Below are positions 1-39,411 of a stretch of 39,411 nucleotides of DNA, in pieces. The translations under genes and the position numbers were made by a program. This stretch comes from Gemmataceae bacterium (GTDB lineage Bacteria > Planctomycetota > Planctomycetia > Gemmatales > Gemmataceae): NCBI GenBank assembly GCA_035546275.1, contig DATKHW010000362.1, positions 1-39,411 on the forward strand, written 5' to 3'. The notes beneath the pieces are model-generated. The model saw only the letters and a program-made list of their open reading frames with translations, ran no database searches and had not been told where the DNA came from. How positions within the stretch are numbered: the stretch's first letter is position 1; each line of letters opens with the position of its first letter.

Positions 1-635
1 ATGGAGCGGCCGCCCCGGCATCGCCCGGTCGGCTCTCGCTGGAAGTGTTGCCCAACACGGAGCCCACGCAGGGCCGCTGGCTCATGATGAGCGACGTCTG
101 CAAGCACTGCGTCACGGCCCCCTGCCAGCAGGCGTGCCCGACCGGCGCCCTCATCCATAACGAGTTCGAGAACGTCTACATCCAGCCCGACATCTGCAAC
201 GGCTGCGCCTACTGCATCGCGGCCTGCCCGTTCGGCGTCATCACCCGCAGCAGTCTCGACGGCCACGCGCACAAATGCACGCTCTGTTTCGACCGCCAGA
301 GAGACGGCCTCGTCCCGGCCTGCGCCAAGGCCTGTCCGACCCAGTCGATCCAGTTCGGCCCCATCGACGAGCTGCACAAGAAGGCCCGCAAGCGTGTGGA
401 AGAGCTTCAGCGGCGCGGCGTCCCGACCGCTCACCTGTACGGCGACGCCCCCACCGACACGTACTCCGGGCTGAACTCGTTCTACCTCCTGGTCGATCGC
501 CCCTCCGTGTACGGACTGCCAGAGAAGCCGTTCAACCCGTGGTTGCACATGAAGGGGGATTACGTCCGCGCCGTCGTCAGCGCGCTGGCCGCGATCGCCG
601 TGTTGCTCACGCTGTTCTTCCTCCTGGGGCGTTGA
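1..635 (+). CDS. 4Fe-4S iron-sulfur subunit of a molybdopterin (CISM/DMSO-reductase family) oxidoreductase, FdnH/HybA-like; 5' end cut by window edge
   Basis: Frame 3 is open from nt 3. Cys clusters CKHCVTAPC..CP, CNGCAYCIAACP and KCTLCFDR..PACAKACPT follow the FdnH pattern (KCTLCxDR..PACxKxCPT..FG). C-terminal hydrophobic helix AVVSALAAIAVLLTLFFLL. Stop TGA at 633-635. Confidence 0.85.
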   Translation, partial: GAAAPASPGRLSLEVLPNTEPTQGRWLMMSDVCKHCVTAPCQQACPTGALIHNEFENVYIQPDICNGCAYCIAACPFGVITRSSLDGHAHKCTLCFDRQRDGLVPACAKACPTQSIQFGPIDELHKKARKRVEELQRRGVPTAHLYGDAPTDTYSGLNSFYLLVDRPSVYGLPEKPFNPWLHMKGDYVRAVVSALAAIAVLLTLFFLLGR

Positions 636-636
636 G

Positions 637-1542
637 ATGCGTACCGACTCCATTCCGGCGATGAACCGCCGCGGTTATGCGAACGGCCCGGTGACCAAGA
701 CGCCGAACTGGCACACGCTCGTCGCCCTGGATCTGTTGCTCAACAACCTGACGACCGGACTGTTCCTGGTCGCGGCGGCTGGCGATCTGGCCGCGCCTGC
801 GGTCTTCACCCCCGCGGCGAAAGCGGCTTATCCGATCGCCCTCGTCCTCCTTCTCGCGGACCTCCTGTGTCTGGTGCTGGACCTGGGCGACCCGCTCCGC
901 TTCCATCACATGCTCCGGGTGGTTAAACCCAGCTCGCCCATGTCGCTCGGGACCTGGTGTCTCACGATCTACTCGGCGCCGCTGACCGTGGCCGCGGCGC
1001 TCAGCCTGCTGCCGGAAGGGGGGACGACCCTGGAGTGGGTGCGCAGGACGGCCGTGGTCCTCGGTCTCCTGCCCGCTCTGGGGTCCGCTGCCTACAAGGG
1101 GGTGCTGCTCAGCACCAACGCGCAACCGGGCTGGAAAGACGCCCGCTGGCTGGGCGGTTATCTCGCCAACTCGGCCCTGATGCTGGGCTGTGTGGAACTG
1201 CTCGCCCTGTCCGTCTTGATGGGGCAAGAGAGTGCGACGTCCGTCCTCCGAACCGCGCTGGGGCTGCTGCTCGTGCTCAACCTGATCCCCCTGGGCCTGT
1301 TGCTTGCGGACCTCCGCCCGGTGCTCGCGCCGGTCTGCACCCGCGAGCAGCTTTGGCGCGTCGGCCTGCTCACGCTCGCCGGGGGGACGCTGATCCCCGT
1401 GTGCCTCGTGCTCGTTGGGGGCGGCCCTCCGTTGCTGCTCGGCGCCGGCCTGTTGGTTTTGCTCGGGAGTCTGATCATCCGCTTCCTGATCGTCCGGATT
1501 CCCCGCGCTTCTGCACGAGCACCCGAGGAAAGTGATGTGTAA
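637..1542 (+). CDS. NrfD/PsrC-like polytopic membrane anchor subunit of the same oxidoreductase
   Basis: ATG lies 1 nt after the upstream stop (TGAgATG). 301 aa with about 8 hydrophobic helices. Sits directly behind an FdnH-type FeS subunit. Family call rests on context and composition, no diagnostic motif verified. Confidence 0.7.
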   Translation: MRTDSIPAMNRRGYANGPVTKTPNWHTLVALDLLLNNLTTGLFLVAAAGDLAAPAVFTPAAKAAYPIALVLLLADLLCLVLDLGDPLRFHHMLRVVKPSSPMSLGTWCLTIYSAPLTVAAALSLLPEGGTTLEWVRRTAVVLGLLPALGSAAYKGVLLSTNAQPGWKDARWLGGYLANSALMLGCVELLALSVLMGQESATSVLRTALGLLLVLNLIPLGLLLADLRPVLAPVCTREQLWRVGLLTLAGGTLIPVCLVLVGGGPPLLLGAGLLVLLGSLIIRFLIVRIPRASARAPEESDV

Positions 1543-1555
1543 CCGTGCATGGGGC

Positions 1556-2422
1556 TCACGGCCGGGGCAGGACGAACATGCCGGGGTTGAACGGCGGCGG
1601 CTCGGTGAGGCGGGGGCGGTTCGGCGGCCGGGTCCGCCCTTCTTTGATCGCCTTGAGCGCCTCCTCGTCGTCCTCGGTCGTCGTCACCTTGGTCTCCACG
1701 AGGTTCTCGGGCTTCTCCGCGCCCTTGTAGGTGCGAACCACGGTCTTTTGCGGCGTGCGCATCCTGCCGGTCGCCAGGTCCAGCGCGCCCATGGTGAACA
1801 GGGCCAGGTCGTTCCTCCCCTCGGCCGTCACCCAGACGTAGGTGTTGCAGTGGCAGCCGACGTAGCAGGCGTCCTTGGGAACGTCCTTTTTGCATCCGAC
1901 GCCGTACCAGCCGCGCGGCGGGAAGTAGTCGGCCAGGTCGGCCTCCTCGCCGGCGAAGAATTCTTTCATCTGTTTGGTGCAGAATTCATAGTTGGGGGTC
2001 GCCTCGCCCAGGACCAGCAGCCGGAAGGCGCAGCGCAGGCGGCGCAGGTTGTCGGCGTCGGTGATGGGCGTCAGCGACCAGTTCTCGGCCGTGGTCCTCT
2101 GGACGGAGAAGGGGAAGAGCAGGGAGAGGATCTCCAGCCCCGAGCCGGCGCCCTGCTGGGCAAAAGTGAGGGTCGGCGAGTAGTTAGGGCTGACGCCCGC
2201 GCCCGCCTGGTCGTTGACCGCGACGGTCCCCGAGCTGGCTACGGCGAAGGAGGGGACCGTATCGGGGTCGTCGTGGAACCGCGCCACGTTGTCGAGGACC
2301 TGCTTGTAGGCCAGGTCCGTCAGCGTGTTCGATGTCCGCACCGTGTCGTCCCGCAGGGCCCGCTGGGTGGCGCAGCCGCTGAGGGTCGAAACCATGCCGA
2401 TGAAAAACATGGCGCGGCGCAT
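1556..2422 (-). CDS. hypothetical lipoprotein (Cys-rich, Pro-rich tail)
   Basis: Signal peptide plus lipobox MRRAMFFIGMVSTLSGC. GGAGAG a few nt upstream of ATG 2422. 288 aa. No family recognised. Confidence 0.7.
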   Translation of the reverse strand: MRRAMFFIGMVSTLSGCATQRALRDDTVRTSNTLTDLAYKQVLDNVARFHDDPDTVPSFAVASSGTVAVNDQAGAGVSPNYSPTLTFAQQGAGSGLEILSLLFPFSVQRTTAENWSLTPITDADNLRRLRCAFRLLVLGEATPNYEFCTKQMKEFFAGEEADLADYFPPRGWYGVGCKKDVPKDACYVGCHCNTYVWVTAEGRNDLALFTMGALDLATGRMRTPQKTVVRTYKGAEKPENLVETKVTTTEDDEEALKAIKEGRTRPPNRPRLTEPPPFNPGMFVLPRP

Positions 2423-2620
2423 CGGCGCTCTCCGAGATTCACCGGTGGGGAAGGGACGACCGAAGCCGGGCCGTGGAGTCCGGGCGCTGACAAGGGCGAT
2501 CAGGGCGCCGACGAGTTGACGATATCGATGATATCGACTTTACGGGTCAGGAACTTGACGCGACATAGGAAACGCCGGGTCCCAATCAGGCCGCGGCCTC
2601 AGAAGTCGCGGGGAAAGGCT

Positions 2621-4063
2621 CTAAGACGGGTCGTTTTCGTCGGCTTCGACGGTTGGTGTTATGTGCAGCCCCAGGTCGCGAAGCTTCTGGCGCAGCGTCT
2701 GGCGGGCGATCCCAAGCAGGCGGGCCGCCTGGTACTGATTGCCGCGCGTGTGCTCCAAAACGCGGGGCAGCAGGAGGCGGTCCACCTGACGATGCACCTC
2801 CGCGTAAAGGTCGGACGCTTCGGGCGTGAGCCGTTGGTCGATGAACGCTTCCAGGCTCAGGTCCTGCGCCGCGGTGGTGGCCGCGGCGGCGTCGCCGGAT
2901 CGTGCCGGGAGTTCGGGGAGGAAGGCCGGAAGCAGCACCGTGCCGCTCGCCTGGAGCAGGCTCTGTTTCAGCACGCTCTGCAGTTCCCGGATGTTGCCCG
3001 GCCAGGGGTAAGCGGACAGCCGCTGCAGCGCCTCCGCCGCAATCTCCTGCACCTCCCGCCCCAGCTCCCGGCTGAAGCGCCGGAGGTAGTGCCGCACCAG
3101 CAGCGGCAGATCGTCGCCGCGCTCGCGCAGGGCAGGCAAGTGGATGGAGAAGACGCCCAGCCGGTAATACAGGTCCGGCCGGAATTTTCCCTCGGCCGAC
3201 CACGCGGCCAGGTCGCGGTGCGTCGCCGCGATGATCCGCACGTCGGTCTGGACCGTCTCGTTGCCGCCGAGGCGCTCGAAGGATTGTTCTTGAAGAAGCC
3301 GCAGGATCTTCGCCTGGAGCGACAGCGGCATGTCGCCGATTTCGTCCAGGAACAGCGTGCCGCCGTTGCACTGCTCGAACTTGCCGATGCGTCGGCGGTC
3401 GGCGCCGGTGAAGGCGCCCTTTTCATGGCCGAACAGCTCGCTTTCCAGCAGCTGCTCTGGAATGGCGGCGCAGTTCAGGGCCAGGAAAGGCGCCTTGGCG
3501 CGGGGACCGTGCTGGTAGACGGCGCGGGCCACCAGCTCCTTGCCGGTTCCGCTTTCTCCAGTAATCAGCACCGGCACGTTCTGGGCGGCGACCCGGCCGA
3601 CGGCCTTGTAGACGTCCCGCATGGCCGGGCAGCCGCCGACGATGGCGCCGTCCACGTCCGCGTCGGCCGCGTTATCGGCGAGCACGGCCGGCTCGCGCAT
3701 CCGCCGGGCGACCTCCAGGGCCTCGCCGACCACGCGCCGCAGCTGGTGCAGATCGAGCGGTTTGAACAGGTAGTCGTAGGCCCCCTGTTTCATCGCCTCG
3801 ATGGCCGCGTCCGCTCCCTTGGTCATCGTGATGAAGATGACGGGAATCCGCGCGTCGATCCGGCGGACCTGCTGATAGACCTCCAGCCCGGACTGGTCGG
3901 GCAGACGCAGGTCAAGCAGAATGACGTCGGGCGGGTCGGCGCGAACGAGCTCCAGCCCCTCGGCGCCGGAGCCGGCCACAGCGACGCGGTGCTGCGAAAA
4001 GGCCTGGCGCACCTGCTCCGGGATCAGGGCCGCGTCGTCGTCGATGAGCAGCAGGCGAGGCAT
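2621..4063 (-). CDS. sigma54-dependent response regulator (NtrC family), canonical receiver
   Basis: Receiver with all canonical residues ([27 protein letters not shown]). AAA+ module ([31 protein letters not shown]). Fis-type HTH ([23 protein letters not shown]). Confidence 0.95.
3255..3448. repeat. 194-nt tract about 97% identical to 16992-17185 (inside paralogous activator genes)
   Basis: Hand alignment gives 6 mismatches in 194 nt with no gaps. Flanking coding sequence is clearly more diverged. Confidence 0.85.
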
Positions 4064-4075
4064 GCAGCACCCGCT

Positions 4076-4124
4076 CCCCCTCGCCTTACCCTCTGTCCTG
4101 GGGAAAGAGGGTAAGGCGAGGGGG
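4076..4124. repeat. perfect 19-bp-stem palindrome (CCCCCTCGCCTTACCCTCT-N11-AGAGGGTAAGGCGAGGGGG), family A
   Basis: Read directly. Lies in the divergent spacer, 13 nt upstream of the activator ATG at 4063. Arms nearly identical to those at 12262-12316. Confidence 0.9.
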
Positions 4125-4208
4125 AAATGAGAATGGAAGCCGAGACGTCAGATTCATTTTCGGAACCGCGGCGGGGGCTGTCCACCCGCGCCGCCATGCG
4201 AGGTCGTC

Positions 4209-7200
4209 ATGCGCGAAACACTCCGCGCCCGGCTGGTCGCCTGCGCCGTGGCCGTGCTGGCCACGGCCGCTTGTCTTTTGATCCGCTGGCCGCTTTGGCC
4301 GCTGCTGGAGGACGCGGTCCCCCACATGACCTTTTTGCCGGCGGTCATGGTCGCCGCGTACTTCGGCGGCTTCTGGCCCGGCCTGCTGGCCACCGGCCTC
4401 AGCGCCCTGGCCGCGAACTATTTCTTCACCAAGCAGCTCAGCCCGTTCCACGTTCGCAGCGTCAACGACGTGGCGGCTTTGGTCCTCTTCCTTGTGGTCG
4501 GAGTTATCGTCAGCGCCCTGTGCGAGTCCCTGCACCGGGCGCGGCGCCGCCTCGTGGAGCGGGAGCGGCGGCGGGCCGAGGAGGCCCTGCGCGAGACCGA
4601 GGAGCGCTTCCGGCAACTGGCGGAGAATATCCACGAGATCTACTGGATGATGGACGCACGGGACGGCCGGATACTGTATATCAGCCCCGGCTACGAAGAG
4701 GCGGCGGGGCGGTCGCGCCAGGAACTCTACGATAAGCCGGAATCCTGGGTCCGGATCCTCCACCCCGACGACCGGGACAAGATGGCGGCGATTCTAGAGC
4801 GGTACCGGCGCGGCGCTTTCCCGGAGGCGGAGTTCCGGCTGATGCGCCCGGACGGCTTGGTCCGCTGGCTGCGAAGCCGCGCCTTCCCCGTCCACGACAC
4901 CGGCGGCAGTCCGTCGCGTTTCGCCGGCCTGGCCGAGGACATTACCGAACGCAAGCGGTCCGAAGAAGCGCTGCGGGAAAGCGAACAGCGGTTTCGGACG
5001 TTCGTGGACCACGCCGCCGACGCGTTCTTCCTGCACGAGGAAGGTACGGCCCGCATTCTGGACGCGAACCGCCAGGCGTGCGAGAGCCTGGGGTACACGC
5101 GGGACGAGCTGCTGGGAATGAACGCTTTCGACTTCGACCCCGACCACACCCCGGCCCGCCGTGAGGACCTCCTGCGGCAGCTCGCCGCCGGTAAGACGGC
5201 CGCGTTCGAGTCCCGACATCGGCGCAAGAACGGGACGATCTTTCCGGTAGAGATCCGGGCGCAGGAATTCATGGAGGGCGGCCGGCGGTTCCTGGTTTCC
5301 CTGGCCCGGGACGTCACGGAACGCAAACAGGACGAAGCGCTGCTCATAAGCCAAAAGCACATCCTGAAGATGATTGTCCAGGGTGAGCCGCTGCCCCACG
5401 TCCTGTCGGCCCTTTGCCGGGGGATGGAAGACCTGGCGCATGGTGAAATGCTGACCTCCGTACTCCTGCTCGACGCCGACGGCGTCCACATGCGGCATGG
5501 AGCGGCGCCGAGCCTTCCCGAGAGTTACGTCCGAGCGATCGACGGCTTCTCCATCGGTCCGTCCGTGGGGTCGTGCGGCACGGCGGCGTACCGTCGCGAG
5601 CCTGTCTACGTCTCGGACATCGCCAACGATCCCCTGTGGGCGCCCTACGCCGGGTTGGCGCTGCCTCACGGCCTGCGCGCCTGCTGGTCGTCGCCCATCC
5701 TCTCCAGCACCGGCGAGGTGCTCGGCACGTTCGCCGCATATTACAAGCAGCCGCGGAGTCCCACGCCGCGAGACCTGCGCACCGTGGACATCTTCACCCG
5801 CACGGCCGCCGTCGCCATCGAGAAGAGCCAGGCCGAGCAGGCGCTGCGGGAAAGCGAGCAGCGGTTCCGCGGCACATTCGAGAATGCCGCCGTCGGCATC
5901 TTCCATACGGACGCCGACGGCCGCTTCCTGCGCGTCAACGAGAAGTTCTGCGCCATCGTCGCCTACCCCCGCGAGGAGCTGTTCGGGAAGACGTTTCGGG
6001 ACCTCACGCACCCCGACGACCTGGCCGTGGGGGCCGAATTCTTCGCGCCGCTCATGCGGGGCGAGCTGGCCAGCTACGCGCTGGAGAAGCGCTACGTTCG
6101 CAAGGACGGTTCGCCCGTCTGGGTGGAGTTGTTTATCTCGCTCCAGCGCGACGCGGCGGGCGCCCCCGCCTATTCCATCGCGGTGCTCCAGGACATCTCG
6201 GAGCGCAAGCGGCTGGAAGCGGAGCTGCGGCGCGCAAAGGAGGCGGATGCCGAGCGCGCTCGGCTGGCCGAGCTGGGCCGCGACGTGGGCGTCGCCCTGA
6301 GCGGCGGCGTCACGCTGAACGAGTTCCTCCAGCCCTGCGCCGAGGCCCTGGTGCGTTACCTGGACGCGGCCTTCGCGCGCATCTGGTGGCTGCCGCCCGG
6401 CGAGGAAGTTCTGGAGCTGCAGGCCAGCGCGGGCCTGTACACCCACCTGGACGGCGACCACTCCCGTATCCCTATCGGACGGCTCAAGATCGGCCGGATC
6501 GCCCGGGAGCGTCGGCCGGTGCTCACCAACGAGGTCCAGACCGACCCGTGCGTCAGCGACCCGGACTGGGCCAAGCGCGAGGGCATGGTCGCCTTCGCCG
6601 GCTTCCCCCTCGTCGTCAACGACCGCCTGCTGGGCGTGCTCGGCATGTTCGCCCGCCGGCCCCTGTCGCCGGCCGTGCTTCAGGCGCTGGAATCGACGGC
6701 CGCCCTGATCGCCCTGGGCATCGAGCGCAAGCTGCGGGGGATAGAGCTGCGGCAGGCGAAGGAGGCGGCGGAGGCGGCCAACCGGGCCAAAGACGAGTTC
6801 CTGGCCAACGTCAGCCACGAGATCCGCACCCCCATGAACGCCATCTTCGGCATGACCGAGCTGGTCCTCGACTCGCCGCTGACGGACGACCAGCGGCAGT
6901 GCCTGCGGACGGTCAAGTCGGCGGCAGACAGTTTGCTGGGCATCATCAACGACCTGCTCGACTTCTCCAAGATCGAGGCCGGCAAGATGGAGCTGGACCA
7001 TGCCGACTTCTCGCTGCGTTCGGCGGTTGGGGACACGCTGCGGGCCCTGGCCGCGCGCGCCCAGGCGGCGGGGCTGGAGCTGGCCTGTCACATCGAGCCG
7101 GACGCGCCGGACGCCCTCGTCGGGGATGCGGGCCGGCTGCGGCAAGTGCTGCTTAACCTGGTGGGTAATGCGATCAAATTCACGGAACGAGGCGAGGTGG

Positions 7201-8429
7201 TCGTCGCCGTGAAAATGATGAATGATCAATGCGGAATGATGAATCCAGACGACTCCAGCGATTCGGGTTCTGATATTCATCATTCATCATTCATCGTTCT
7301 GCATTTCTCGGTCCGCGACACCGGCATCGGCATCCCCAAGGACAAGCAGGCGTCGATCTTCCGGGCCTTTGAGCAGGAGGACGCCTCGACCACGCGCAAG
7401 TACGGCGGCACCGGCCTGGGCCTGAGCATCGCCTCGCGGCTGGTCGCCCTGATGGGCGGGACGATCACGGTGGACAGCGAGCCGGGGCGCGGCAGCACCT
7501 TCGCCTTCACAGCCCGTTTCGGACCGCAGCCGCACCCGTCGGCGAGCGGCCGGCATGAGCCGGCCGGTGAGGGTGGGAACGAGCTTACCCCGCCCCTGCA
7601 GAGCAGCCGCTCGCCGCTGCGCATCCTGGCGGCCGAGGACAACGAGTTCAATGCGCAGCTCCTGGAGCAGCTGCTGGGGCGACGCGGACATCAGGTGCGG
7701 CTGGCGAACAACGGCCGGGACGCACTGGCGCTGGCGGAGGAAGGAACCTTCGACCTGCTGCTCCTGGACGTCCACATGCCGGAAATGGACGGTTTTCAAG
7801 TCGCCCGGGCGATCCGTGAGCGGGAGCGCTCGACGGGCGGCCATTTGCCCATCATCGCCCTGACCGCGCGGTCGCGGAACGCGGACCGCGAGCAGTGCCT
7901 GGCGGCCGGCATGGACGATTTCCTGATCAAGCCGATCCGGGCCGCCGACCTGTGGGCGGCGATCGAACGGGCCCTTCTGAGGGATGAGGGAAGAGGGATG
8001 AAGGATGAAGGAAAGCCGGGCGTCCCTCCTGGCTCATCCTTCATCCCTCATCCCTCATCCCTTCTGGACGCGCCGGTGCTGCTCGCCGCCTGCGGGGGCG
8101 ATGCGGCTATTCTGGAGAAGATTTGTCAGGCATTTCGAGCCAGCCTGCCGAATCAGCTGGCGGCCGTACAGGAAGCTCTGGGTCAGCAGGACGCGCCGCG
8201 CTTGCGCGAGGCCGCGCACAAGCTGTCGAGCATGGTCGCGACGTTTTCCACAAGGGCCGGCGGCGTGGCGTCCGACCTCGAAGATCATGCGGCAGGCGGC
8301 CGGCTCGAAGAGGCTCGGCCGCTGGTCGCTCGGCTGGAGGCGATGGCGGAGGAACTGCTGCGGGAGGCAGGCGGCCTGTCGCTCGACGCCCTGCGAGGAC
8401 AGGCGGCGCCTGCCGCATTAACCCGCTGA
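4209..8429 (+). CDS. hybrid sensor histidine kinase (DUF4118-like membrane module, PAS x3, GAF x2, HisKA, HATPase, receiver, Hpt)
   Basis: N-terminal hydrophobic KdpD-like module. Repeated EEALRESEQRFR PAS linkers. H-box FLANVSHEIRTPMNAI, N-box NLVGNAIKFT, G-boxes DTGIGI and GGTGLGLSI. Receiver LLLLDVHMPEMDG..IIALTA..FLIKP. Hpt EAAHKLSSMVATFS. Confidence 0.95.
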   Translation: MRETLRARLVACAVAVLATAACLLIRWPLWPLLEDAVPHMTFLPAVMVAAYFGGFWPGLLATGLSALAANYFFTKQLSPFHVRSVNDVAALVLFLVVGVIVSALCESLHRARRRLVERERRRAEEALRETEERFRQLAENIHEIYWMMDARDGRILYISPGYEEAAGRSRQELYDKPESWVRILHPDDRDKMAAILERYRRGAFPEAEFRLMRPDGLVRWLRSRAFPVHDTGGSPSRFAGLAEDITERKRSEEALRESEQRFRTFVDHAADAFFLHEEGTARILDANRQACESLGYTRDELLGMNAFDFDPDHTPARREDLLRQLAAGKTAAFESRHRRKNGTIFPVEIRAQEFMEGGRRFLVSLARDVTERKQDEALLISQKHILKMIVQGEPLPHVLSALCRGMEDLAHGEMLTSVLLLDADGVHMRHGAAPSLPESYVRAIDGFSIGPSVGSCGTAAYRREPVYVSDIANDPLWAPYAGLALPHGLRACWSSPILSSTGEVLGTFAAYYKQPRSPTPRDLRTVDIFTRTAAVAIEKSQAEQALRESEQRFRGTFENAAVGIFHTDADGRFLRVNEKFCAIVAYPREELFGKTFRDLTHPDDLAVGAEFFAPLMRGELASYALEKRYVRKDGSPVWVELFISLQRDAAGAPAYSIAVLQDISERKRLEAELRRAKEADAERARLAELGRDVGVALSGGVTLNEFLQPCAEALVRYLDAAFARIWWLPPGEEVLELQASAGLYTHLDGDHSRIPIGRLKIGRIARERRPVLTNEVQTDPCVSDPDWAKREGMVAFAGFPLVVNDRLLGVLGMFARRPLSPAVLQALESTAALIALGIERKLRGIELRQAKEAAEAANRAKDEFLANVSHEIRTPMNAIFGMTELVLDSPLTDDQRQCLRTVKSAADSLLGIINDLLDFSKIEAGKMELDHADFSLRSAVGDTLRALAARAQAAGLELACHIEPDAPDALVGDAGRLRQVLLNLVGNAIKFTERGEVVVAVKMMNDQCGMMNPDDSSDSGSDIHHSSFIVLHFSVRDTGIGIPKDKQASIFRAFEQEDASTTRKYGGTGLGLSIASRLVALMGGTITVDSEPGRGSTFAFTARFGPQPHPSASGRHEPAGEGGNELTPPLQSSRSPLRILAAEDNEFNAQLLEQLLGRRGHQVRLANNGRDALALAEEGTFDLLLLDVHMPEMDGFQVARAIRERERSTGGHLPIIALTARSRNADREQCLAAGMDDFLIKPIRAADLWAAIERALLRDEGRGMKDEGKPGVPPGSSFIPHPSSLLDAPVLLAACGGDAAILEKICQAFRASLPNQLAAVQEALGQQDAPRLREAAHKLSSMVATFSTRAGGVASDLEDHAAGGRLEEARPLVARLEAMAEELLREAGGLSLDALRGQAAPAALTR
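7215..7304. repeat. imperfect AT-richer palindrome (ATGATGAATGA...TCATTCATCAT), in frame inside the HATPase domain, family C variant
   Basis: Inner arms GAATGATGAAT (7234-7244) and ATTCATCATTC (7275-7285) pair perfectly; outer arms pair only with shifts. Translates to MMNDQCGMMN...IHHSSFIV between the N-box and G1-box. Confidence 0.7.
7562..7617. repeat. family B element (degenerate left arm, TTACCCCGCCCCTGCA..AGCCGCTCGCC), in frame in the kinase-to-receiver linker
   Basis: Aligns over 56 nt with 14368-14423 (about 10 mismatches, mostly in the left arm). Translated GEGGNELTPPLQSSRSP. Confidence 0.75.
7981..8061. repeat. 28-bp-arm inverted repeat (GGGATGAGGGAAGAGGGATGAAGGATGA / TCATCCTTCATCCCTCATCCCTCATCCC), in frame in the receiver-to-Hpt linker, family C
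   Basis: Arms 7981-8008 and 8034-8061 are complementary with 1 mismatch. Translated RDEGRGMKDEG...SSFIPHPSSL. Confidence 0.9.
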
Positions 8430-8440
8430 AGGGTTAGAGT

Positions 8441-8572
8441 CTGTCCCATAAGCCCCTCGCCCCCGTACTCGGGGGAGAGGGGCGAGGGGGCATGGTTTCC
8501 TGGGCCAAAAACCCCTCACCCCCGACCCCTCTCCCCGGAGTACCGGGGAGAGGGGAGAAGCTTATGGGACAG
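8441..8572. repeat. composite nested palindromic element between convergent genes
   Basis: Outer 13-nt inverted repeat CTGTCCCATAAGC (8441-8453) / GCTTATGGGACAG (8560-8572). It encloses two hairpins: CCCCTCGCCCC (8453-8463) with GGGGCGAGGGG (8479-8489), and CCCCTCTCCCCGG (8526-8538) with CCGGGGAGAGGGG (8543-8555). Confidence 0.9.
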
Positions 8573-8615
8573 TCACTAAAATCACAGTTCCAGATACCTC
8601 TCCTTCCGGACGCTA

Positions 8616-9638
8616 TTAATGCGTCGCCGGCGCCGGGGTGGGCGCGACGGCAGCGACCGTCGAGGGCGATGCGCCGGCCCGACGCGCCTCAAGGACGAAA
8701 AAGGCCTCGATCTCAGCGACCTCGTGAGGGCTGAGACGCAGCTCGGCGGCGCCCACAACCCCCTTGAACTGGCCCGGCCGCCGCGCGCCCACGATGGCGC
8801 CGGTCACGGCTGGGTGACGCAGCACCCAGGCCACGGCGACCTCGGCCGGCGACCGGCCGTGCTTTTGGCCGATGGCCTGCAGCAGCCGCACCAGGCGGAG
8901 GTTGCGGGACAGCAGCGGTTCCTGGTAGTCGGGGCTGCGCCGCCGCCAGTCGTCGGCCGGCAGCCCGGCAACGCGTTCGCGGGTCATCGCGCCGGTCAGC
9001 AGACCCGACGCCATCGGCGAATAGGCGATCACGCCGATGTGGTGGTGGTAGCAGAACGGCAGGATTTCCTCCTCGACTTTCCGCCGAACCAGCGAGTACG
9101 GCGGCTGCAGCGACGTGACTGGGGCGATCGCCTGGGCCTGGCGCAGCTGCTCGACGTCGAAGTTGGAAACGCCGATCCAGCGGACCTTGCCTTCTCGCTG
9201 GAGTTCGGCCATCATCGCCCACCCCTCCTCGATTTCCTCCGCCGGCTTCGGCCAGTGGATCTGGTAGAGATCGATGGCGTCCACTCGCAGCCGCCGCAGG
9301 CTGGCCTCGCACTCGCGGCGGATAGAGTCGGCCATCAGGCGGTTGCTGATCCGTCCCTTTTTGTCCCAGACCATGCCGCACTTGGTGAAGACGTAGGGTC
9401 GGTCGTTCCTTCCCTCCAGCGCCTTGGCGACCACCTCTTCCGAGCGGCCGAGGCCGTACACGGCGGCCGTGTCGATCCAGTTGGCGCCGGCGTCCAGCGC
9501 TTCGTGGATGGCGGCGATGGAGTCGGCGTCGTCCTGCGCGCCCCAACCCCATTCGTAACCGGCGCCGCCGATGGCCCAGGCGCCAAACCCGATCGGGGTG
9601 ATACGCAGGTCAGACTTGCCGAGTCGTTTGACGTTCAT
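8616..9638 (-). CDS. aldo/keto reductase
   Basis: [54 protein letters not shown] is a typical AKR pattern. Start moved to ATG 9638 (GGAG 9 nt upstream) from the track start 9683. Confidence 0.9.
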
Positions 9639-9887
9639 TGGTTGCATCTCCTTATAAGAGGTATAAACCCCGTAAAGTTGCATACCGCCGATTCACCTCC
9701 ACGTGACGGCGGGCCGACAAGGGTGTGCCACGCAAGAGCCGCGCCGGGCGCCGAGAATGCATCGGCCGAATCTTGCGGATGGCCGCAAAGCCAGGCTCGG
9801 ACCGCGGAGATAAGCCCGCAGCGACCGACGTAAAACTGGACTTCACGTCAAAGCGCCGGGATTGCACGACAGCGAAATTGTCAGAGT

Positions 9888-9903
9888 GGCCATTCCAGTG
9901 CCA
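9888..9903 (-). promoter_or_regulatory. candidate sigma54 promoter (TGGCAC-N5-TGGC)
   Basis: Minus strand reads GTGGCACTGGAATGGCC. GG and GC cores are 10 nt apart, with one -12 mismatch. The leader to ATG 9638 would be about 240 nt, which is long. Confidence 0.3.
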
Positions 9904-10048
9904 CGGCGCTGCTTCACGCCACGCGATTTGCGGCCGGGGACGACGGCACGGACCCAAAAACCCATCCCCGCTTTTTCCCGTGATTTCCCGCAAAAAACAG
10001 CAGGAAACGACCGGTTCCGCGTGTGCAGCCGACGAGGCTTTCTCCGTT

Positions 10049-10064
10049 CGGCGCGCCGGCTGCT
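10049..10064 (+). promoter_or_regulatory. candidate sigma54 promoter (CGGCGC-N5-CTGCT)
   Basis: CGGCGCGCCGGCTGCTTTT has correct GG-N10-GC spacing and one -24 mismatch. About 90 nt upstream of ATG 10164. Confidence 0.3.
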
Positions 10065-10163
10065 TTTACCCGCCTCCCGTAGAAGGCTTCCAGGCGGGCG
10101 GCGGCCCGGCAGGCGCCGTGACCCAAGCCCGTCCGCATTCCGCGATCGCGGAAGGAGAAGAAC

Positions 10164-10931
10164 ATGTTGCGTTCCATGCTCCAATCGTGGCGGCCCGCCG
10201 TCCTGGCGGCGGCGCTCCTGGCGTTGGCGGCCGCCCCGCCGAACGTCCTGGCCGCGGGACACGGCGGCGGCGGCCATGGCGGGGGCGGGTTCCATGGCGG
10301 GGGCGGGTTCCACGCCGGGGGTTACCACGCCGGCGGCTTTTATGGCGGCGGCTATCACGGCGGCTACCGCTCCGGCTATTTCGGCGGCTACCACGGCGAC
10401 TACGGATATCGCCATTACGGCTACGGCTACGGCTTGGGCTATTACTCGCCGCTGCTGTACGGCTCGCCGGCATACCTCTCCGGCGGCTATGACTTAACGC
10501 CGGACTACTACTACTCGCCGAACGACTACTACTCCCCCAACATCTACACAGACCCCTACGCCGTCACCACCGCGCCGGACTACGGAGCGCCGGCCGCGCC
10601 GCCGCAAGTCGCCTCCTTCAACGCCGTGACTCCAGCGGCGGCCGTTGCGGCGACTGCTTCCTCATCCGGCCCGGCGACTGTTGACGTGCGCGTCCCGCCT
10701 GGCGCCCAGGTGTGGTTCGACGGCGCGGCGACGCAGCAGACCGGCGTACAGCGGGAGTACCAGTCTCCGCCGCTGCAGACGGGCATGGTCTACTCGTACT
10801 ACGTGCGCGCCCGTTGGACCGGCGGCGATGGCCGCGTCGAGGATGAGACGCGCCGCATCAACGTCCAAGCGAACAGCGAGACCACGGTCGATTTCACGCA
10901 AGCGGCTACAGCCGGCTCGGCAGCGAAGTAG
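10164..10931 (+). CDS. secreted Gly/Tyr/His-rich protein with C-terminal domain resembling Planctomycetes TIGR03000
   Basis: GGAAGGAG before the ATG. Signal peptide MLRSMLQSWRPAVLAAALLALAAAPPNVLAA. Low-complexity GHGGGGHGGGGFHGGGGFH..YGYGYGLGYY. C-terminus ATVDVRVPPGAQVWFDGAATQQTG..REYQSPPLQTGMVYSYYVRARW matches my memory of the TIGR03000 pattern. Confidence 0.85.
   Translation: MLRSMLQSWRPAVLAAALLALAAAPPNVLAAGHGGGGHGGGGFHGGGGFHAGGYHAGGFYGGGYHGGYRSGYFGGYHGDYGYRHYGYGYGLGYYSPLLYGSPAYLSGGYDLTPDYYYSPNDYYSPNIYTDPYAVTTAPDYGAPAAPPQVASFNAVTPAAAVAATASSSGPATVDVRVPPGAQVWFDGAATQQTGVQREYQSPPLQTGMVYSYYVRARWTGGDGRVEDETRRINVQANSETTVDFTQAATAGSAAK
10274..10309. repeat. perfect 18-nt tandem duplication (CCATGGCGGGGGCGGGTT x2)
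   Basis: Read directly. Encodes HGGGGF twice within the low-complexity region. Confidence 0.9.
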
Positions 10932-11014
10932 CGAAAAACCGAAGAGGCGCCGGGTCGCACGGACGCGACCCGCCTTGCCGCACCGGATTGGCGCGGGATG
11001 ACCCGGAGGAGACC

Positions 11015-14000
11015 ATGTGGATCGTTCGACTGGCCTTGCGCCGTACCTACACGTTCGTGGTGGTCGCGCTGCTGATCGGCGTGCTCGGTCTGGTCAGCAT
11101 TAACCGCATGTCCACCGACATCTTCCCCGAAGTCAACATCCCCGTCGTTTCCGTGGTCTGGCAGTATTTTGGTATGCCGGCCGACGAGATCGAAACGCGC
11201 ATCATCCTCGTGAACGAGCGCGTTCTGACCGCCTCCGTCAACGGCATCGAACACATCGAAAGCCAGTCGCTCGACGGCGTCGGCGTCATTCGCGTCTACT
11301 TCTACCCCGGCGCGAAGGTCGCGGACGGCGAGGCCCAGATCACAGCCACCTGCCAGACGCTGCTCAAGGTCCTGCCGCCCGGCATCACGCCGCCCTACAT
11401 CGTCCAGTACAGCGCCACCAGCGTCCCCATCGTCCAGATCGCCGTCTCCAGCGACACGCTCACCGAGGCCCAGCTCTACGACTACGCCTCCAACTTCATC
11501 ATCCAGCGGCTCGGCACGGTCCAGGGGGCGCGTGTGCCCCAGCCTTACGGCGGCAAGGTGCGCCAGGTCATGGTCGATCTTGACCTGCCGGAACTCTATG
11601 CCCGCGGCCTGTCGCCCAATGACATCGCCACAACCGTCCTGAACCAGAACCCGATCATCCCCGCCGGGACCGCCAAGATCGGCGACACCGAGTACGACGT
11701 CAAGCTCAACAACAGCCCCGACCTGGTCAATACGTTCAACTTCATGCCGGTCAAGACGGTCAACGGCGTTCCGATTTATCTCAAGGACGTGGCCCACGTG
11801 CGCGACGGCTTCGCCGTGCAGACCAACATCGTCCGGCGCGACGGCCGGCGGGCGGTGCTGATGACCATTCTCAAGGCCGAGGGCGCTTCCACCATCGACA
11901 TCGTCCGGCGGCTCCGCGAGGCGATGCCCGGCGTTCAGGCCCAGCTGCCGCCGGATATCAAGCTAGAATTTCTCTTCGACCAGTCCGTGTTCGTGGAGAA
12001 CGCGGTCCAGGGGGTGCTCAAGGAGGGGGCGATCGCGGCGGGGCTGACGGCCCTCATGATCCTGCTGTTCCTCGGATCGTGGCGCAGCACGCTCATCGTG
12101 GCCGTGTCGATCCCGCTGTCGATCCTGACGTCGATCATCGTGCTGTGGGCGATGGGGCAGTCGCTCAACATCATGACGCTGGGCGGCATGGCCCTGGCGG
12201 TCGGCATCCTGGTGGACGACGCCACAGTGGAGCTGGAAAACACCCACCGCAACATGGGCGCCCCCCTCACCCTACCCTCTCCCCCATCGGTTGGGGGAGA
12301 GGGTAGGGTGAGGGGGAAAACCATGCGCGAGGCCATCCTGGACAGCGCCGCCCAGGTCGCCACGCCCGCCCTGGTGTCCACGCTTTGCATCTGCATTGTC
12401 TTCCTACCCGTTGTGTTTCTGACCGGCCCGGCCGCGTCGCTGTTCATTCCGCTGGCATTGGCCGTCGTCTTCGCCATGCTGGCGTCGTACTTCCTGTCGC
12501 GCACCCTCGTGCCGACGATGATGCTGTACCTGCTGCCGAAGGAGATGCATCTCTACCAAGGCGGCGACACGAGCCCGCAGCCCAAGCAAGGGAGTCGGTT
12601 CAACGCCCTCGCCTTCCCCTTCGTGTGGCTTTCCAACACGATATGGCGCGTCCACCACGCCTTTGATCGCGCCTTCGAACGGCTGCGGTCGGCCTATACC
12701 GGATTGCTGGGCCGGGCCATCGACCGTCCGTGGCTGACAGCAGGGGCGATGCTCGGCTTCGCCCTGGCGTCGCTGGCGCTGTTCCCGACGATCGGTCAGG
12801 ACTTCTTCCCAGCCGTGGACGCCGGCCAGTTCCGGCTGCACGTCCGCGCCCCGGCCGGCACGCGCATTGAGGAAACCGAGGCGCTCTTCGGTCGGGTGGA
12901 GGACGTCATCCGCCAGGTGGTGCCCGACCAGGAACGGTCCATGATCCTCGACAACATGGGGCTGACGCAGTCGTTCACCATCATGGCCTACCTGGACAAC
13001 GGCACGGTCAGCGACTCCGACGGCGAGATCCTCGTCTCCCTCAAGCCGAACCACAAGCCGACCGAGGACTATGTGGCCCGTTTGCGGCGCGAGCTGCCGA
13101 ACCGCTTCCCCGGCTGCACCTTCTATTTCATGCCGGCCGACATCACGAGCCAGATCCTCGACTTCGGCCTGCCGGCACCGATCGACGTGCAGGTGGTCGG
13201 CGTGGACGCCAAGGACAACCTCGCGCTCGCCAAGAAACTGCAAGCCGGGATCGCCAAGCTCCCCGGCCTGACCGACGTCCACATCCACCAGATCACCGAC
13301 CGGCGCGACCTGCGCGTGGACGTGGACCGCATCGAGGCGTCGCAGCTCGGCCTGACGGAGAACGACGTGGCCAACAACTTGTTGGTCTCGCTCAGCTCCA
13401 CCTACCAGGTTTCGCCCAACTACTGGGTCAACCCGCAGAACCGCGTCAACTACCGCGTGGCCGTGCAGACCCCGGACTGGCACATGAACTCTGTCGCGGC
13501 GCTTGAGAGCACGCCGATCATCGTCAACATCGGCGCAGCCGGCGCCACGAACGCCGGCGGCACGGCGATGGTGAACACGCCGAACCTGCCCACCACGGGG
13601 CAGCCGCAGCTCCTGAGCAACCTGATCAATCTCCGCCGCACCACCTCGGAGCAGGTGGTCAACCATTACAACGTCCAGCGCGTCTACGACATCTACGCCG
13701 GGGTACAGGGGCGCGACCTGGGCGGGGCGTCCGCGGACGTGCAAAAGGTCGTGGACTCGCTGAAGGCGGAGTTGCCGCGCGGCAGCACGATCAACGTCCG
13801 CGGCCAGGTGCAGAGCATGAACAGCTCGTTCCTGGGTCTGGCCGGCGGACTGGTGTTCGCGGTGCTGCTGGTCTATTTCCTGATGGTGGTGAACTTCCAG
13901 TCGTGGCTCGACCCATTCATCATCCTCACCGCCCTGCCCGGGGCGTTGGCCGGCATCGTCTGGATTCTGTTCGCCACGCACACGACCATCAGCGTGCCGG

Positions 14001-14455
14001 CCCTGATGGGAGCGATGATGTGCGTCGGCGTGGCCACGTCCAACAGCATTCTGATGGTCACCTTCGCCAACGACGAGCGGCGGGCGGGCAAGGACGCCCG
14101 CGCCGCGGCTCTATCGGCGGGGACGACGCGGCTGCGGCCGGTGCTGATGACGGCCCTGGCGATGATCGTCGGGATGCTGCCAATGTCGCTCGGCCTGGGC
14201 GACGGCGGCGAGGAGAACGCGCCGCTGGGCCGGGCCGTCATCGGCGGCCTGCTGGTCGCCACGCTGTTCACGCTGGTGTTCGTGCCAGTGATGTACCGCC
14301 TGCTGCGGCGGAAGGCGCCGCGGCCGGAACAAGACGGAGACGACGCGGCGAGCGACCGTGGCGAGCCGGCTGGCGAGGGTAAGGGCGGGGTTACCCCGCC
14401 CCTGCAAGCCAGCCGCTCGCCGGAAGAAATCATGCTCCAGGGAGGCCAATCATGA
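11015..14455 (+). CDS. RND-family efflux permease (AcrB/HAE-like)
   Basis: MWIVRLALRRTYTFVVVALLI start with GGAGGAG upstream (track start 10988 is TTG). 12-TM RND layout with two large loops. Motif GGMALAVGILVDDATVELEN. About 1146 aa. Confidence 0.95.
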   Translation: MWIVRLALRRTYTFVVVALLIGVLGLVSINRMSTDIFPEVNIPVVSVVWQYFGMPADEIETRIILVNERVLTASVNGIEHIESQSLDGVGVIRVYFYPGAKVADGEAQITATCQTLLKVLPPGITPPYIVQYSATSVPIVQIAVSSDTLTEAQLYDYASNFIIQRLGTVQGARVPQPYGGKVRQVMVDLDLPELYARGLSPNDIATTVLNQNPIIPAGTAKIGDTEYDVKLNNSPDLVNTFNFMPVKTVNGVPIYLKDVAHVRDGFAVQTNIVRRDGRRAVLMTILKAEGASTIDIVRRLREAMPGVQAQLPPDIKLEFLFDQSVFVENAVQGVLKEGAIAAGLTALMILLFLGSWRSTLIVAVSIPLSILTSIIVLWAMGQSLNIMTLGGMALAVGILVDDATVELENTHRNMGAPLTLPSPPSVGGEGRVRGKTMREAILDSAAQVATPALVSTLCICIVFLPVVFLTGPAASLFIPLALAVVFAMLASYFLSRTLVPTMMLYLLPKEMHLYQGGDTSPQPKQGSRFNALAFPFVWLSNTIWRVHHAFDRAFERLRSAYTGLLGRAIDRPWLTAGAMLGFALASLALFPTIGQDFFPAVDAGQFRLHVRAPAGTRIEETEALFGRVEDVIRQVVPDQERSMILDNMGLTQSFTIMAYLDNGTVSDSDGEILVSLKPNHKPTEDYVARLRRELPNRFPGCTFYFMPADITSQILDFGLPAPIDVQVVGVDAKDNLALAKKLQAGIAKLPGLTDVHIHQITDRRDLRVDVDRIEASQLGLTENDVANNLLVSLSSTYQVSPNYWVNPQNRVNYRVAVQTPDWHMNSVAALESTPIIVNIGAAGATNAGGTAMVNTPNLPTTGQPQLLSNLINLRRTTSEQVVNHYNVQRVYDIYAGVQGRDLGGASADVQKVVDSLKAELPRGSTINVRGQVQSMNSSFLGLAGGLVFAVLLVYFLMVVNFQSWLDPFIILTALPGALAGIVWILFATHTTISVPALMGAMMCVGVATSNSILMVTFANDERRAGKDARAAALSAGTTRLRPVLMTALAMIVGMLPMSLGLGDGGEENAPLGRAVIGGLLVATLFTLVFVPVMYRLLRRKAPRPEQDGDDAASDRGEPAGEGKGGVTPPLQASRSPEEIMLQGGQS
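12262..12316. repeat. perfect 25-bp-stem, 5-nt-loop palindrome in frame inside the RND permease, family A
   Basis: CCCCCTCACCCTACCCTCTCCCCCA tcggt TGGGGGAGAGGGTAGGGTGAGGGGG. Translated PLTLPSPPSVGGEGRVRG immediately after the conserved VDDATVELENTHRNM segment. Confidence 0.92.
14368..14423. repeat. family B element (AGGGCGGGG-TTA-CCCCGCCCT core) in frame in the RND C-terminal tail
   Basis: Core palindrome at 14382-14402. Translated GEGKGGVTPPLQASRSP. Confidence 0.85.
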
Positions 14456-15732
14456 ACGGCATTTCGCACAGCGAATCCTTGAACGGCCGCGCCGACTGCG
14501 ACAAAGGTAGGGGCGGGGTAACCCCGCCCCTACGCGCCCGCCGCTCACTGCGGGGCCGTTGGGGGATGATCGGACTGGGGGCGCTGCTTCTCGTCGGCCT
14601 GGGCGGCCTGTTCGCTGTTGGACTCCTCCCCCGGCTCCAAAGCACGCAGGCGCTGAACGCCGCAGCCGCCGCAAAAGCCGCCGCCACGCCGATCGTGCAG
14701 ACGGCCGTCGCCACGCGCGCCCCGGCCGACGCCCAGCGCGAGCTGCCCGGCAACTGCCTGCCGCTCTACGAGGCGGCGCTCTTCGCCCGCGCCACCGGCT
14801 ACCTGAGCGAACGGCGCGTGGACATCGGCGACCGCGTCGAGGAGGGCCAGCTGCTCGCGAATATTTCCTCCCCGGACGTGGACGACCAGCTGGCCCAGGC
14901 GCAGGCCGATCTCGCCCAAGCGGAGGCGAACCTCAAGCTGAACCAGGCCAATTACGACCTGGCCAAGATCACCCTGTCGCGGGACGTCCAGGCGGGGAAC
15001 GTCGCCGTGCCGGCCCAGCAGGTCGATCAAGATCGGGCCACGCTGGGCACGACGGAGGCCAGCGTCAAGGCCGCACAGGCCGCCATCGGCGTCAACAAAG
15101 CGTCGGTGCAGCGGTACGCCGACCTGCAATCCTTCGAGAAGATCCAGGCGCCCTTCCACGGCGTCATCACCGTGCGCAACTACGACAAGGGGGCGCTCAT
15201 CACGGCCGACGACCCGACCACCCTGCCGCTGTTCCGCCTAGCTCAGATTGACGTGGTGCGCGTCTTCGTCAATGTGCCGCAGGTGTTCGCCTCGGGCATC
15301 CAGGACGGGCAGTACGCCGAGGTCTACCGGCGCGAGGATCCCAATCGCAAGTATTCCGGCCGGGTGACGCGCACGGCCAACTCGCTGGACCCCAACACCC
15401 GTACGCTGCTGACCGAGGTGGATGTGCCCAACCCCGACGGCGCCCTGCTGCCGGGCATGTACCTTCAGGTGAATTTCAACTTCCCGCGCCTGGCGCCCAC
15501 GGTCATGGTCCCGAGCGCGGCGATCACGTTCCGCGCCGACGGAGCGTGGGTCGGCGTGCTGGACGAGCGGAACGCCGTCCATTATCAGAAAGTCCAGACC
15601 GGGCGCGATTTCGGCACGGAAATGGAGGTATTGGACGGGCTGAACGAGGGGGCCGCGGTGATCGTGCGGCCCGGCGACGAGCTGGCCGACGGGACGGCGG
15701 TTCAGCCGGCCGACCCCGCGAAGTCCAATTAG
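14452..15732 (+). CDS. RND efflux periplasmic adaptor (membrane fusion protein, HlyD-like)
   Basis: ATGA overlap with the pump stop and GGAGG 6 nt upstream. N-terminal TM helix MIGLGALLLVGLGGLFAVGLL. Coiled-coil segment (AQAQADLAQAEANLKLNQANYDLAK) and beta-barrel-like C-terminus. Confidence 0.9.
   Translation: MNGISHSESLNGRADCDKGRGGVTPPLRARRSLRGRWGMIGLGALLLVGLGGLFAVGLLPRLQSTQALNAAAAAKAAATPIVQTAVATRAPADAQRELPGNCLPLYEAALFARATGYLSERRVDIGDRVEEGQLLANISSPDVDDQLAQAQADLAQAEANLKLNQANYDLAKITLSRDVQAGNVAVPAQQVDQDRATLGTTEASVKAAQAAIGVNKASVQRYADLQSFEKIQAPFHGVITVRNYDKGALITADDPTTLPLFRLAQIDVVRVFVNVPQVFASGIQDGQYAEVYRREDPNRKYSGRVTRTANSLDPNTRTLLTEVDVPNPDGALLPGMYLQVNFNFPRLAPTVMVPSAAITFRADGAWVGVLDERNAVHYQKVQTGRDFGTEMEVLDGLNEGAAVIVRPGDELADGTAVQPADPAKSN
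14506..14548. repeat. family B element (GTAGGGGCGGGGT-A-ACCCCGCCCCTAC, 13-bp arms) in frame in the adaptor N-terminal tail
   Basis: Core palindrome at 14507-14533. Translated KGRGGVTPPLRARRSL, in the same element frame as the other two copies. Confidence 0.85.
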
Positions 15733-15741
15733 GAGGCGGCC

Positions 15742-16272
15742 ATGTTTGCTGCAAACAAGCAGTCCACCGCAGGGCTGGCGTTCGGGATTCTGGCGCTCTT
15801 GCTGTCGGCCGGCGAGACGCACGCCCAGCAGAGCGGCGCCCCGCCGATGAGCAATCCGCCGGCGAAGCGACGGGCGGCGCGCCAGGGGATGCAGCAGGTA
15901 AACGCCCTGCAGCAGCAGGTGAACGCCATGCTTCTGCAGCAGGCGATGAATTCCGCTCAGCAAACGACGCTGACCATCGCCCAGCAGCAGCTGTTCGTTT
16001 CACAGCAACCCTCGATGAGCGCCTTGCAGCAGCAACAGGCCGCCTTGCTGTTGCAGCAGAACGCCGTGAAACAACTCCAGCAACAGGTGACGGCCTTGCA
16101 GCAGCAGCTGAACGCCGTACCGGCGCAGCCGCTGGGGCCTTTCGCGACTTTGCAGATGGGCATATTGCAGCAGCAGACGGCGGTCGCGGCCCAGCAGAAC
16201 GATCTGCAGGAGCAGCAGCTGACAGCCTTGGAGCAGCAGATCGCGAACGCGCTGGGGCAGCCGGGGCCGTAA
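15742..16272 (+). CDS. secreted Gln/Leu-rich coiled-coil protein, unknown function
   Basis: AGGAGG 5 nt upstream; starts 10 nt after the adaptor stop. Signal peptide AGLAFGILALLLSAGETHA. Heptad-like QQQV/LQQQ repeats. 176 aa. Confidence 0.7.
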   Translation: MFAANKQSTAGLAFGILALLLSAGETHAQQSGAPPMSNPPAKRRAARQGMQQVNALQQQVNAMLLQQAMNSAQQTTLTIAQQQLFVSQQPSMSALQQQQAALLLQQNAVKQLQQQVTALQQQLNAVPAQPLGPFATLQMGILQQQTAVAAQQNDLQEQQLTALEQQIANALGQPGP

Positions 16273-16345
16273 TTCGGCCGATCCCCTGGCCGCAGACCCA
16301 TCCACGCAGTGCAAGGCCGCGTACATCGTGCCGAAGCCCCACGTC

Positions 16346-17944
16346 TCATGCTTCGTCGGCTTCGGCGGATTGCGTGATGTGCAGCCCCAGGTCGCGGAGC
16401 TTCGCGCGCAGGGTTTGCCGGGCGATCCCCAGCAGGCGGGCCGCCTGGAACTGGTTGCCGCGGGTGAACTCCAGGACGCGCGGCAGCAAGACTCGGTCCA
16501 CCTCGCGGCGCGTTTTCGCATACAGGTCTTGAGCGTCCCGCGCCAACCGCCGGCGGATGAATGGTTCCAGGTTGAGGGCAGGCGAGCCGGGCCCGTCAGC
16601 AGCCGGAGCGCTCCGGTCGCCGACGCTCCCGGCTCGCTCCGTTGCGAGTTCGGGCAGGAAGGCCGGCAGCAGGACCGGGCCGCTGGCTTGAAGCAGGGCC
16701 TGCTTGAGCACGCTCTGCAGCTCCCGGATGTTGCCCGGCCAGGAGTAGCCGTGCAGCCGCTCCATCGCCTCCAGGGAAACCGCGCGGACCTCCCGCCCCA
16801 GCTCCCGGCTGAAGCGGCGCAGGAAGTACCGCACGAGTACGGCAAGATCGTCGCCGCGCTCGCGCAACGGCGGCAGGTGGATGGAGAAGACGCCCAACCG
16901 GTAGTACAGATCCGGCCGGAATCGCCCCTCAGCCGACCAGACCGCCAGGTCTCGGTGCGTCGCGGTGATGATCCGCACGTCGGTCCGAATGGTCTCGTTG
17001 CCGCCGAGGCGCTCGAAGGATTGTTCTTGAAGAAGCCGCAGAATCTTCGCCTGGAGCGACAGCGGCATGTCGCCGATTTCGTCCAGGAAGAGCGTGCCGC
17101 CGTGGCACTGCTCGAACTTGCCGATGCGTCGGCGGTCGGCACCGGTGAAGGCGCCCTTCTCGTGGCCGAACAGCTCGCTTTCCAGGAGGTTTTCAGGAAT
17201 GGCGGCGCAGTTGAGCGCCAGGAAGGGCGCTTTCGCCCGCGGGCCGTGGCGGTGGACCGCGCGGGCGATCAGCTCCTTGCCCGTGCCGCTCTCGCCGGTG
17301 ATCAGCACCGGCATGTCCTGGGCGGCGACGCGGCCGACGGCCTTGTATACCTCGGCCATGGCCGGGCAGGACCCGATCATGCCGGCCTCGACGCTCGCGT
17401 CCGCCTCGTTTTCCTCCGCCACGGCCGGCTGACGCATGCGCCGGGCGACGTCCAGCGCCTCGCCGACCACCCGCTGCAGCTGGGGCAAGTCGAGCGGCTG
17501 AAACAGGCAGTCGTAGGCGCCGTGCTTGATGACCTCGATAGCGGCGTCGGCCCGCCTGTGCCGGGCGACGAAAACAACCGGGACGTGGGCGTTGATGCGG
17601 CGGATTTGCTGATAGACCTCCAACCCGCACCCATCCGGCAAGCACTGGTCGAGGACGATCACGTCCGGCGAATCGCTGCGGACCTGCTCCAGTCCGAAGT
17701 CGCTGTCGCCGGCTGTCCGCACCCGGTAGACGGGCGCGGGGAACGCCTGGCGCAACTGCTGCTGCCTTTGCGTCGTTGCGTCGCCGATGAAGAGCAGGCG
17801 GCCGGCGCCGACGTCAGCCTTCTTGTCCTCAATTTCCAGAATGTGCAAATCTGGGGCGTGGCGGTTCTCTCGGTTCGCGGCCGTCTGCGGGACGCAGTAG
17901 GGCGGCCAATGGTGCGTGTTCAACTTCGCCGTCGCCTCCAACAT
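16346..17944 (-). CDS. sigma54-dependent activator (NtrC family) with degenerate receiver and about 48-aa N-terminal extension
   Basis: [23 protein letters not shown] and [26 protein letters not shown]. The receiver keeps the Asp (VIVLDQCLPD) but has LLFIGDA, VFVARH (no Thr/Ser) and CLFQPLD (Lys to Gln). Confidence 0.92.
   Translation of the reverse strand: MLEATAKLNTHHWPPYCVPQTAANRENRHAPDLHILEIEDKKADVGAGRLLFIGDATTQRQQQLRQAFPAPVYRVRTAGDSDFGLEQVRSDSPDVIVLDQCLPDGCGLEVYQQIRRINAHVPVVFVARHRRADAAIEVIKHGAYDCLFQPLDLPQLQRVVGEALDVARRMRQPAVAEENEADASVEAGMIGSCPAMAEVYKAVGRVAAQDMPVLITGESGTGKELIARAVHRHGPRAKAPFLALNCAAIPENLLESELFGHEKGAFTGADRRRIGKFEQCHGGTLFLDEIGDMPLSLQAKILRLLQEQSFERLGGNETIRTDVRIITATHRDLAVWSAEGRFRPDLYYRLGVFSIHLPPLRERGDDLAVLVRYFLRRFSRELGREVRAVSLEAMERLHGYSWPGNIRELQSVLKQALLQASGPVLLPAFLPELATERAGSVGDRSAPAADGPGSPALNLEPFIRRRLARDAQDLYAKTRREVDRVLLPRVLEFTRGNQFQAARLLGIARQTLRAKLRDLGLHITQSAEADEA
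16992..17185. repeat. 194-nt tract about 97% identical to 3255-3448
   Basis: See the partner entry at 3255-3448. Confidence 0.85.
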
Positions 17945-18120
17945 GCAATCCTCCTCTCGCGGATCATGCCCGGAAAGGCGTACCTCATTGTGCGCCGCGC
18001 TTTCACCGGATCAAACCGTCATCCGGCCTAACTTTTCCATTACCCTTCTGAGCGTGGCGGAGGGACAGGGCATCTGTTATGATCGACGCCGACGCCCCGA
18101 CCCCTCGGTCCCAACTCCTC

Positions 18121-18717
18121 ATGAGCGGCGAACCCACCACCGGCGCCGTCCAGCGCTACCTGAACGCCCTGGCCGGGGACCAGCCCGCCGAGCCGATCGT
18201 GCGGGCGCTGCTCGACCGATCTGCCCGCCGTTTGCATCTTCTGTGCGCGAATCTTCTGCACCGCAATTACGCGCGGCTGACGCTGCCGCCCTTGAACTTG
18301 CAGGCCGACGAACTGCTCAGCGCCGTGGTGGAGCGCCTGCTCAAGGCGATGCGCTCGGTCCGCCCGCAGACCGTGCGCCAGTTCTTCGCGCTGGTCAACC
18401 AGCACATGCGCTGGGAGCTGAATGACCTGGCCCGCCGCTTAGATGAACAGCCGGCAGCCATAGCGCTGCAAGAAGGGATGGCGCCGGCGCCGGACAGCAG
18501 CGGCTCCGTCCTGACTCCGGACGGCCGCCGGATGCTGGAAGCGATCGACCGCCTGCCGGAGGAGGAGCGGGAGGTTTTCGGTTTGGTGCGCGTTCAGGGC
18601 CTGACGCAGCGCGAAGCCGGCGAAGTGCTCGACGTCTCCGCCAAGACGGTGCAGCGGCGCCTGAACCGCTCGCTGTTGCTGCTGGCGAAGGAGCTGGACG
18701 ATTTGCGCCCGACCTAG
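18121..18717 (+). CDS. ECF-type RNA polymerase sigma factor (kinase-associated type)
   Basis: Region 4 LPEEEREVFGLVRVQGLTQREAGEVLDVSAKTVQRRLNRSL. The N-terminus aligns with the paralogue at 37264-37881 from MSGEPTTGAVQRYL, so I prefer ATG 18121. The track start 18079 remains possible. Confidence 0.85.
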   Translation: MSGEPTTGAVQRYLNALAGDQPAEPIVRALLDRSARRLHLLCANLLHRNYARLTLPPLNLQADELLSAVVERLLKAMRSVRPQTVRQFFALVNQHMRWELNDLARRLDEQPAAIALQEGMAPAPDSSGSVLTPDGRRMLEAIDRLPEEEREVFGLVRVQGLTQREAGEVLDVSAKTVQRRLNRSLLLLAKELDDLRPT

Positions 18718-18735
18718 AGGAGGGGCGACCCCGTC

Positions 18736-21700
18736 ATGTCCGACGATTCACGTGTAGAGGAATTGCTGGAGGAACTGCTCGACTCGGGCGGCAGCCCCGA
18801 AGAGGTCTGCCGCGCGTGCCCCGACCTGTTGCCGCAGGTCCGCGCCGGCTGGAGGCGGTTGCGCGCCCTGCATGCCCAGGTCGTCGCGTTGTTTCCCGAG
18901 ACCACCCTGCTCGACGACGTCGAACCCGATGGGGCGACGCCGCACCCGCCGCCGGCCGCGCTGCCGCGGATCCCCGGCTATGAGGTGCAGGCGGTCCTGG
19001 GCCACGGCGGCATGGGCGTCGTTTACAAGGCTTGGCACGTGCGGCTGCACCGCGCCGTCGCCCTGAAAATGCTTCTCGCCGGCCCCGGCGCCCGGCCGGA
19101 GGAGCTGGAGCGGTTCCTGCGCGAGGCCGAAGCCGTGGCCGGCCTGCGCCACCCCAACATCGTCCAAATCCACGACATCGGCGACCTGGACGGCCGGCCG
19201 TATTTCACCATGGAATTCGTTGAGGGCGGCAGCCTGGCCCGGAAGCTGGCGGGGACTCCGCAGTCGGCTCGCGAGGCCGCCGCCCTGACGGCCGCGCTGG
19301 CCGAGGCCGTCCACGCGGCCCATCAAAGCGGCATCGTCCACCGCGACCTGAAACCGGCCAACGTGCTGCTCACCGCCGACGGCACGCCCAAGATCGCCGA
19401 CTTCGGCCTGGCACGCCGGCTGGAGGGGGGCGCGGGCCTCACCCAGAGCGGCGCCGCCGTGGGGACGCCCAGCTACATGGCCCCCGAGCAGGCTCAGGGC
19501 AAAACGGGGCGGGCCGCCGACATCTACGCCCTCGGGGCGATTCTGTACGAACTGCTGACGGGCCGGCCGCCGTTCCGGGCGGAGACGGCGGTGGAGACGG
19601 TCCTGCAAGTGCTCCACCAGGAGCCGGTCCCGCCGTCGCGCCTGAACGCAAAGACGCCGCGCGACCTGGAGACGATTTGCCTGAAATGCCTCCGCAAAGA
19701 TCCGCAACGGCGTTACGCCGCCGCGGCGGCGCTGGCGGACGACCTGCGGCGGTTCCAGCGCGGCGAACCCGTCCGGGCGCGTCCCGCGAGCCTGCCGTCG
19801 CGCCTGGCCAAGTGGGCGCGCCGTCGCCCGACCCATGCGGCCATGCTCGCCGTGGGCCTCCTTTTCATCGTCGCGCTGGTCGCCGGGGGCGTGTGGCTGG
19901 CGCTGCACCAGGCGGAACGGCGCCGCTTGATCGAAGCGGACTTGAAAGATGTGGCGACTCTGCAAGAGCAGGCCCGCTGGACGGCGGCGCGGGCCGCGCT
20001 GGAACGGGCCGCGGCCCGGCTCGATGGAAGCGTCTCCGACGACCTGCGGGGACGGATCGACCAATCGCGGCGCGACCTCGACCTGGCGACCCAGCTGGAC
20101 GCCGTCCAACTGCGGCGCGAGACCCGCAGCGACCTGCCTTTCTACGACGCCCAGGCGGCCCGGGAGTACGCAGAGGCGTTCCAGAAGGCGGGGCTGGGCA
20201 AGCTCCTCGATCCGCCGGAGCGTGTGGCGGCGATGGTGAACGCATCGGCCGTGCGCAAGGCGCTCGTGGAAGCGCTGGACGACTGGTCGGTCCGCGCGAC
20301 CGACAAGGAGGAGCGGGCCTGGCTGTTGGAGGCTCTGAAGCGGGCGGACCCCGACCCGGAGGGATGGCGGGCGCGCGTCCCGGCGGCGTGGGAGGACGCC
20401 GGGACGCTGGCCGAATTGGCCCGGACCGCGCCAGTCGAGCGGCTGCCGGAGTCCATGATGCTAGCGATTGGGCGACGCTTGAGGGCTTTCCGGCGGGACG
20501 CGGCCCCGTTCTTGAGGCGGGTACAGCAGGCGCATCCCGGCGATTTCTGGCCCAATTTGATCCTCGGCGATGCGCTGCTCCAGGGGAACGCCGAGCAAGC
20601 GGCCGGCTACTACCGAGCGGCGTTAGCAAGCCGGCCGACGGCGGCGGTCGGTTACTGCGCCGTCGGCGACGCCCTGAGATACCACGACGACCTGGATGCG
20701 GCGATCGATTACTATCACAAGGCCCTCCAATTCGACCCTAATTTCGCCAGGGCTCACAACAATCTCGGCCTTTCCCTGCAAGCCCAGGACCAACTGGACG
20801 AGGCGATGGGTTGCTTCCAGAAGGCCGCCCAGCTCGACCCCGACTACGCCTGGGCCCATCTCGATCTCGGCAACCTCCTGCGAGCCAAGGGCCGGCTGGA
20901 CGAGGCCTACGATCAATTCCAGGAGGTCCTCCGCCTGGACCCGACGAACCGGGAAGTCCGAGACCCCCTGAGAAGCATCCTGGTTCGGCGGGGACGAGTG
21001 GAAGAAGTGCAGGCCGAATGGCGCAAGGCGATCGACGCCGACCCGTCTCAGCATGATACGTGGTTCGGCTACGCGGAATTCTGCCTGTTTCTTGGACAGC
21101 CAGAGGAGTACCGCCGCGTCCGCCGGGCCTTGCTCGATCGCTTCGGCGCGACCACCGACCCGTACACGGCCGAGCCGGTCGGCCGGGCCTGCCTGCTGCT
21201 GCCGGCTTCGGAGGAAGAGTTGCAGCAGGCGGCGGCCCTCGCCGACCGCGCCGTGGCCGCCAAGGGATCGACGCCGGCCTGGATTTACCGCTACTTTCTG
21301 TTCGCCAAGGGCCTCGCCGAGTATCGCCAGGGCAGGTACGACAGCGCGATCGCGCTGATGAAAGGGGAAGCGTCCCTGGTCATGGGGCCCTCCCCCCGCG
21401 TAATTGCGGCCATGGCCCAGTACCGAAACGGTCAGGAGAAGCAGGCGCGCAAGACGCTTGCGCTGGCCGTCGTCGGCTTCGATTGGAGCGCCGCCGATGC
21501 GGACAGGCGCGACATCTGGATCGCCCACATCCTCCGCCGCGAGGCCGAGGCCCTGATCCTGCCGGACCTGCCGGCGTTCCTGCGGGGAGAATATCAGCCG
21601 CGGGACGACGACGAAGGCATGGCGCTGGTAGGGGCCTGTCAATTCCAAGGCCTCGACGGCTCCGCGGCCCGCCTGTACGCCGATGCCTTCACGGCCGATC

Positions 21701-22134
21701 CGAACCTGGCCGAGGACCTGGCCGCGCAATGCCTTCGCCGCACGCAACGAAGCGGCCAAAAGCCGGGCGGCGTGCTCGAGAATCTCAACTCGGAATGCCG
21801 TTACCCCGCCGTCCGCTGCGCGGCGCTGGCCGGTTGCGGATTCGGCAAGGATGCGGCCATGCTCAGCGAAGCGGAGCGGACGCGCTGGCGCCGGCAGGCG
21901 CGCAACTGGCTGCGGGCCGACCTGGCCCTGTGGGACAAGATGCTGTCCAGCGATGCGCCGGCGGCCCGCGACCTGGCGGAGAAAATGCTGAGGCGCTGGC
22001 AGATCGATCCCGACCTGGCCGGGCTGCGCGAGCCGGGCGCTATGGACGCGTTGCCGGCGGACGAGCGAGCCGAGTGGGTCGCGCTGTGGAGAGAGGTCGG
22101 CGCCGCGCTCGATCGCGCCCACACGACCCGGTGA
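18736..22134 (+). CDS. membrane Ser/Thr protein kinase with N-terminal CxxC helical module and TPR-rich extracytoplasmic region
   Basis: Starts 18 nt after the sigma gene stop. Hanks motifs GGMGVVYKA, VALK, HRDLKPANVLL, DFGLAR, GTPSYMAPEQ. One TM helix AAMLAVGLLFIVALVAGGVWLAL. TPR-like repeats (AIDYYHKALQFDPNFARAHNNLG etc.). Confidence 0.93.
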   Translation: MSDDSRVEELLEELLDSGGSPEEVCRACPDLLPQVRAGWRRLRALHAQVVALFPETTLLDDVEPDGATPHPPPAALPRIPGYEVQAVLGHGGMGVVYKAWHVRLHRAVALKMLLAGPGARPEELERFLREAEAVAGLRHPNIVQIHDIGDLDGRPYFTMEFVEGGSLARKLAGTPQSAREAAALTAALAEAVHAAHQSGIVHRDLKPANVLLTADGTPKIADFGLARRLEGGAGLTQSGAAVGTPSYMAPEQAQGKTGRAADIYALGAILYELLTGRPPFRAETAVETVLQVLHQEPVPPSRLNAKTPRDLETICLKCLRKDPQRRYAAAAALADDLRRFQRGEPVRARPASLPSRLAKWARRRPTHAAMLAVGLLFIVALVAGGVWLALHQAERRRLIEADLKDVATLQEQARWTAARAALERAAARLDGSVSDDLRGRIDQSRRDLDLATQLDAVQLRRETRSDLPFYDAQAAREYAEAFQKAGLGKLLDPPERVAAMVNASAVRKALVEALDDWSVRATDKEERAWLLEALKRADPDPEGWRARVPAAWEDAGTLAELARTAPVERLPESMMLAIGRRLRAFRRDAAPFLRRVQQAHPGDFWPNLILGDALLQGNAEQAAGYYRAALASRPTAAVGYCAVGDALRYHDDLDAAIDYYHKALQFDPNFARAHNNLGLSLQAQDQLDEAMGCFQKAAQLDPDYAWAHLDLGNLLRAKGRLDEAYDQFQEVLRLDPTNREVRDPLRSILVRRGRVEEVQAEWRKAIDADPSQHDTWFGYAEFCLFLGQPEEYRRVRRALLDRFGATTDPYTAEPVGRACLLLPASEEELQQAAALADRAVAAKGSTPAWIYRYFLFAKGLAEYRQGRYDSAIALMKGEASLVMGPSPRVIAAMAQYRNGQEKQARKTLALAVVGFDWSAADADRRDIWIAHILRREAEALILPDLPAFLRGEYQPRDDDEGMALVGACQFQGLDGSAARLYADAFTADPNLAEDLAAQCLRRTQRSGQKPGGVLENLNSECRYPAVRCAALAGCGFGKDAAMLSEAERTRWRRQARNWLRADLALWDKMLSSDAPAARDLAEKMLRRWQIDPDLAGLREPGAMDALPADERAEWVALWREVGAALDRAHTTR

Positions 22135-22195
22135 GCATCAAGAGGTGCAATGGCCTCAGGGCCGATTCGAGGTTGGTGTAGCGGACGGCGTTCGG

Positions 22196-22276
22196 CGTGG
22201 CCGGGGCTGAGTCTTCGAAGCCCCGGCATACCCTGGAAATGTATGCCGGGGCTTCGAAGACTCAGCCCCGGCCACG
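22196..22276. repeat. perfect 35-bp inverted repeat with 11-nt loop between convergent kinase genes
   Basis: CGTGGCCGGGGCTGAGTCTTCGAAGCCCCGGCATA (22196-22230) and its exact reverse complement (22242-22276). Flanks extend the pairing imperfectly (GTAGCGG / CCGCTAC). Confidence 0.95.
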
Positions 22277-22325
22277 CACGAGCCGCTACGCAAACGCAGA
22301 AAGCGCTTTAGCCGCGTCCGTCCCT

Positions 22326-23996
22326 TCAGCGCGTCGCGGGAACATTCTGACCGTCGCGCTCGAATTCGTCCGTCGCAGGCGCCGCCTTGTCGGCGTCGGC
22401 GTTTCGCTGCCACCAGTCTTCGGCCCGTTCCGGCGTCCATTGGCCCGCGCAGGCGCACGCGGCCAGCGCCCGGTCCAGGCTCGCCGCGTCCGGGTAGCGT
22501 CGGTCCGGGTCCTTTTCCAGGCAGCGGAGCACGACGCCCTGCAAATCGGCCGCCGCCGTTTGCTGGAATTGGGGGATAGGGGTGGGCGGTTCGTAGGCGT
22601 GGGCGTGCAGCATTTCCAGGGCGGAGGACCGGTCGAAGAGGAGCTGGCCGGTGAGCAGGAAGTAGGCCACGGCGCCGACGTTGTAGATGTCGCTCCGCGC
22701 GTCCAGCTGCGCGCGGCCCTTCGCCTGCTCTGGCGACACAAAGGCCGGCGACCCGGTCAGGGCGCCGTCCCGCGTCAGCCGGCCGTCGTCGCCCTCCAGG
22801 CCGAAGCCCTTCACCAAACCGAAATCGAGCAGCTTGGCCACGTCGTACACCTTGCCGCGCTCGCAGGCGAAGATGTTGCTCGGCTTGACGTCACGGTGGA
22901 TCAGGCCGATGCCGTGGGCCTCGCGCAGCGCCTGGCACACCTGGCGCAGCAGATGCACCGCCCTTTCCGGCGGCATCGGCCCGTGCTGCTCGACCAGCTC
23001 CTCCAGGTTCATGCCCGGCAGGTACTCCATCACGTAGTAGAACGTGCCGTCCTCCGCGTGGCCGTAGTCGAAGATCTCGACGGTGTTGGGGTGCGTCAGG
23101 GTCGCGGTCGCCCGCACCTCGCGCTCGAAGCGGAGCAACGTCCGCGGGTCGCCGGCCTGGTCGGGCCGAATCAGCTTGACGGCGCAGGGCCGGCGGAGCA
23201 TCACGTGCTCGGCCAAATAGACCGCGCCCATGCCGCCGAAGCCGACCACCCGCTTGAGCCGATACTGGCCGAGCCGCTGCGCCTCGTGCGCCTTTTGTTG
23301 CATCTCCCGGATCTTGTGCGAGCCGAACACAGCGATGGTCGCGGCCGTGCCGATCAGAATCACCGCCTCGGGAAGCGCCGACCACAAGTAGGGGGCCGCC
23401 GTCCCTTCCACCAAGCCATCCACGATCAGCAGGCCCAGCGGGACCGCCGCCAGAACGGCCACGACCGCAGCGCAGCGCCGCCCGGTGTTGGGGATGAACA
23501 CGCCGTAGAGGACGATCAGGAGGAACGAGCGCAGGATCCCGGCCATGCCGATCTGCCGATAAATCGCCGATTCGCCGCCGGGCACGATGGCGCCCCGCAG
23601 GACGCCGTCGTGGTAGGCGTCGAATTGCAGCCAGGCGAAAAAGACGGCGACCATGCCGAAAATGGTCAATTCGAGAGTGCGTAAGGTCTTCATGGACAGG
23701 AGCCGGCGACTCCACAGCAGCACGGAAACGAGCGCCATGACCGCGATTTCGCCGCCGGTGATTGAGAGTCGAAGCGGACGATGGTCGAAGGCCGGCTCCT
23801 GCAGCAGCACGTTCCGCACGAAATGCAGCGTAAACCCGACCAGGATGATCAGGATGGCCAGGCGCAGCCGGGTGCGGAGCAGGGACGTCATTTCATCCGT
23901 GAAACACGGGCCTGAATCCGAACCTTGGGCGAAGCGGCAGCGCGGCTTGCGCGACGTCTTCACGGAGTCGCCGAAGTCCACGGTCGCAACGTTCAT
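22326..23996 (-). CDS. Ser/Thr protein kinase with N-terminal polytopic membrane domain
   Basis: GGAGG 5 nt before ATG 23996 (track start 24017 is GTG). About 6 hydrophobic helices in the first 240 aa. Then GFGGMGAVYLA, AVK, HRDVKPSNIF, DFGLV, GSPAFVSPEQ. Confidence 0.9.
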   Translation of the reverse strand: MNVATVDFGDSVKTSRKPRCRFAQGSDSGPCFTDEMTSLLRTRLRLAILIILVGFTLHFVRNVLLQEPAFDHRPLRLSITGGEIAVMALVSVLLWSRRLLSMKTLRTLELTIFGMVAVFFAWLQFDAYHDGVLRGAIVPGGESAIYRQIGMAGILRSFLLIVLYGVFIPNTGRRCAAVVAVLAAVPLGLLIVDGLVEGTAAPYLWSALPEAVILIGTAATIAVFGSHKIREMQQKAHEAQRLGQYRLKRVVGFGGMGAVYLAEHVMLRRPCAVKLIRPDQAGDPRTLLRFEREVRATATLTHPNTVEIFDYGHAEDGTFYYVMEYLPGMNLEELVEQHGPMPPERAVHLLRQVCQALREAHGIGLIHRDVKPSNIFACERGKVYDVAKLLDFGLVKGFGLEGDDGRLTRDGALTGSPAFVSPEQAKGRAQLDARSDIYNVGAVAYFLLTGQLLFDRSSALEMLHAHAYEPPTPIPQFQQTAAADLQGVVLRCLEKDPDRRYPDAASLDRALAACACAGQWTPERAEDWWQRNADADKAAPATDEFERDGQNVPATR

Positions 23997-24090
23997 CGCA
24001 CCTCCATCGACAGGCACGTCAGGTTACGGAACCCCAGGGGCTTGCCCTTGAGGCGCAGCCCAGCGGCGGTTGCAGTCGCTCTTTAGTTTA

Positions 24091-24106
24091 CGCAGCGGTC
24101 GTGCCA
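24091..24106 (-). promoter_or_regulatory. candidate sigma54 promoter (TGGCAC-N5-CTGC)
   Basis: Minus strand reads TTGGCACGACCGCTGCG with exact GG-N10-GC spacing. Intergenic, about 85-95 nt upstream of the kinase start at 23996. Confidence 0.5.
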
Positions 24107-24317
24107 AAGCGCGGCGCGTCGTCGCGCTTCCCTTCCCTGATGTATCACGCAGCGACGCAAAGGCCGCTAATCGGTCGGCGCAGGCTCCGGACCCGGCATC
24201 CGGAGGTGGTAGGTTTTTGGCCGACCCGAAAGCAATTCTACCCCTATCAGGCCTGCCCGCCTGCTCGGAGCAACCCGGCGGGCGCCAAAAAGCCCAAAAA
24301 ACACAGTCTGCTAGTCG

Positions 24318-24333
24318 CGGCACAGCTGTTGCT
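24318..24333 (+). promoter_or_regulatory. candidate sigma54 promoter (CGGCAC-N5-TTGCT)
   Basis: CGGCACAGCTGTTGCTTTTTT with exact spacing, 86 nt upstream of ATG 24419. Two A-tracts (24287-24291, 24296-24301) lie just upstream. Confidence 0.55.
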
Positions 24334-24418
24334 TTTTTGCAGCGCTGAACTAGACGGGCGGCGTGATCCGCTCAATCGAACGACCCGCGGCCTGTCGCCC
24401 GATCAAACGGGAGTAGAA

Positions 24419-25522
24419 ATGTCCATCACTGTCAATGGACCGGTGCGGACCGCACCGCCGCGCCTCGCCATAGGCGGCGCGCTGGCGCGCTTCGCCCTAA
24501 TTGGCGTCATCCTCGCGGCCGTCCTGGGGATCTACGCCTATCTCGGCGGTTGGCTCACTCCGCATGAGCTGACGCCGTCGCGCTTCGTCGACGGCTTCGA
24601 GCAAGTGGCCGGCGTCCATCCTGGTTTCCGCCGCAACCATGCCAAGGGCCTCGGAGCTTCCGGGTTCTTTGACAGCAATGGAAACGGCGTACGTCTATCG
24701 AAGGCGGCCGTCTTTCGGCCGGGGCGCGTGCCCGTGATCGGCCGCTTCTCGCTGGGGGGCGGACAACCTGATGCGGCCGACGCGCCGAACGCCGTGCGCG
24801 GCCTGGGGCTGCAGTTTTCCCCGGCCGACGGCGAGCTGTGGCGAACCGCGATGATCAACCGGCCGGTATTCCCGGTCCGCACCCCCGAGGCGTTTTATGA
24901 GCAGTTGCTCGCGTCGAAACCGGACCCCAAAACGGGCAAGCCTGATCCGGCCGCCATGCCGGCGTTTCTCAAGCGCCATCCCGAATCCGTGGCGGCGAAC
25001 AAGGTCATCGAGGGCGAGCCGGTTTCCTCGGGGTTCGAGAACAGCAGGTTCTACGGCCTGAATGCGTTTCGCTTCACCAATGCGGCAGGCGAAACCATTC
25101 CGGTGCGCTGGCTGATGAGGCCGGAACTGCCGTTTGAGGCGGCCGCAGCTCCCGGAGACAAGAACTATCTCTTTGACGCGCTGATCACAGCGATGCACCG
25201 CGAACACGCATTGCGATGGCATCTTAGGGTCATCATCGGCCAGCCGGGCGACCCGACCAACGACGCCACCATCCCCTGGCCCGAGGAGCGCGAGCAGGTG
25301 GACGTGGGAACCCTGACCCTCGACCGGGTGGAGAGCGAGGAAACCAGCGCCGCGACCGACATTAACTTCGATCCCCTGGTTTTGCCCGACGGCATCGCGC
25401 CCTCGGACGACCCGCTGCTGAGCGCTCGCTCGGCGGTGTACTCCCAGTCGTACACCCGGCGGGCCGGCGAAACGAAGACGCCAAGCGCGATCACGCCGGC
25501 CGACGTGCGCAAAGGAGAATGA
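24419..25522 (+). CDS. catalase-related haem peroxidase, membrane-anchored
   Basis: GGGAG 5 nt before ATG 24419; the track extension from 24101 was rejected. TM helix FALIGVILAAVLGIYAYL. Distal-His motif FRRNHAKG. Proximal motif ARSAVY. Confidence 0.85.
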   Translation: MSITVNGPVRTAPPRLAIGGALARFALIGVILAAVLGIYAYLGGWLTPHELTPSRFVDGFEQVAGVHPGFRRNHAKGLGASGFFDSNGNGVRLSKAAVFRPGRVPVIGRFSLGGGQPDAADAPNAVRGLGLQFSPADGELWRTAMINRPVFPVRTPEAFYEQLLASKPDPKTGKPDPAAMPAFLKRHPESVAANKVIEGEPVSSGFENSRFYGLNAFRFTNAAGETIPVRWLMRPELPFEAAAAPGDKNYLFDALITAMHREHALRWHLRVIIGQPGDPTNDATIPWPEEREQVDVGTLTLDRVESEETSAATDINFDPLVLPDGIAPSDDPLLSARSAVYSQSYTRRAGETKTPSAITPADVRKGE

Positions 25523-26127
25523 CGATGTCAAACCAACGGACGCAATTCACCGTCTTGATGCGGGTGCTGCACTGGACGATGGCCGCGATGGTCCTGACCA
25601 TGCTCGGCCTCGGCGTCGCCATGGTCGCCTCGCTGGGCGACTACCACCTGCTCGTTTCGATCCACCGCCCGCTGGGCGTCGCCATCCTGGTCCTGGTCGT
25701 CGTCCGCTTCGTGGTCCGCCGCTTGAGCCCGCTTCCGCCTTTTCCGCCCACGATGTCGCGCCTGGAGCGCCTGGCGGCGGAGGCGTCCGAGTACACACTG
25801 TATGGCCTGATGACCGCGCTGCCGCTGGTCGGCTGGGGCATGTTGTCGGCGGCGCGCTACCCGATCGTCCTGTACGGGCCGCTGCAGCTGCCGTTCATCC
25901 TTCCGCAGAACCCCATGCTGTACGCCGTGCTGCGGAAGACGCATACCGTCCTCGCCTACCTGCTTTTCCTGACGTTCCTCGCCCATTTCTCAGCGATCCT
26001 ATTTCACACGCTGATCGTGCGGGACGGCATCCTGAAGCGAATGGCGCCCTGGAACATTCGGCCGCGCGAGGCCGCGGCGACCGACTCGGCCGCCGTCCAC
26101 AAACCCGATCCCATAATCGCCCAATAG
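25519..26127 (+). CDS. cytochrome b561 family protein
   Basis: ATGA overlap with the upstream stop. RVLHWTMAAMVL..HRPLGVAILVLVVVRF..H-containing 4-TM layout typical of CybB-like proteins. Confidence 0.88.
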   Translation: MTMSNQRTQFTVLMRVLHWTMAAMVLTMLGLGVAMVASLGDYHLLVSIHRPLGVAILVLVVVRFVVRRLSPLPPFPPTMSRLERLAAEASEYTLYGLMTALPLVGWGMLSAARYPIVLYGPLQLPFILPQNPMLYAVLRKTHTVLAYLLFLTFLAHFSAILFHTLIVRDGILKRMAPWNIRPREAAATDSAAVHKPDPIIAQ

Positions 26128-26130
26128 AAA

Positions 26131-26619
26131 ATGAACATGTTCAAGACGAAGAACGACCTGTCGGAAGCGACCCGCGTCAAGGCCGTCGAGCTGCTCAACG
26201 CCCGGCTGGCCGACTGCATCGACCTGCAGACTCAGACCAAGCAGGCCCACTGGAACGTGAAAGGCCCGCACTTCATCGCCCTGCACGAGCTGTTCGACAA
26301 AATCAACGAGGAGGTGGAGGACTACGTGGACCTGATCGCCGAGCGGGCAGTGCAGCTCGGCGGCGCAGCTCAGGGCACGGCCCGCATGGCGGCCAAAGCA
26401 AGCTCATTGCCCGAGTACCCGGCGACCGCGGTGGACGGCGGGAGCCACGTCGAGGCTCTTTCCTCAGCGCTGGCGGCGTTCGGCAAATCGGCCCGCAAGG
26501 CCATCGACCAATCCAACGAATTCAACGACCTGGACACGGCGGACATCTTCACCGAGATCTCGCGCGGCGTCGACAAGTGGCTGTGGTTCGTCGAGGCGCA
26601 CCTGCAGGCGGAGCGCTGA
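26131..26619 (+). CDS. dps: Dps (DNA protection during starvation) ferritin-like protein
   Basis: LNARLADCIDLQTQTKQAHWNVKGPHFIALHELFD..EDYVDLIAERAVQLGG are classic Dps ferroxidase-site motifs. Starts 4 nt after the cyt b561 stop. Confidence 0.93.
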   Translation: MNMFKTKNDLSEATRVKAVELLNARLADCIDLQTQTKQAHWNVKGPHFIALHELFDKINEEVEDYVDLIAERAVQLGGAAQGTARMAAKASSLPEYPATAVDGGSHVEALSSALAAFGKSARKAIDQSNEFNDLDTADIFTEISRGVDKWLWFVEAHLQAER

Positions 26620-26830
26620 GCGGGGCCGTTTGCATGGAGGGCCTTGCACCATGCCTTACGGGTACTGCCTGAGACGCCTGGTCCGCGGAAGCTACGCTTC
26701 CTCGCATTTCTGCGTCTGGAGAAAGGGGGCCGCCGGCCCCGGCGGACTCGGCATCCCGCGCTATCAGGCCCGCATGTCGTCCACTGAGCGGCCGGAATCC
26801 CCGCGGCTCAGGGCAAGGCTCCATGTGAGG

Positions 26831-27766
26831 TCATTGCGTCGCGGCGGCCCGTCGCCGCCGGCCGCTCAGCAGGTAAATATCCGACCGCACCGCCGTCAAC
26901 GGGTCGCCCGCCGAGTCGATCCCGTCCACCCTGGGATCCGGGTCGAAAATGATCTTCCGGCGTTCCGGGGCCAGCTCGTCCACGCGCTCCGTGACGGCCA
27001 CCGTGCCGAACTCCACCAGCGGCCGACTTTCCGGCCAGTGAGAAGTGGAGTCGGCGACCTGGTCGCCCGCCTCGGCCATTTGCACCAGCACGCGGAACCG
27101 CGCCGGCCCCCGGGCCAGGCGCTCCGACAGCTCGGCGGCGAGGAAGTCGGTCGTCTTCTTCGCCGCCTGCTCGGCCGTCAGGAACTCGGTCCCGGCTTCG
27201 GGGCGGATGCGGAACCGGCCGAATCGGCTCTGGTCGGCCGCGTTCGTGAACTTGAACGCGGTGACGGCGAAGTACGCCTGCCGGGCGTAGCTCGTCGGGA
27301 TCGGTTTCGGGGTCTCGACGAAGGCCTTCGCCGCCGGGTGAGCGGCCAGGAACGCCGCAATGGGCGGCGGGGTGGGGGCGCCCGGTCCACTCGCGGCCGC
27401 GGCCCGAAGGAATTCCAGGAACTCCTCCCCGGTCCGGGTCGGGAACCCGTTGTGCGAATGGGCGATGATGTCCGTGTGGACGTGGTCGGCCAGGTGGAAC
27501 CGGACCGCCATCGCCTGCGGGCTGGATCCCATCGGGTCGTTGTCGGCGACGGTGGGAACTCCCGCCGTCAGCGAGAAGCGCACGGTGACGGGGGTGGACG
27601 GCCGGGCGGCGTGCGGCACCCGGGTCAGTTTCGCCGCCTCGGCTGAGGGGGTGAACACGCCGGAAACCATCAGGCCCCGGGCGTGAACCGGCCGGAAGCC
27701 GGGGTGTATCCCGCCGGACAGTTTATCGAGGACGGCGAGCAGATCGACGACGAGTGCGGACGGCAT
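26831..27766 (-). CDS. catalase-related haem protein (soluble paralogue)
   Basis: FRPVHARG distal-His motif, AVRSDIY proximal motif. 311 aa. Confidence 0.85.
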   Translation of the reverse strand: MPSALVVDLLAVLDKLSGGIHPGFRPVHARGLMVSGVFTPSAEAAKLTRVPHAARPSTPVTVRFSLTAGVPTVADNDPMGSSPQAMAVRFHLADHVHTDIIAHSHNGFPTRTGEEFLEFLRAAAASGPGAPTPPPIAAFLAAHPAAKAFVETPKPIPTSYARQAYFAVTAFKFTNAADQSRFGRFRIRPEAGTEFLTAEQAAKKTTDFLAAELSERLARGPARFRVLVQMAEAGDQVADSTSHWPESRPLVEFGTVAVTERVDELAPERRKIIFDPDPRVDGIDSAGDPLTAVRSDIYLLSGRRRRAAATQ

Positions 27767-27837
27767 GTCGTGAGTCTCCGAGTAGTGGTCGAGTTAGTCC
27801 GTGTGGATGACGCTGACCTCTGGGACGCCGATCCGCC

Positions 27838-29229
27838 TCAGCGGACGGCATCGAACAAACTGTTGAGTCCCTCGGCCATCGTCGGGTGCGCGAGGATGGC
27901 GTCCCGCAAGAGCGTGCAGGGCAGCCCGCCGAGCATCGCCGTATGCACCACGGACATGACCTCCCCGGCCTCGGGGCCGATCATTGTGAAGCCGAGAATG
28001 CGGTCGCCGGCCGCCTCGACCAGGGTTTTCATGAAGCCGGCCGTCTCGCCGGTGCTCCGGGCCCGCAATACGGCGTTCATCGGCAGCTTGGCGACGCGCA
28101 CCGCAATCCCCTGTTGCCGGGCTTCTCGTTCGCTCATACCGACCCGCGCCAGCGGCGGATCGGTGTACAGGCAGTAGGGAATGAGGCGGTTGCGCGTGCT
28201 GTGCTTCCCCCCGGCCAGGTTGCCCCGGATGACCCGGAAGTCGTCCTCGGACGCGTGCGTGAACTGAGGGCTGCCGGCGCACTCGCCGATCGCCCAGACG
28301 TTGGGCGCGCTCGTTTCCAGCCGGTCGTTGACCTTGATGTAGCCTCGTGCGTCCAGCTCCACGCCGGCCGCGTCCAGCCCGATCCCGACCGTGTTGGGGG
28401 TCCGGCCCGTCGCGGCCAGGATGTCGCTGCCGGCGATGGTCTGTTCCCCTGCCGCCGTCCGCACGCGCAGACGGACGCCCTCTCCGGACCGTCCGTCCAC
28501 CTGAAGCACCTCCGCCCCAAAAAGGAATTCGATTTCTTCGGCGCTGAGAATGCGCCGGATTTCCTCCGTGACGTCCGGGTCCTCGCGGCTGAGCAGCTGC
28601 GGCCCGTGCTCGATCACGGTGACGCGGCTGCCGAAGCGACGGTACGCCTGGGCGAACTCGAGGCCGACGTACCCGCCGCCGAGGACGATGAGGTGTTCGG
28701 GCACGTGGTCGATTTCGAGCAACTCGATGTTCGTGATCGGCCGGGCCTCGGCCAGGCCGGGGATCGGGGGGATCGTGGCGCGGGTCCCAACGTTGACGAA
28801 AACGCGGTCCCCCGTCAGCACGCGCGTCCCGCCGTCGTTCAGGCGCACTTCCAGCGTCTTCGGCGCGACGAAACCCGCTGAACCCATGATCAGCTCGGCG
28901 CCGCTCTTGTGGTACAGGTCCAGGTGCAGGGCGACCAGGCCGTCCACCATTTCGCGCTTGCGCTGCCGCACGCGCACCATGTCGATCGCCGATGCGCCGG
29001 TCACCAGGCCGAACTTCGCCGCGTGGTGAACCAGATCGGCGACTTTCGCGCTCCAGATCTCGTTCTTGCTGGGGAGGCAGTTGATGTTGGGGCAGGACCC
29101 ACCGATGTAGCGTCGCTCGACGACCGCGACGCGGCGCCCGGAGCGCGCCAGATGCCAGGACAGCAACTTGCCGCCCGCCCCGCTGCCCAGCACGACGTCC
29201 TGGTACGATTCTGGCTGAGACATGCTCAT
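27838..29229 (-). CDS. FAD-dependent pyridine nucleotide-disulfide oxidoreductase (class I, CxxxxC)
   Basis: GSGAGG dinucleotide fold, redox-active GGSCPNINCLPSK, second Rossmann GGGYVGLEFA, C-terminal dimerisation region HPTMAEG. The second ATG at 29223 has better AAGGAG spacing. Confidence 0.9.
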   Translation of the reverse strand: MSMSQPESYQDVVLGSGAGGKLLSWHLARSGRRVAVVERRYIGGSCPNINCLPSKNEIWSAKVADLVHHAAKFGLVTGASAIDMVRVRQRKREMVDGLVALHLDLYHKSGAELIMGSAGFVAPKTLEVRLNDGGTRVLTGDRVFVNVGTRATIPPIPGLAEARPITNIELLEIDHVPEHLIVLGGGYVGLEFAQAYRRFGSRVTVIEHGPQLLSREDPDVTEEIRRILSAEEIEFLFGAEVLQVDGRSGEGVRLRVRTAAGEQTIAGSDILAATGRTPNTVGIGLDAAGVELDARGYIKVNDRLETSAPNVWAIGECAGSPQFTHASEDDFRVIRGNLAGGKHSTRNRLIPYCLYTDPPLARVGMSEREARQQGIAVRVAKLPMNAVLRARSTGETAGFMKTLVEAAGDRILGFTMIGPEAGEVMSVVHTAMLGGLPCTLLRDAILAHPTMAEGLNSLFDAVR

Positions 29230-29317
29230 CTCCTTGTGGGAACCTGACGAATCCGAATCGCTGATATGGTTGCGTTAGCGCCCGCCGGCCTGGGCCGGCG
29301 CGCCCCGCGTCCGTCGC

Positions 29318-30073
29318 CTACAAGCGCAACCCGCCTGAGATGTAAAGCGTTTCCCCCGTGGTCCAGGCGGATTCGGAAGACGCCAGGAACACCACGGCCG
29401 GCGCGACGTCCTGTGGCTGGCCGATCCGGCCGAGCGGAGTTTGCGCGACAGCCTGCTTTTCAAAATCACTGCCGGGGATGCCGGCGGCATGCAGCCCCTC
29501 CGTTTCGATCACCCCGGGGGCGACGGCGTTGACGCGGATCTTGCGCGGCCCTAGCTCCTGGGCCAGCGATCGCGTGATCGCATTCACGGCCGCCTTGGTG
29601 GCGCTGTACACGGAGGTGTTCGGCGGGGCTGACGCGGCGGCCACCGAGCTGATGTTGACGATGCTGCCGCCGGCGGGGCCGAATTGCTTGACCGCCTCCT
29701 GCGTCGCCAGCAGCAGCCCCAGCACGTTGAGGTTGAAATGCTTGTGAAAGTGTTCGGCGCTGACGGCCTCCAGGGGCGCAAACTCGTAGACGCCGGCGTT
29801 GTTCACCAGGATGTCGAGCCTCCCGAACGCCTTCTTCGTCTCGGCAAAGAGACGGCGAACGTCCTCGAGTTTGGACACGTCGGCCTGCACGGCGACAGCT
29901 TTTCCGCCCGCTTGCCGGATGCGATTGACGACCGCCTCCGCGCCGGTCTTGCTGCTGGCGTAGTTGACCACGACCGCCGCGCCGGCCGCCGCCAGATGCT
30001 CGGCGATCCCGGCGCCGATTCCTTTCGACGCCCCCGTGACGACGGCGACCTGCCCTTCCAGTTTGTTCGGCAT
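29318..30073 (-). CDS. short-chain dehydrogenase/reductase (FabG-like)
   Basis: VAVVTGASKGIG, NNAG, S..YSATKAAV catalytic motif. AAGGAG 7 nt before ATG 30073. Confidence 0.92.
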   Translation of the reverse strand: MPNKLEGQVAVVTGASKGIGAGIAEHLAAAGAAVVVNYASSKTGAEAVVNRIRQAGGKAVAVQADVSKLEDVRRLFAETKKAFGRLDILVNNAGVYEFAPLEAVSAEHFHKHFNLNVLGLLLATQEAVKQFGPAGGSIVNISSVAAASAPPNTSVYSATKAAVNAITRSLAQELGPRKIRVNAVAPGVIETEGLHAAGIPGSDFEKQAVAQTPLGRIGQPQDVAPAVVFLASSESAWTTGETLYISGGLRL

Positions 30074-30255
30074 CACAGAACTCCTTGGTCTTTGTTAGGG
30101 TCGTTCGGGACTGACCCGGCCGTCGCTCCTCAGCCTCGAAGGCGCGCGAGCCAGGTCCTCATCGCTGATGGTTCTAGGCGCACGAATCGCTCTCCGCTTC
30201 CAGGACCGGGTCTTGCCAGCCGTCCGGAGGGGCGAGACTCAGGCCTGCCTCGCGC

Positions 30256-30486
30256 GGCCTCCATCGTGATCTGGACGCTCTCGACATATTAGCGGTTCCA
30301 GATCGGCTCCAGGATGGCGTTGGCGAAGCGGAACTGCAACAAATTCTGCACCGGATCTTTGCCGAGGCGACGGTCGATGCGGAAGATCGACGTCTCGTCG
30401 AAGTCGCCCAGCAAGATGCGGTTGAGGGCTTGCGCCGAGGCGAGGTCTCTACCGAAGGGCTTTTCGATGATGACGCGGCCGCCGTT
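30256..30486 (-). pseudogene. zwf: glucose-6-phosphate dehydrogenase relic (central fragment only, in-frame TAA, catalytic His lost)
   Basis: [66 protein letters not shown] matches the Zwf core (EKPFG, RIDHYLGKE, LRFAN, WNR..VQIT). N- and C-terminal parts are absent. RIDHY has become RIDRR. Confidence 0.75.
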
Positions 30487-30545
30487 GCGCGGGCACACGC
30501 AGCGGGACGAGATTGACAAGCCGACGCACAGCGTCGGCCTGCCGT

Positions 30546-31049
30546 TCAAGCCTTGTGCGCCGGATCGGTCTCCGCTTTGGCGGCCGCCGGCGCCGGGCGA
30601 GGCGCGGCCGCGTGGGCCGGCGCCTTGACGAGCAGGACCGGGCAGTGGGCCTGCCGGACCACGTCCTCGGTCACGCTGCCGGTCAGCAGGTGGCTCAACC
30701 GCGTGTGCCCGTGCGTCCCCATCACGATCAGGTCGCAGCCGGACTTCTCCAGCATCTCCAGAATGTGCGCGACCTTCGGCCGTTCGGCCACGATCGCCTT
30801 GTGCTCTACCTTCACGGCCGGGTCGACCGCTGGGAGGCTCTTGAAGCGGCCCCACACGTCGGTCAGGTTCCCGCCGCTCGACGCGGTCAGGAGGGCGCCG
30901 CCCTCCGCCGCCACGGCCGGCGCGTGGGACACATGGAAGATGACGATTTCGGCCCCGGTCGCTTTCGCGAGCACCTGCGCGACCCGGAACGCCTCGTCGG
31001 CGGGGGGGGAGAAGTCGGTGGGGACCAGGATTTTGCGGATCGCGTTCAC
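30546..31049 (-). CDS. universal stress protein (UspA family)
   Basis: GAAGGAGG 5 nt before GTG 31049. [52 protein letters not shown]. Confidence 0.88.
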
Positions 31050-31080
31050 ATCAGCCTCCTTCGGGAATGGATAGGACGAC

Positions 31081-31506
31081 TCACGCTGCCGGAGCGGCCT
31101 GCCCTTCGATTTCACGAACAGAGGACAGCTTCCAGGCGACGTACCGGGTCACGAGATCGACCGTGAAGAGGTCGGGGATGGCGCCCAGCCGCCGGTCCTT
31201 TTCCAGGGCGGCAAGGTCGGCGTAGGGCATGCGCCGGCGCAGCTCGGTCATGCCCTTGTCCGTCACCCGGCCGTCGCTGACGAACTCCGGGTCGCCTTGG
31301 AATACCGATTCGGGGAACAATTCGCCGCGCGGGATCGTGAGGCCGAACTCGCGCTCCAGGCGGAACACAATGTCCAGGAAGTCGATGGACTCGGCGCCCA
31401 GGTCGTTCTGCAGGCTGGCTGACGGCGCGACCTCGTCCTCGTCCACGTTGAGCGACTCCGTCAACACTTGGGTCACTCTTGCAAACGTCGTTTCATATAC
31501 GGGCAT
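31081..31506 (-). CDS. acyl-carrier-protein-like protein with an internal insertion of about 45 aa
   Basis: GGAGG 6 nt before ATG 31506. Phosphopantetheine-site-like LQNDLGAESIDFLDIVFRLEREFG. ACP helix 4-like LFTVDLVTRYVAWKL is displaced by an insertion. 141 aa. Confidence 0.65.
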   Translation of the reverse strand: MPVYETTFARVTQVLTESLNVDEDEVAPSASLQNDLGAESIDFLDIVFRLEREFGLTIPRGELFPESVFQGDPEFVSDGRVTDKGMTELRRRMPYADLAALEKDRRLGAIPDLFTVDLVTRYVAWKLSSVREIEGQAAPAA

Positions 31507-31578
31507 GGCTCGCCTCCAGGTGAAACTCGCGCCTATCCGGCTGTCGCGTCGGCGGACCAATGGCGCCGTAGTGCGGAA

Positions 31579-31595
31579 AGCAACCGCCATGCCAA
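31579..31595 (-). promoter_or_regulatory. candidate sigma54 promoter (TGGCAT-N5-TTGCT)
   Basis: Minus strand reads TTGGCATGGCGGTTGCTTT with exact spacing. About 75-90 nt upstream of ATG 31506. Confidence 0.55.
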
Positions 31596-31838
31596 GGACG
31601 TCCGGTCGCCGTACGCGGTGGGAATTGAGCGCCGGCGCGGACCCGGCCATGCGTGGAGTGGCAGCCTTCTTTCCCGGTAGGTGCAACATCTACCAGCGCG
31701 GCGGGGCGAAAGATCGACAGCCGAGATGACCATTCTCATGGCACTTGCACCAGCTGCCCCCCACTCCGCCGTTCCAAACGCCTTCACCTCGCAGATTTTA
31801 TCTCCTTCCCGTGGTGCAGACGAACACATTAGCAGACC

Positions 31839-31854
31839 CGGCATGACCGTTGCT
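31839..31854 (+). promoter_or_regulatory. candidate sigma54 promoter (CGGCAT-N5-TTGCT)
   Basis: CGGCATGACCGTTGCTC with exact spacing. About 80 nt upstream of ATG 31933. Confidence 0.5.
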
Positions 31855-31932
31855 CCGCATGCACGCCGCAATGGTGGGACTTGCGGGTGAAGAACTCGCA
31901 TGTCGGCCCGGATCCACTTGAAGGAGAAAGCC

Positions 31933-32436
31933 ATGAAACTGCACTTCTGGGCGGCCGTGGTTGGCGTCCTGGCGATGGGCGGCGCCGCCGCGCGGGGCGA
32001 CGATGGACCGGTCACGGACGCCGATTACCTGGCGGGGGCCATCACCCACGCCGCAGCCGAGGGCCGGGCCGGCAAGCTGGCCCTGAAGCGGGCGAAGTCG
32101 GAAGAGCTTCGGCAGTTCGCCCGCAAGGCCCTCGAAGAGCAGGCGACATTCGACCCGGACCTGCAAGCCCTCGCCGTGGATCACAAGCTGGCGGTGCTGT
32201 CCAGCCAGGCGGACGGCTGGCAGCTGTCGGAATCCGTGCTGGGCGACCTGTCCGGCGAACAATTCGACCGCGAGGCTTTGAAGCTCTTCATCCGCGACCT
32301 GGAACAGTGGATCGACCTGTCGCAGCACAGCGCGAGCCGCGACGACGCGGCAGAGAGCCAGCTGGCGGCCAAGATGTTGCCGACCCTGCGGGAGCGGCTC
32401 CGGGAAGCCAAGCGGCTGCGGAAAGCTCTGCCATAG
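31933..32436 (+). CDS. secreted DUF4142-like protein
   Basis: AAGGAG before ATG 31933. Signal peptide MKLHFWAAVVGVLAMGGAAA. Two helical half-repeats with ..LRQFARKALEE.. and ..GEQFDREALKLFIRDLEQ.. resemble DUF4142. The family call is from memory. Confidence 0.65.
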   Translation: MKLHFWAAVVGVLAMGGAAARGDDGPVTDADYLAGAITHAAAEGRAGKLALKRAKSEELRQFARKALEEQATFDPDLQALAVDHKLAVLSSQADGWQLSESVLGDLSGEQFDREALKLFIRDLEQWIDLSQHSASRDDAAESQLAAKMLPTLRERLREAKRLRKALP

Positions 32437-32470
32437 GAAGAGGCGGAAAGGCGATGAAAAGCCCAGCGGT

Positions 32471-32971
32471 TTATGCCTCCTGGGGAACCTGCTCGATCAT
32501 CCACCAGAAGAAGTCCGTGATTGGTAGTTCGATCCCGAACCGTTTGAGCTTGGACGCGACCTGACCGCGGTGGTAGCTGGAGTGATTGACAATGTGGCGC
32601 AGTATCGCCCACCGCGGCAGGGTGAAACTGCGGCCGATCGCGCGCACCGTCAGCAAGGTGTTGAGCCGGTCCGGCGTGAGCGTGAGACGCAGCTCCTCGA
32701 AGCGGCGGTAGTTACGTTCCAGCAACTGGCCCACGTCGTCCACCGTGGCCAGATCGGCTTCGGTCGGGATGTGGTCGTCCGGATCGCTGACTAGCGTGCG
32801 CAGGTTCAACGCGGTCGCCTGGGCGATGTGGGAGATGGTCGAGCGCACCGACGACCAGCCAGGAACAGGCTCCGCGACATACTGTTCGGGAGTCAGCTTG
32901 CGGCAGGCATCGAGGACCTTCGCACTGGCCCAGCGATCGTACGCGAACAACGCCACGACATCGTCTTGCAT
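32471..32971 (-). CDS. DinB-family (DUF664-like) four-helix metalloprotein
   Basis: GGAGAG before ATG 32971. YDRWASAKVLDACRKLTPEQY..ISHIAQA..HIVNHSSYHRGQV His-triad pattern. Confidence 0.88.
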   Translation of the reverse strand: MQDDVVALFAYDRWASAKVLDACRKLTPEQYVAEPVPGWSSVRSTISHIAQATALNLRTLVSDPDDHIPTEADLATVDDVGQLLERNYRRFEELRLTLTPDRLNTLLTVRAIGRSFTLPRWAILRHIVNHSSYHRGQVASKLKRFGIELPITDFFWWMIEQVPQEA

Positions 32972-33052
32972 GAGGATCTCTCCTGGGCCGGGACAGGGGC
33001 ATTTTAGGTATTGCGGGGCAGACAACCCAGGTGTCAATTCTGGATGAGTTCC

Positions 33053-33068
33053 TGCAACTCGTCCGCCG
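33053..33068 (-). promoter_or_regulatory. weak candidate sigma54 promoter (CGGCGG-N5-TTGCA)
   Basis: Perfect -12 TTGCA and correct spacing, but two -24 mismatches. About 70-80 nt upstream of the DinB ATG. Confidence 0.25.
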
Positions 33069-33191
33069 TTAAATCGCGGTTGCAGATCACCAACTCGTCC
33101 ATGAGTTCCTCGAAGTGCGGATTGCCCGGGCCGGGCCGCTTGGCAATCCAGCAGCAGCAGCGCTCCAACAGCGTCATATGGGAGAGCTTGC

Positions 33192-33761
33192 ATGGTTCGG
33201 AATGGCTCCGATCACGGTCAGGATCATGCCGGACTGGATATTCCGATTCTTCAAGCCGTGGCCCGAGCTCGGCGCTTGGACTGGTTCCAGGTCCTGTATG
33301 CCCGTATTGTCCTGGCCGTCGCTGGTGGGGAACCCGTTGGCTGGGTGGCCTCCCGTATGGAATGTGATCCGGCCACCGTCTGGCGGCTGTGTCGCCGCTA
33401 CGAGCAAGGCGGCTGGCGACACCTCCTGCTGGACGCACCCCGCCTGGGGCGTCCCCTGGAGATTTCACCCCTCCAGCGGGCTCGGATCGTTGAACTGGCT
33501 TGCCTGGCGCCAATCGCCGAGGGGTTGCACATCCCGCATTGGGCCAGCCTGGATTTGGCCAGGCAGGCGGTCGCCGACGGCATCGTGGACGCCATCAACC
33601 CACGCACCGTCCGGCGAATCATGCACGACGTGGACTTGCAGCCGCATCGTACGCGGCGCCGGAGGACGACCCGCCAGGACGCCCGCCCAAGTGCGCCGAA
33701 ACGGAAATTAGAAACGCTCTCCTCTCACGGTGAGAATTACTTGATTGACCAGGTTGGGTGA
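33192..33761 (+). mobile_element. IS630-family transposase relic (N-terminal HTH part only, no DDE domain)
   Basis: ARIVLAVAGGEPVGWVASRM..VWRLCRRYEQGG..DAPRLGRPLEISPLQRARIVELAC..HWASLDLA..INPRTVRRIMHDVDLQPHRTR matches IS630 OrfA-type N-termini. The sequence degenerates after PHRTR and no catalytic domain follows. Confidence 0.7.
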
Positions 33762-33861
33762 ACGATTCCCAGCGATTTGATCCGCGACGCAAGGCTCACA
33801 GTCTTCAGCCGGAGCAATTCTGCTTTGCGCCGAGGGCCGGACGCCTAGCCGTTCGCGGCTC

Positions 33862-36800
33862 CTAGCGCTTCTCTGCCGGCTGAATCAGCGCTTCAGCCTC
33901 GCGGCGCAGGACATGCGCTTCCAGCCAGTTGTGCAGGTGCAGCCCGACCTCCGCTTCGGCACTGGCAGGCATCCTGTCGCCGTACTGATCGAGCCACGCC
34001 TGGGCCTTGCCCAGCCAGCGCCGCGCCTCCTCGGACCTCCCGAGGCGCTGGTTGGTCAGGGCCAACCACAGCCAGTTCAGCACCGCCCGGCCGGGCGTGG
34101 CGTCGGCCATCAGACTCTGCTCGAAGAGGGGCGCCGCCTCCTGGAACCGGCCGGCCCGGGACGCCAAGGCGCCTTGCTCGGTCAGTGACCAGAATTCTCG
34201 GGAGCCCTGGAGCTCCTTCTCCGCCAGGCGGTTCGGCAGCGACATGTCCGCGACGGCATGGGGGGCCAGCGTCCAGGCGCGGGCCACGTGGTACGGCCGC
34301 GGCCCCTTGTCGTTGCCACACCGGTCCACCAGGTGGGCGCACGCCTTGCATGTAGCCCGGGCGATCGCCGGACAACAGAAGGAGGGCGGCGTACTCGAAC
34401 CAGAAGCGGCCGTCGTCCGTCGGGCCGCGCGTCAAGCCCTGTGCGTAACAGTCGGCGGCCTGGGCCCAGTCCCGATGGGCGGCGTACGCCCGGCCCTGCT
34501 CCACCGGGTCGGCGGCGACCACCGGCGCCACAGCCGCCCAGAAGTGCTGCCACGGCTCGCGCTCCGCGTCGGGCAACTTCGCCAGCGCCGCCGGGTCCCG
34601 CACGCTGGCCAGGGCAGGATCCATTTGCCAGGCCGCGACCGACTGTGCCGACAATTTGCCGTCCCGCAGCAGATTAGTCGTGAGTTCCAGGTCGGCCCGC
34701 AGCCAGGCCAGCGCTTGGCGGCGCTTGTCGGCTTGCTCCGGCTCACCGAGCCGCTCCTTCTGGGAGCCTTGGCCGGCCGCTGCCCGGACGGCATCGCTGG
34801 CGGCGGCATACAAGCTGGAGCTGAGGCCCTTCTGGGCCACAGTGGAGTCGGGGTCGATGCGGAGGGCTTGCTGGTAGTGGTCGATGGCCTCCTTCAGCCG
34901 GCCCTTTATGCTCAGGGCACGGCCGAGGTTGGTGTGGCACGCGGCGGCGATCCTAGGATCGTCGAGCCGAAGAGCCTGCTCGAAGTGGTCGATGGCCTCG
35001 TCCAGCAGACCCTTATCGGCCAGAGCAGTGCCGAGGTTGGCGTGGGCCCAAGCGAAATGGGGGTCAATGCCGACGGCCTGCTCGAAGTGGTCGATGGCTT
35101 CGTCCAGCCGGCCCTGAATTTGCAGGACGACGCCCAGGTTCTGGTGGGCCACGTCGGACCTGGGGTCGAGCTGGAGGGCTTCCTCAAAGTACTCACCGGC
35201 TTCCTTTCTCCGGCCCAGATTGAACAGCGCGGTGCCGAGCCCGTTATAGGCCGCACTGGACTCAGGACGCACCGCCAGGGCCGCACGGAGGTGACCGACG
35301 GCCTCCTCGACCGCCCGCCCTGATCCAGCGCCAAGCCCAGCTTGAGGTTGAGCCGGAAGTCCTGTGGCGCCCGTTTTTGCGCGGCGGTTAGAAGTGGCGC
35401 CGCATCCATGCCCTTCAAGCGCAAAACGCGCCCGAGAGCGGTAGCCATTTCCGGGGATAGCGCGGCAACCTTCAGGTCCTCGGGCAGATTGGCCAGCTGT
35501 TTACCGTCGTTCCACAAGTCTGGCTGGCGCAGGCGGGCTCGCGCTGGATTCGGGTCGGCCTTTCGGGCCACTGCCAAAAGCCACTCCCGCCGTGGACCGT
35601 CCCGAGTGATGGCGGCCCAGTCATCGAGGGCGGCGATGACCTCCGCACTCACTGCCGACTTTTGCACGCTCGCCGCCACGGCCTCGACGTCGGCGCCCTC
35701 TCGACCCAACCCCGCTTCGGCAAACGCCGACGCGTACAGCAGCTCAACGCGCGCCAGGTCGAATTGCTGCCTTCTGGCCGTTGCCGCCTTTACCCGGGCG
35801 GCGTCCAGGCGTTCTGCCAGGTCCAGGTCGGCCCGGCCCTGGTCCACCTGTCGGCGCAGGTCATCCGGCCCCGCCGCGTCCAGCCGCTGCCGGGCCTGCT
35901 CCAGCAACTCCCGCGCCTCGCGGAAGTGGAACCCGTTGCGGAGACTTGCCGCCTGAGCTACGGCGGTTCTAATTTCGTTGCGTAAGTCGGCGTCGAGCCG
36001 AGCCACCTCCACCCGCCGCTCAGCCCGCTGCTGAAGCAGCCACACCCCGGCGCCGCTCGCCAGCCCGACCAGAGCCAGCATTGTCATCGCCAATGCCGCG
36101 GCCATCGGCTTGCGCCGACACCAGCGCCAGAGCTGCGATCCTAGGCTCAAAGGCCTGGCCTGGATCGGTCGTCCCTCCCCGAAGCGCCTCAGGTCGTCGG
36201 CCAGCGCCGCGGCGCTGGCGTAGCGGCGCTCCGGCTCCTTACTCAGGCACTTCAGGCAAATGGTTTCCAGGTCGCACGGCAGCCGAGGGTTCAGCCGCGA
36301 CGGCGGCACGGGGTCCTGGAAGAGCACCTGCTGCACCGTTTCCGCCGCCGTCTCCCCCCGGAACGGCGGCCGGCCCGTCAGCATCTCGTAGAGGATCGCC
36401 CCCAGCGCGTACACGTCCACGGCCGGCCGGATGGCCTGAGTCTGACCCCGGGCCTGCTCGGGGGCCATGTAGCTCGGCGTCCCCATCGGGACGCCGCTCT
36501 GGGTCAGGCCCGCGCCGCCTTCCAGGAGCCGGGCCAGCCCGAAGTCGCTGATCTTGGGCGTGCCGTCGGCGGTCAGCAGGACGTTGCCCGGCTTCAGGTC
36601 GCGGTGGATGATCCCGCACGTATGGGCCGCGTGGACGGCCCCGGCCAGAACAGCCAGCAGCGCGGCGGCTTCGCGGGTCGGCTGAGGCGCGCCCGCGAGC
36701 TTCTGGGCCAGGCTGCCCCCCTCGATCAGTTCCATGGTGAGGTACGGCCGCCCGTCCGCCTCGCCGACGTCATAAATCTGCACCACGTTCGGGTGCCGCA

Positions 36801-37230
36801 GCCCGGCCGCCGCCTCCGCCTCGCGCGGGAATCGCTCCCGCTCGCGCGGCTCGGCGAAATCGCCGGCGAGCGCCATCTTCAGCGCGACCAGCCGCTTGAG
36901 CCGCAGGTGTCTAGCCCGAAAAACGATCCCCATGCCGCCGCGGCCCAGCACCGCTTCGACTTCGTAGCCCGGGATTCGCGGAAGGGCCGCATCCCTCGGC
37001 GGGTGCGGAGTCAGTGCATCCCTCGGCGGGAAATGAGCGTCCAGCATCGTGCTTGAAGCGTCTGGCGGCGGGAAGAGGGCGTCGAGGTCGGCGCGGACGC
37101 GGCACATCCGCCGCCACTGTTTGCGGACCATGGGCAGCAACTCGGGGCACGACGCGCACACCGCCTCCGGCGTGGCGTACCCGTCGAGGAGTTCGTCGAG
37201 CAGTTCCTGGACTCGTGGATCGTCGGCCAT
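33862..37230 (-). pseudogene. paralogue of the 18736-22134 Ser/Thr kinase, split over three frames by two frameshifts
   Basis: Frame 1 (37230 to about 35318) carries the CxxC N-terminus, intact Hanks motifs and the TM helix. Frame 2 (about 35317 to 34346) carries TPR repeats. Frame 3 (about 34344 to 33862) carries the C-terminus ending HVLRREAEALI as in the paralogue. The junctions restore collinearity with the paralogue. Confidence 0.8.
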
Positions 37231-37263
37231 GATGCGACTTCCCCCCCTTGGGCCGGGATCGAG

Positions 37264-37881
37264 CTAAGGCGCGTCCGATTCCTCGTCGCCCGAGTACAGA
37301 TCTCCGAGCGTGGCGGCCAACAGTTTCAGGGCGCGGTTCAGACGCCGGTTGACCGTCATCACCGAAACCTCAAGCACCTGGGCCGCCTCGGATTGCGACA
37401 TTCCCTGAATCCGGACCAGGTCGAGCGCCTCGCGATCGCGCTCCGGCAGACCGTCGATCGCCGCCAAAATGCGGCGGCTGTCCGGGGAGAGGCCGGAGTC
37501 GCTGCTGGGCGCGACGGCCGCCGACTCGTCGCGCAGCTCCACGGCGGCAGGCTGTTCATCTAAGCGGCGGGCTATATCATTCAGCTCCCATCGCATGTGC
37601 TGACAGGCCAGGGCGAAGAACTGCCGCGCGCTCGCCGGGCGGGCCTCACGCAGCGCCTTGAGCAGCCGTTCAACCACGGCCCCGAGCATCTCGTCCACCT
37701 GCAGGTTCACCGGCGGCCTGGTCAGCCGAGGGTAGCTGCGGTATAGCATCGCGGCACAGAGTTGGTGCAGGCGGCGGACGGCCCTGCTGAGCAGGGCCCG
37801 GACCACCGGCTCGGCAGGCGAGTGGCCGGCCAGTGCGTCCAGGTAGCGCTGGACGGCGACGGTGGTGGGTTCCGCGTCCAT
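37264..37881 (-). CDS. ECF-type sigma factor, paralogue of 18121-18717
   Basis: MDAEPTTVAVQRYLDALAG..QHMRWELNDIARRLDEQPAA..LPERDREALDLVRIQGMSQSEAAQVLEVSVMTVNRRLNRAL. Its stop lies 33 nt before the kinase start. Confidence 0.88.
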   Translation of the reverse strand: MDAEPTTVAVQRYLDALAGHSPAEPVVRALLSRAVRRLHQLCAAMLYRSYPRLTRPPVNLQVDEMLGAVVERLLKALREARPASARQFFALACQHMRWELNDIARRLDEQPAAVELRDESAAVAPSSDSGLSPDSRRILAAIDGLPERDREALDLVRIQGMSQSEAAQVLEVSVMTVNRRLNRALKLLAATLGDLYSGDEESDAP

Positions 37882-37977
37882 GGCGACTCCGGTCGGAGCA
37901 CGACAACGGCGGGGAAATTATACCGCGTCGGGATGTTACGCCGCCACGCTTAGGAGGATGGAGCATAGATATTCCCG

Positions 37978-39411
<1,434 letters not shown>

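Follow-up and report, generated by a model that had tools for sequence, protein, structure and literature searches.

A short peptide shared by three proteins of a soil Gemmataceae bacterium is probably the read-through of GTAG-footed REP copies

Double-foot GTAG REPs are associated with TnpA_REP subclass 2.4, for which in-frame REPs inside the tnpA_REP genes themselves have been described (Quentin et al. 2018, PMC6006769), and which is equated with RAYT group 4 (Bertels et al. 2017, as cited in PMC6006769). GTAG REPs have also been documented within other coding sequences, in protein tails and linkers and in one case in a sensor kinase (Di Nocera et al. 2013, PMC3733652). These intragenic copies were judged neutral by the authors of that survey, who list, among others, a sensor histidine kinase and the PVC superphylum. 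Intragenic REPs are an already known kind of insertion; what is new here is the set of double-foot REP hosts, namely Gemmataceae, an RND pump together with its adaptor, and a hybrid kinase.

The DNA analysed here (the window) is the 39,411-nt stretch at positions 1 to 39,411 of contig DATKHW010000362.1 of a soil Gemmataceae bacterium. Three related palindromic elements, termed copies A, B and C, lie in frame within three of its genes: in the C-terminal tail of an RND pump, in the N-terminal tail of its adaptor and in a linker of a hybrid kinase. The short peptide common to the three proteins is probably the read-through of GTAG-footed REP copies. The host genes and the parts of the elements are as follows.

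10988..14455, + strand: RND/AcrB-family inner-membrane pump (ACR_tran, 673 bits)
14452..15732, + strand: periplasmic adaptor (membrane-fusion protein, HlyD_D23; Pfam)
4209..8429, + strand: hybrid sensor histidine kinase (Pfam: DUF4118, PAS/GAF, HisKA, HATPase_c, REC, Hpt)
14346..14422, + strand: copy A, a composite; lies in the cytoplasmic tail at the C-terminus of the RND pump (AcrB family) and is translated as ASDRGEPAGEGKGGVTPPLQASRSP
14346-14378 and 14406-14422, + strand: outer arms of copy A, flanking its core
14379..14405, + strand: core of copy A, GTAAGGGCGGGGTTACCCCGCCCCTGC, a double-foot GTAG REP that is slightly degenerate (feet GTAA/CTGC; one mismatch to the scanned 21-mer)
14507..14533, + strand: core of copy B, GTAGGGGCGGGGTAACCCCGCCCCTAC, a perfect 27-nt palindrome within the cytoplasmic tail at the N-terminus of the adaptor (HlyD family), read as (G)RGGVTPPL
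14534..14550, + strand: right flank of copy B, GCGCCCGCCGCTCACTG, like the right outer arm of copies A and C
7540..7616, + strand: copy C, a composite; lies in the linker that joins HATPase_c to the receiver in the hybrid histidine kinase and is translated as ASGRHEPAGEGGNELTPPLQSSRSP
7573-7599, + strand: core remnant of copy C, left arm decayed and right arm intact

The core of the element is a 27-nt perfect palindrome, GTAGGGGCGGGGTWACCCCGCCCCTAC, which has the layout GTAG-GGGCGGGGTWACCCCGCCC-CTAC of a double-foot GTAG REP and folds into a short G+C-rich hairpin composed of a 13-bp stem and a 1-nt loop, as expected for a class of stem-loops about 20-40 nt long. The feet of the double-foot type (GT[AG]G at the 5′ end and C[TC]AC at the 3′ end) are present exactly, as GTAG...CTAC, in copy B and are degenerate in copies A (GTAA...CTGC) and C (GTGG...CTGC). 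The loop base is T in one of copies A and B and A in the other, so that these two cores, 128 nt apart, are formally inverted. A scan of the window with the 21-mer at up to three mismatches gave two matches against 0.00 expected, a scan with TWACCCCGCCCCT at up to one mismatch gave five against 0.06 expected, and an nhmmer profile recovered exactly three copies (A, B and C), all on the + strand. REPs of this class are expected to be repeated many times in a genome and to lie mostly between genes. All three copies here are genic and none is intergenic, a point against the REP-copy reading, although n = 3 and the window is gene-dense. Across the whole window, no Rfam family reached its gathering score.

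A second, longer palindrome contributes arms on either side of the core, which makes the element a composite, and copies A and C are 79% identical over 77 nt (14346-14422 versus 7540-7616); the element recognised by the original prediction is real, but longer than had been described. The folds are far more stable than those of shuffled sequence, with stems of −42 to −53 kcal/mol; the copy A hairpin reaches −52.8 kcal/mol (z −5.05). Copy C had been described as a copy with a decayed left arm that has lost the hairpin and kept the peptide. Its left arm has indeed decayed, with 6 of 13 positions changed and the right arm perfect, but its 77-nt stretch still folds strongly through the outer arms (−50.7 kcal/mol, z −5.4), and its left-arm peptide is altered from GKGGV to GGNEL, leaving only the right-arm peptide, which is kept owing to identical DNA in that arm. 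The asymmetry of this decay is not what simple neutral decay predicts, and it counts against the reading of the sites as REP copies with a functionless peptide.

All three elements are truly translated in the stated frame, since conserved protein sequence lies on both sides in that same frame. The pump ORF (10988-14455) ends in GEPAGEGKGGVTPPLQASRSPEEIMLQGGQS followed by a TGA stop that overlaps the adaptor ATG (ATGA), the adaptor ORF (14452-15732) begins with MNGISHSESLNGRADCDKGRGGVTPPLRARRSLRGRWGMIGLG, and the kinase ORF (4209-8429) contains GRHEPAGEGGNELTPPLQSSRSPLRILAAEDN. Pfam places the end of ACR_tran at residue 1106 of the 1155 in the pump, which positions the element in the tail; the adaptor element precedes the TM helix, and the kinase element lies between HATPase_c (ending at residue 1103) and Response_reg (starting at residue 1139). 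No Pfam family extends over the element-bearing tails. Each of the three copies is an in-frame insertion flanked by domains or by conserved orthologous sequence. The adaptor start at ATG 14452 is backed by the N-termini of orthologues (MxxTxRxDSSNS) and by the conserved ATGA stop/start overlap; an alternative start at ATG 14566, which would leave copy B non-coding, was rejected on the same overlap and on the alignment of orthologue N-termini upstream of the element. Sequence, translations, Pfam boundaries, mismatch scans and nhmmer agree in supporting the earlier observation that all three elements sit in tails or linkers and are read in the same frame.

Selection on the peptide is not needed to explain the shared frame. 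At 27 nt, or nine codons, the element never shifts the reading frame; one phase of the 27-mer always carries TAG, another carries TAA in one orientation, and copy B has stops (TAA and TAG) in both of the other + frames. Counting phase and orientation, the 27-mer can be read in six ways; three are open, of which two yield RGGVTPPL and one VGAGLPRPY, which makes three concordant copies (probability about 0.30) unremarkable. Elsewhere, 96 of 119 copies lie outside long ORFs and 23 lie in long open spans, where they are read as RGGVTPPL (15), VGAGLPRP (4) or GRGNPAP (4, with degenerate feet). The frame test on these copies gives 15/19 against an expected 2/3 (15:4 versus 2:1, p = 0.19), a statistic that describes other genomes under ORF-span criteria, with about half of the hosts verified by Pfam. 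The hosts elsewhere are real, unrelated genes, encoding OTCase, MurD, CobS, CobT, DnaE, PolB, photolyase and desaturase, and the same peptide is found in OTCase, MurD, CobS, RecO-like, PolB and RAYT proteins of other phyla. The original prediction, which had offered survival in one stop-free frame as one of two explanations, was essentially right about the stop filter, with the refinement that three readings are open and two of them give the same peptide; the frame usage that it proposed to tabulate is roughly in proportion, in a sample of many genomes rather than of the source genome.

The core is missing from five orthologous Gemmataceae loci (L120, L121, L125, L126 and L127; 87 kb in total), whose adaptors are 66-87% identical to the present one. 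The readable orthologue tails are P/A/G-rich, of low complexity and similar in length to the element-bearing tails; the RND 3′ end of L126 reads out of frame, and its tail was excluded from the readable set. Presence and absence among orthologues, with no constraint on the peptide, is the pattern that had been named beforehand as speaking against a function, and it is the pattern observed. At the exact site of copy B, L121 carries the outer palindrome without the GTAG core, and the right flank of copy B also resembles the right arm of this long palindrome. The L120 orthologue of the kinase has an additional receiver (REC) domain, located at the junction that copy C occupies. Other in-frame palindromes that are missing from the orthologues occur in the same source genome, so that colonisation of coding DNA by palindromes is general there. 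DNA alignments of the tail region with L120 and L121 are too diverged for exact insertion boundaries or target sites, and the soil metagenome runs contained at most 14% of the words, with contigs on the region covering only the conserved transmembrane part of RND genes. No contig or read across an element, in its presence or its absence, was recovered from these runs, which gave no read-level sign of presence/absence polymorphism.

Beyond the Gemmataceae, the 19-nt core of the element occurs in more than 118 stretches, which come from Cyanobacteria, Chloroflexi, Desulfobacterota, Planctomycetota, Omnitrophota, Patescibacteria and others. What is conserved among these stretches is the 27-mer, perfect in 43 of the 119 copies, with unrelated flanks, and sister palindromes (GTAGGGGC...GCCCCTAC) lie near cores elsewhere. 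Chance was rejected as the source of the cross-phylum matches because A+T-rich genomes carry multiple copies each. RAYT-like ORFs at L047 and L128 (the latter locus at 39% G+C) contain the identical 27-mer, and a doublet is present at L129; at that RAYT site, palindrome-derived peptides are found in 100 of 120 homologues, in two frames (CRGGVTPP.. or VGAGLPRPY). No RAYT gene was found by tblastn in the 39-kb window or the five related loci, a point against the REP-copy reading within the stretches searched. The composite of outer arms and core was not found elsewhere in the metagenome collection, where a scan with its right half, ACCCCGCCCCTRCNNNCNGCCGCTC, gave three matches; these were rejected as further composite copies, none having the left arm, and were judged to be chance. 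The 27-mer had no matches in viral contigs, and there was no sign of phage carriage.

The best explanation, which we hold to be probable, is that copies of a palindromic repeat of the REP type occupy the three sites and that the peptide is a by-product without a function of its own. The HUH tyrosine transposases of TnpA_REP subclass 2.4 (RAYT group 4) are thought to nick and copy such hairpins as single-stranded DNA, and a RAYT may have mobilised these particular copies; in this Gemmataceae genome the core would have come to sit between the arms of a longer palindrome, with copies landing in three genes. The inserts are predicted to be neutral. They would persist because the 27-mer is a multiple of three and leaves the downstream frame untouched, because the phase is free of stop codons, and because the recipient segments (two cytoplasmic tails and an inter-domain linker) are disordered and poorly conserved, so that about 9-25 extra residues should be harmless. 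The peptide GGVTPPL(Q/R)xxRS would then simply be what is translated in the one phase that carries no stop in either orientation. As the metagenome collection yielded the composite form nowhere beyond this window, the local spread of the three copies may reflect recombination or gene conversion rather than transposition.

It is extremely unlikely that the peptide is instead a functional motif, such as a cytoplasmic docking or degradation signal of both pump partners and the kinase, with its frame kept by protein selection. Such a role would fit the fact that the two partners in a single pump carry the peptide within 130 nt of each other, and the identity of the right-arm peptide TPPLQxSRSP in copies A and C, but that identity holds at the DNA level with all third positions included, and thus reflects recent common DNA descent rather than peptide selection. 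The five orthologous loci do without the element in tails of similar length, the left-arm residues of copy C have changed non-synonymously, the same peptide appears in unrelated proteins of other phyla, RAYT included, the VGAGLPRPY frame is used about as often as expected, and the distribution of frames is consistent with a stop-codon filter. With the 36-residue pump tail as query, an exhaustive HMMER search against 1.84 billion representatives gave no hits, a result whose power is limited by the short, biased query, and a word-indexed protein search with a 52-residue concatenation of the A and C peptides gave six candidates, none of which scored; the peptide, missing from orthologues and from the searched protein families, does not behave as a conserved protein motif or domain. 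The earlier suggestion that it has acquired a function is not supported by these comparisons. The hairpins might alternatively have been exapted as nucleic acid, modulating mRNA stability, ribosome transit or translational coupling and so tuning the pump-to-adaptor ratio, with the peptide irrelevant. The extreme stability of the stems, the placement of two stem-loops on either side of the overlapping ATGA (about 30 nt upstream and about 55 nt downstream), the tendency of REPs to come as nearby pairs and the reported influence of REPs on mRNA stability and flanking-gene expression (literature as summarised in PMC3733652) all point in this direction. The orthologues, however, keep the ATGA coupling with no hairpin, copy C lies in a kinase without comparable context, and no Rfam family matches; we consider such exaptation very unlikely.

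A role for ectopic recombination, gene conversion or template switching between pre-existing palindromes, in place of RAYT-type transposition, is possible although unlikely. The GTAG core would have been carried along through outer-arm homology, and the copy in the kinase would be a scar, left where recombination removed a receiver domain. This would account for the 77 nt that A and C have in common, outer arms included, for the coreless outer palindrome of L121 at the copy B site, for the restriction of the composite form to this locus within the collection, for the position of copy C exactly where L120 has its extra REC domain, and for the failure to find a RAYT gene in the window. Against these points, the source genome is represented by 39 kb only, the REC difference from L120 may be a loss or a gain, with either polarity, and the perfect 27-mer of copy B is identical to the widely dispersed mobile form. 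A more far-reaching proposal, which we regard as decidedly unlikely, makes REP palindromes active remodelers of protein architecture: the GTAG core would prefer the loop of a resident palindrome (hairpin-targeted integration, which would account for the nesting at each of the three sites), recombination between such copies would have deleted the kinase receiver and rewritten the tails of both pump partners, and the hairpin pair would have become a regulator of translational coupling.

For annotation and motif hunting, the REP-copy reading carries a caution, that identical short peptides in unrelated proteins from GC-rich environmental bacteria can be the read-through of a REP palindrome, with the stops built into the GTAG/CTAC feet automatically steering surviving copies toward one peptide. 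The underlying frame-bias rule (27 nt or nine codons, three of six readings open, two of those identical) is reusable. Two small leads on linker indels that palindromes may promote are the nesting of the core and the placement of copy C at a putative domain-loss junction.

Among the described systems, REPINs or REP doublets (Bertels and Rainey 2011, PMC3116915) resemble copies A and B in having two REPs close together, but here the A-B spacer is host gene sequence common to orthologues, comprising the end of the pump tail, the stop/start overlap and the adaptor N-terminus. A single mobile doublet was rejected for this pair because its spacer is host sequence, homologous to orthologue sequence that has no REPs. 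The Rickettsia palindromic elements (RPEs; Ogata et al. 2000, as cited in PMC3733652) are likewise selfish in-frame palindromic repeats that add a peptide at tolerant positions of functional genes. The present element is not filed as an RPE, and its likeness to them appears to be functional only. RPEs are longer (about 100-150 bp), A+T-rich and Rickettsia-specific; we take them to have no sequence relation to the present element, and RPE-1 to lack a GTAG foot. Closer are the intragenic GTAG/CGTC REPs of Di Nocera, De Gregorio and Rocco (2013, PMC3733652), which are also short, G+C-rich, GTAG-tagged stem-loops within the ORFs of known proteins; they often lie in linkers or at either terminus of the protein, and many come in nearby pairs. 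Gemmataceae lie outside the sample of that survey, and the stem sequence of the present element has no match among the families in its text or available supplements. The double-foot GTAG REPs of TnpA_REP subclass 2.4 (PMC6006769) differ from the local copies in that the cognate transposase was not found in the 39-kb window and in that the local copies are nested in the arms of a second palindrome, as a composite not found elsewhere. In common with them, the present element has the 5′ GTAG foot with its 3′ complement CTAC, three G-C pairs at the bottom of the stem, a patchy cross-phylum distribution and an identical 27-mer inside transposase genes of this type (L047 and L128).

The three sites lie in a stretch of 67.7% G+C whose source, judged by best protein matches, is a Gemmataceae planctomycete from soil or peat metagenomes. 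Sequence and translations, re-read, gave the three sites as the original prediction described them, with one palindromic element translated in the same frame in three proteins as a shared GGVTPPL(Q/R)xxRS peptide.

10988–14455, + strand: AcrB-family RND pump ORF, C-terminal end ...DRGEPAGEGKGGVTPPLQASRSPEEIMLQGGQS then stop (copy A)
14452–15732, + strand: HlyD-family adaptor ORF, N-terminal start MNGISHSESLNGRADCDKGRGGVTPPLRARRSLRGRWGMIGLG (copy B)
4209–8429, + strand: hybrid histidine kinase ORF, containing ...GRHEPAGEGGNELTPPLQSSRSPLRILAAEDN (copy C), placed by Pfam between HATPase_c (end aa 1103) and receiver (start aa 1139)

Their DNA likeness is far beyond chance (in the window, two matches of a 21-mer against 0.00 expected and five of a 13-mer against 0.06), and a profile derived from the copies themselves matched only these same sites, all on the + strand. 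The predicted length did not stand: the true repeat is longer, copies A (14346–14422) and C (7540–7616) having 77 nt in common at 79% identity. Both form long imperfect hairpins (−52.8 and −50.7 kcal/mol, respectively, each with z about −5), and copy B contains a perfect palindrome with a 13-bp stem at 14507–14533.

The shared frame held up against orthologue alignment for copies A and B and against Pfam flanks for copy C, which has domains on both sides in a single frame. The pump tail 3′ of copy A, EEIMLQGGQS before the stop, resembles orthologue tail ends (EGIVPEGAQP, stop), and the ATGA stop/start overlap is kept in orthologues. The adaptor N-terminus 5′ of copy B aligns to orthologue N-termini (MSETPRIDSSNS...), which places the start at ATG 14452 and rules out ATG 14566. 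A small ORF 3′ of the adaptor contains degenerate 21- and 30-nt periodic CAGCAG-rich repeats (15891–16261), Q-rich and coiled-coil-like.

The 19-nt core GGGCGGGGTWACCCCGCCC was scanned in one genome per species, with more than 118 stretches among the matches listed. Those listed come from Cyanobacteria, Chloroflexi, Desulfobacterota, Brocadiales and other Planctomycetota, Omnitrophota, Patescibacteria, Poribacteria, Zixibacteria, Nitrospirota and others, often with several matches per genome and many in host genomes of ~40–50% G+C. The conserved unit across aligned matches is a 27-nt perfect palindrome, GTAGGGGCGGGGTWACCCCGCCCCTAC, with flanks unrelated to each other; sister palindromes have the frame GTAGGGGC...GCCCCTAC in common and differ in their inner stems. 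Rfam gave no family at gathering score in the window, the 27-mer had no match among viral contigs, and none of the contigs from soil metagenome runs that matched the region spanned the elements.

The palindrome also occurs inside genes for RAYT-like Y1 transposases, RAYT (TnpA_REP) being the HUH/Y1 tyrosine transposase linked to REPs.

L047 (Zixibacteria) 6563–7177, − strand: identical 27-mer in frame
L128 (locus of 39% G+C) 10001–10555: identical 27-mer in frame
L129 3–638: in-frame two-hairpin doublet
L002 7436–7995: 65-nt insert that breaks the frame

The in-frame palindromes sit between the HUH motif and LGQIVAYFK, as already known for subclass 2.4 RAYT genes (Quentin et al. 2018, PMC6006769). 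Minus its insert, the L047 protein scores above the Pfam Y1_Tnp threshold, and its top NCBIfam match is REP_Tyr_transpos, under the family cut-off. Palindrome-derived peptides occupy the insert position in 100 of its 120 best homologues, some reading CRGGVTPP...GEETSPLQ and others using the second open frame (VGAGLPRPY, VGAGSPRP...GRGDRAPT); since two frames are used at one protein position, the conserved entity is the DNA palindrome, not the peptide.

Because the 27-mer equals nine codons, the host gene always stays in frame after a clean insertion. The phase xRGGVTPPLx of the 27-mer is always open and is the same on both strands, VGAG(L/stop)PRPY acquires a TAA if the central base is A, and x-stop-GRG(Y/N)PAPT always carries the TAG of the GTAG foot. 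Three of the six phase-and-orientation combinations are thus open, two of these reading RGGVTPPL, and the prior chance of GGVTPPL in all three surviving genic copies is (2/3)^3, ~0.30; for the perfect copy B the frame in use is the sole open one on its strand. Of the 119 copies examined in other genomes, 23 are embedded in an open span that is 450 nt or longer and continues for 90 nt or more on either side; they read RGGVTPP (15), VGAGLPRP (4) or GRGNPAP (4, with a degenerate foot). A frame bias beyond the stop filter was not borne out (RGGVTPP 15/19, expected 2/3, p=0.19). By Pfam, many of the host genes are ordinary and mutually unrelated, among them ornithine carbamoyltransferase, MurD, CobS, CobT, DnaE, family-B polymerase, photolyase, an amine-oxidase-type desaturase and a DPD-like oxidoreductase. 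In loci of other phyla (L066, L079, L100, L040) the 27-mer lies in replication/repair genes (DnaE, family-B polymerase, photolyase and a putative RecO-like ORF), in line with an enrichment that Di Nocera et al. (2013, PMC3733652) pointed out.

Five Gemmataceae loci with the same pump-adaptor operon (adaptor identity 66–87%), one of them, L120, syntenic for the kinase too, contain no copy of the core in 87 kb; by sequence comparison the element is not conserved in orthologues. Their readable pump tails are P/A/G-rich and of similar length (e.g. ...RPEHDAADGAAGPEAPSPAPPAAGGAPGQEGIVPEGAQP, stop; the L126 RND 3′ end is out of frame), and their adaptor N-tails, though variable, finish with basic residues ahead of the TM helix. 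The element thus occupies pre-existing, fast-evolving, presumably disordered segments. The right arms of copies A and C are identical in DNA, all third positions included, which accounts for their identical peptide, and the left arm of copy C has changed non-synonymously (GKGGV to GGNEL). Peptide searches found no protein family in common with the pump tail. The suggestion that the peptide had acquired a function was not upheld, and a functional motif is very unlikely.

The outer flanks of copies A and C (GGCGAGCGRCCG...GAGCCGGC / GCCGCTCGCC) are arms of a different long palindrome, which the related locus L121 carries without the GTAG core at the copy B position (GGCGAGCGGCCGGCGTGAGCCGGCTG...CAGCCGGCTCACGCCGGCCGCTCGCC, translated ASGRREPAG...AHAGRSP); the right flank of copy B matches its right arm. 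Locally, then, a second palindrome encloses the GTAG core, a nested composite found nowhere else in a scan of the metagenome collection. Copies A and B, separated by 128 nt and with loop bases T and A, resemble typical REP pairs; a single REPIN (mobile REP doublet) is ruled out by a spacer of host gene sequence. Where the kinase of L120 (72% identical) has two receiver domains, that of the window has one, and copy C lies exactly at the junction, bounding the ~145-aa difference (window ~7530–7625, L120 653–2173). Many further palindromes, from other families, are read in frame in the window and have no counterparts in orthologues.

12253–12325: 25-bp-stem palindrome CCCCCTCACCCTACCCTCTCCCCC...GGGGGAGAGGGTAGGGTGAGGGGG in the pump cytoplasmic loop, read NMGAPLTLPSPPSVGGEGRVRGKTM, 3′ of the VDDATVELEN motif; absent from all four orthologues compared
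7213–7306: A+T-rich heptamer-based palindrome in the HATPase_c lid, read KMMNDQCGMMN...HHSSFIV
7978–8062: palindrome GAGGGATGAAGGATGAAGG...CCTTCATCCTTCATCCCTC in the REC-Hpt linker, read DEGRGMKDEGKPGVPPGSSFIPHPSS; none in L120

At the same lid position L120 (~520–640) has a different palindrome (GEWRVA... / SPLATRHSPL) and a frameshift that splits the gene call, and L127 lacks an insert; one lid site thus holds different palindromes in orthologues.

Other repeats were observed in the window.

4070–4127 and 8453–8555: palindromes related to that at 12253–12325, intergenic on either side of the kinase gene
22195–22277: perfect 37-bp inverted repeat, 9-nt loop, probably intergenic, directly 3′ of Ser/Thr kinase ORF 18736–22134
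2636–4057, 16352–17800 and 38251–39411: paralogous blocks of 77–82% identity, the middle one a gene called sigma-54-dependent response regulator in the L001 gene calls
18104–19793 and 36143–37898: inverted duplicated block, its first copy overlapping ECF-sigma and Ser/Thr kinase genes (18079–22134)

Quite probably, the three copies are selfish or neutral REP-type palindromes, likely belonging to a RAYT subclass 2.4 system. A RAYT would have mobilised them, though no RAYT gene lies within the 39-kb window; host proteins would tolerate them in tails and linkers, and their built-in stop codons would channel surviving copies to one peptide. As to copying, the elements could instead have spread locally, their outer arms recombining or undergoing gene conversion with each other, which is conceivable but unlikely. 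The two hairpins flanking the stop/start overlap could also act at the RNA level; orthologues without hairpins keep the same coupling, however, and we regard such a role as quite improbable.

The core has the anatomy of GTAG-tagged REPs (Di Nocera et al. 2013, PMC3733652) and, more closely, matches the "double-foot" REP, the GTAG-REP form whose stem has three G-C pairs at its base, which has been assigned to TnpA_REP subclass 2.4, or RAYT group 4 (Quentin et al. 2018, PMC6006769). Intragenic GTAG REPs have been published before, with examples from a sensor kinase, from PVC bacteria and from within the tnpA_REP gene, and the window provides a fresh member and host of this described class; nesting in a second palindrome and the location at a domain junction are small twists. 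The classic analogue of these intragenic REPs is the Rickettsia RPEs.

Follow-up and report, generated by a model that had tools for sequence, protein, structure and literature searches.

Does the spacer between a membrane kinase gene and a group of peroxide-defence genes in a Gemmataceae bacterium carry two back-to-back sigma-54-type promoters, as an earlier note on this DNA had claimed, and how might both be controlled? To our knowledge, gene regulation in the Planctomycetota is almost unexplored experimentally. We analysed a window of 39,411 nucleotides, which is the whole stretch of DNA under study, together with related loci. The comparison makes it probable that this spacer serves as a sigma-54 control region in both directions, in which a shared enhancer and an NtrC-type activator serve an oxidative or electrophile stress regulon.

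Genes flanking the spacer

The gene to the left of the spacer (22326-23996, minus strand) encodes a membrane Ser/Thr (Hanks) kinase of 556 amino acids, composed of a polytopic N-terminal domain of approximately 240 amino acids and a Pfam Pkinase domain at residues 245-501. Its orthologues, some of them labelled as Gemmataceae, share 66-82% identity along their entire length. To the right, the first gene of the rightward operon (24419-25522, plus strand) codes for a catalase-related haem protein (367 amino acids; Pfam Catalase) with a hydrophobic N-terminal segment; among solved structures, its best relative is a catalase-related protein of 320 amino acids (3e4w/3e4y). This gene overlaps by 4 nt with the gene for a cytochrome b561 family membrane protein (25519-26127, plus strand; Pfam), which is followed after 3 nt by the gene for the miniferritin Dps (26131-26619, plus strand; Pfam Ferritin; NCBIfam score of 204.6 bits versus a cut-off of 114). 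We infer co-transcription of the three genes. The pair of catalase-like and cytochrome b561 genes was present in nearly all of 160 related loci. The window also encodes two ECF sigma/kinase pairs.

Two outward-facing sigma-54-type motifs

The non-coding spacer, as read from the sequence, extends from 23997 to 24418 (422 bp), in agreement with the roughly 400 bp given previously. Sigma-54 motifs were defined by a -24 GG and a -12 GC element 10 nt apart in a YTGGCACG-N4-TTGCW-like context. The putative leftward promoter P(kinase) (TTGGCACGACCGCTGCG; 24091-24107, minus strand; matrix score 12.8) has its GG at 24104-24105 and its GC at 24092-24093. Its predicted start at about 24080 would leave a leader of approximately 84 nt upstream of the kinase start codon (ATG at 23996), which is preceded by the Shine-Dalgarno sequence GGAGGT. 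The putative rightward promoter P(cat) (CGGCACAGCTGTTGCTTTT; 24318-24336, plus strand; matrix score 14.7) has its GG at 24319-24320 and its GC at 24331-24332, with a predicted start at about 24344, a leader of approximately 75 nt and GGGAG before the ATG of the catalase-related gene at 24419. The GG-N10-GC spacing is thus exact in both motifs, as had been claimed, and only the ends needed correction: the leftward motif had been given one base short (24106 instead of 24107), and the rightward motif reaches 24336 in full, whereas its 16-nt core ends at the 24333 given before. The sequences TTGGCACG-ACCG-CTGCG and CGGCACA-GCTG-TTGCT each deviate at two positions from the 16-nt sigma-54 consensus. 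In spacing, orientation, distance to the gene, non-coding location and conservation (see below), both sites resemble sigma-54 promoters.

The number of motifs in the window does not exceed chance. GGCAC-N6-TGC matched twice where 2.9 matches were expected, and both matches lie in the 422-bp spacer and face outwards. A scan with a sigma-54 matrix, as the earlier note had advised, returned four sites with scores of at least 12 (2.8 expected) and three with scores of at least 14 (0.56 expected); as this matrix only approximates the published consensus, its absolute scores are rough. The four top scores in the window form two outward-facing pairs, one in each of the intergenic regions at 24.1/24.3 kb and 31.6/31.85 kb, and this placement is not random.

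The second pair includes the best score of the window. The predicted leftward promoter TGGCATGGCGGTTGCT (31579-31594, minus strand; score 19.1) faces an ACP-like gene (31081-31506) and a USP gene (30546-31115), and in the related locus L164 a PP-binding gene has an equivalent promoter upstream. The predicted rightward promoter CGGCATGACCGTTGCT (31839-31854, plus strand; score 15.5) faces a DUF4142 gene (ORF 31900-32436; likely ATG at 31933).

The unremarkable count would fit the view that the motifs are chance sigma-54 resemblances in a GC-rich spacer and that the one on the plus strand is a terminator-like weak hairpin with a T-run; a terminator scan indeed flagged GCGGCACAGCTGTTGC+TTTTTTG at 24317-24339. 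At least six independent contigs, however, share these elements at orthologous positions while the spacers between them vary, and this conservation, which is above chance, largely refutes the view and leaves it very improbable. We also rejected the terminator itself: its stem consists of three G-C pairs plus G-T wobbles, the T-run is replaced by TTTC in L081 and TCGG in L082, and there would be nothing to terminate, as the plus strand has no gene end upstream of 24317.

Conservation of the motifs in related loci

The relatives compared are Gemmataceae-type contigs with 66-84% protein identity. A sigma-54 motif was found upstream of the kinase gene itself or of the operon containing it in all seven orthologue loci with DNA that were taken into the count, which leaves out three further orthologue loci. 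Six of the seven motifs are clear (L081 911-926; L082 1956-1971; L164 2242-2257; L165 1358-1373; L166 3276-3291; L168 2641-2656), and that of L167 (106-121) is a candidate. The -24/-12 elements before the orthologous kinase are near-identical in L081, L082, L165, L166 and L168, and the leftward-type promoter is kept as GTTTGGCAC-N5-YTGCGTTA in L081, L165, L166, L084, L103 and L082. An alignment of seven such kinase-type promoters (A2) shows variation in the flanks and in the 5-nt spacer, with invariant columns almost exclusively at TTGGCA and TGC. For the kinase-type leader we also considered a conserved 5' hairpin, GGCG...CGCC (in the window, AGCG...CGCT), and dropped it because RNAalifold gave no consensus structure.

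The same -24/-12 elements also head operons with catalase-related genes in L081, L082, L084 and L103. An operon of AKR, SDR, catalase-like and cytochrome b561 genes in L081 starts with CGGCACGGCTGTTGCTTTC, which is near-identical to the rightward promoter, and an operon leading from a ferritin to a catalase-like gene in L082 starts with TGGCACGGCCCTTGCT. Directly upstream of the catalase-related gene, the motif was present in 8 of 63 metagenome loci (0.73 expected) and in none on the opposite strand. Among 79 genome loci from many phyla only one motif was detected in this position (0.87 expected), and neither the Gemmataceae MAG loci L001 and L003 nor most of the distant loci had one upstream of this gene. 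We therefore rejected sigma-54 control as a general trait of the catalase-related/cytochrome b561 module; the lack of enrichment in the 79 loci suggests that such control is lineage-specific.

Together, this comparative sequence evidence supports the proposal of back-to-back sigma-54-type promoters for the Hanks kinase gene and the catalase-related/cytochrome b561/Dps operon: two real-looking promoters appear to point outwards from one spacer. It may be argued that they are genuine but conditional or auxiliary, and that the spacer contains further, undetected promoters of the sigma-70 or ECF type from which main or basal expression starts. Dual sigma-A and sigma-54 promoters occur at ahpC of Myxococcus xanthus (PMC12754779), and the two ECF sigma/kinase pairs in the window would favour such an arrangement. 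A scan of the 422-bp spacer found no sigma-70-like hexamer pair, which is weak evidence because the sigma-70 consensus sequences of planctomycetes are poorly known. Apart from the enhancer-like element described below, however, the promoter-proximal conserved blocks are the -24/-12 elements, and we consider the auxiliary role unlikely compared with promoters that act as the main ones. No Rfam family matched the spacer at E ≤ 1.

A conserved element between the promoters

Using nhmmer and alignment, we detected an enhancer-like element of 35 bp at 24208-24242, a tandem dyad of the form GGYAG-N25-CTRCC, a pattern that was derived post hoc. It reads GGTAG-GTTTT-TGGCC-GACCC-GAAAG-CAATT-CTACC, with an HMM match that reaches 24193-24263, and lies approximately 100 nt from the leftward and 77 nt from the rightward -24 element. 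A second copy (GGCAG-N25-CTACC; 31660-31694) is located between the second promoter pair. Ten copies could be aligned, all between or upstream of promoters; those that diverge most are the two of the window. Copies were also found in loci outside the model-building set (L165, E = 2e-10; L166, 2e-7; L164, 0.006; L168, 7e-4; L051, 0.02), each approximately 60-250 nt from sigma-54 motifs. The copy in L168 consists of clean tandem dyads (GGTAG-N5-TAACC-N5-GGTAG-N5-CTACC). Dyad-symmetric sites at an NtrC-type distance are thus conserved together with the promoters, as in an enhancer, which makes 24208-24242 a candidate enhancer and a candidate binding site for one or more NtrC-type activators.

The core of the element contains TGGCAGGTTTCTAGCC, which has GG-N10-GC spacing and was considered as a third sigma-54 promoter. 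We rejected this, since the core scores only about 10, the window copies have no -12 context and the conservation extends 20 nt further as tandem dyads, all of which suggests a site for protein dimers. The IHF consensus WATCAANNNNTTR was not found in the element by eye.

Two other features had been put forward as activator or bending sites. The inverted repeats AAGCGCG-N9-CGCGCTT (24107-24129) and CTCCGGA-N7-TCCGGAG (24185-24205) are present as described, and so are the A-tracts at 24287-24291 and 24296-24301, but neither the repeats nor the A-tracts have a counterpart in L081 or L082, and we rejected them in this role.

These repeats bear on a different reading of the spacer, in which the 35-bp element is the operator of a redox sensor of the OxyR, Rrf2 or MarR type or the site of a nucleoid or bending protein, and the activator binds elsewhere, for example at the inverted repeats. 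In favour of this reading, most copies show only weak dyad symmetry in their right half (GATAACTTTTCTTCC), and the repeats do exist in the spacer. They are absent from L081 and L082, however, and the element always occurs with sigma-54 motifs, also in the loci that were not used for model building, at 60-250 bp from the promoters and never overlapping them. In addition, L168 and L051 contain tandem 15-bp dyads approximately 20 bp apart. Dimers of NtrC-family HTH_8 domains typically bind to sites arranged in this way. We therefore regard the operator reading as improbable and treat the element as a candidate enhancer in the following.

Candidate activators and sensor

Three potential activators are encoded in the window. 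EBP1 (2621-4063, minus strand) is an NtrC-type response regulator with the architecture REC-AAA+ (with GAFTGA)-HTH_8, and the divergent gene (4209-8429, plus strand) encodes a hybrid histidine kinase (DUF4118-PAS/GAF-HisKA-HATPase-REC-Hpt). EBP2 (16346-17944, minus strand) is a paralogous NtrC-type activator with an HTH almost identical to that of EBP1, and EBP3 (37969-39411, plus strand) is a third paralogue with GAFTGA that is cut by the window end. GAFTGA and Walker A motifs are present in all three. EBP1 and EBP2 start with a Response_reg domain, and in an alignment the N-terminal region of EBP3 matches the receiver region of the L087 activator. An rpoN gene is not located within the 39-kb window; the three GAFTGA activators suggest that the genome has one.

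EBP1 and EBP2 are encoded 20 kb and 6 kb from the 422-bp spacer, respectively, and the three activators are indistinguishable by their DNA-binding helices. In relatives, orthologues of EBP1 adjoin the catalase-like operon (L082, 87%; L087, 82%; L004, 73%), and an activator gene also adjoins the kinase gene in the P0124 locus and in L168. The cluster next to the operon in L082 is orthologous to the EBP1/histidine kinase pair plus a 288-amino-acid neighbour, and an orthologous DUF4118-PAS kinase is encoded divergently from the activator in L082 and L168. Judged by this gene neighbourhood, EBP1 is the best candidate for the activator and the histidine kinase encoded at 4209-8429 is the presumed sensor.

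Discussion

From the motifs with their placement and conservation, the conserved element and the neighbourhood of the activator gene, we infer sigma-54 binding, the identity of the bound activator and the signal as follows. Sigma-54 RNA polymerase would form closed complexes at both outward-facing -24/-12 promoters, and dimers of EBP1, and perhaps also of its paralogues EBP2 and EBP3, would bind to the tandem-dyad element at 24208-24242. Phosphorylation by the histidine kinase (4209-8429) would lead to oligomerisation of the activator, looping to both promoters and their opening by ATP hydrolysis. The leftward output would be the Hanks kinase with its polytopic membrane domain, the rightward output the catalase-related peroxidase, cytochrome b561 and Dps. 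The module may recur at 31.58-31.85 kb with the ACP-like and USP genes leftwards and the DUF4142 gene rightwards, and in relatives its outputs would include genes for an aldo-keto reductase, SDR, DJ-1/PfpI, cupin, DsrE, ferritin and an NAD-binding dehydrogenase. All outputs together would form an oxidative or electrophile stress regulon of Gemmataceae-like planctomycetes.

More tentatively, it may be speculated that this is a dedicated sigma-54 redox/electrophile regulon with one enhancer type and paralogous regulators, in which the Hanks kinase, rather than any detoxifying enzyme, is the most conserved output, although we find this somewhat doubtful. As the paralogous regulators with their near-identical recognition helices would read one enhancer type, several sensor kinases would then converge. 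If true, eukaryote-like phospho-signalling would stand directly downstream of two-component/sigma-54 signalling, and the Hanks kinase could feed the neighbouring ECF-sigma/kinase pairs.

As the mechanism itself is a textbook one, the value of the locus lies in regulon discovery and not in a new principle: an ordinary mechanism seems to govern an unusual combination of stress genes in a planctomycete from soil that has received little study. The analysis yields two promoter pairs, a 35-bp candidate enhancer with its half-sites, a candidate activator/sensor pair and a list of putatively co-regulated genes, namely those for the catalase-related peroxidase and cytochrome b561, Dps, reductases, DJ-1, USP and the conserved membrane Ser/Thr kinase. 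It may also offer an initial hint at how the catalase-related/cytochrome b561 gene pair, which is very widespread but uncharacterised, is regulated.

Shared divergent sigma-54 enhancers are known from classical systems such as Escherichia coli zraP/zraSR with ZraR, glnAp2 with NtrC and Klebsiella nifHDK/nifJ with NifA. The locus resembles NtrC-type systems in having a REC-AAA+(GAFTGA)-HTH_8 activator with its cognate histidine kinase, at least two potential dimer sites approximately 80-200 bp upstream, and one intergenic enhancer candidate between two outward-facing -24/-12 promoters. In contrast to them, it belongs to another phylum, its putative regulon combines peroxide/electrophile defence with a eukaryote-like kinase, the activator genes are not adjacent to the 422-bp spacer, and one enhancer type may be the common target of three paralogous activators whose recognition helices are near-identical. 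Catalase and Dps genes under OxyR or PerR control have sigma-70 promoters with the redox-sensing regulator at or beside the promoter. The kinds of output, Dps and a member of the haem peroxidase/catalase family, are shared with these systems, whereas the spacer has no sigma-70-like promoter in our scan but conserved -24/-12 elements and a distant enhancer-like element.

For planctomycetes, Studholme and Dixon reportedly predicted sigma-54 activators and promoters in silico in 2004 for the genome of the marine Pirellulaceae member Rhodopirellula baltica. We know of no shared enhancer or kinase target from that work. According to a further study, R. baltica possesses rpoN as well as several activators, and a sigma-54 promoter is predicted before its stress-induced thioredoxin gene RB10378 (PMC2754498).

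The closest functional parallel comes from Myxococcus xanthus, in which the enhancer-binding protein PexR activates the sigma-54 promoters of katB-ankB and of ahpCD with dps downstream (Bastida-Martinez et al., NAR 2025, PMC12754779). The statement in the earlier note that sigma-54 control of Dps/catalase-type genes would be unusual was thus overstated. PexR homologues have also been reported in unclassified Planctomycetota (PMC12754779). Tandem upstream sites of dyad symmetry and a divergent regulatory region are described for PexR (PMC12754779) and resemble the arrangement in the spacer, and the predicted targets here, a catalase-related protein, cytochrome b561 and Dps, may likewise serve peroxide defence. 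PexR, however, senses H2O2 directly by an N-terminal metal-binding GAF domain (PMC12754779), whereas the activators in the window have REC domains and a partner hybrid histidine kinase. The half-sites differ as well (GGYAG here, CACCG-n6-CGGTG for PexR), and the PexR site had no match with up to two mismatches in 22683-25663. While PexR targets AhpC and KatB, the predicted outputs here are the 367-amino-acid catalase-related haem protein, cytochrome b561, Dps, the Hanks kinase and reductases. The locus would hence extend sigma-54-dependent peroxide defence to a phosphorelay-controlled activator and to another phylum.

Two outward-facing pairs of sigma-54-type motifs

In the window (39.4 kb, 67% G+C), a spacer of 422 bp (23997-24418) separates a leftward kinase gene from a rightward cluster of closely spaced genes. 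The former (22326-23996) encodes a Hanks-type kinase of 556 aa, in which the kinase domain is preceded by an N-terminal domain of about 240 aa that is hydrophobic and has multiple helices. The cluster codes for a catalase-related protein (24419-25522, 367 aa), a cytochrome b561 (25519-26127), the gene of which overlaps the preceding one by 4 nt, and, after a 3-nt gap, Dps (26131-26619), which scores 204.6 bits with NCBIfam Dps (cut-off 114). The nearest solved relative of the 367-aa protein (3e4w/3e4y) is a catalase-related protein of 320 aa and not a true catalase.

The earlier note had described back-to-back sigma-54-type motifs in the spacer. The sequence confirms both, TTGGCACGACCGCTGCG on the minus strand (24091-24107) and CGGCACAGCTGTTGCTTTT on the plus strand (24318-24336), each with exact GG-N10-GC spacing; the coordinates proposed for them were correct to within one base at one end. 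We also scored the window against background expectation, as had been suggested. The pattern GGCAC-N6-TGC has two matches in the window (2.9 expected), both in the spacer and facing outwards, and the 16-nt consensus with at most two mismatches has nine (6.5 expected). An approximate sigma-54 weight matrix, modelled on the published consensus, detected four sites with scores of at least 12 (2.8 expected) and three of at least 14 (0.56 expected). Hence, the number of motifs in the window is not above chance, whereas their placement is: the four top matrix scores belong to two pairs of sites, 24091/24318 and 31579/31839, each facing outwards within an intergenic region of its own. We roughly estimated that sequence 20-250 nt upstream of start codons makes up about 8% of all strand-specific positions. 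The probability that all four top sites fall there by chance would then be about 1e-4 to 1e-5, a figure calculated post hoc.

With the matrix, no other site in the window scores as high as the two of the second pair. Its predicted leftward promoter (31579-31594, minus strand) faces the unit of an ACP-like protein (31081-31506) and a USP (30546-31115), its rightward promoter (31839-31854, plus strand) the gene for a DUF4142 protein (31900-32436). A terminator scan flagged weak hairpins with T-runs at 24317-24339, overlapping the rightward promoter of the spacer, and at 24062-24080, antisense to the kinase leader. Both were judged incidental.

Conservation of the putative promoters in related loci

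The catalase-related/cytochrome b561 gene pair is present across many phyla, its nearest named relatives being Gemmataceae, Pirellulales and Isosphaeraceae MAGs. Full-length orthologues of the kinase show 66-82% identity, some of them from named Gemmataceae. Judged by these relatives, the host would very probably be a planctomycete of the Gemmataceae type. Among 79 loci from many phyla, the sigma-54 motif was not enriched upstream of the catalase-related gene (1 versus 0.87 expected), which argues that sigma-54 control is not intrinsic to the gene pair. Upstream sequence was usable in 63 metagenome loci. Of these, 8 carried a motif scoring at least 12 on the coding strand within 300 nt upstream of this gene (0.73 expected), a few of the eight being near-duplicates of each other; the opposite strand contained none.

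In locus L081 (protein 80% identical), GTTTGGCACGACCCCTGCGG precedes the kinase orthologue by about 98 nt and CGGCACGGCTGTTGCTTTC heads an operon for an aldo-keto reductase (AKR), an SDR, the catalase-related protein and cytochrome b561. Locus L082 contains an outward-facing pair, TTGGCACGGCTGCTGCT and CTGGCACGGCCCTTGCT, with one operon on each side: leftward an NAD-binding dehydrogenase, a 186-aa protein and the kinase, rightward a ferritin, two cupins, DsrE, the catalase-related protein and cytochrome b561. The same pattern was observed in four independently retrieved kinase-orthologue loci. GTTTGGCACGGTCCGTGCGTTA stands at the head of genes for AKR, DJ-1, a dehydrogenase and the kinase in L165, and GTTTGGCACGGGTCCTGCGTTA at the head of a cupin-like protein and the kinase in L166, where more motifs face a divergent ferritin gene; L164 and L168 resemble these two. 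Furthermore, this promoter type heads Dps, catalase-related and cytochrome b561 genes in L084 and L103. When seven such promoters are aligned, essentially only TTGGCA and TGC are the same in all of them; the five intervening bases and the flanking sequence differ, a signature to be expected of -24/-12 promoters. Conservation thus supports the core interpretation of the earlier note, according to which putative sigma-54 promoters would serve the kinase gene and a peroxide-defence operon.

A conserved enhancer-like element

Inverted repeats (24107-24129 and 24185-24205) and A-tracts (24287-24301) had also been described, the latter as expected for looping by an enhancer-binding protein. They are present in the spacer but have no counterpart in L081 and L082. 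Their place as proposed activator sites is taken by a different conserved element, a candidate enhancer, in a conserved block of about 50 nt with a 35-bp core (consensus GGCAG-GTTTC-TWGCC-GGCCG-GATAA-CTTTT-CTTCC). In the spacer it reads GGTAG-GTTTT-TGGCC-GACCC-GAAAG-CAATT-CTACC (24208-24242), and a second copy, GGCAG-N25-CTACC (31660-31694), is flanked by the second promoter pair. GGYAG-N25-CTRCC matches nowhere else in the window; as this pattern was derived from the two copies, their count is not independent evidence.

With HMMs built from subsets of the elements, the element was detected in loci outside the training set, namely L165 (E 2e-10), L166 (E 2e-7), L168 (E 7e-4), L164 (E 0.006) and the further locus L051 (E 0.02). 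All five matches lie 60-250 bp from a sigma-54 motif, at a motif background of about 0.04 per kb and strand, and no copy of the element overlaps a promoter. The architecture is clearest in L168 (GGTAG-N5-TAACC-N5-GGTAG-N5-CTACC) and L051 (GGCAG-N5-TGTCC-N5-GGCAA-N5-CTGCC), in each of which two dyads of 15 bp are spaced about 20 bp from centre to centre. By analogy with enhancers of the NtrC family, such a layout would be expected where two HTH_8 activator dimers bind on one helix face.

Candidate activator

Three paralogous activators with GAFTGA and Walker A motifs are encoded in the window: EBP1 (2621-4063, minus strand), EBP2 (16346-17944, minus strand) and EBP3 (37969-39411, plus strand, cut by the window end). 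EBP1 and EBP2 carry receiver domains and almost identical recognition helices (GNQ[YF]...), which suggests that they read the same DNA sites. The EBP1 gene is divergent from that of a 1406-aa DUF4118-PAS/GAF hybrid histidine kinase and adjoins a gene for a 288-aa protein; this trio is orthologous (87-88%) to a cluster directly downstream of the catalase-related operon of L082. Further genes of the EBP1 type are direct neighbours of the catalase-related gene in L087 (82%) and L004 (73%) and of the kinase gene in L168 and at the kinase-orthologue locus P0124. On the basis of these neighbourhoods, we propose a response regulator of the EBP1 type as the activator; its paralogues may share the candidate sites.

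The 288-aa protein (1556-2422, minus strand), encoded immediately downstream of EBP1, has no Pfam match. It probably belongs to the activator/sensor module, as a protein in the same position in L082 (6867-7730) is 88% identical. The activator genes of L082 (7921-9377) and L168 (5722-7102) are split by frameshifts into two reading frames or two called genes, which probably reflects assembly errors rather than pseudogenes.

A predicted sigma-54 stress regulon

Together, these data delineate a predicted sigma-54 stress regulon in planctomycetes, with a putative mechanism of the canonical NtrC type. Sigma-54 holoenzyme would occupy both outward-facing promoters, and the phosphorylated activator would assemble on the tandem dyads between them and open both by looping. 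The outputs would be the membrane Ser/Thr kinase to the left and a membrane-anchored catalase-related peroxidase, cytochrome b561 and Dps to the right. The second module (31.6-31.85 kb) would add the ACP-like protein, USP and DUF4142 and possibly also the downstream SDR, pyridine-nucleotide disulphide oxidoreductase and second catalase-related gene on the same strand. AKR, DJ-1/PfpI, cupins, DsrE and ferritin would be contributed by the relatives. Such a predicted set of genes suggests a response to peroxide, electrophile or redox stress.

A shared enhancer between divergent promoters is known from the NtrC-type sigma-54 systems zraP/zraSR and nifHDK/nifJ, and the arrangement proposed here is similar. 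The earlier note had considered sigma-54 control of such genes unusual, which is tempered by the example of PexR, a bEBP of Myxococcus xanthus. Acting through tandem dyads, PexR switches on the sigma-54 promoters of katB and ahpC(D-dps), and homologues of it are reported in unclassified Planctomycetota (PMC12754779). While PexR is the closest functional precedent, the system in the window is not a PexR system: PexR has an H2O2-sensing GAF domain where the activators here have receiver domains, and its site CACCG-n6-CGGTG is absent from the spacer. In Rhodopirellula, a thioredoxin gene induced by stress is mentioned as having a predicted sigma-54 promoter (PMC2754498). Our literature search found no paper tying sigma-54 to the catalase-related/cytochrome b561 pair or to Gemmataceae.

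The second catalase-related gene (311 aa, without the N-terminal hydrophobic segment) lies convergent to Dps within 26831-30076 (minus strand), with the oxidoreductase and SDR genes upstream on the same strand. A gap of 469 nt without a called gene (30077-30545) separates the SDR and USP genes. The catalase-related operons of L081 and L084 likewise come with an orthologue of the oxidoreductase (78-80%). Just past the stress-gene cluster, an ORF with transposase-type HTH domains (HTH_32/HTH_28/HTH_29; 33192-33761, plus strand) hints at an insertion-sequence remnant. In two instances (18079-22134, plus strand; 34912-37881, minus strand), an ECF-type sigma gene is directly followed by a large Ser/Thr kinase gene, one of the kinases having TPR repeats. 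This pairing is typical of planctomycetes, and a link to the putatively sigma-54-driven membrane kinase is speculative.

Sigma-54-type motifs in other lineages

Strong sigma-54 motifs, e.g. TCTGGCACATGCGTTGCT, also precede the gene pair in a group of loci with lower G+C (L092/L093, L096, L099, L102, L123, L133, L127, L118), where the upstream repeats are different and of the GTCGRCATTTCGAC type. In L118, genes for an activator and a MEDS-domain histidine kinase (MEDS-HisKA) are located immediately upstream of the catalase-related gene. Putative sigma-54 control of the pair thus appears to have emerged, or to have been retained, in at least two lineages that use different activators. In five loci of Bryobacterales/Solibacterales (L068, L073, L077, L070, L052), a conserved CGGC-N8-ATTGCATAA precedes the catalase-related gene by about 170-230 nt. 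It has GG-N10-GC spacing and a weak -24 half; it could be either a sigma-54 promoter that has degenerated or a site of another kind.

Follow-up and report, generated by a model that had tools for sequence, protein, structure and literature searches.

The window analysed here is a 39,411-nucleotide stretch of DNA with a G+C content of 67.7%, whose nearest relatives are Gemmataceae and other Planctomycetota. Among its genes are ECF sigma factors, Ser/Thr kinases with TPR repeats and two paralogous enhancer-binding proteins (bEBPs) of the response-regulator type, and rpoN is absent from the window. At 31.5 kb, a minus-strand operon consisting of an ACP-like gene followed by a universal stress protein (USP) gene is separated by an intergenic spacer from a plus-strand DUF4142 gene, beyond which lies a DinB gene (Table 1). 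The ACP-like protein is of a 130-150 aa type with an invariant C-terminal extension (...PRGELFPES...MPYADL...DR...LFTV.LV.RY.AWKL), and the true start of the USP gene is probably internal to its ORF. Downstream of the USP gene, part of a minus-strand ORF at 30289-30855 (positions 30289-30500) encodes a glucose-6-phosphate dehydrogenase-like terminal fragment (EKPFGRD...RIDRRLGKD...) that looks like a gene remnant, and fragmented genes of this kind also occur near the corresponding module in one relative, L166. Elsewhere on the minus strand (33893-37230), a Ser/Thr kinase ORF at 34912-37230 overlaps a TPR-rich ORF at 33893-35272 in a different frame. The two ORFs together resemble the single 1132-aa kinase encoded at 18736-22134, pointing to a frameshift within one gene or an error in sequencing.

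Table 1. Genes, candidate sigma-54 promoters and enhancer elements discussed in the text, with their positions in the window.
Feature	Position	Strand	Description
bEBP-1 gene (candidate activator)	2621..4063	-	canonical response regulator bEBP; paralogue of bEBP-2
bEBP-2 gene (candidate activator)	16346..17944	-	REC-like domain, AAA+ domain with GAFTGA, HTH_8; syntenic counterpart of the bEBP adjoining the module in relatives
Candidate sigma-54 promoter	24091-24106	-	TGGCACGACCGCTGCG; among the top four promoter PWM sites
Second enhancer-like element	24207..24243		TGGTAG-N25-CTACC, same design as 31659-31695; PWM score 12.9-13.0
Candidate sigma-54 promoter	24318-24333	+	before the catalase-like operon; among the top four promoter PWM sites
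Catalase-like/cytochrome b561/Dps operon	from ~24.4 kb
USP gene	30546..31115	-	Pfam PF00582; second gene of the ACP-like operon
ACP-like gene	31081..31506	-	PP-binding domain PF00550 plus conserved C-terminal extension; first gene of the operon
Candidate sigma-54 promoter P_acp	31579..31594	-	TGGCATGGCGGTTGCT; GG at -24, GC at -12; precedes the ACP-like/USP operon
Enhancer (UAS) dyad 2	31659..31675		TGGCAGCCTTCTTTCCC; centre ~-99 from the P_acp TSS; PWM score 12.5, among the top three in the window
Enhancer (UAS) dyad 1	31679..31695		plus strand AGGTGCAACATCTACCA, minus strand TGGTAGATGTTGCACCT; contains hexamer 1; PWM score 23.2, best in the window
Candidate sigma-54 promoter P_duf4142	31839..31854	+	CGGCATGACCGTTGCT; precedes the DUF4142 gene
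DUF4142 gene	31933..32436	+	Pfam PF13628, with orthologues; predicted to be served by the plus-strand promoter; RBS and ATG conserved
DinB gene	32471-33193	-

A preliminary description of this locus had proposed that the spacer is bounded by divergent -24/-12 promoters, and both are present as described, apart from a 2-nt offset in the start coordinate of the minus-strand element. The minus strand reads TTGGCATGGCGGTTGCTTT at 31577-31595 and the plus strand reads CGGCATGACCGTTGCTC at 31839-31855, each with GG and GC exactly 10 nt apart within TGGCAC-N5-TTGCW. With transcription start sites (TSS) predicted at ~31568 for P_acp and ~31865 for P_duf4142, the leaders would be ~62 nt long for the ACP-like gene (ATG at 31506) and ~68 nt long for the DUF4142 gene (ATG at 31933). 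The 39.4-kb window has three copies of GGCAYN5TTGCW versus 0.37 expected, a count reached by none of 100 shuffles. Each copy precedes a gene and is correctly oriented to it, the third, at 24319 (+), standing before the catalase-like operon. When a promoter PWM was built from other genomes only, its top four sites in the window were 31839(+), 31579(-), 24318(+) and 24091(-). Neither a sigma-70-like promoter nor an RNA family was found in the spacer or the leaders. This evidence supports the assignment of the spacer at 31.58-31.85 kb as a putative divergent sigma-54 promoter pair.

The -24/-12 elements are kept in all close relatives that were fetched, amounting to 8-9 ACP-type and six DUF4142-type loci. 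Promoter-bearing relatives of the ACP type are L081, L082, L092 and L163-L167, those of the DUF4142 type are L081 and L168-L172, and L081 carries both. Among these close relatives (65-87% identity), the element TGGCAYGAYGGTTGCT stands 60-74 nt before the ACP ATG in L081, L092 and L163-L167. The P_acp-like element of L082 lies 216 nt from the ATG because of a palindromic insertion of ~65 nt (CCCTGGTAGCCCGACGCGTATGCGAGGG...CCCTCGCTTACGCGTCGGGCTACCAGGG, ~7825-7891) in the leader between promoter and ATG; this insertion looks like a REP- or MITE-like element. The plus-strand promoter is kept as YGGCATGAYNGTTGCT in L081 and L168-L172, and the entire module is found in these same loci in the order P(-), 63-65 nt, two dyads, 87-143 nt, P(+) and DUF4142, even where the left-hand gene is no longer an ACP gene. 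A six-way alignment shows conserved islands at the two promoters, a 47-bp enhancer block, the leader start and the RBS. The USP gene is found downstream of the ACP gene in L081, L082, L163, L164, L167 and L168, directly after it in L081 and L168.

The ACP-like family itself is far broader than this group, with more than 8000 homologue matches and a widespread distribution across Planctomycetota (among L001-L162). Upstream of distant ACP homologues, sampled as 80 GTDB and 80 metagenome loci, there was no excess of -24/-12 elements over controls. A sigma-54 promoter as a general trait of the family was therefore rejected, the distant planctomycetal homologues being without one, and the sigma-54 arrangement is clade-specific. 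In distant Planctomycetota, the ACP-like gene usually comes after a FabG-like SDR gene. Only the window's clade would have put its ACP-like copy and the USP gene under sigma-54 control.

Promoter-anchored alignment of the relatives revealed one conserved upstream block only, a two-dyad element that corresponds to 31659-31695 in the window and reads TGGCAGCCTTCTTTCCC ggt AGGTGCAACATCTACCA. The two 17-bp imperfect dyads are mutually inverted, are of the type TGGYAR-N5-YTRCCA, and have centres 20-21 bp apart in every genome, a distance of two helical turns. Bases T1, G2, G3, A5, C15 and C16 of the dyads show little or no variation. Among the outer half-site bases, variability is confined to position 4, which is Y (C/T), and position 14, where R predominates (11 of 16 sites have A and three have G), a pattern that fits a TGGYA...TRCCA dyad. 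The distance from this two-dyad element to the -24 box is 64 nt for P_acp and 143 nt for P_duf4142, and the centre of dyad 1 is at ~-119 from P_acp and ~-178 from P_duf4142. A UAS is expected to have conserved dyad-symmetric sites ~80-200 bp upstream of its promoter; the two dyads of the window, centred at -99 and -119 from P_acp, fit this, and they are kept at all 13 close-relative loci, with L084 having the element too.

Independent scoring singled out the same sites. With a PWM for which the window's own sites were left out of training, the best three matches in the window were 31679-95, 24207-23 and 31659-75, and the composite pattern TGGYAR-N25/26-YTRCC occurred only at 31659-31695 and ~24207-24243, versus 0.36 expected per window. 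Outside the training set, an enhancer-promoter pair was found in L166, where an element at 13544-13580 is followed by a sigma-54 motif at 13744 and then by a TPP-enzyme gene, and another enhancer-like pair was found in L084 at 959-995. A position of -99/-119, dyad symmetry and two-turn spacing are typical of bEBP enhancers.

Several other sequence features were observed in or near these elements. Dyad 2 reads TGGCAGCCTTCTTGCC in several relatives (L163 615-631, L168 7771-7786, L170 7746-7761 and L171 7528-7543), which is the sigma-54 consensus with two mismatches. A third sigma-54 promoter at this position was considered and rejected, as the GC is missing in the window, L082, L092, L165 and L166, and the sigma-54-like look of dyad 2 is probably a by-product of a TGGCA...TGCCA dyad. 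A second, partly conserved dyad is located at ~31726-31745, between the enhancer and P_duf4142. It reads ATGACCATTCTCATGGCAC in the window and GTGACAATATCCTGTCAC in L170, can be followed in the aligned columns of L169 and L170, is absent in L081 and L168, and could be a putative site for another regulator. Nearer to P_duf4142 there is an A/T-rich tract (31793-31804); more speculatively, A/T-rich tracts between enhancers and promoters may help bending. L167 carries a near-perfect single dyad, TGGTAGACGATCTGCCA, at 4289-4305, ~550 nt upstream of a bEBP gene at 4858, which could be an autoregulatory or other target site.

A comparable arrangement is present at 24.1-24.3 kb, where an element of the same design lies between two candidate sigma-54 promoters, 74 nt upstream of the one at 24318 (+) and 100 nt from the one at 24091-24106 (-). 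The inner half-sites of this element are weak. Orthologues of the catalase-like operon were present in no fetched locus, so the case for the 24.2-kb enhancer is a statistical one. A tandem A-tract repeat (CCAAAAAGC/CCAAAAAAC) at 24285-24302, between the element and the 24318 promoter, could be an intrinsic bend. The occurrence of a like element between these promoters supports a local regulon, which had been suggested earlier from the architecture of the two promoter pairs; that suggestion gains further weight from the finding that the four promoters are the top four PWM sites in the window. A regulon joining the 24-kb and 31-kb modules would probably be a stress or energy-limitation response.

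The window encodes two candidate activators. Both bEBPs have the domain architecture of the NtrC family, with a receiver domain, a sigma-54 interaction AAA+ domain containing GAFTGA and a Fis-type HTH_8 domain (Pfam), and both fall short of the NtrC equivalog model TIGR01818 (NCBIfam cut-off 558.6 bits), bEBP-2 scoring 468.1 bits and bEBP-1 489 bits. They are 73% identical, share the GAFTGA motif and have near-identical HTH recognition helices, so either or both could use the enhancer. bEBP-1 is divergent from a PAS/GAF hybrid histidine kinase gene at 4209-8429, and bEBP-2 adjoins genes for an ECF sigma factor and a TPR Ser/Thr kinase.

In the window the bEBP genes are 13.6 kb and 27.5 kb from the module. 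Four relatives (L081, L082, L167 and the P0004 contig) have a bEBP gene of the same subfamily directly adjoining the module. In three of them, L081, L082 and the P0004 contig, its neighbours are the same ECF sigma and TPR kinase genes that flank bEBP-2 in the window. In a fifth relative, L169, the module has a bEBP fragment at ~4 kb, with genes for DUF4118 and PAS domains after it, similar to the way bEBP-1 and its kinase are paired. From gene linkage only, bEBP-1 and/or bEBP-2 would be the likeliest activators to bind 31659-31695.

The receivers of the two paralogues differ. Compared to bEBP-1, that of bEBP-2 is degenerate: DD is replaced by GD, the conserved Thr by Ala and the conserved Lys by Gln (LFQPLD versus LFKPLD). 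bEBP-2 also has a 48-aa N-terminal extension, which is conserved in L081, and its L082 orthologue is without the phospho-acceptor Asp. The degenerate receiver, along with the constant ECF sigma and TPR Ser/Thr kinase neighbours, hints at non-canonical control of bEBP-2.

The architecture is a textbook one, and the window module would be a lineage-specific example of a known layout. At glnAp2 of enteric bacteria, two dyad sites for NtrC, an activator of REC-AAA+-HTH_8 architecture, are located ~100-140 bp upstream of the sigma-54 promoter. The window resembles this system in its two upstream dyads and in the domain architecture of its activators, and one of its half-sites happens to read GGTGCA. 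In the NtrC consensus TGCACC(A/T)4TGGTGCA (PMC4987338 Table 1), however, the ACC/GGT ends point inward, whereas in the window dyads (TGGYAR-N5-YTRCCA) they point outward. Unlike NtrC, the window bEBPs score below the equivalog cut-off, and no nitrogen-assimilation genes lie nearby. Judged by its design, 31659-31695 is not an enteric NtrC operator.

The FhlA-dependent hyc and hyp operons are also divergent and sigma-54-dependent, with upstream activating sequences between them. Unlike the bEBPs considered here, FhlA is no response regulator, and both its enhancer (CATTTCGTACGAAATG) and its target genes (PMC4987338 Table 1) are unrelated to those of the window. In E. coli and Salmonella, zraP and zraSR have two divergent sigma-54 promoters and a shared intergenic region from which one response-regulator bEBP, ZraR, acts (PMC4987338). 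The likeness to the window lies in a divergent sigma-54 pair served from one intergenic region, and the ZraR central domain (1ojl) is one of the nearest relatives with a solved structure for the window's bEBP. The window differs in that its regulator genes belong to neither divergent unit, its operator sequence is unrelated, its candidate activators are two paralogues, and its targets are ACP-like/USP and DUF4142.

Together, these comparisons make it probable, in our judgement, that the spacer at 31.58-31.85 kb is a bidirectional enhancer-dependent control region in which a single UAS serves two divergent sigma-54 promoters, with bEBP-1/bEBP-2 as its likely activators. Here we infer the sigma-54 dependence, the binding protein and the inducing signal from motifs, conservation, spacing and gene linkage. 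Following established sigma-54 biology, sigma-54 holoenzyme would form closed complexes at P_acp and P_duf4142. Activated dimers of an NtrC-family bEBP would bind both dyads from the same side of the DNA and oligomerise, and by looping the oligomer would reach either closed complex and open it at the expense of ATP. Since the bEBP would loop to either promoter, the ACP-like/USP operon and the DUF4142 gene would be co-induced, and the 24-kb pair would add the catalase-like/cytochrome b561/Dps operon and a Ser/Thr kinase gene to the co-induced set.

A different arrangement of activator sites had been put forward in the preliminary description, in which three evenly spaced GGTGCA/TGCACC hexamers, said to be well above chance, act as phased NtrC-type half-sites to which the activator(s) of both promoters are recruited. 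The three hexamers do exist, starting at 31680, 31746 and 31813 with gaps of 66 and 67 bp, and hexamer 1 (31680-31685) lies inside the conserved dyad 1. For this hexamer alone, the probability of at least three occurrences in 243 bp is ~8e-4, and equal spacing given three sites has a probability of ~0.018, a post hoc figure. Across 2080 hexamer classes, however, ~1.7 triples are expected, and a class with three or more occurrences is found in 68% of the spacer shuffles and in 94% of 243-bp segments drawn at random from the window. The 39.4-kb window as a whole shows no enrichment, with 29 hexamers versus 23.4 expected (22 of 100 shuffles reach 29). Each of the six orthologous spacers holds exactly one GGTGCA, inside dyad 1, and the half-site variants seen at hexamer 1 in relatives are GGTGCA, GGTGGA, GGTAGA and GGTAAA. 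Conservation of hexamers 2 and 3 was found in none of these six spacers: hexamer 2 (31746-31751) is in a stretch without a counterpart in L081 (~53 gap columns) and in variable columns in the other relatives, and hexamer 3 (31813-31818) is altered in every relative, reading GTGCGG, GTGCGC or ACGTGG in some and deleted in others. The enhancer PWM gave no match of at least 3 bits at hexamers 2 and 3, nor elsewhere in the spacer outside 31659-31695. A search for TGCACC-N5-GGTGCA with up to three mismatches found no match in 31596-31838, and 28 in the window versus 26.4 expected. The 66-67 bp between the hexamers amount to 6.3 helical turns, so that they do not lie on a common face of the DNA, and a dimeric HTH protein would not be expected to stay on isolated half-sites. 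Both bEBPs, moreover, fall outside the NtrC equivalog. Because the hexamer is not enriched, thrice-repeated hexamers are frequent in shuffles and, decisively, hexamers 2 and 3 are not conserved, the triplet is not meaningful and is mostly coincidence, and we give the half-site model almost no credence. Hexamer 1 is instead one variant half-site of a real dyad of non-NtrC design.

If the sigma-54 promoters are real, the two-dyad element might still be bound by something else, such as another bEBP encoded elsewhere, a repressor or a nucleoid protein. The linkage of the window's bEBPs to the module is positional, they lie 13.6 kb and 27.5 kb from it, the genome may encode many further bEBPs, and the GTGAC-N-GTCAC-like dyad at ~31726-31745 shows that other factors may act here. 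Against these points, bEBP orthologues adjoin the module in four relatives with a fragment close by in a fifth, and the position, symmetry and spacing of the dyads are those of bEBP enhancers, which makes another binder unlikely. Alternatively, the -24/-12-like motifs might not be promoters: they could match by chance, or mark the two inverted ends of a small mobile element or repeat. They do form a 15-nt, 87% inverted repeat around the block, the module is found beside different left-hand genes, and transposase genes are nearby in L168 and L171. This origin is nonetheless very hard to reconcile with the match to the sigma-54 consensus at every informative position, with the fixed distance and orientation to the start codons, and with the presence of the motif as a single copy before other genes (24318; L166 13744). 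The two bEBPs with GAFTGA further imply that the organism uses sigma-54, and we regard mobile-element ends or chance as highly improbable.

To our knowledge, transcriptional regulation in Planctomycetota is almost unmapped. Literature searches on sigma-54/RpoN for Planctomycetes and Gemmata yielded no work on promoters or enhancers, and no description of a sigma-54 enhancer for the phylum. The bidirectional control region proposed here corrects the phased NtrC half-site reading, which was attractive but wrong, and supplies a usable search motif, TGGYAR-N25/26-YTRCC beside YGGCAYGAYNGTTGCT, by which a Gemmataceae sigma-54 stress regulon becomes traceable genome-wide. Putative members of this regulon so far are the USP, ACP-like, DUF4142, catalase-like/Dps and TPP-enzyme genes. 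A more tentative possibility, which we do not favour at present, is that the two paralogous bEBPs, one paired with a histidine kinase and the other a pseudo-receiver protein beside an ECF sigma factor and a Ser/Thr kinase, converge on the same enhancers. In that case, a His-Asp phosphorelay and a eukaryote-like Ser/Thr kinase input would be combined in one planctomycete sigma-54 stress regulon.
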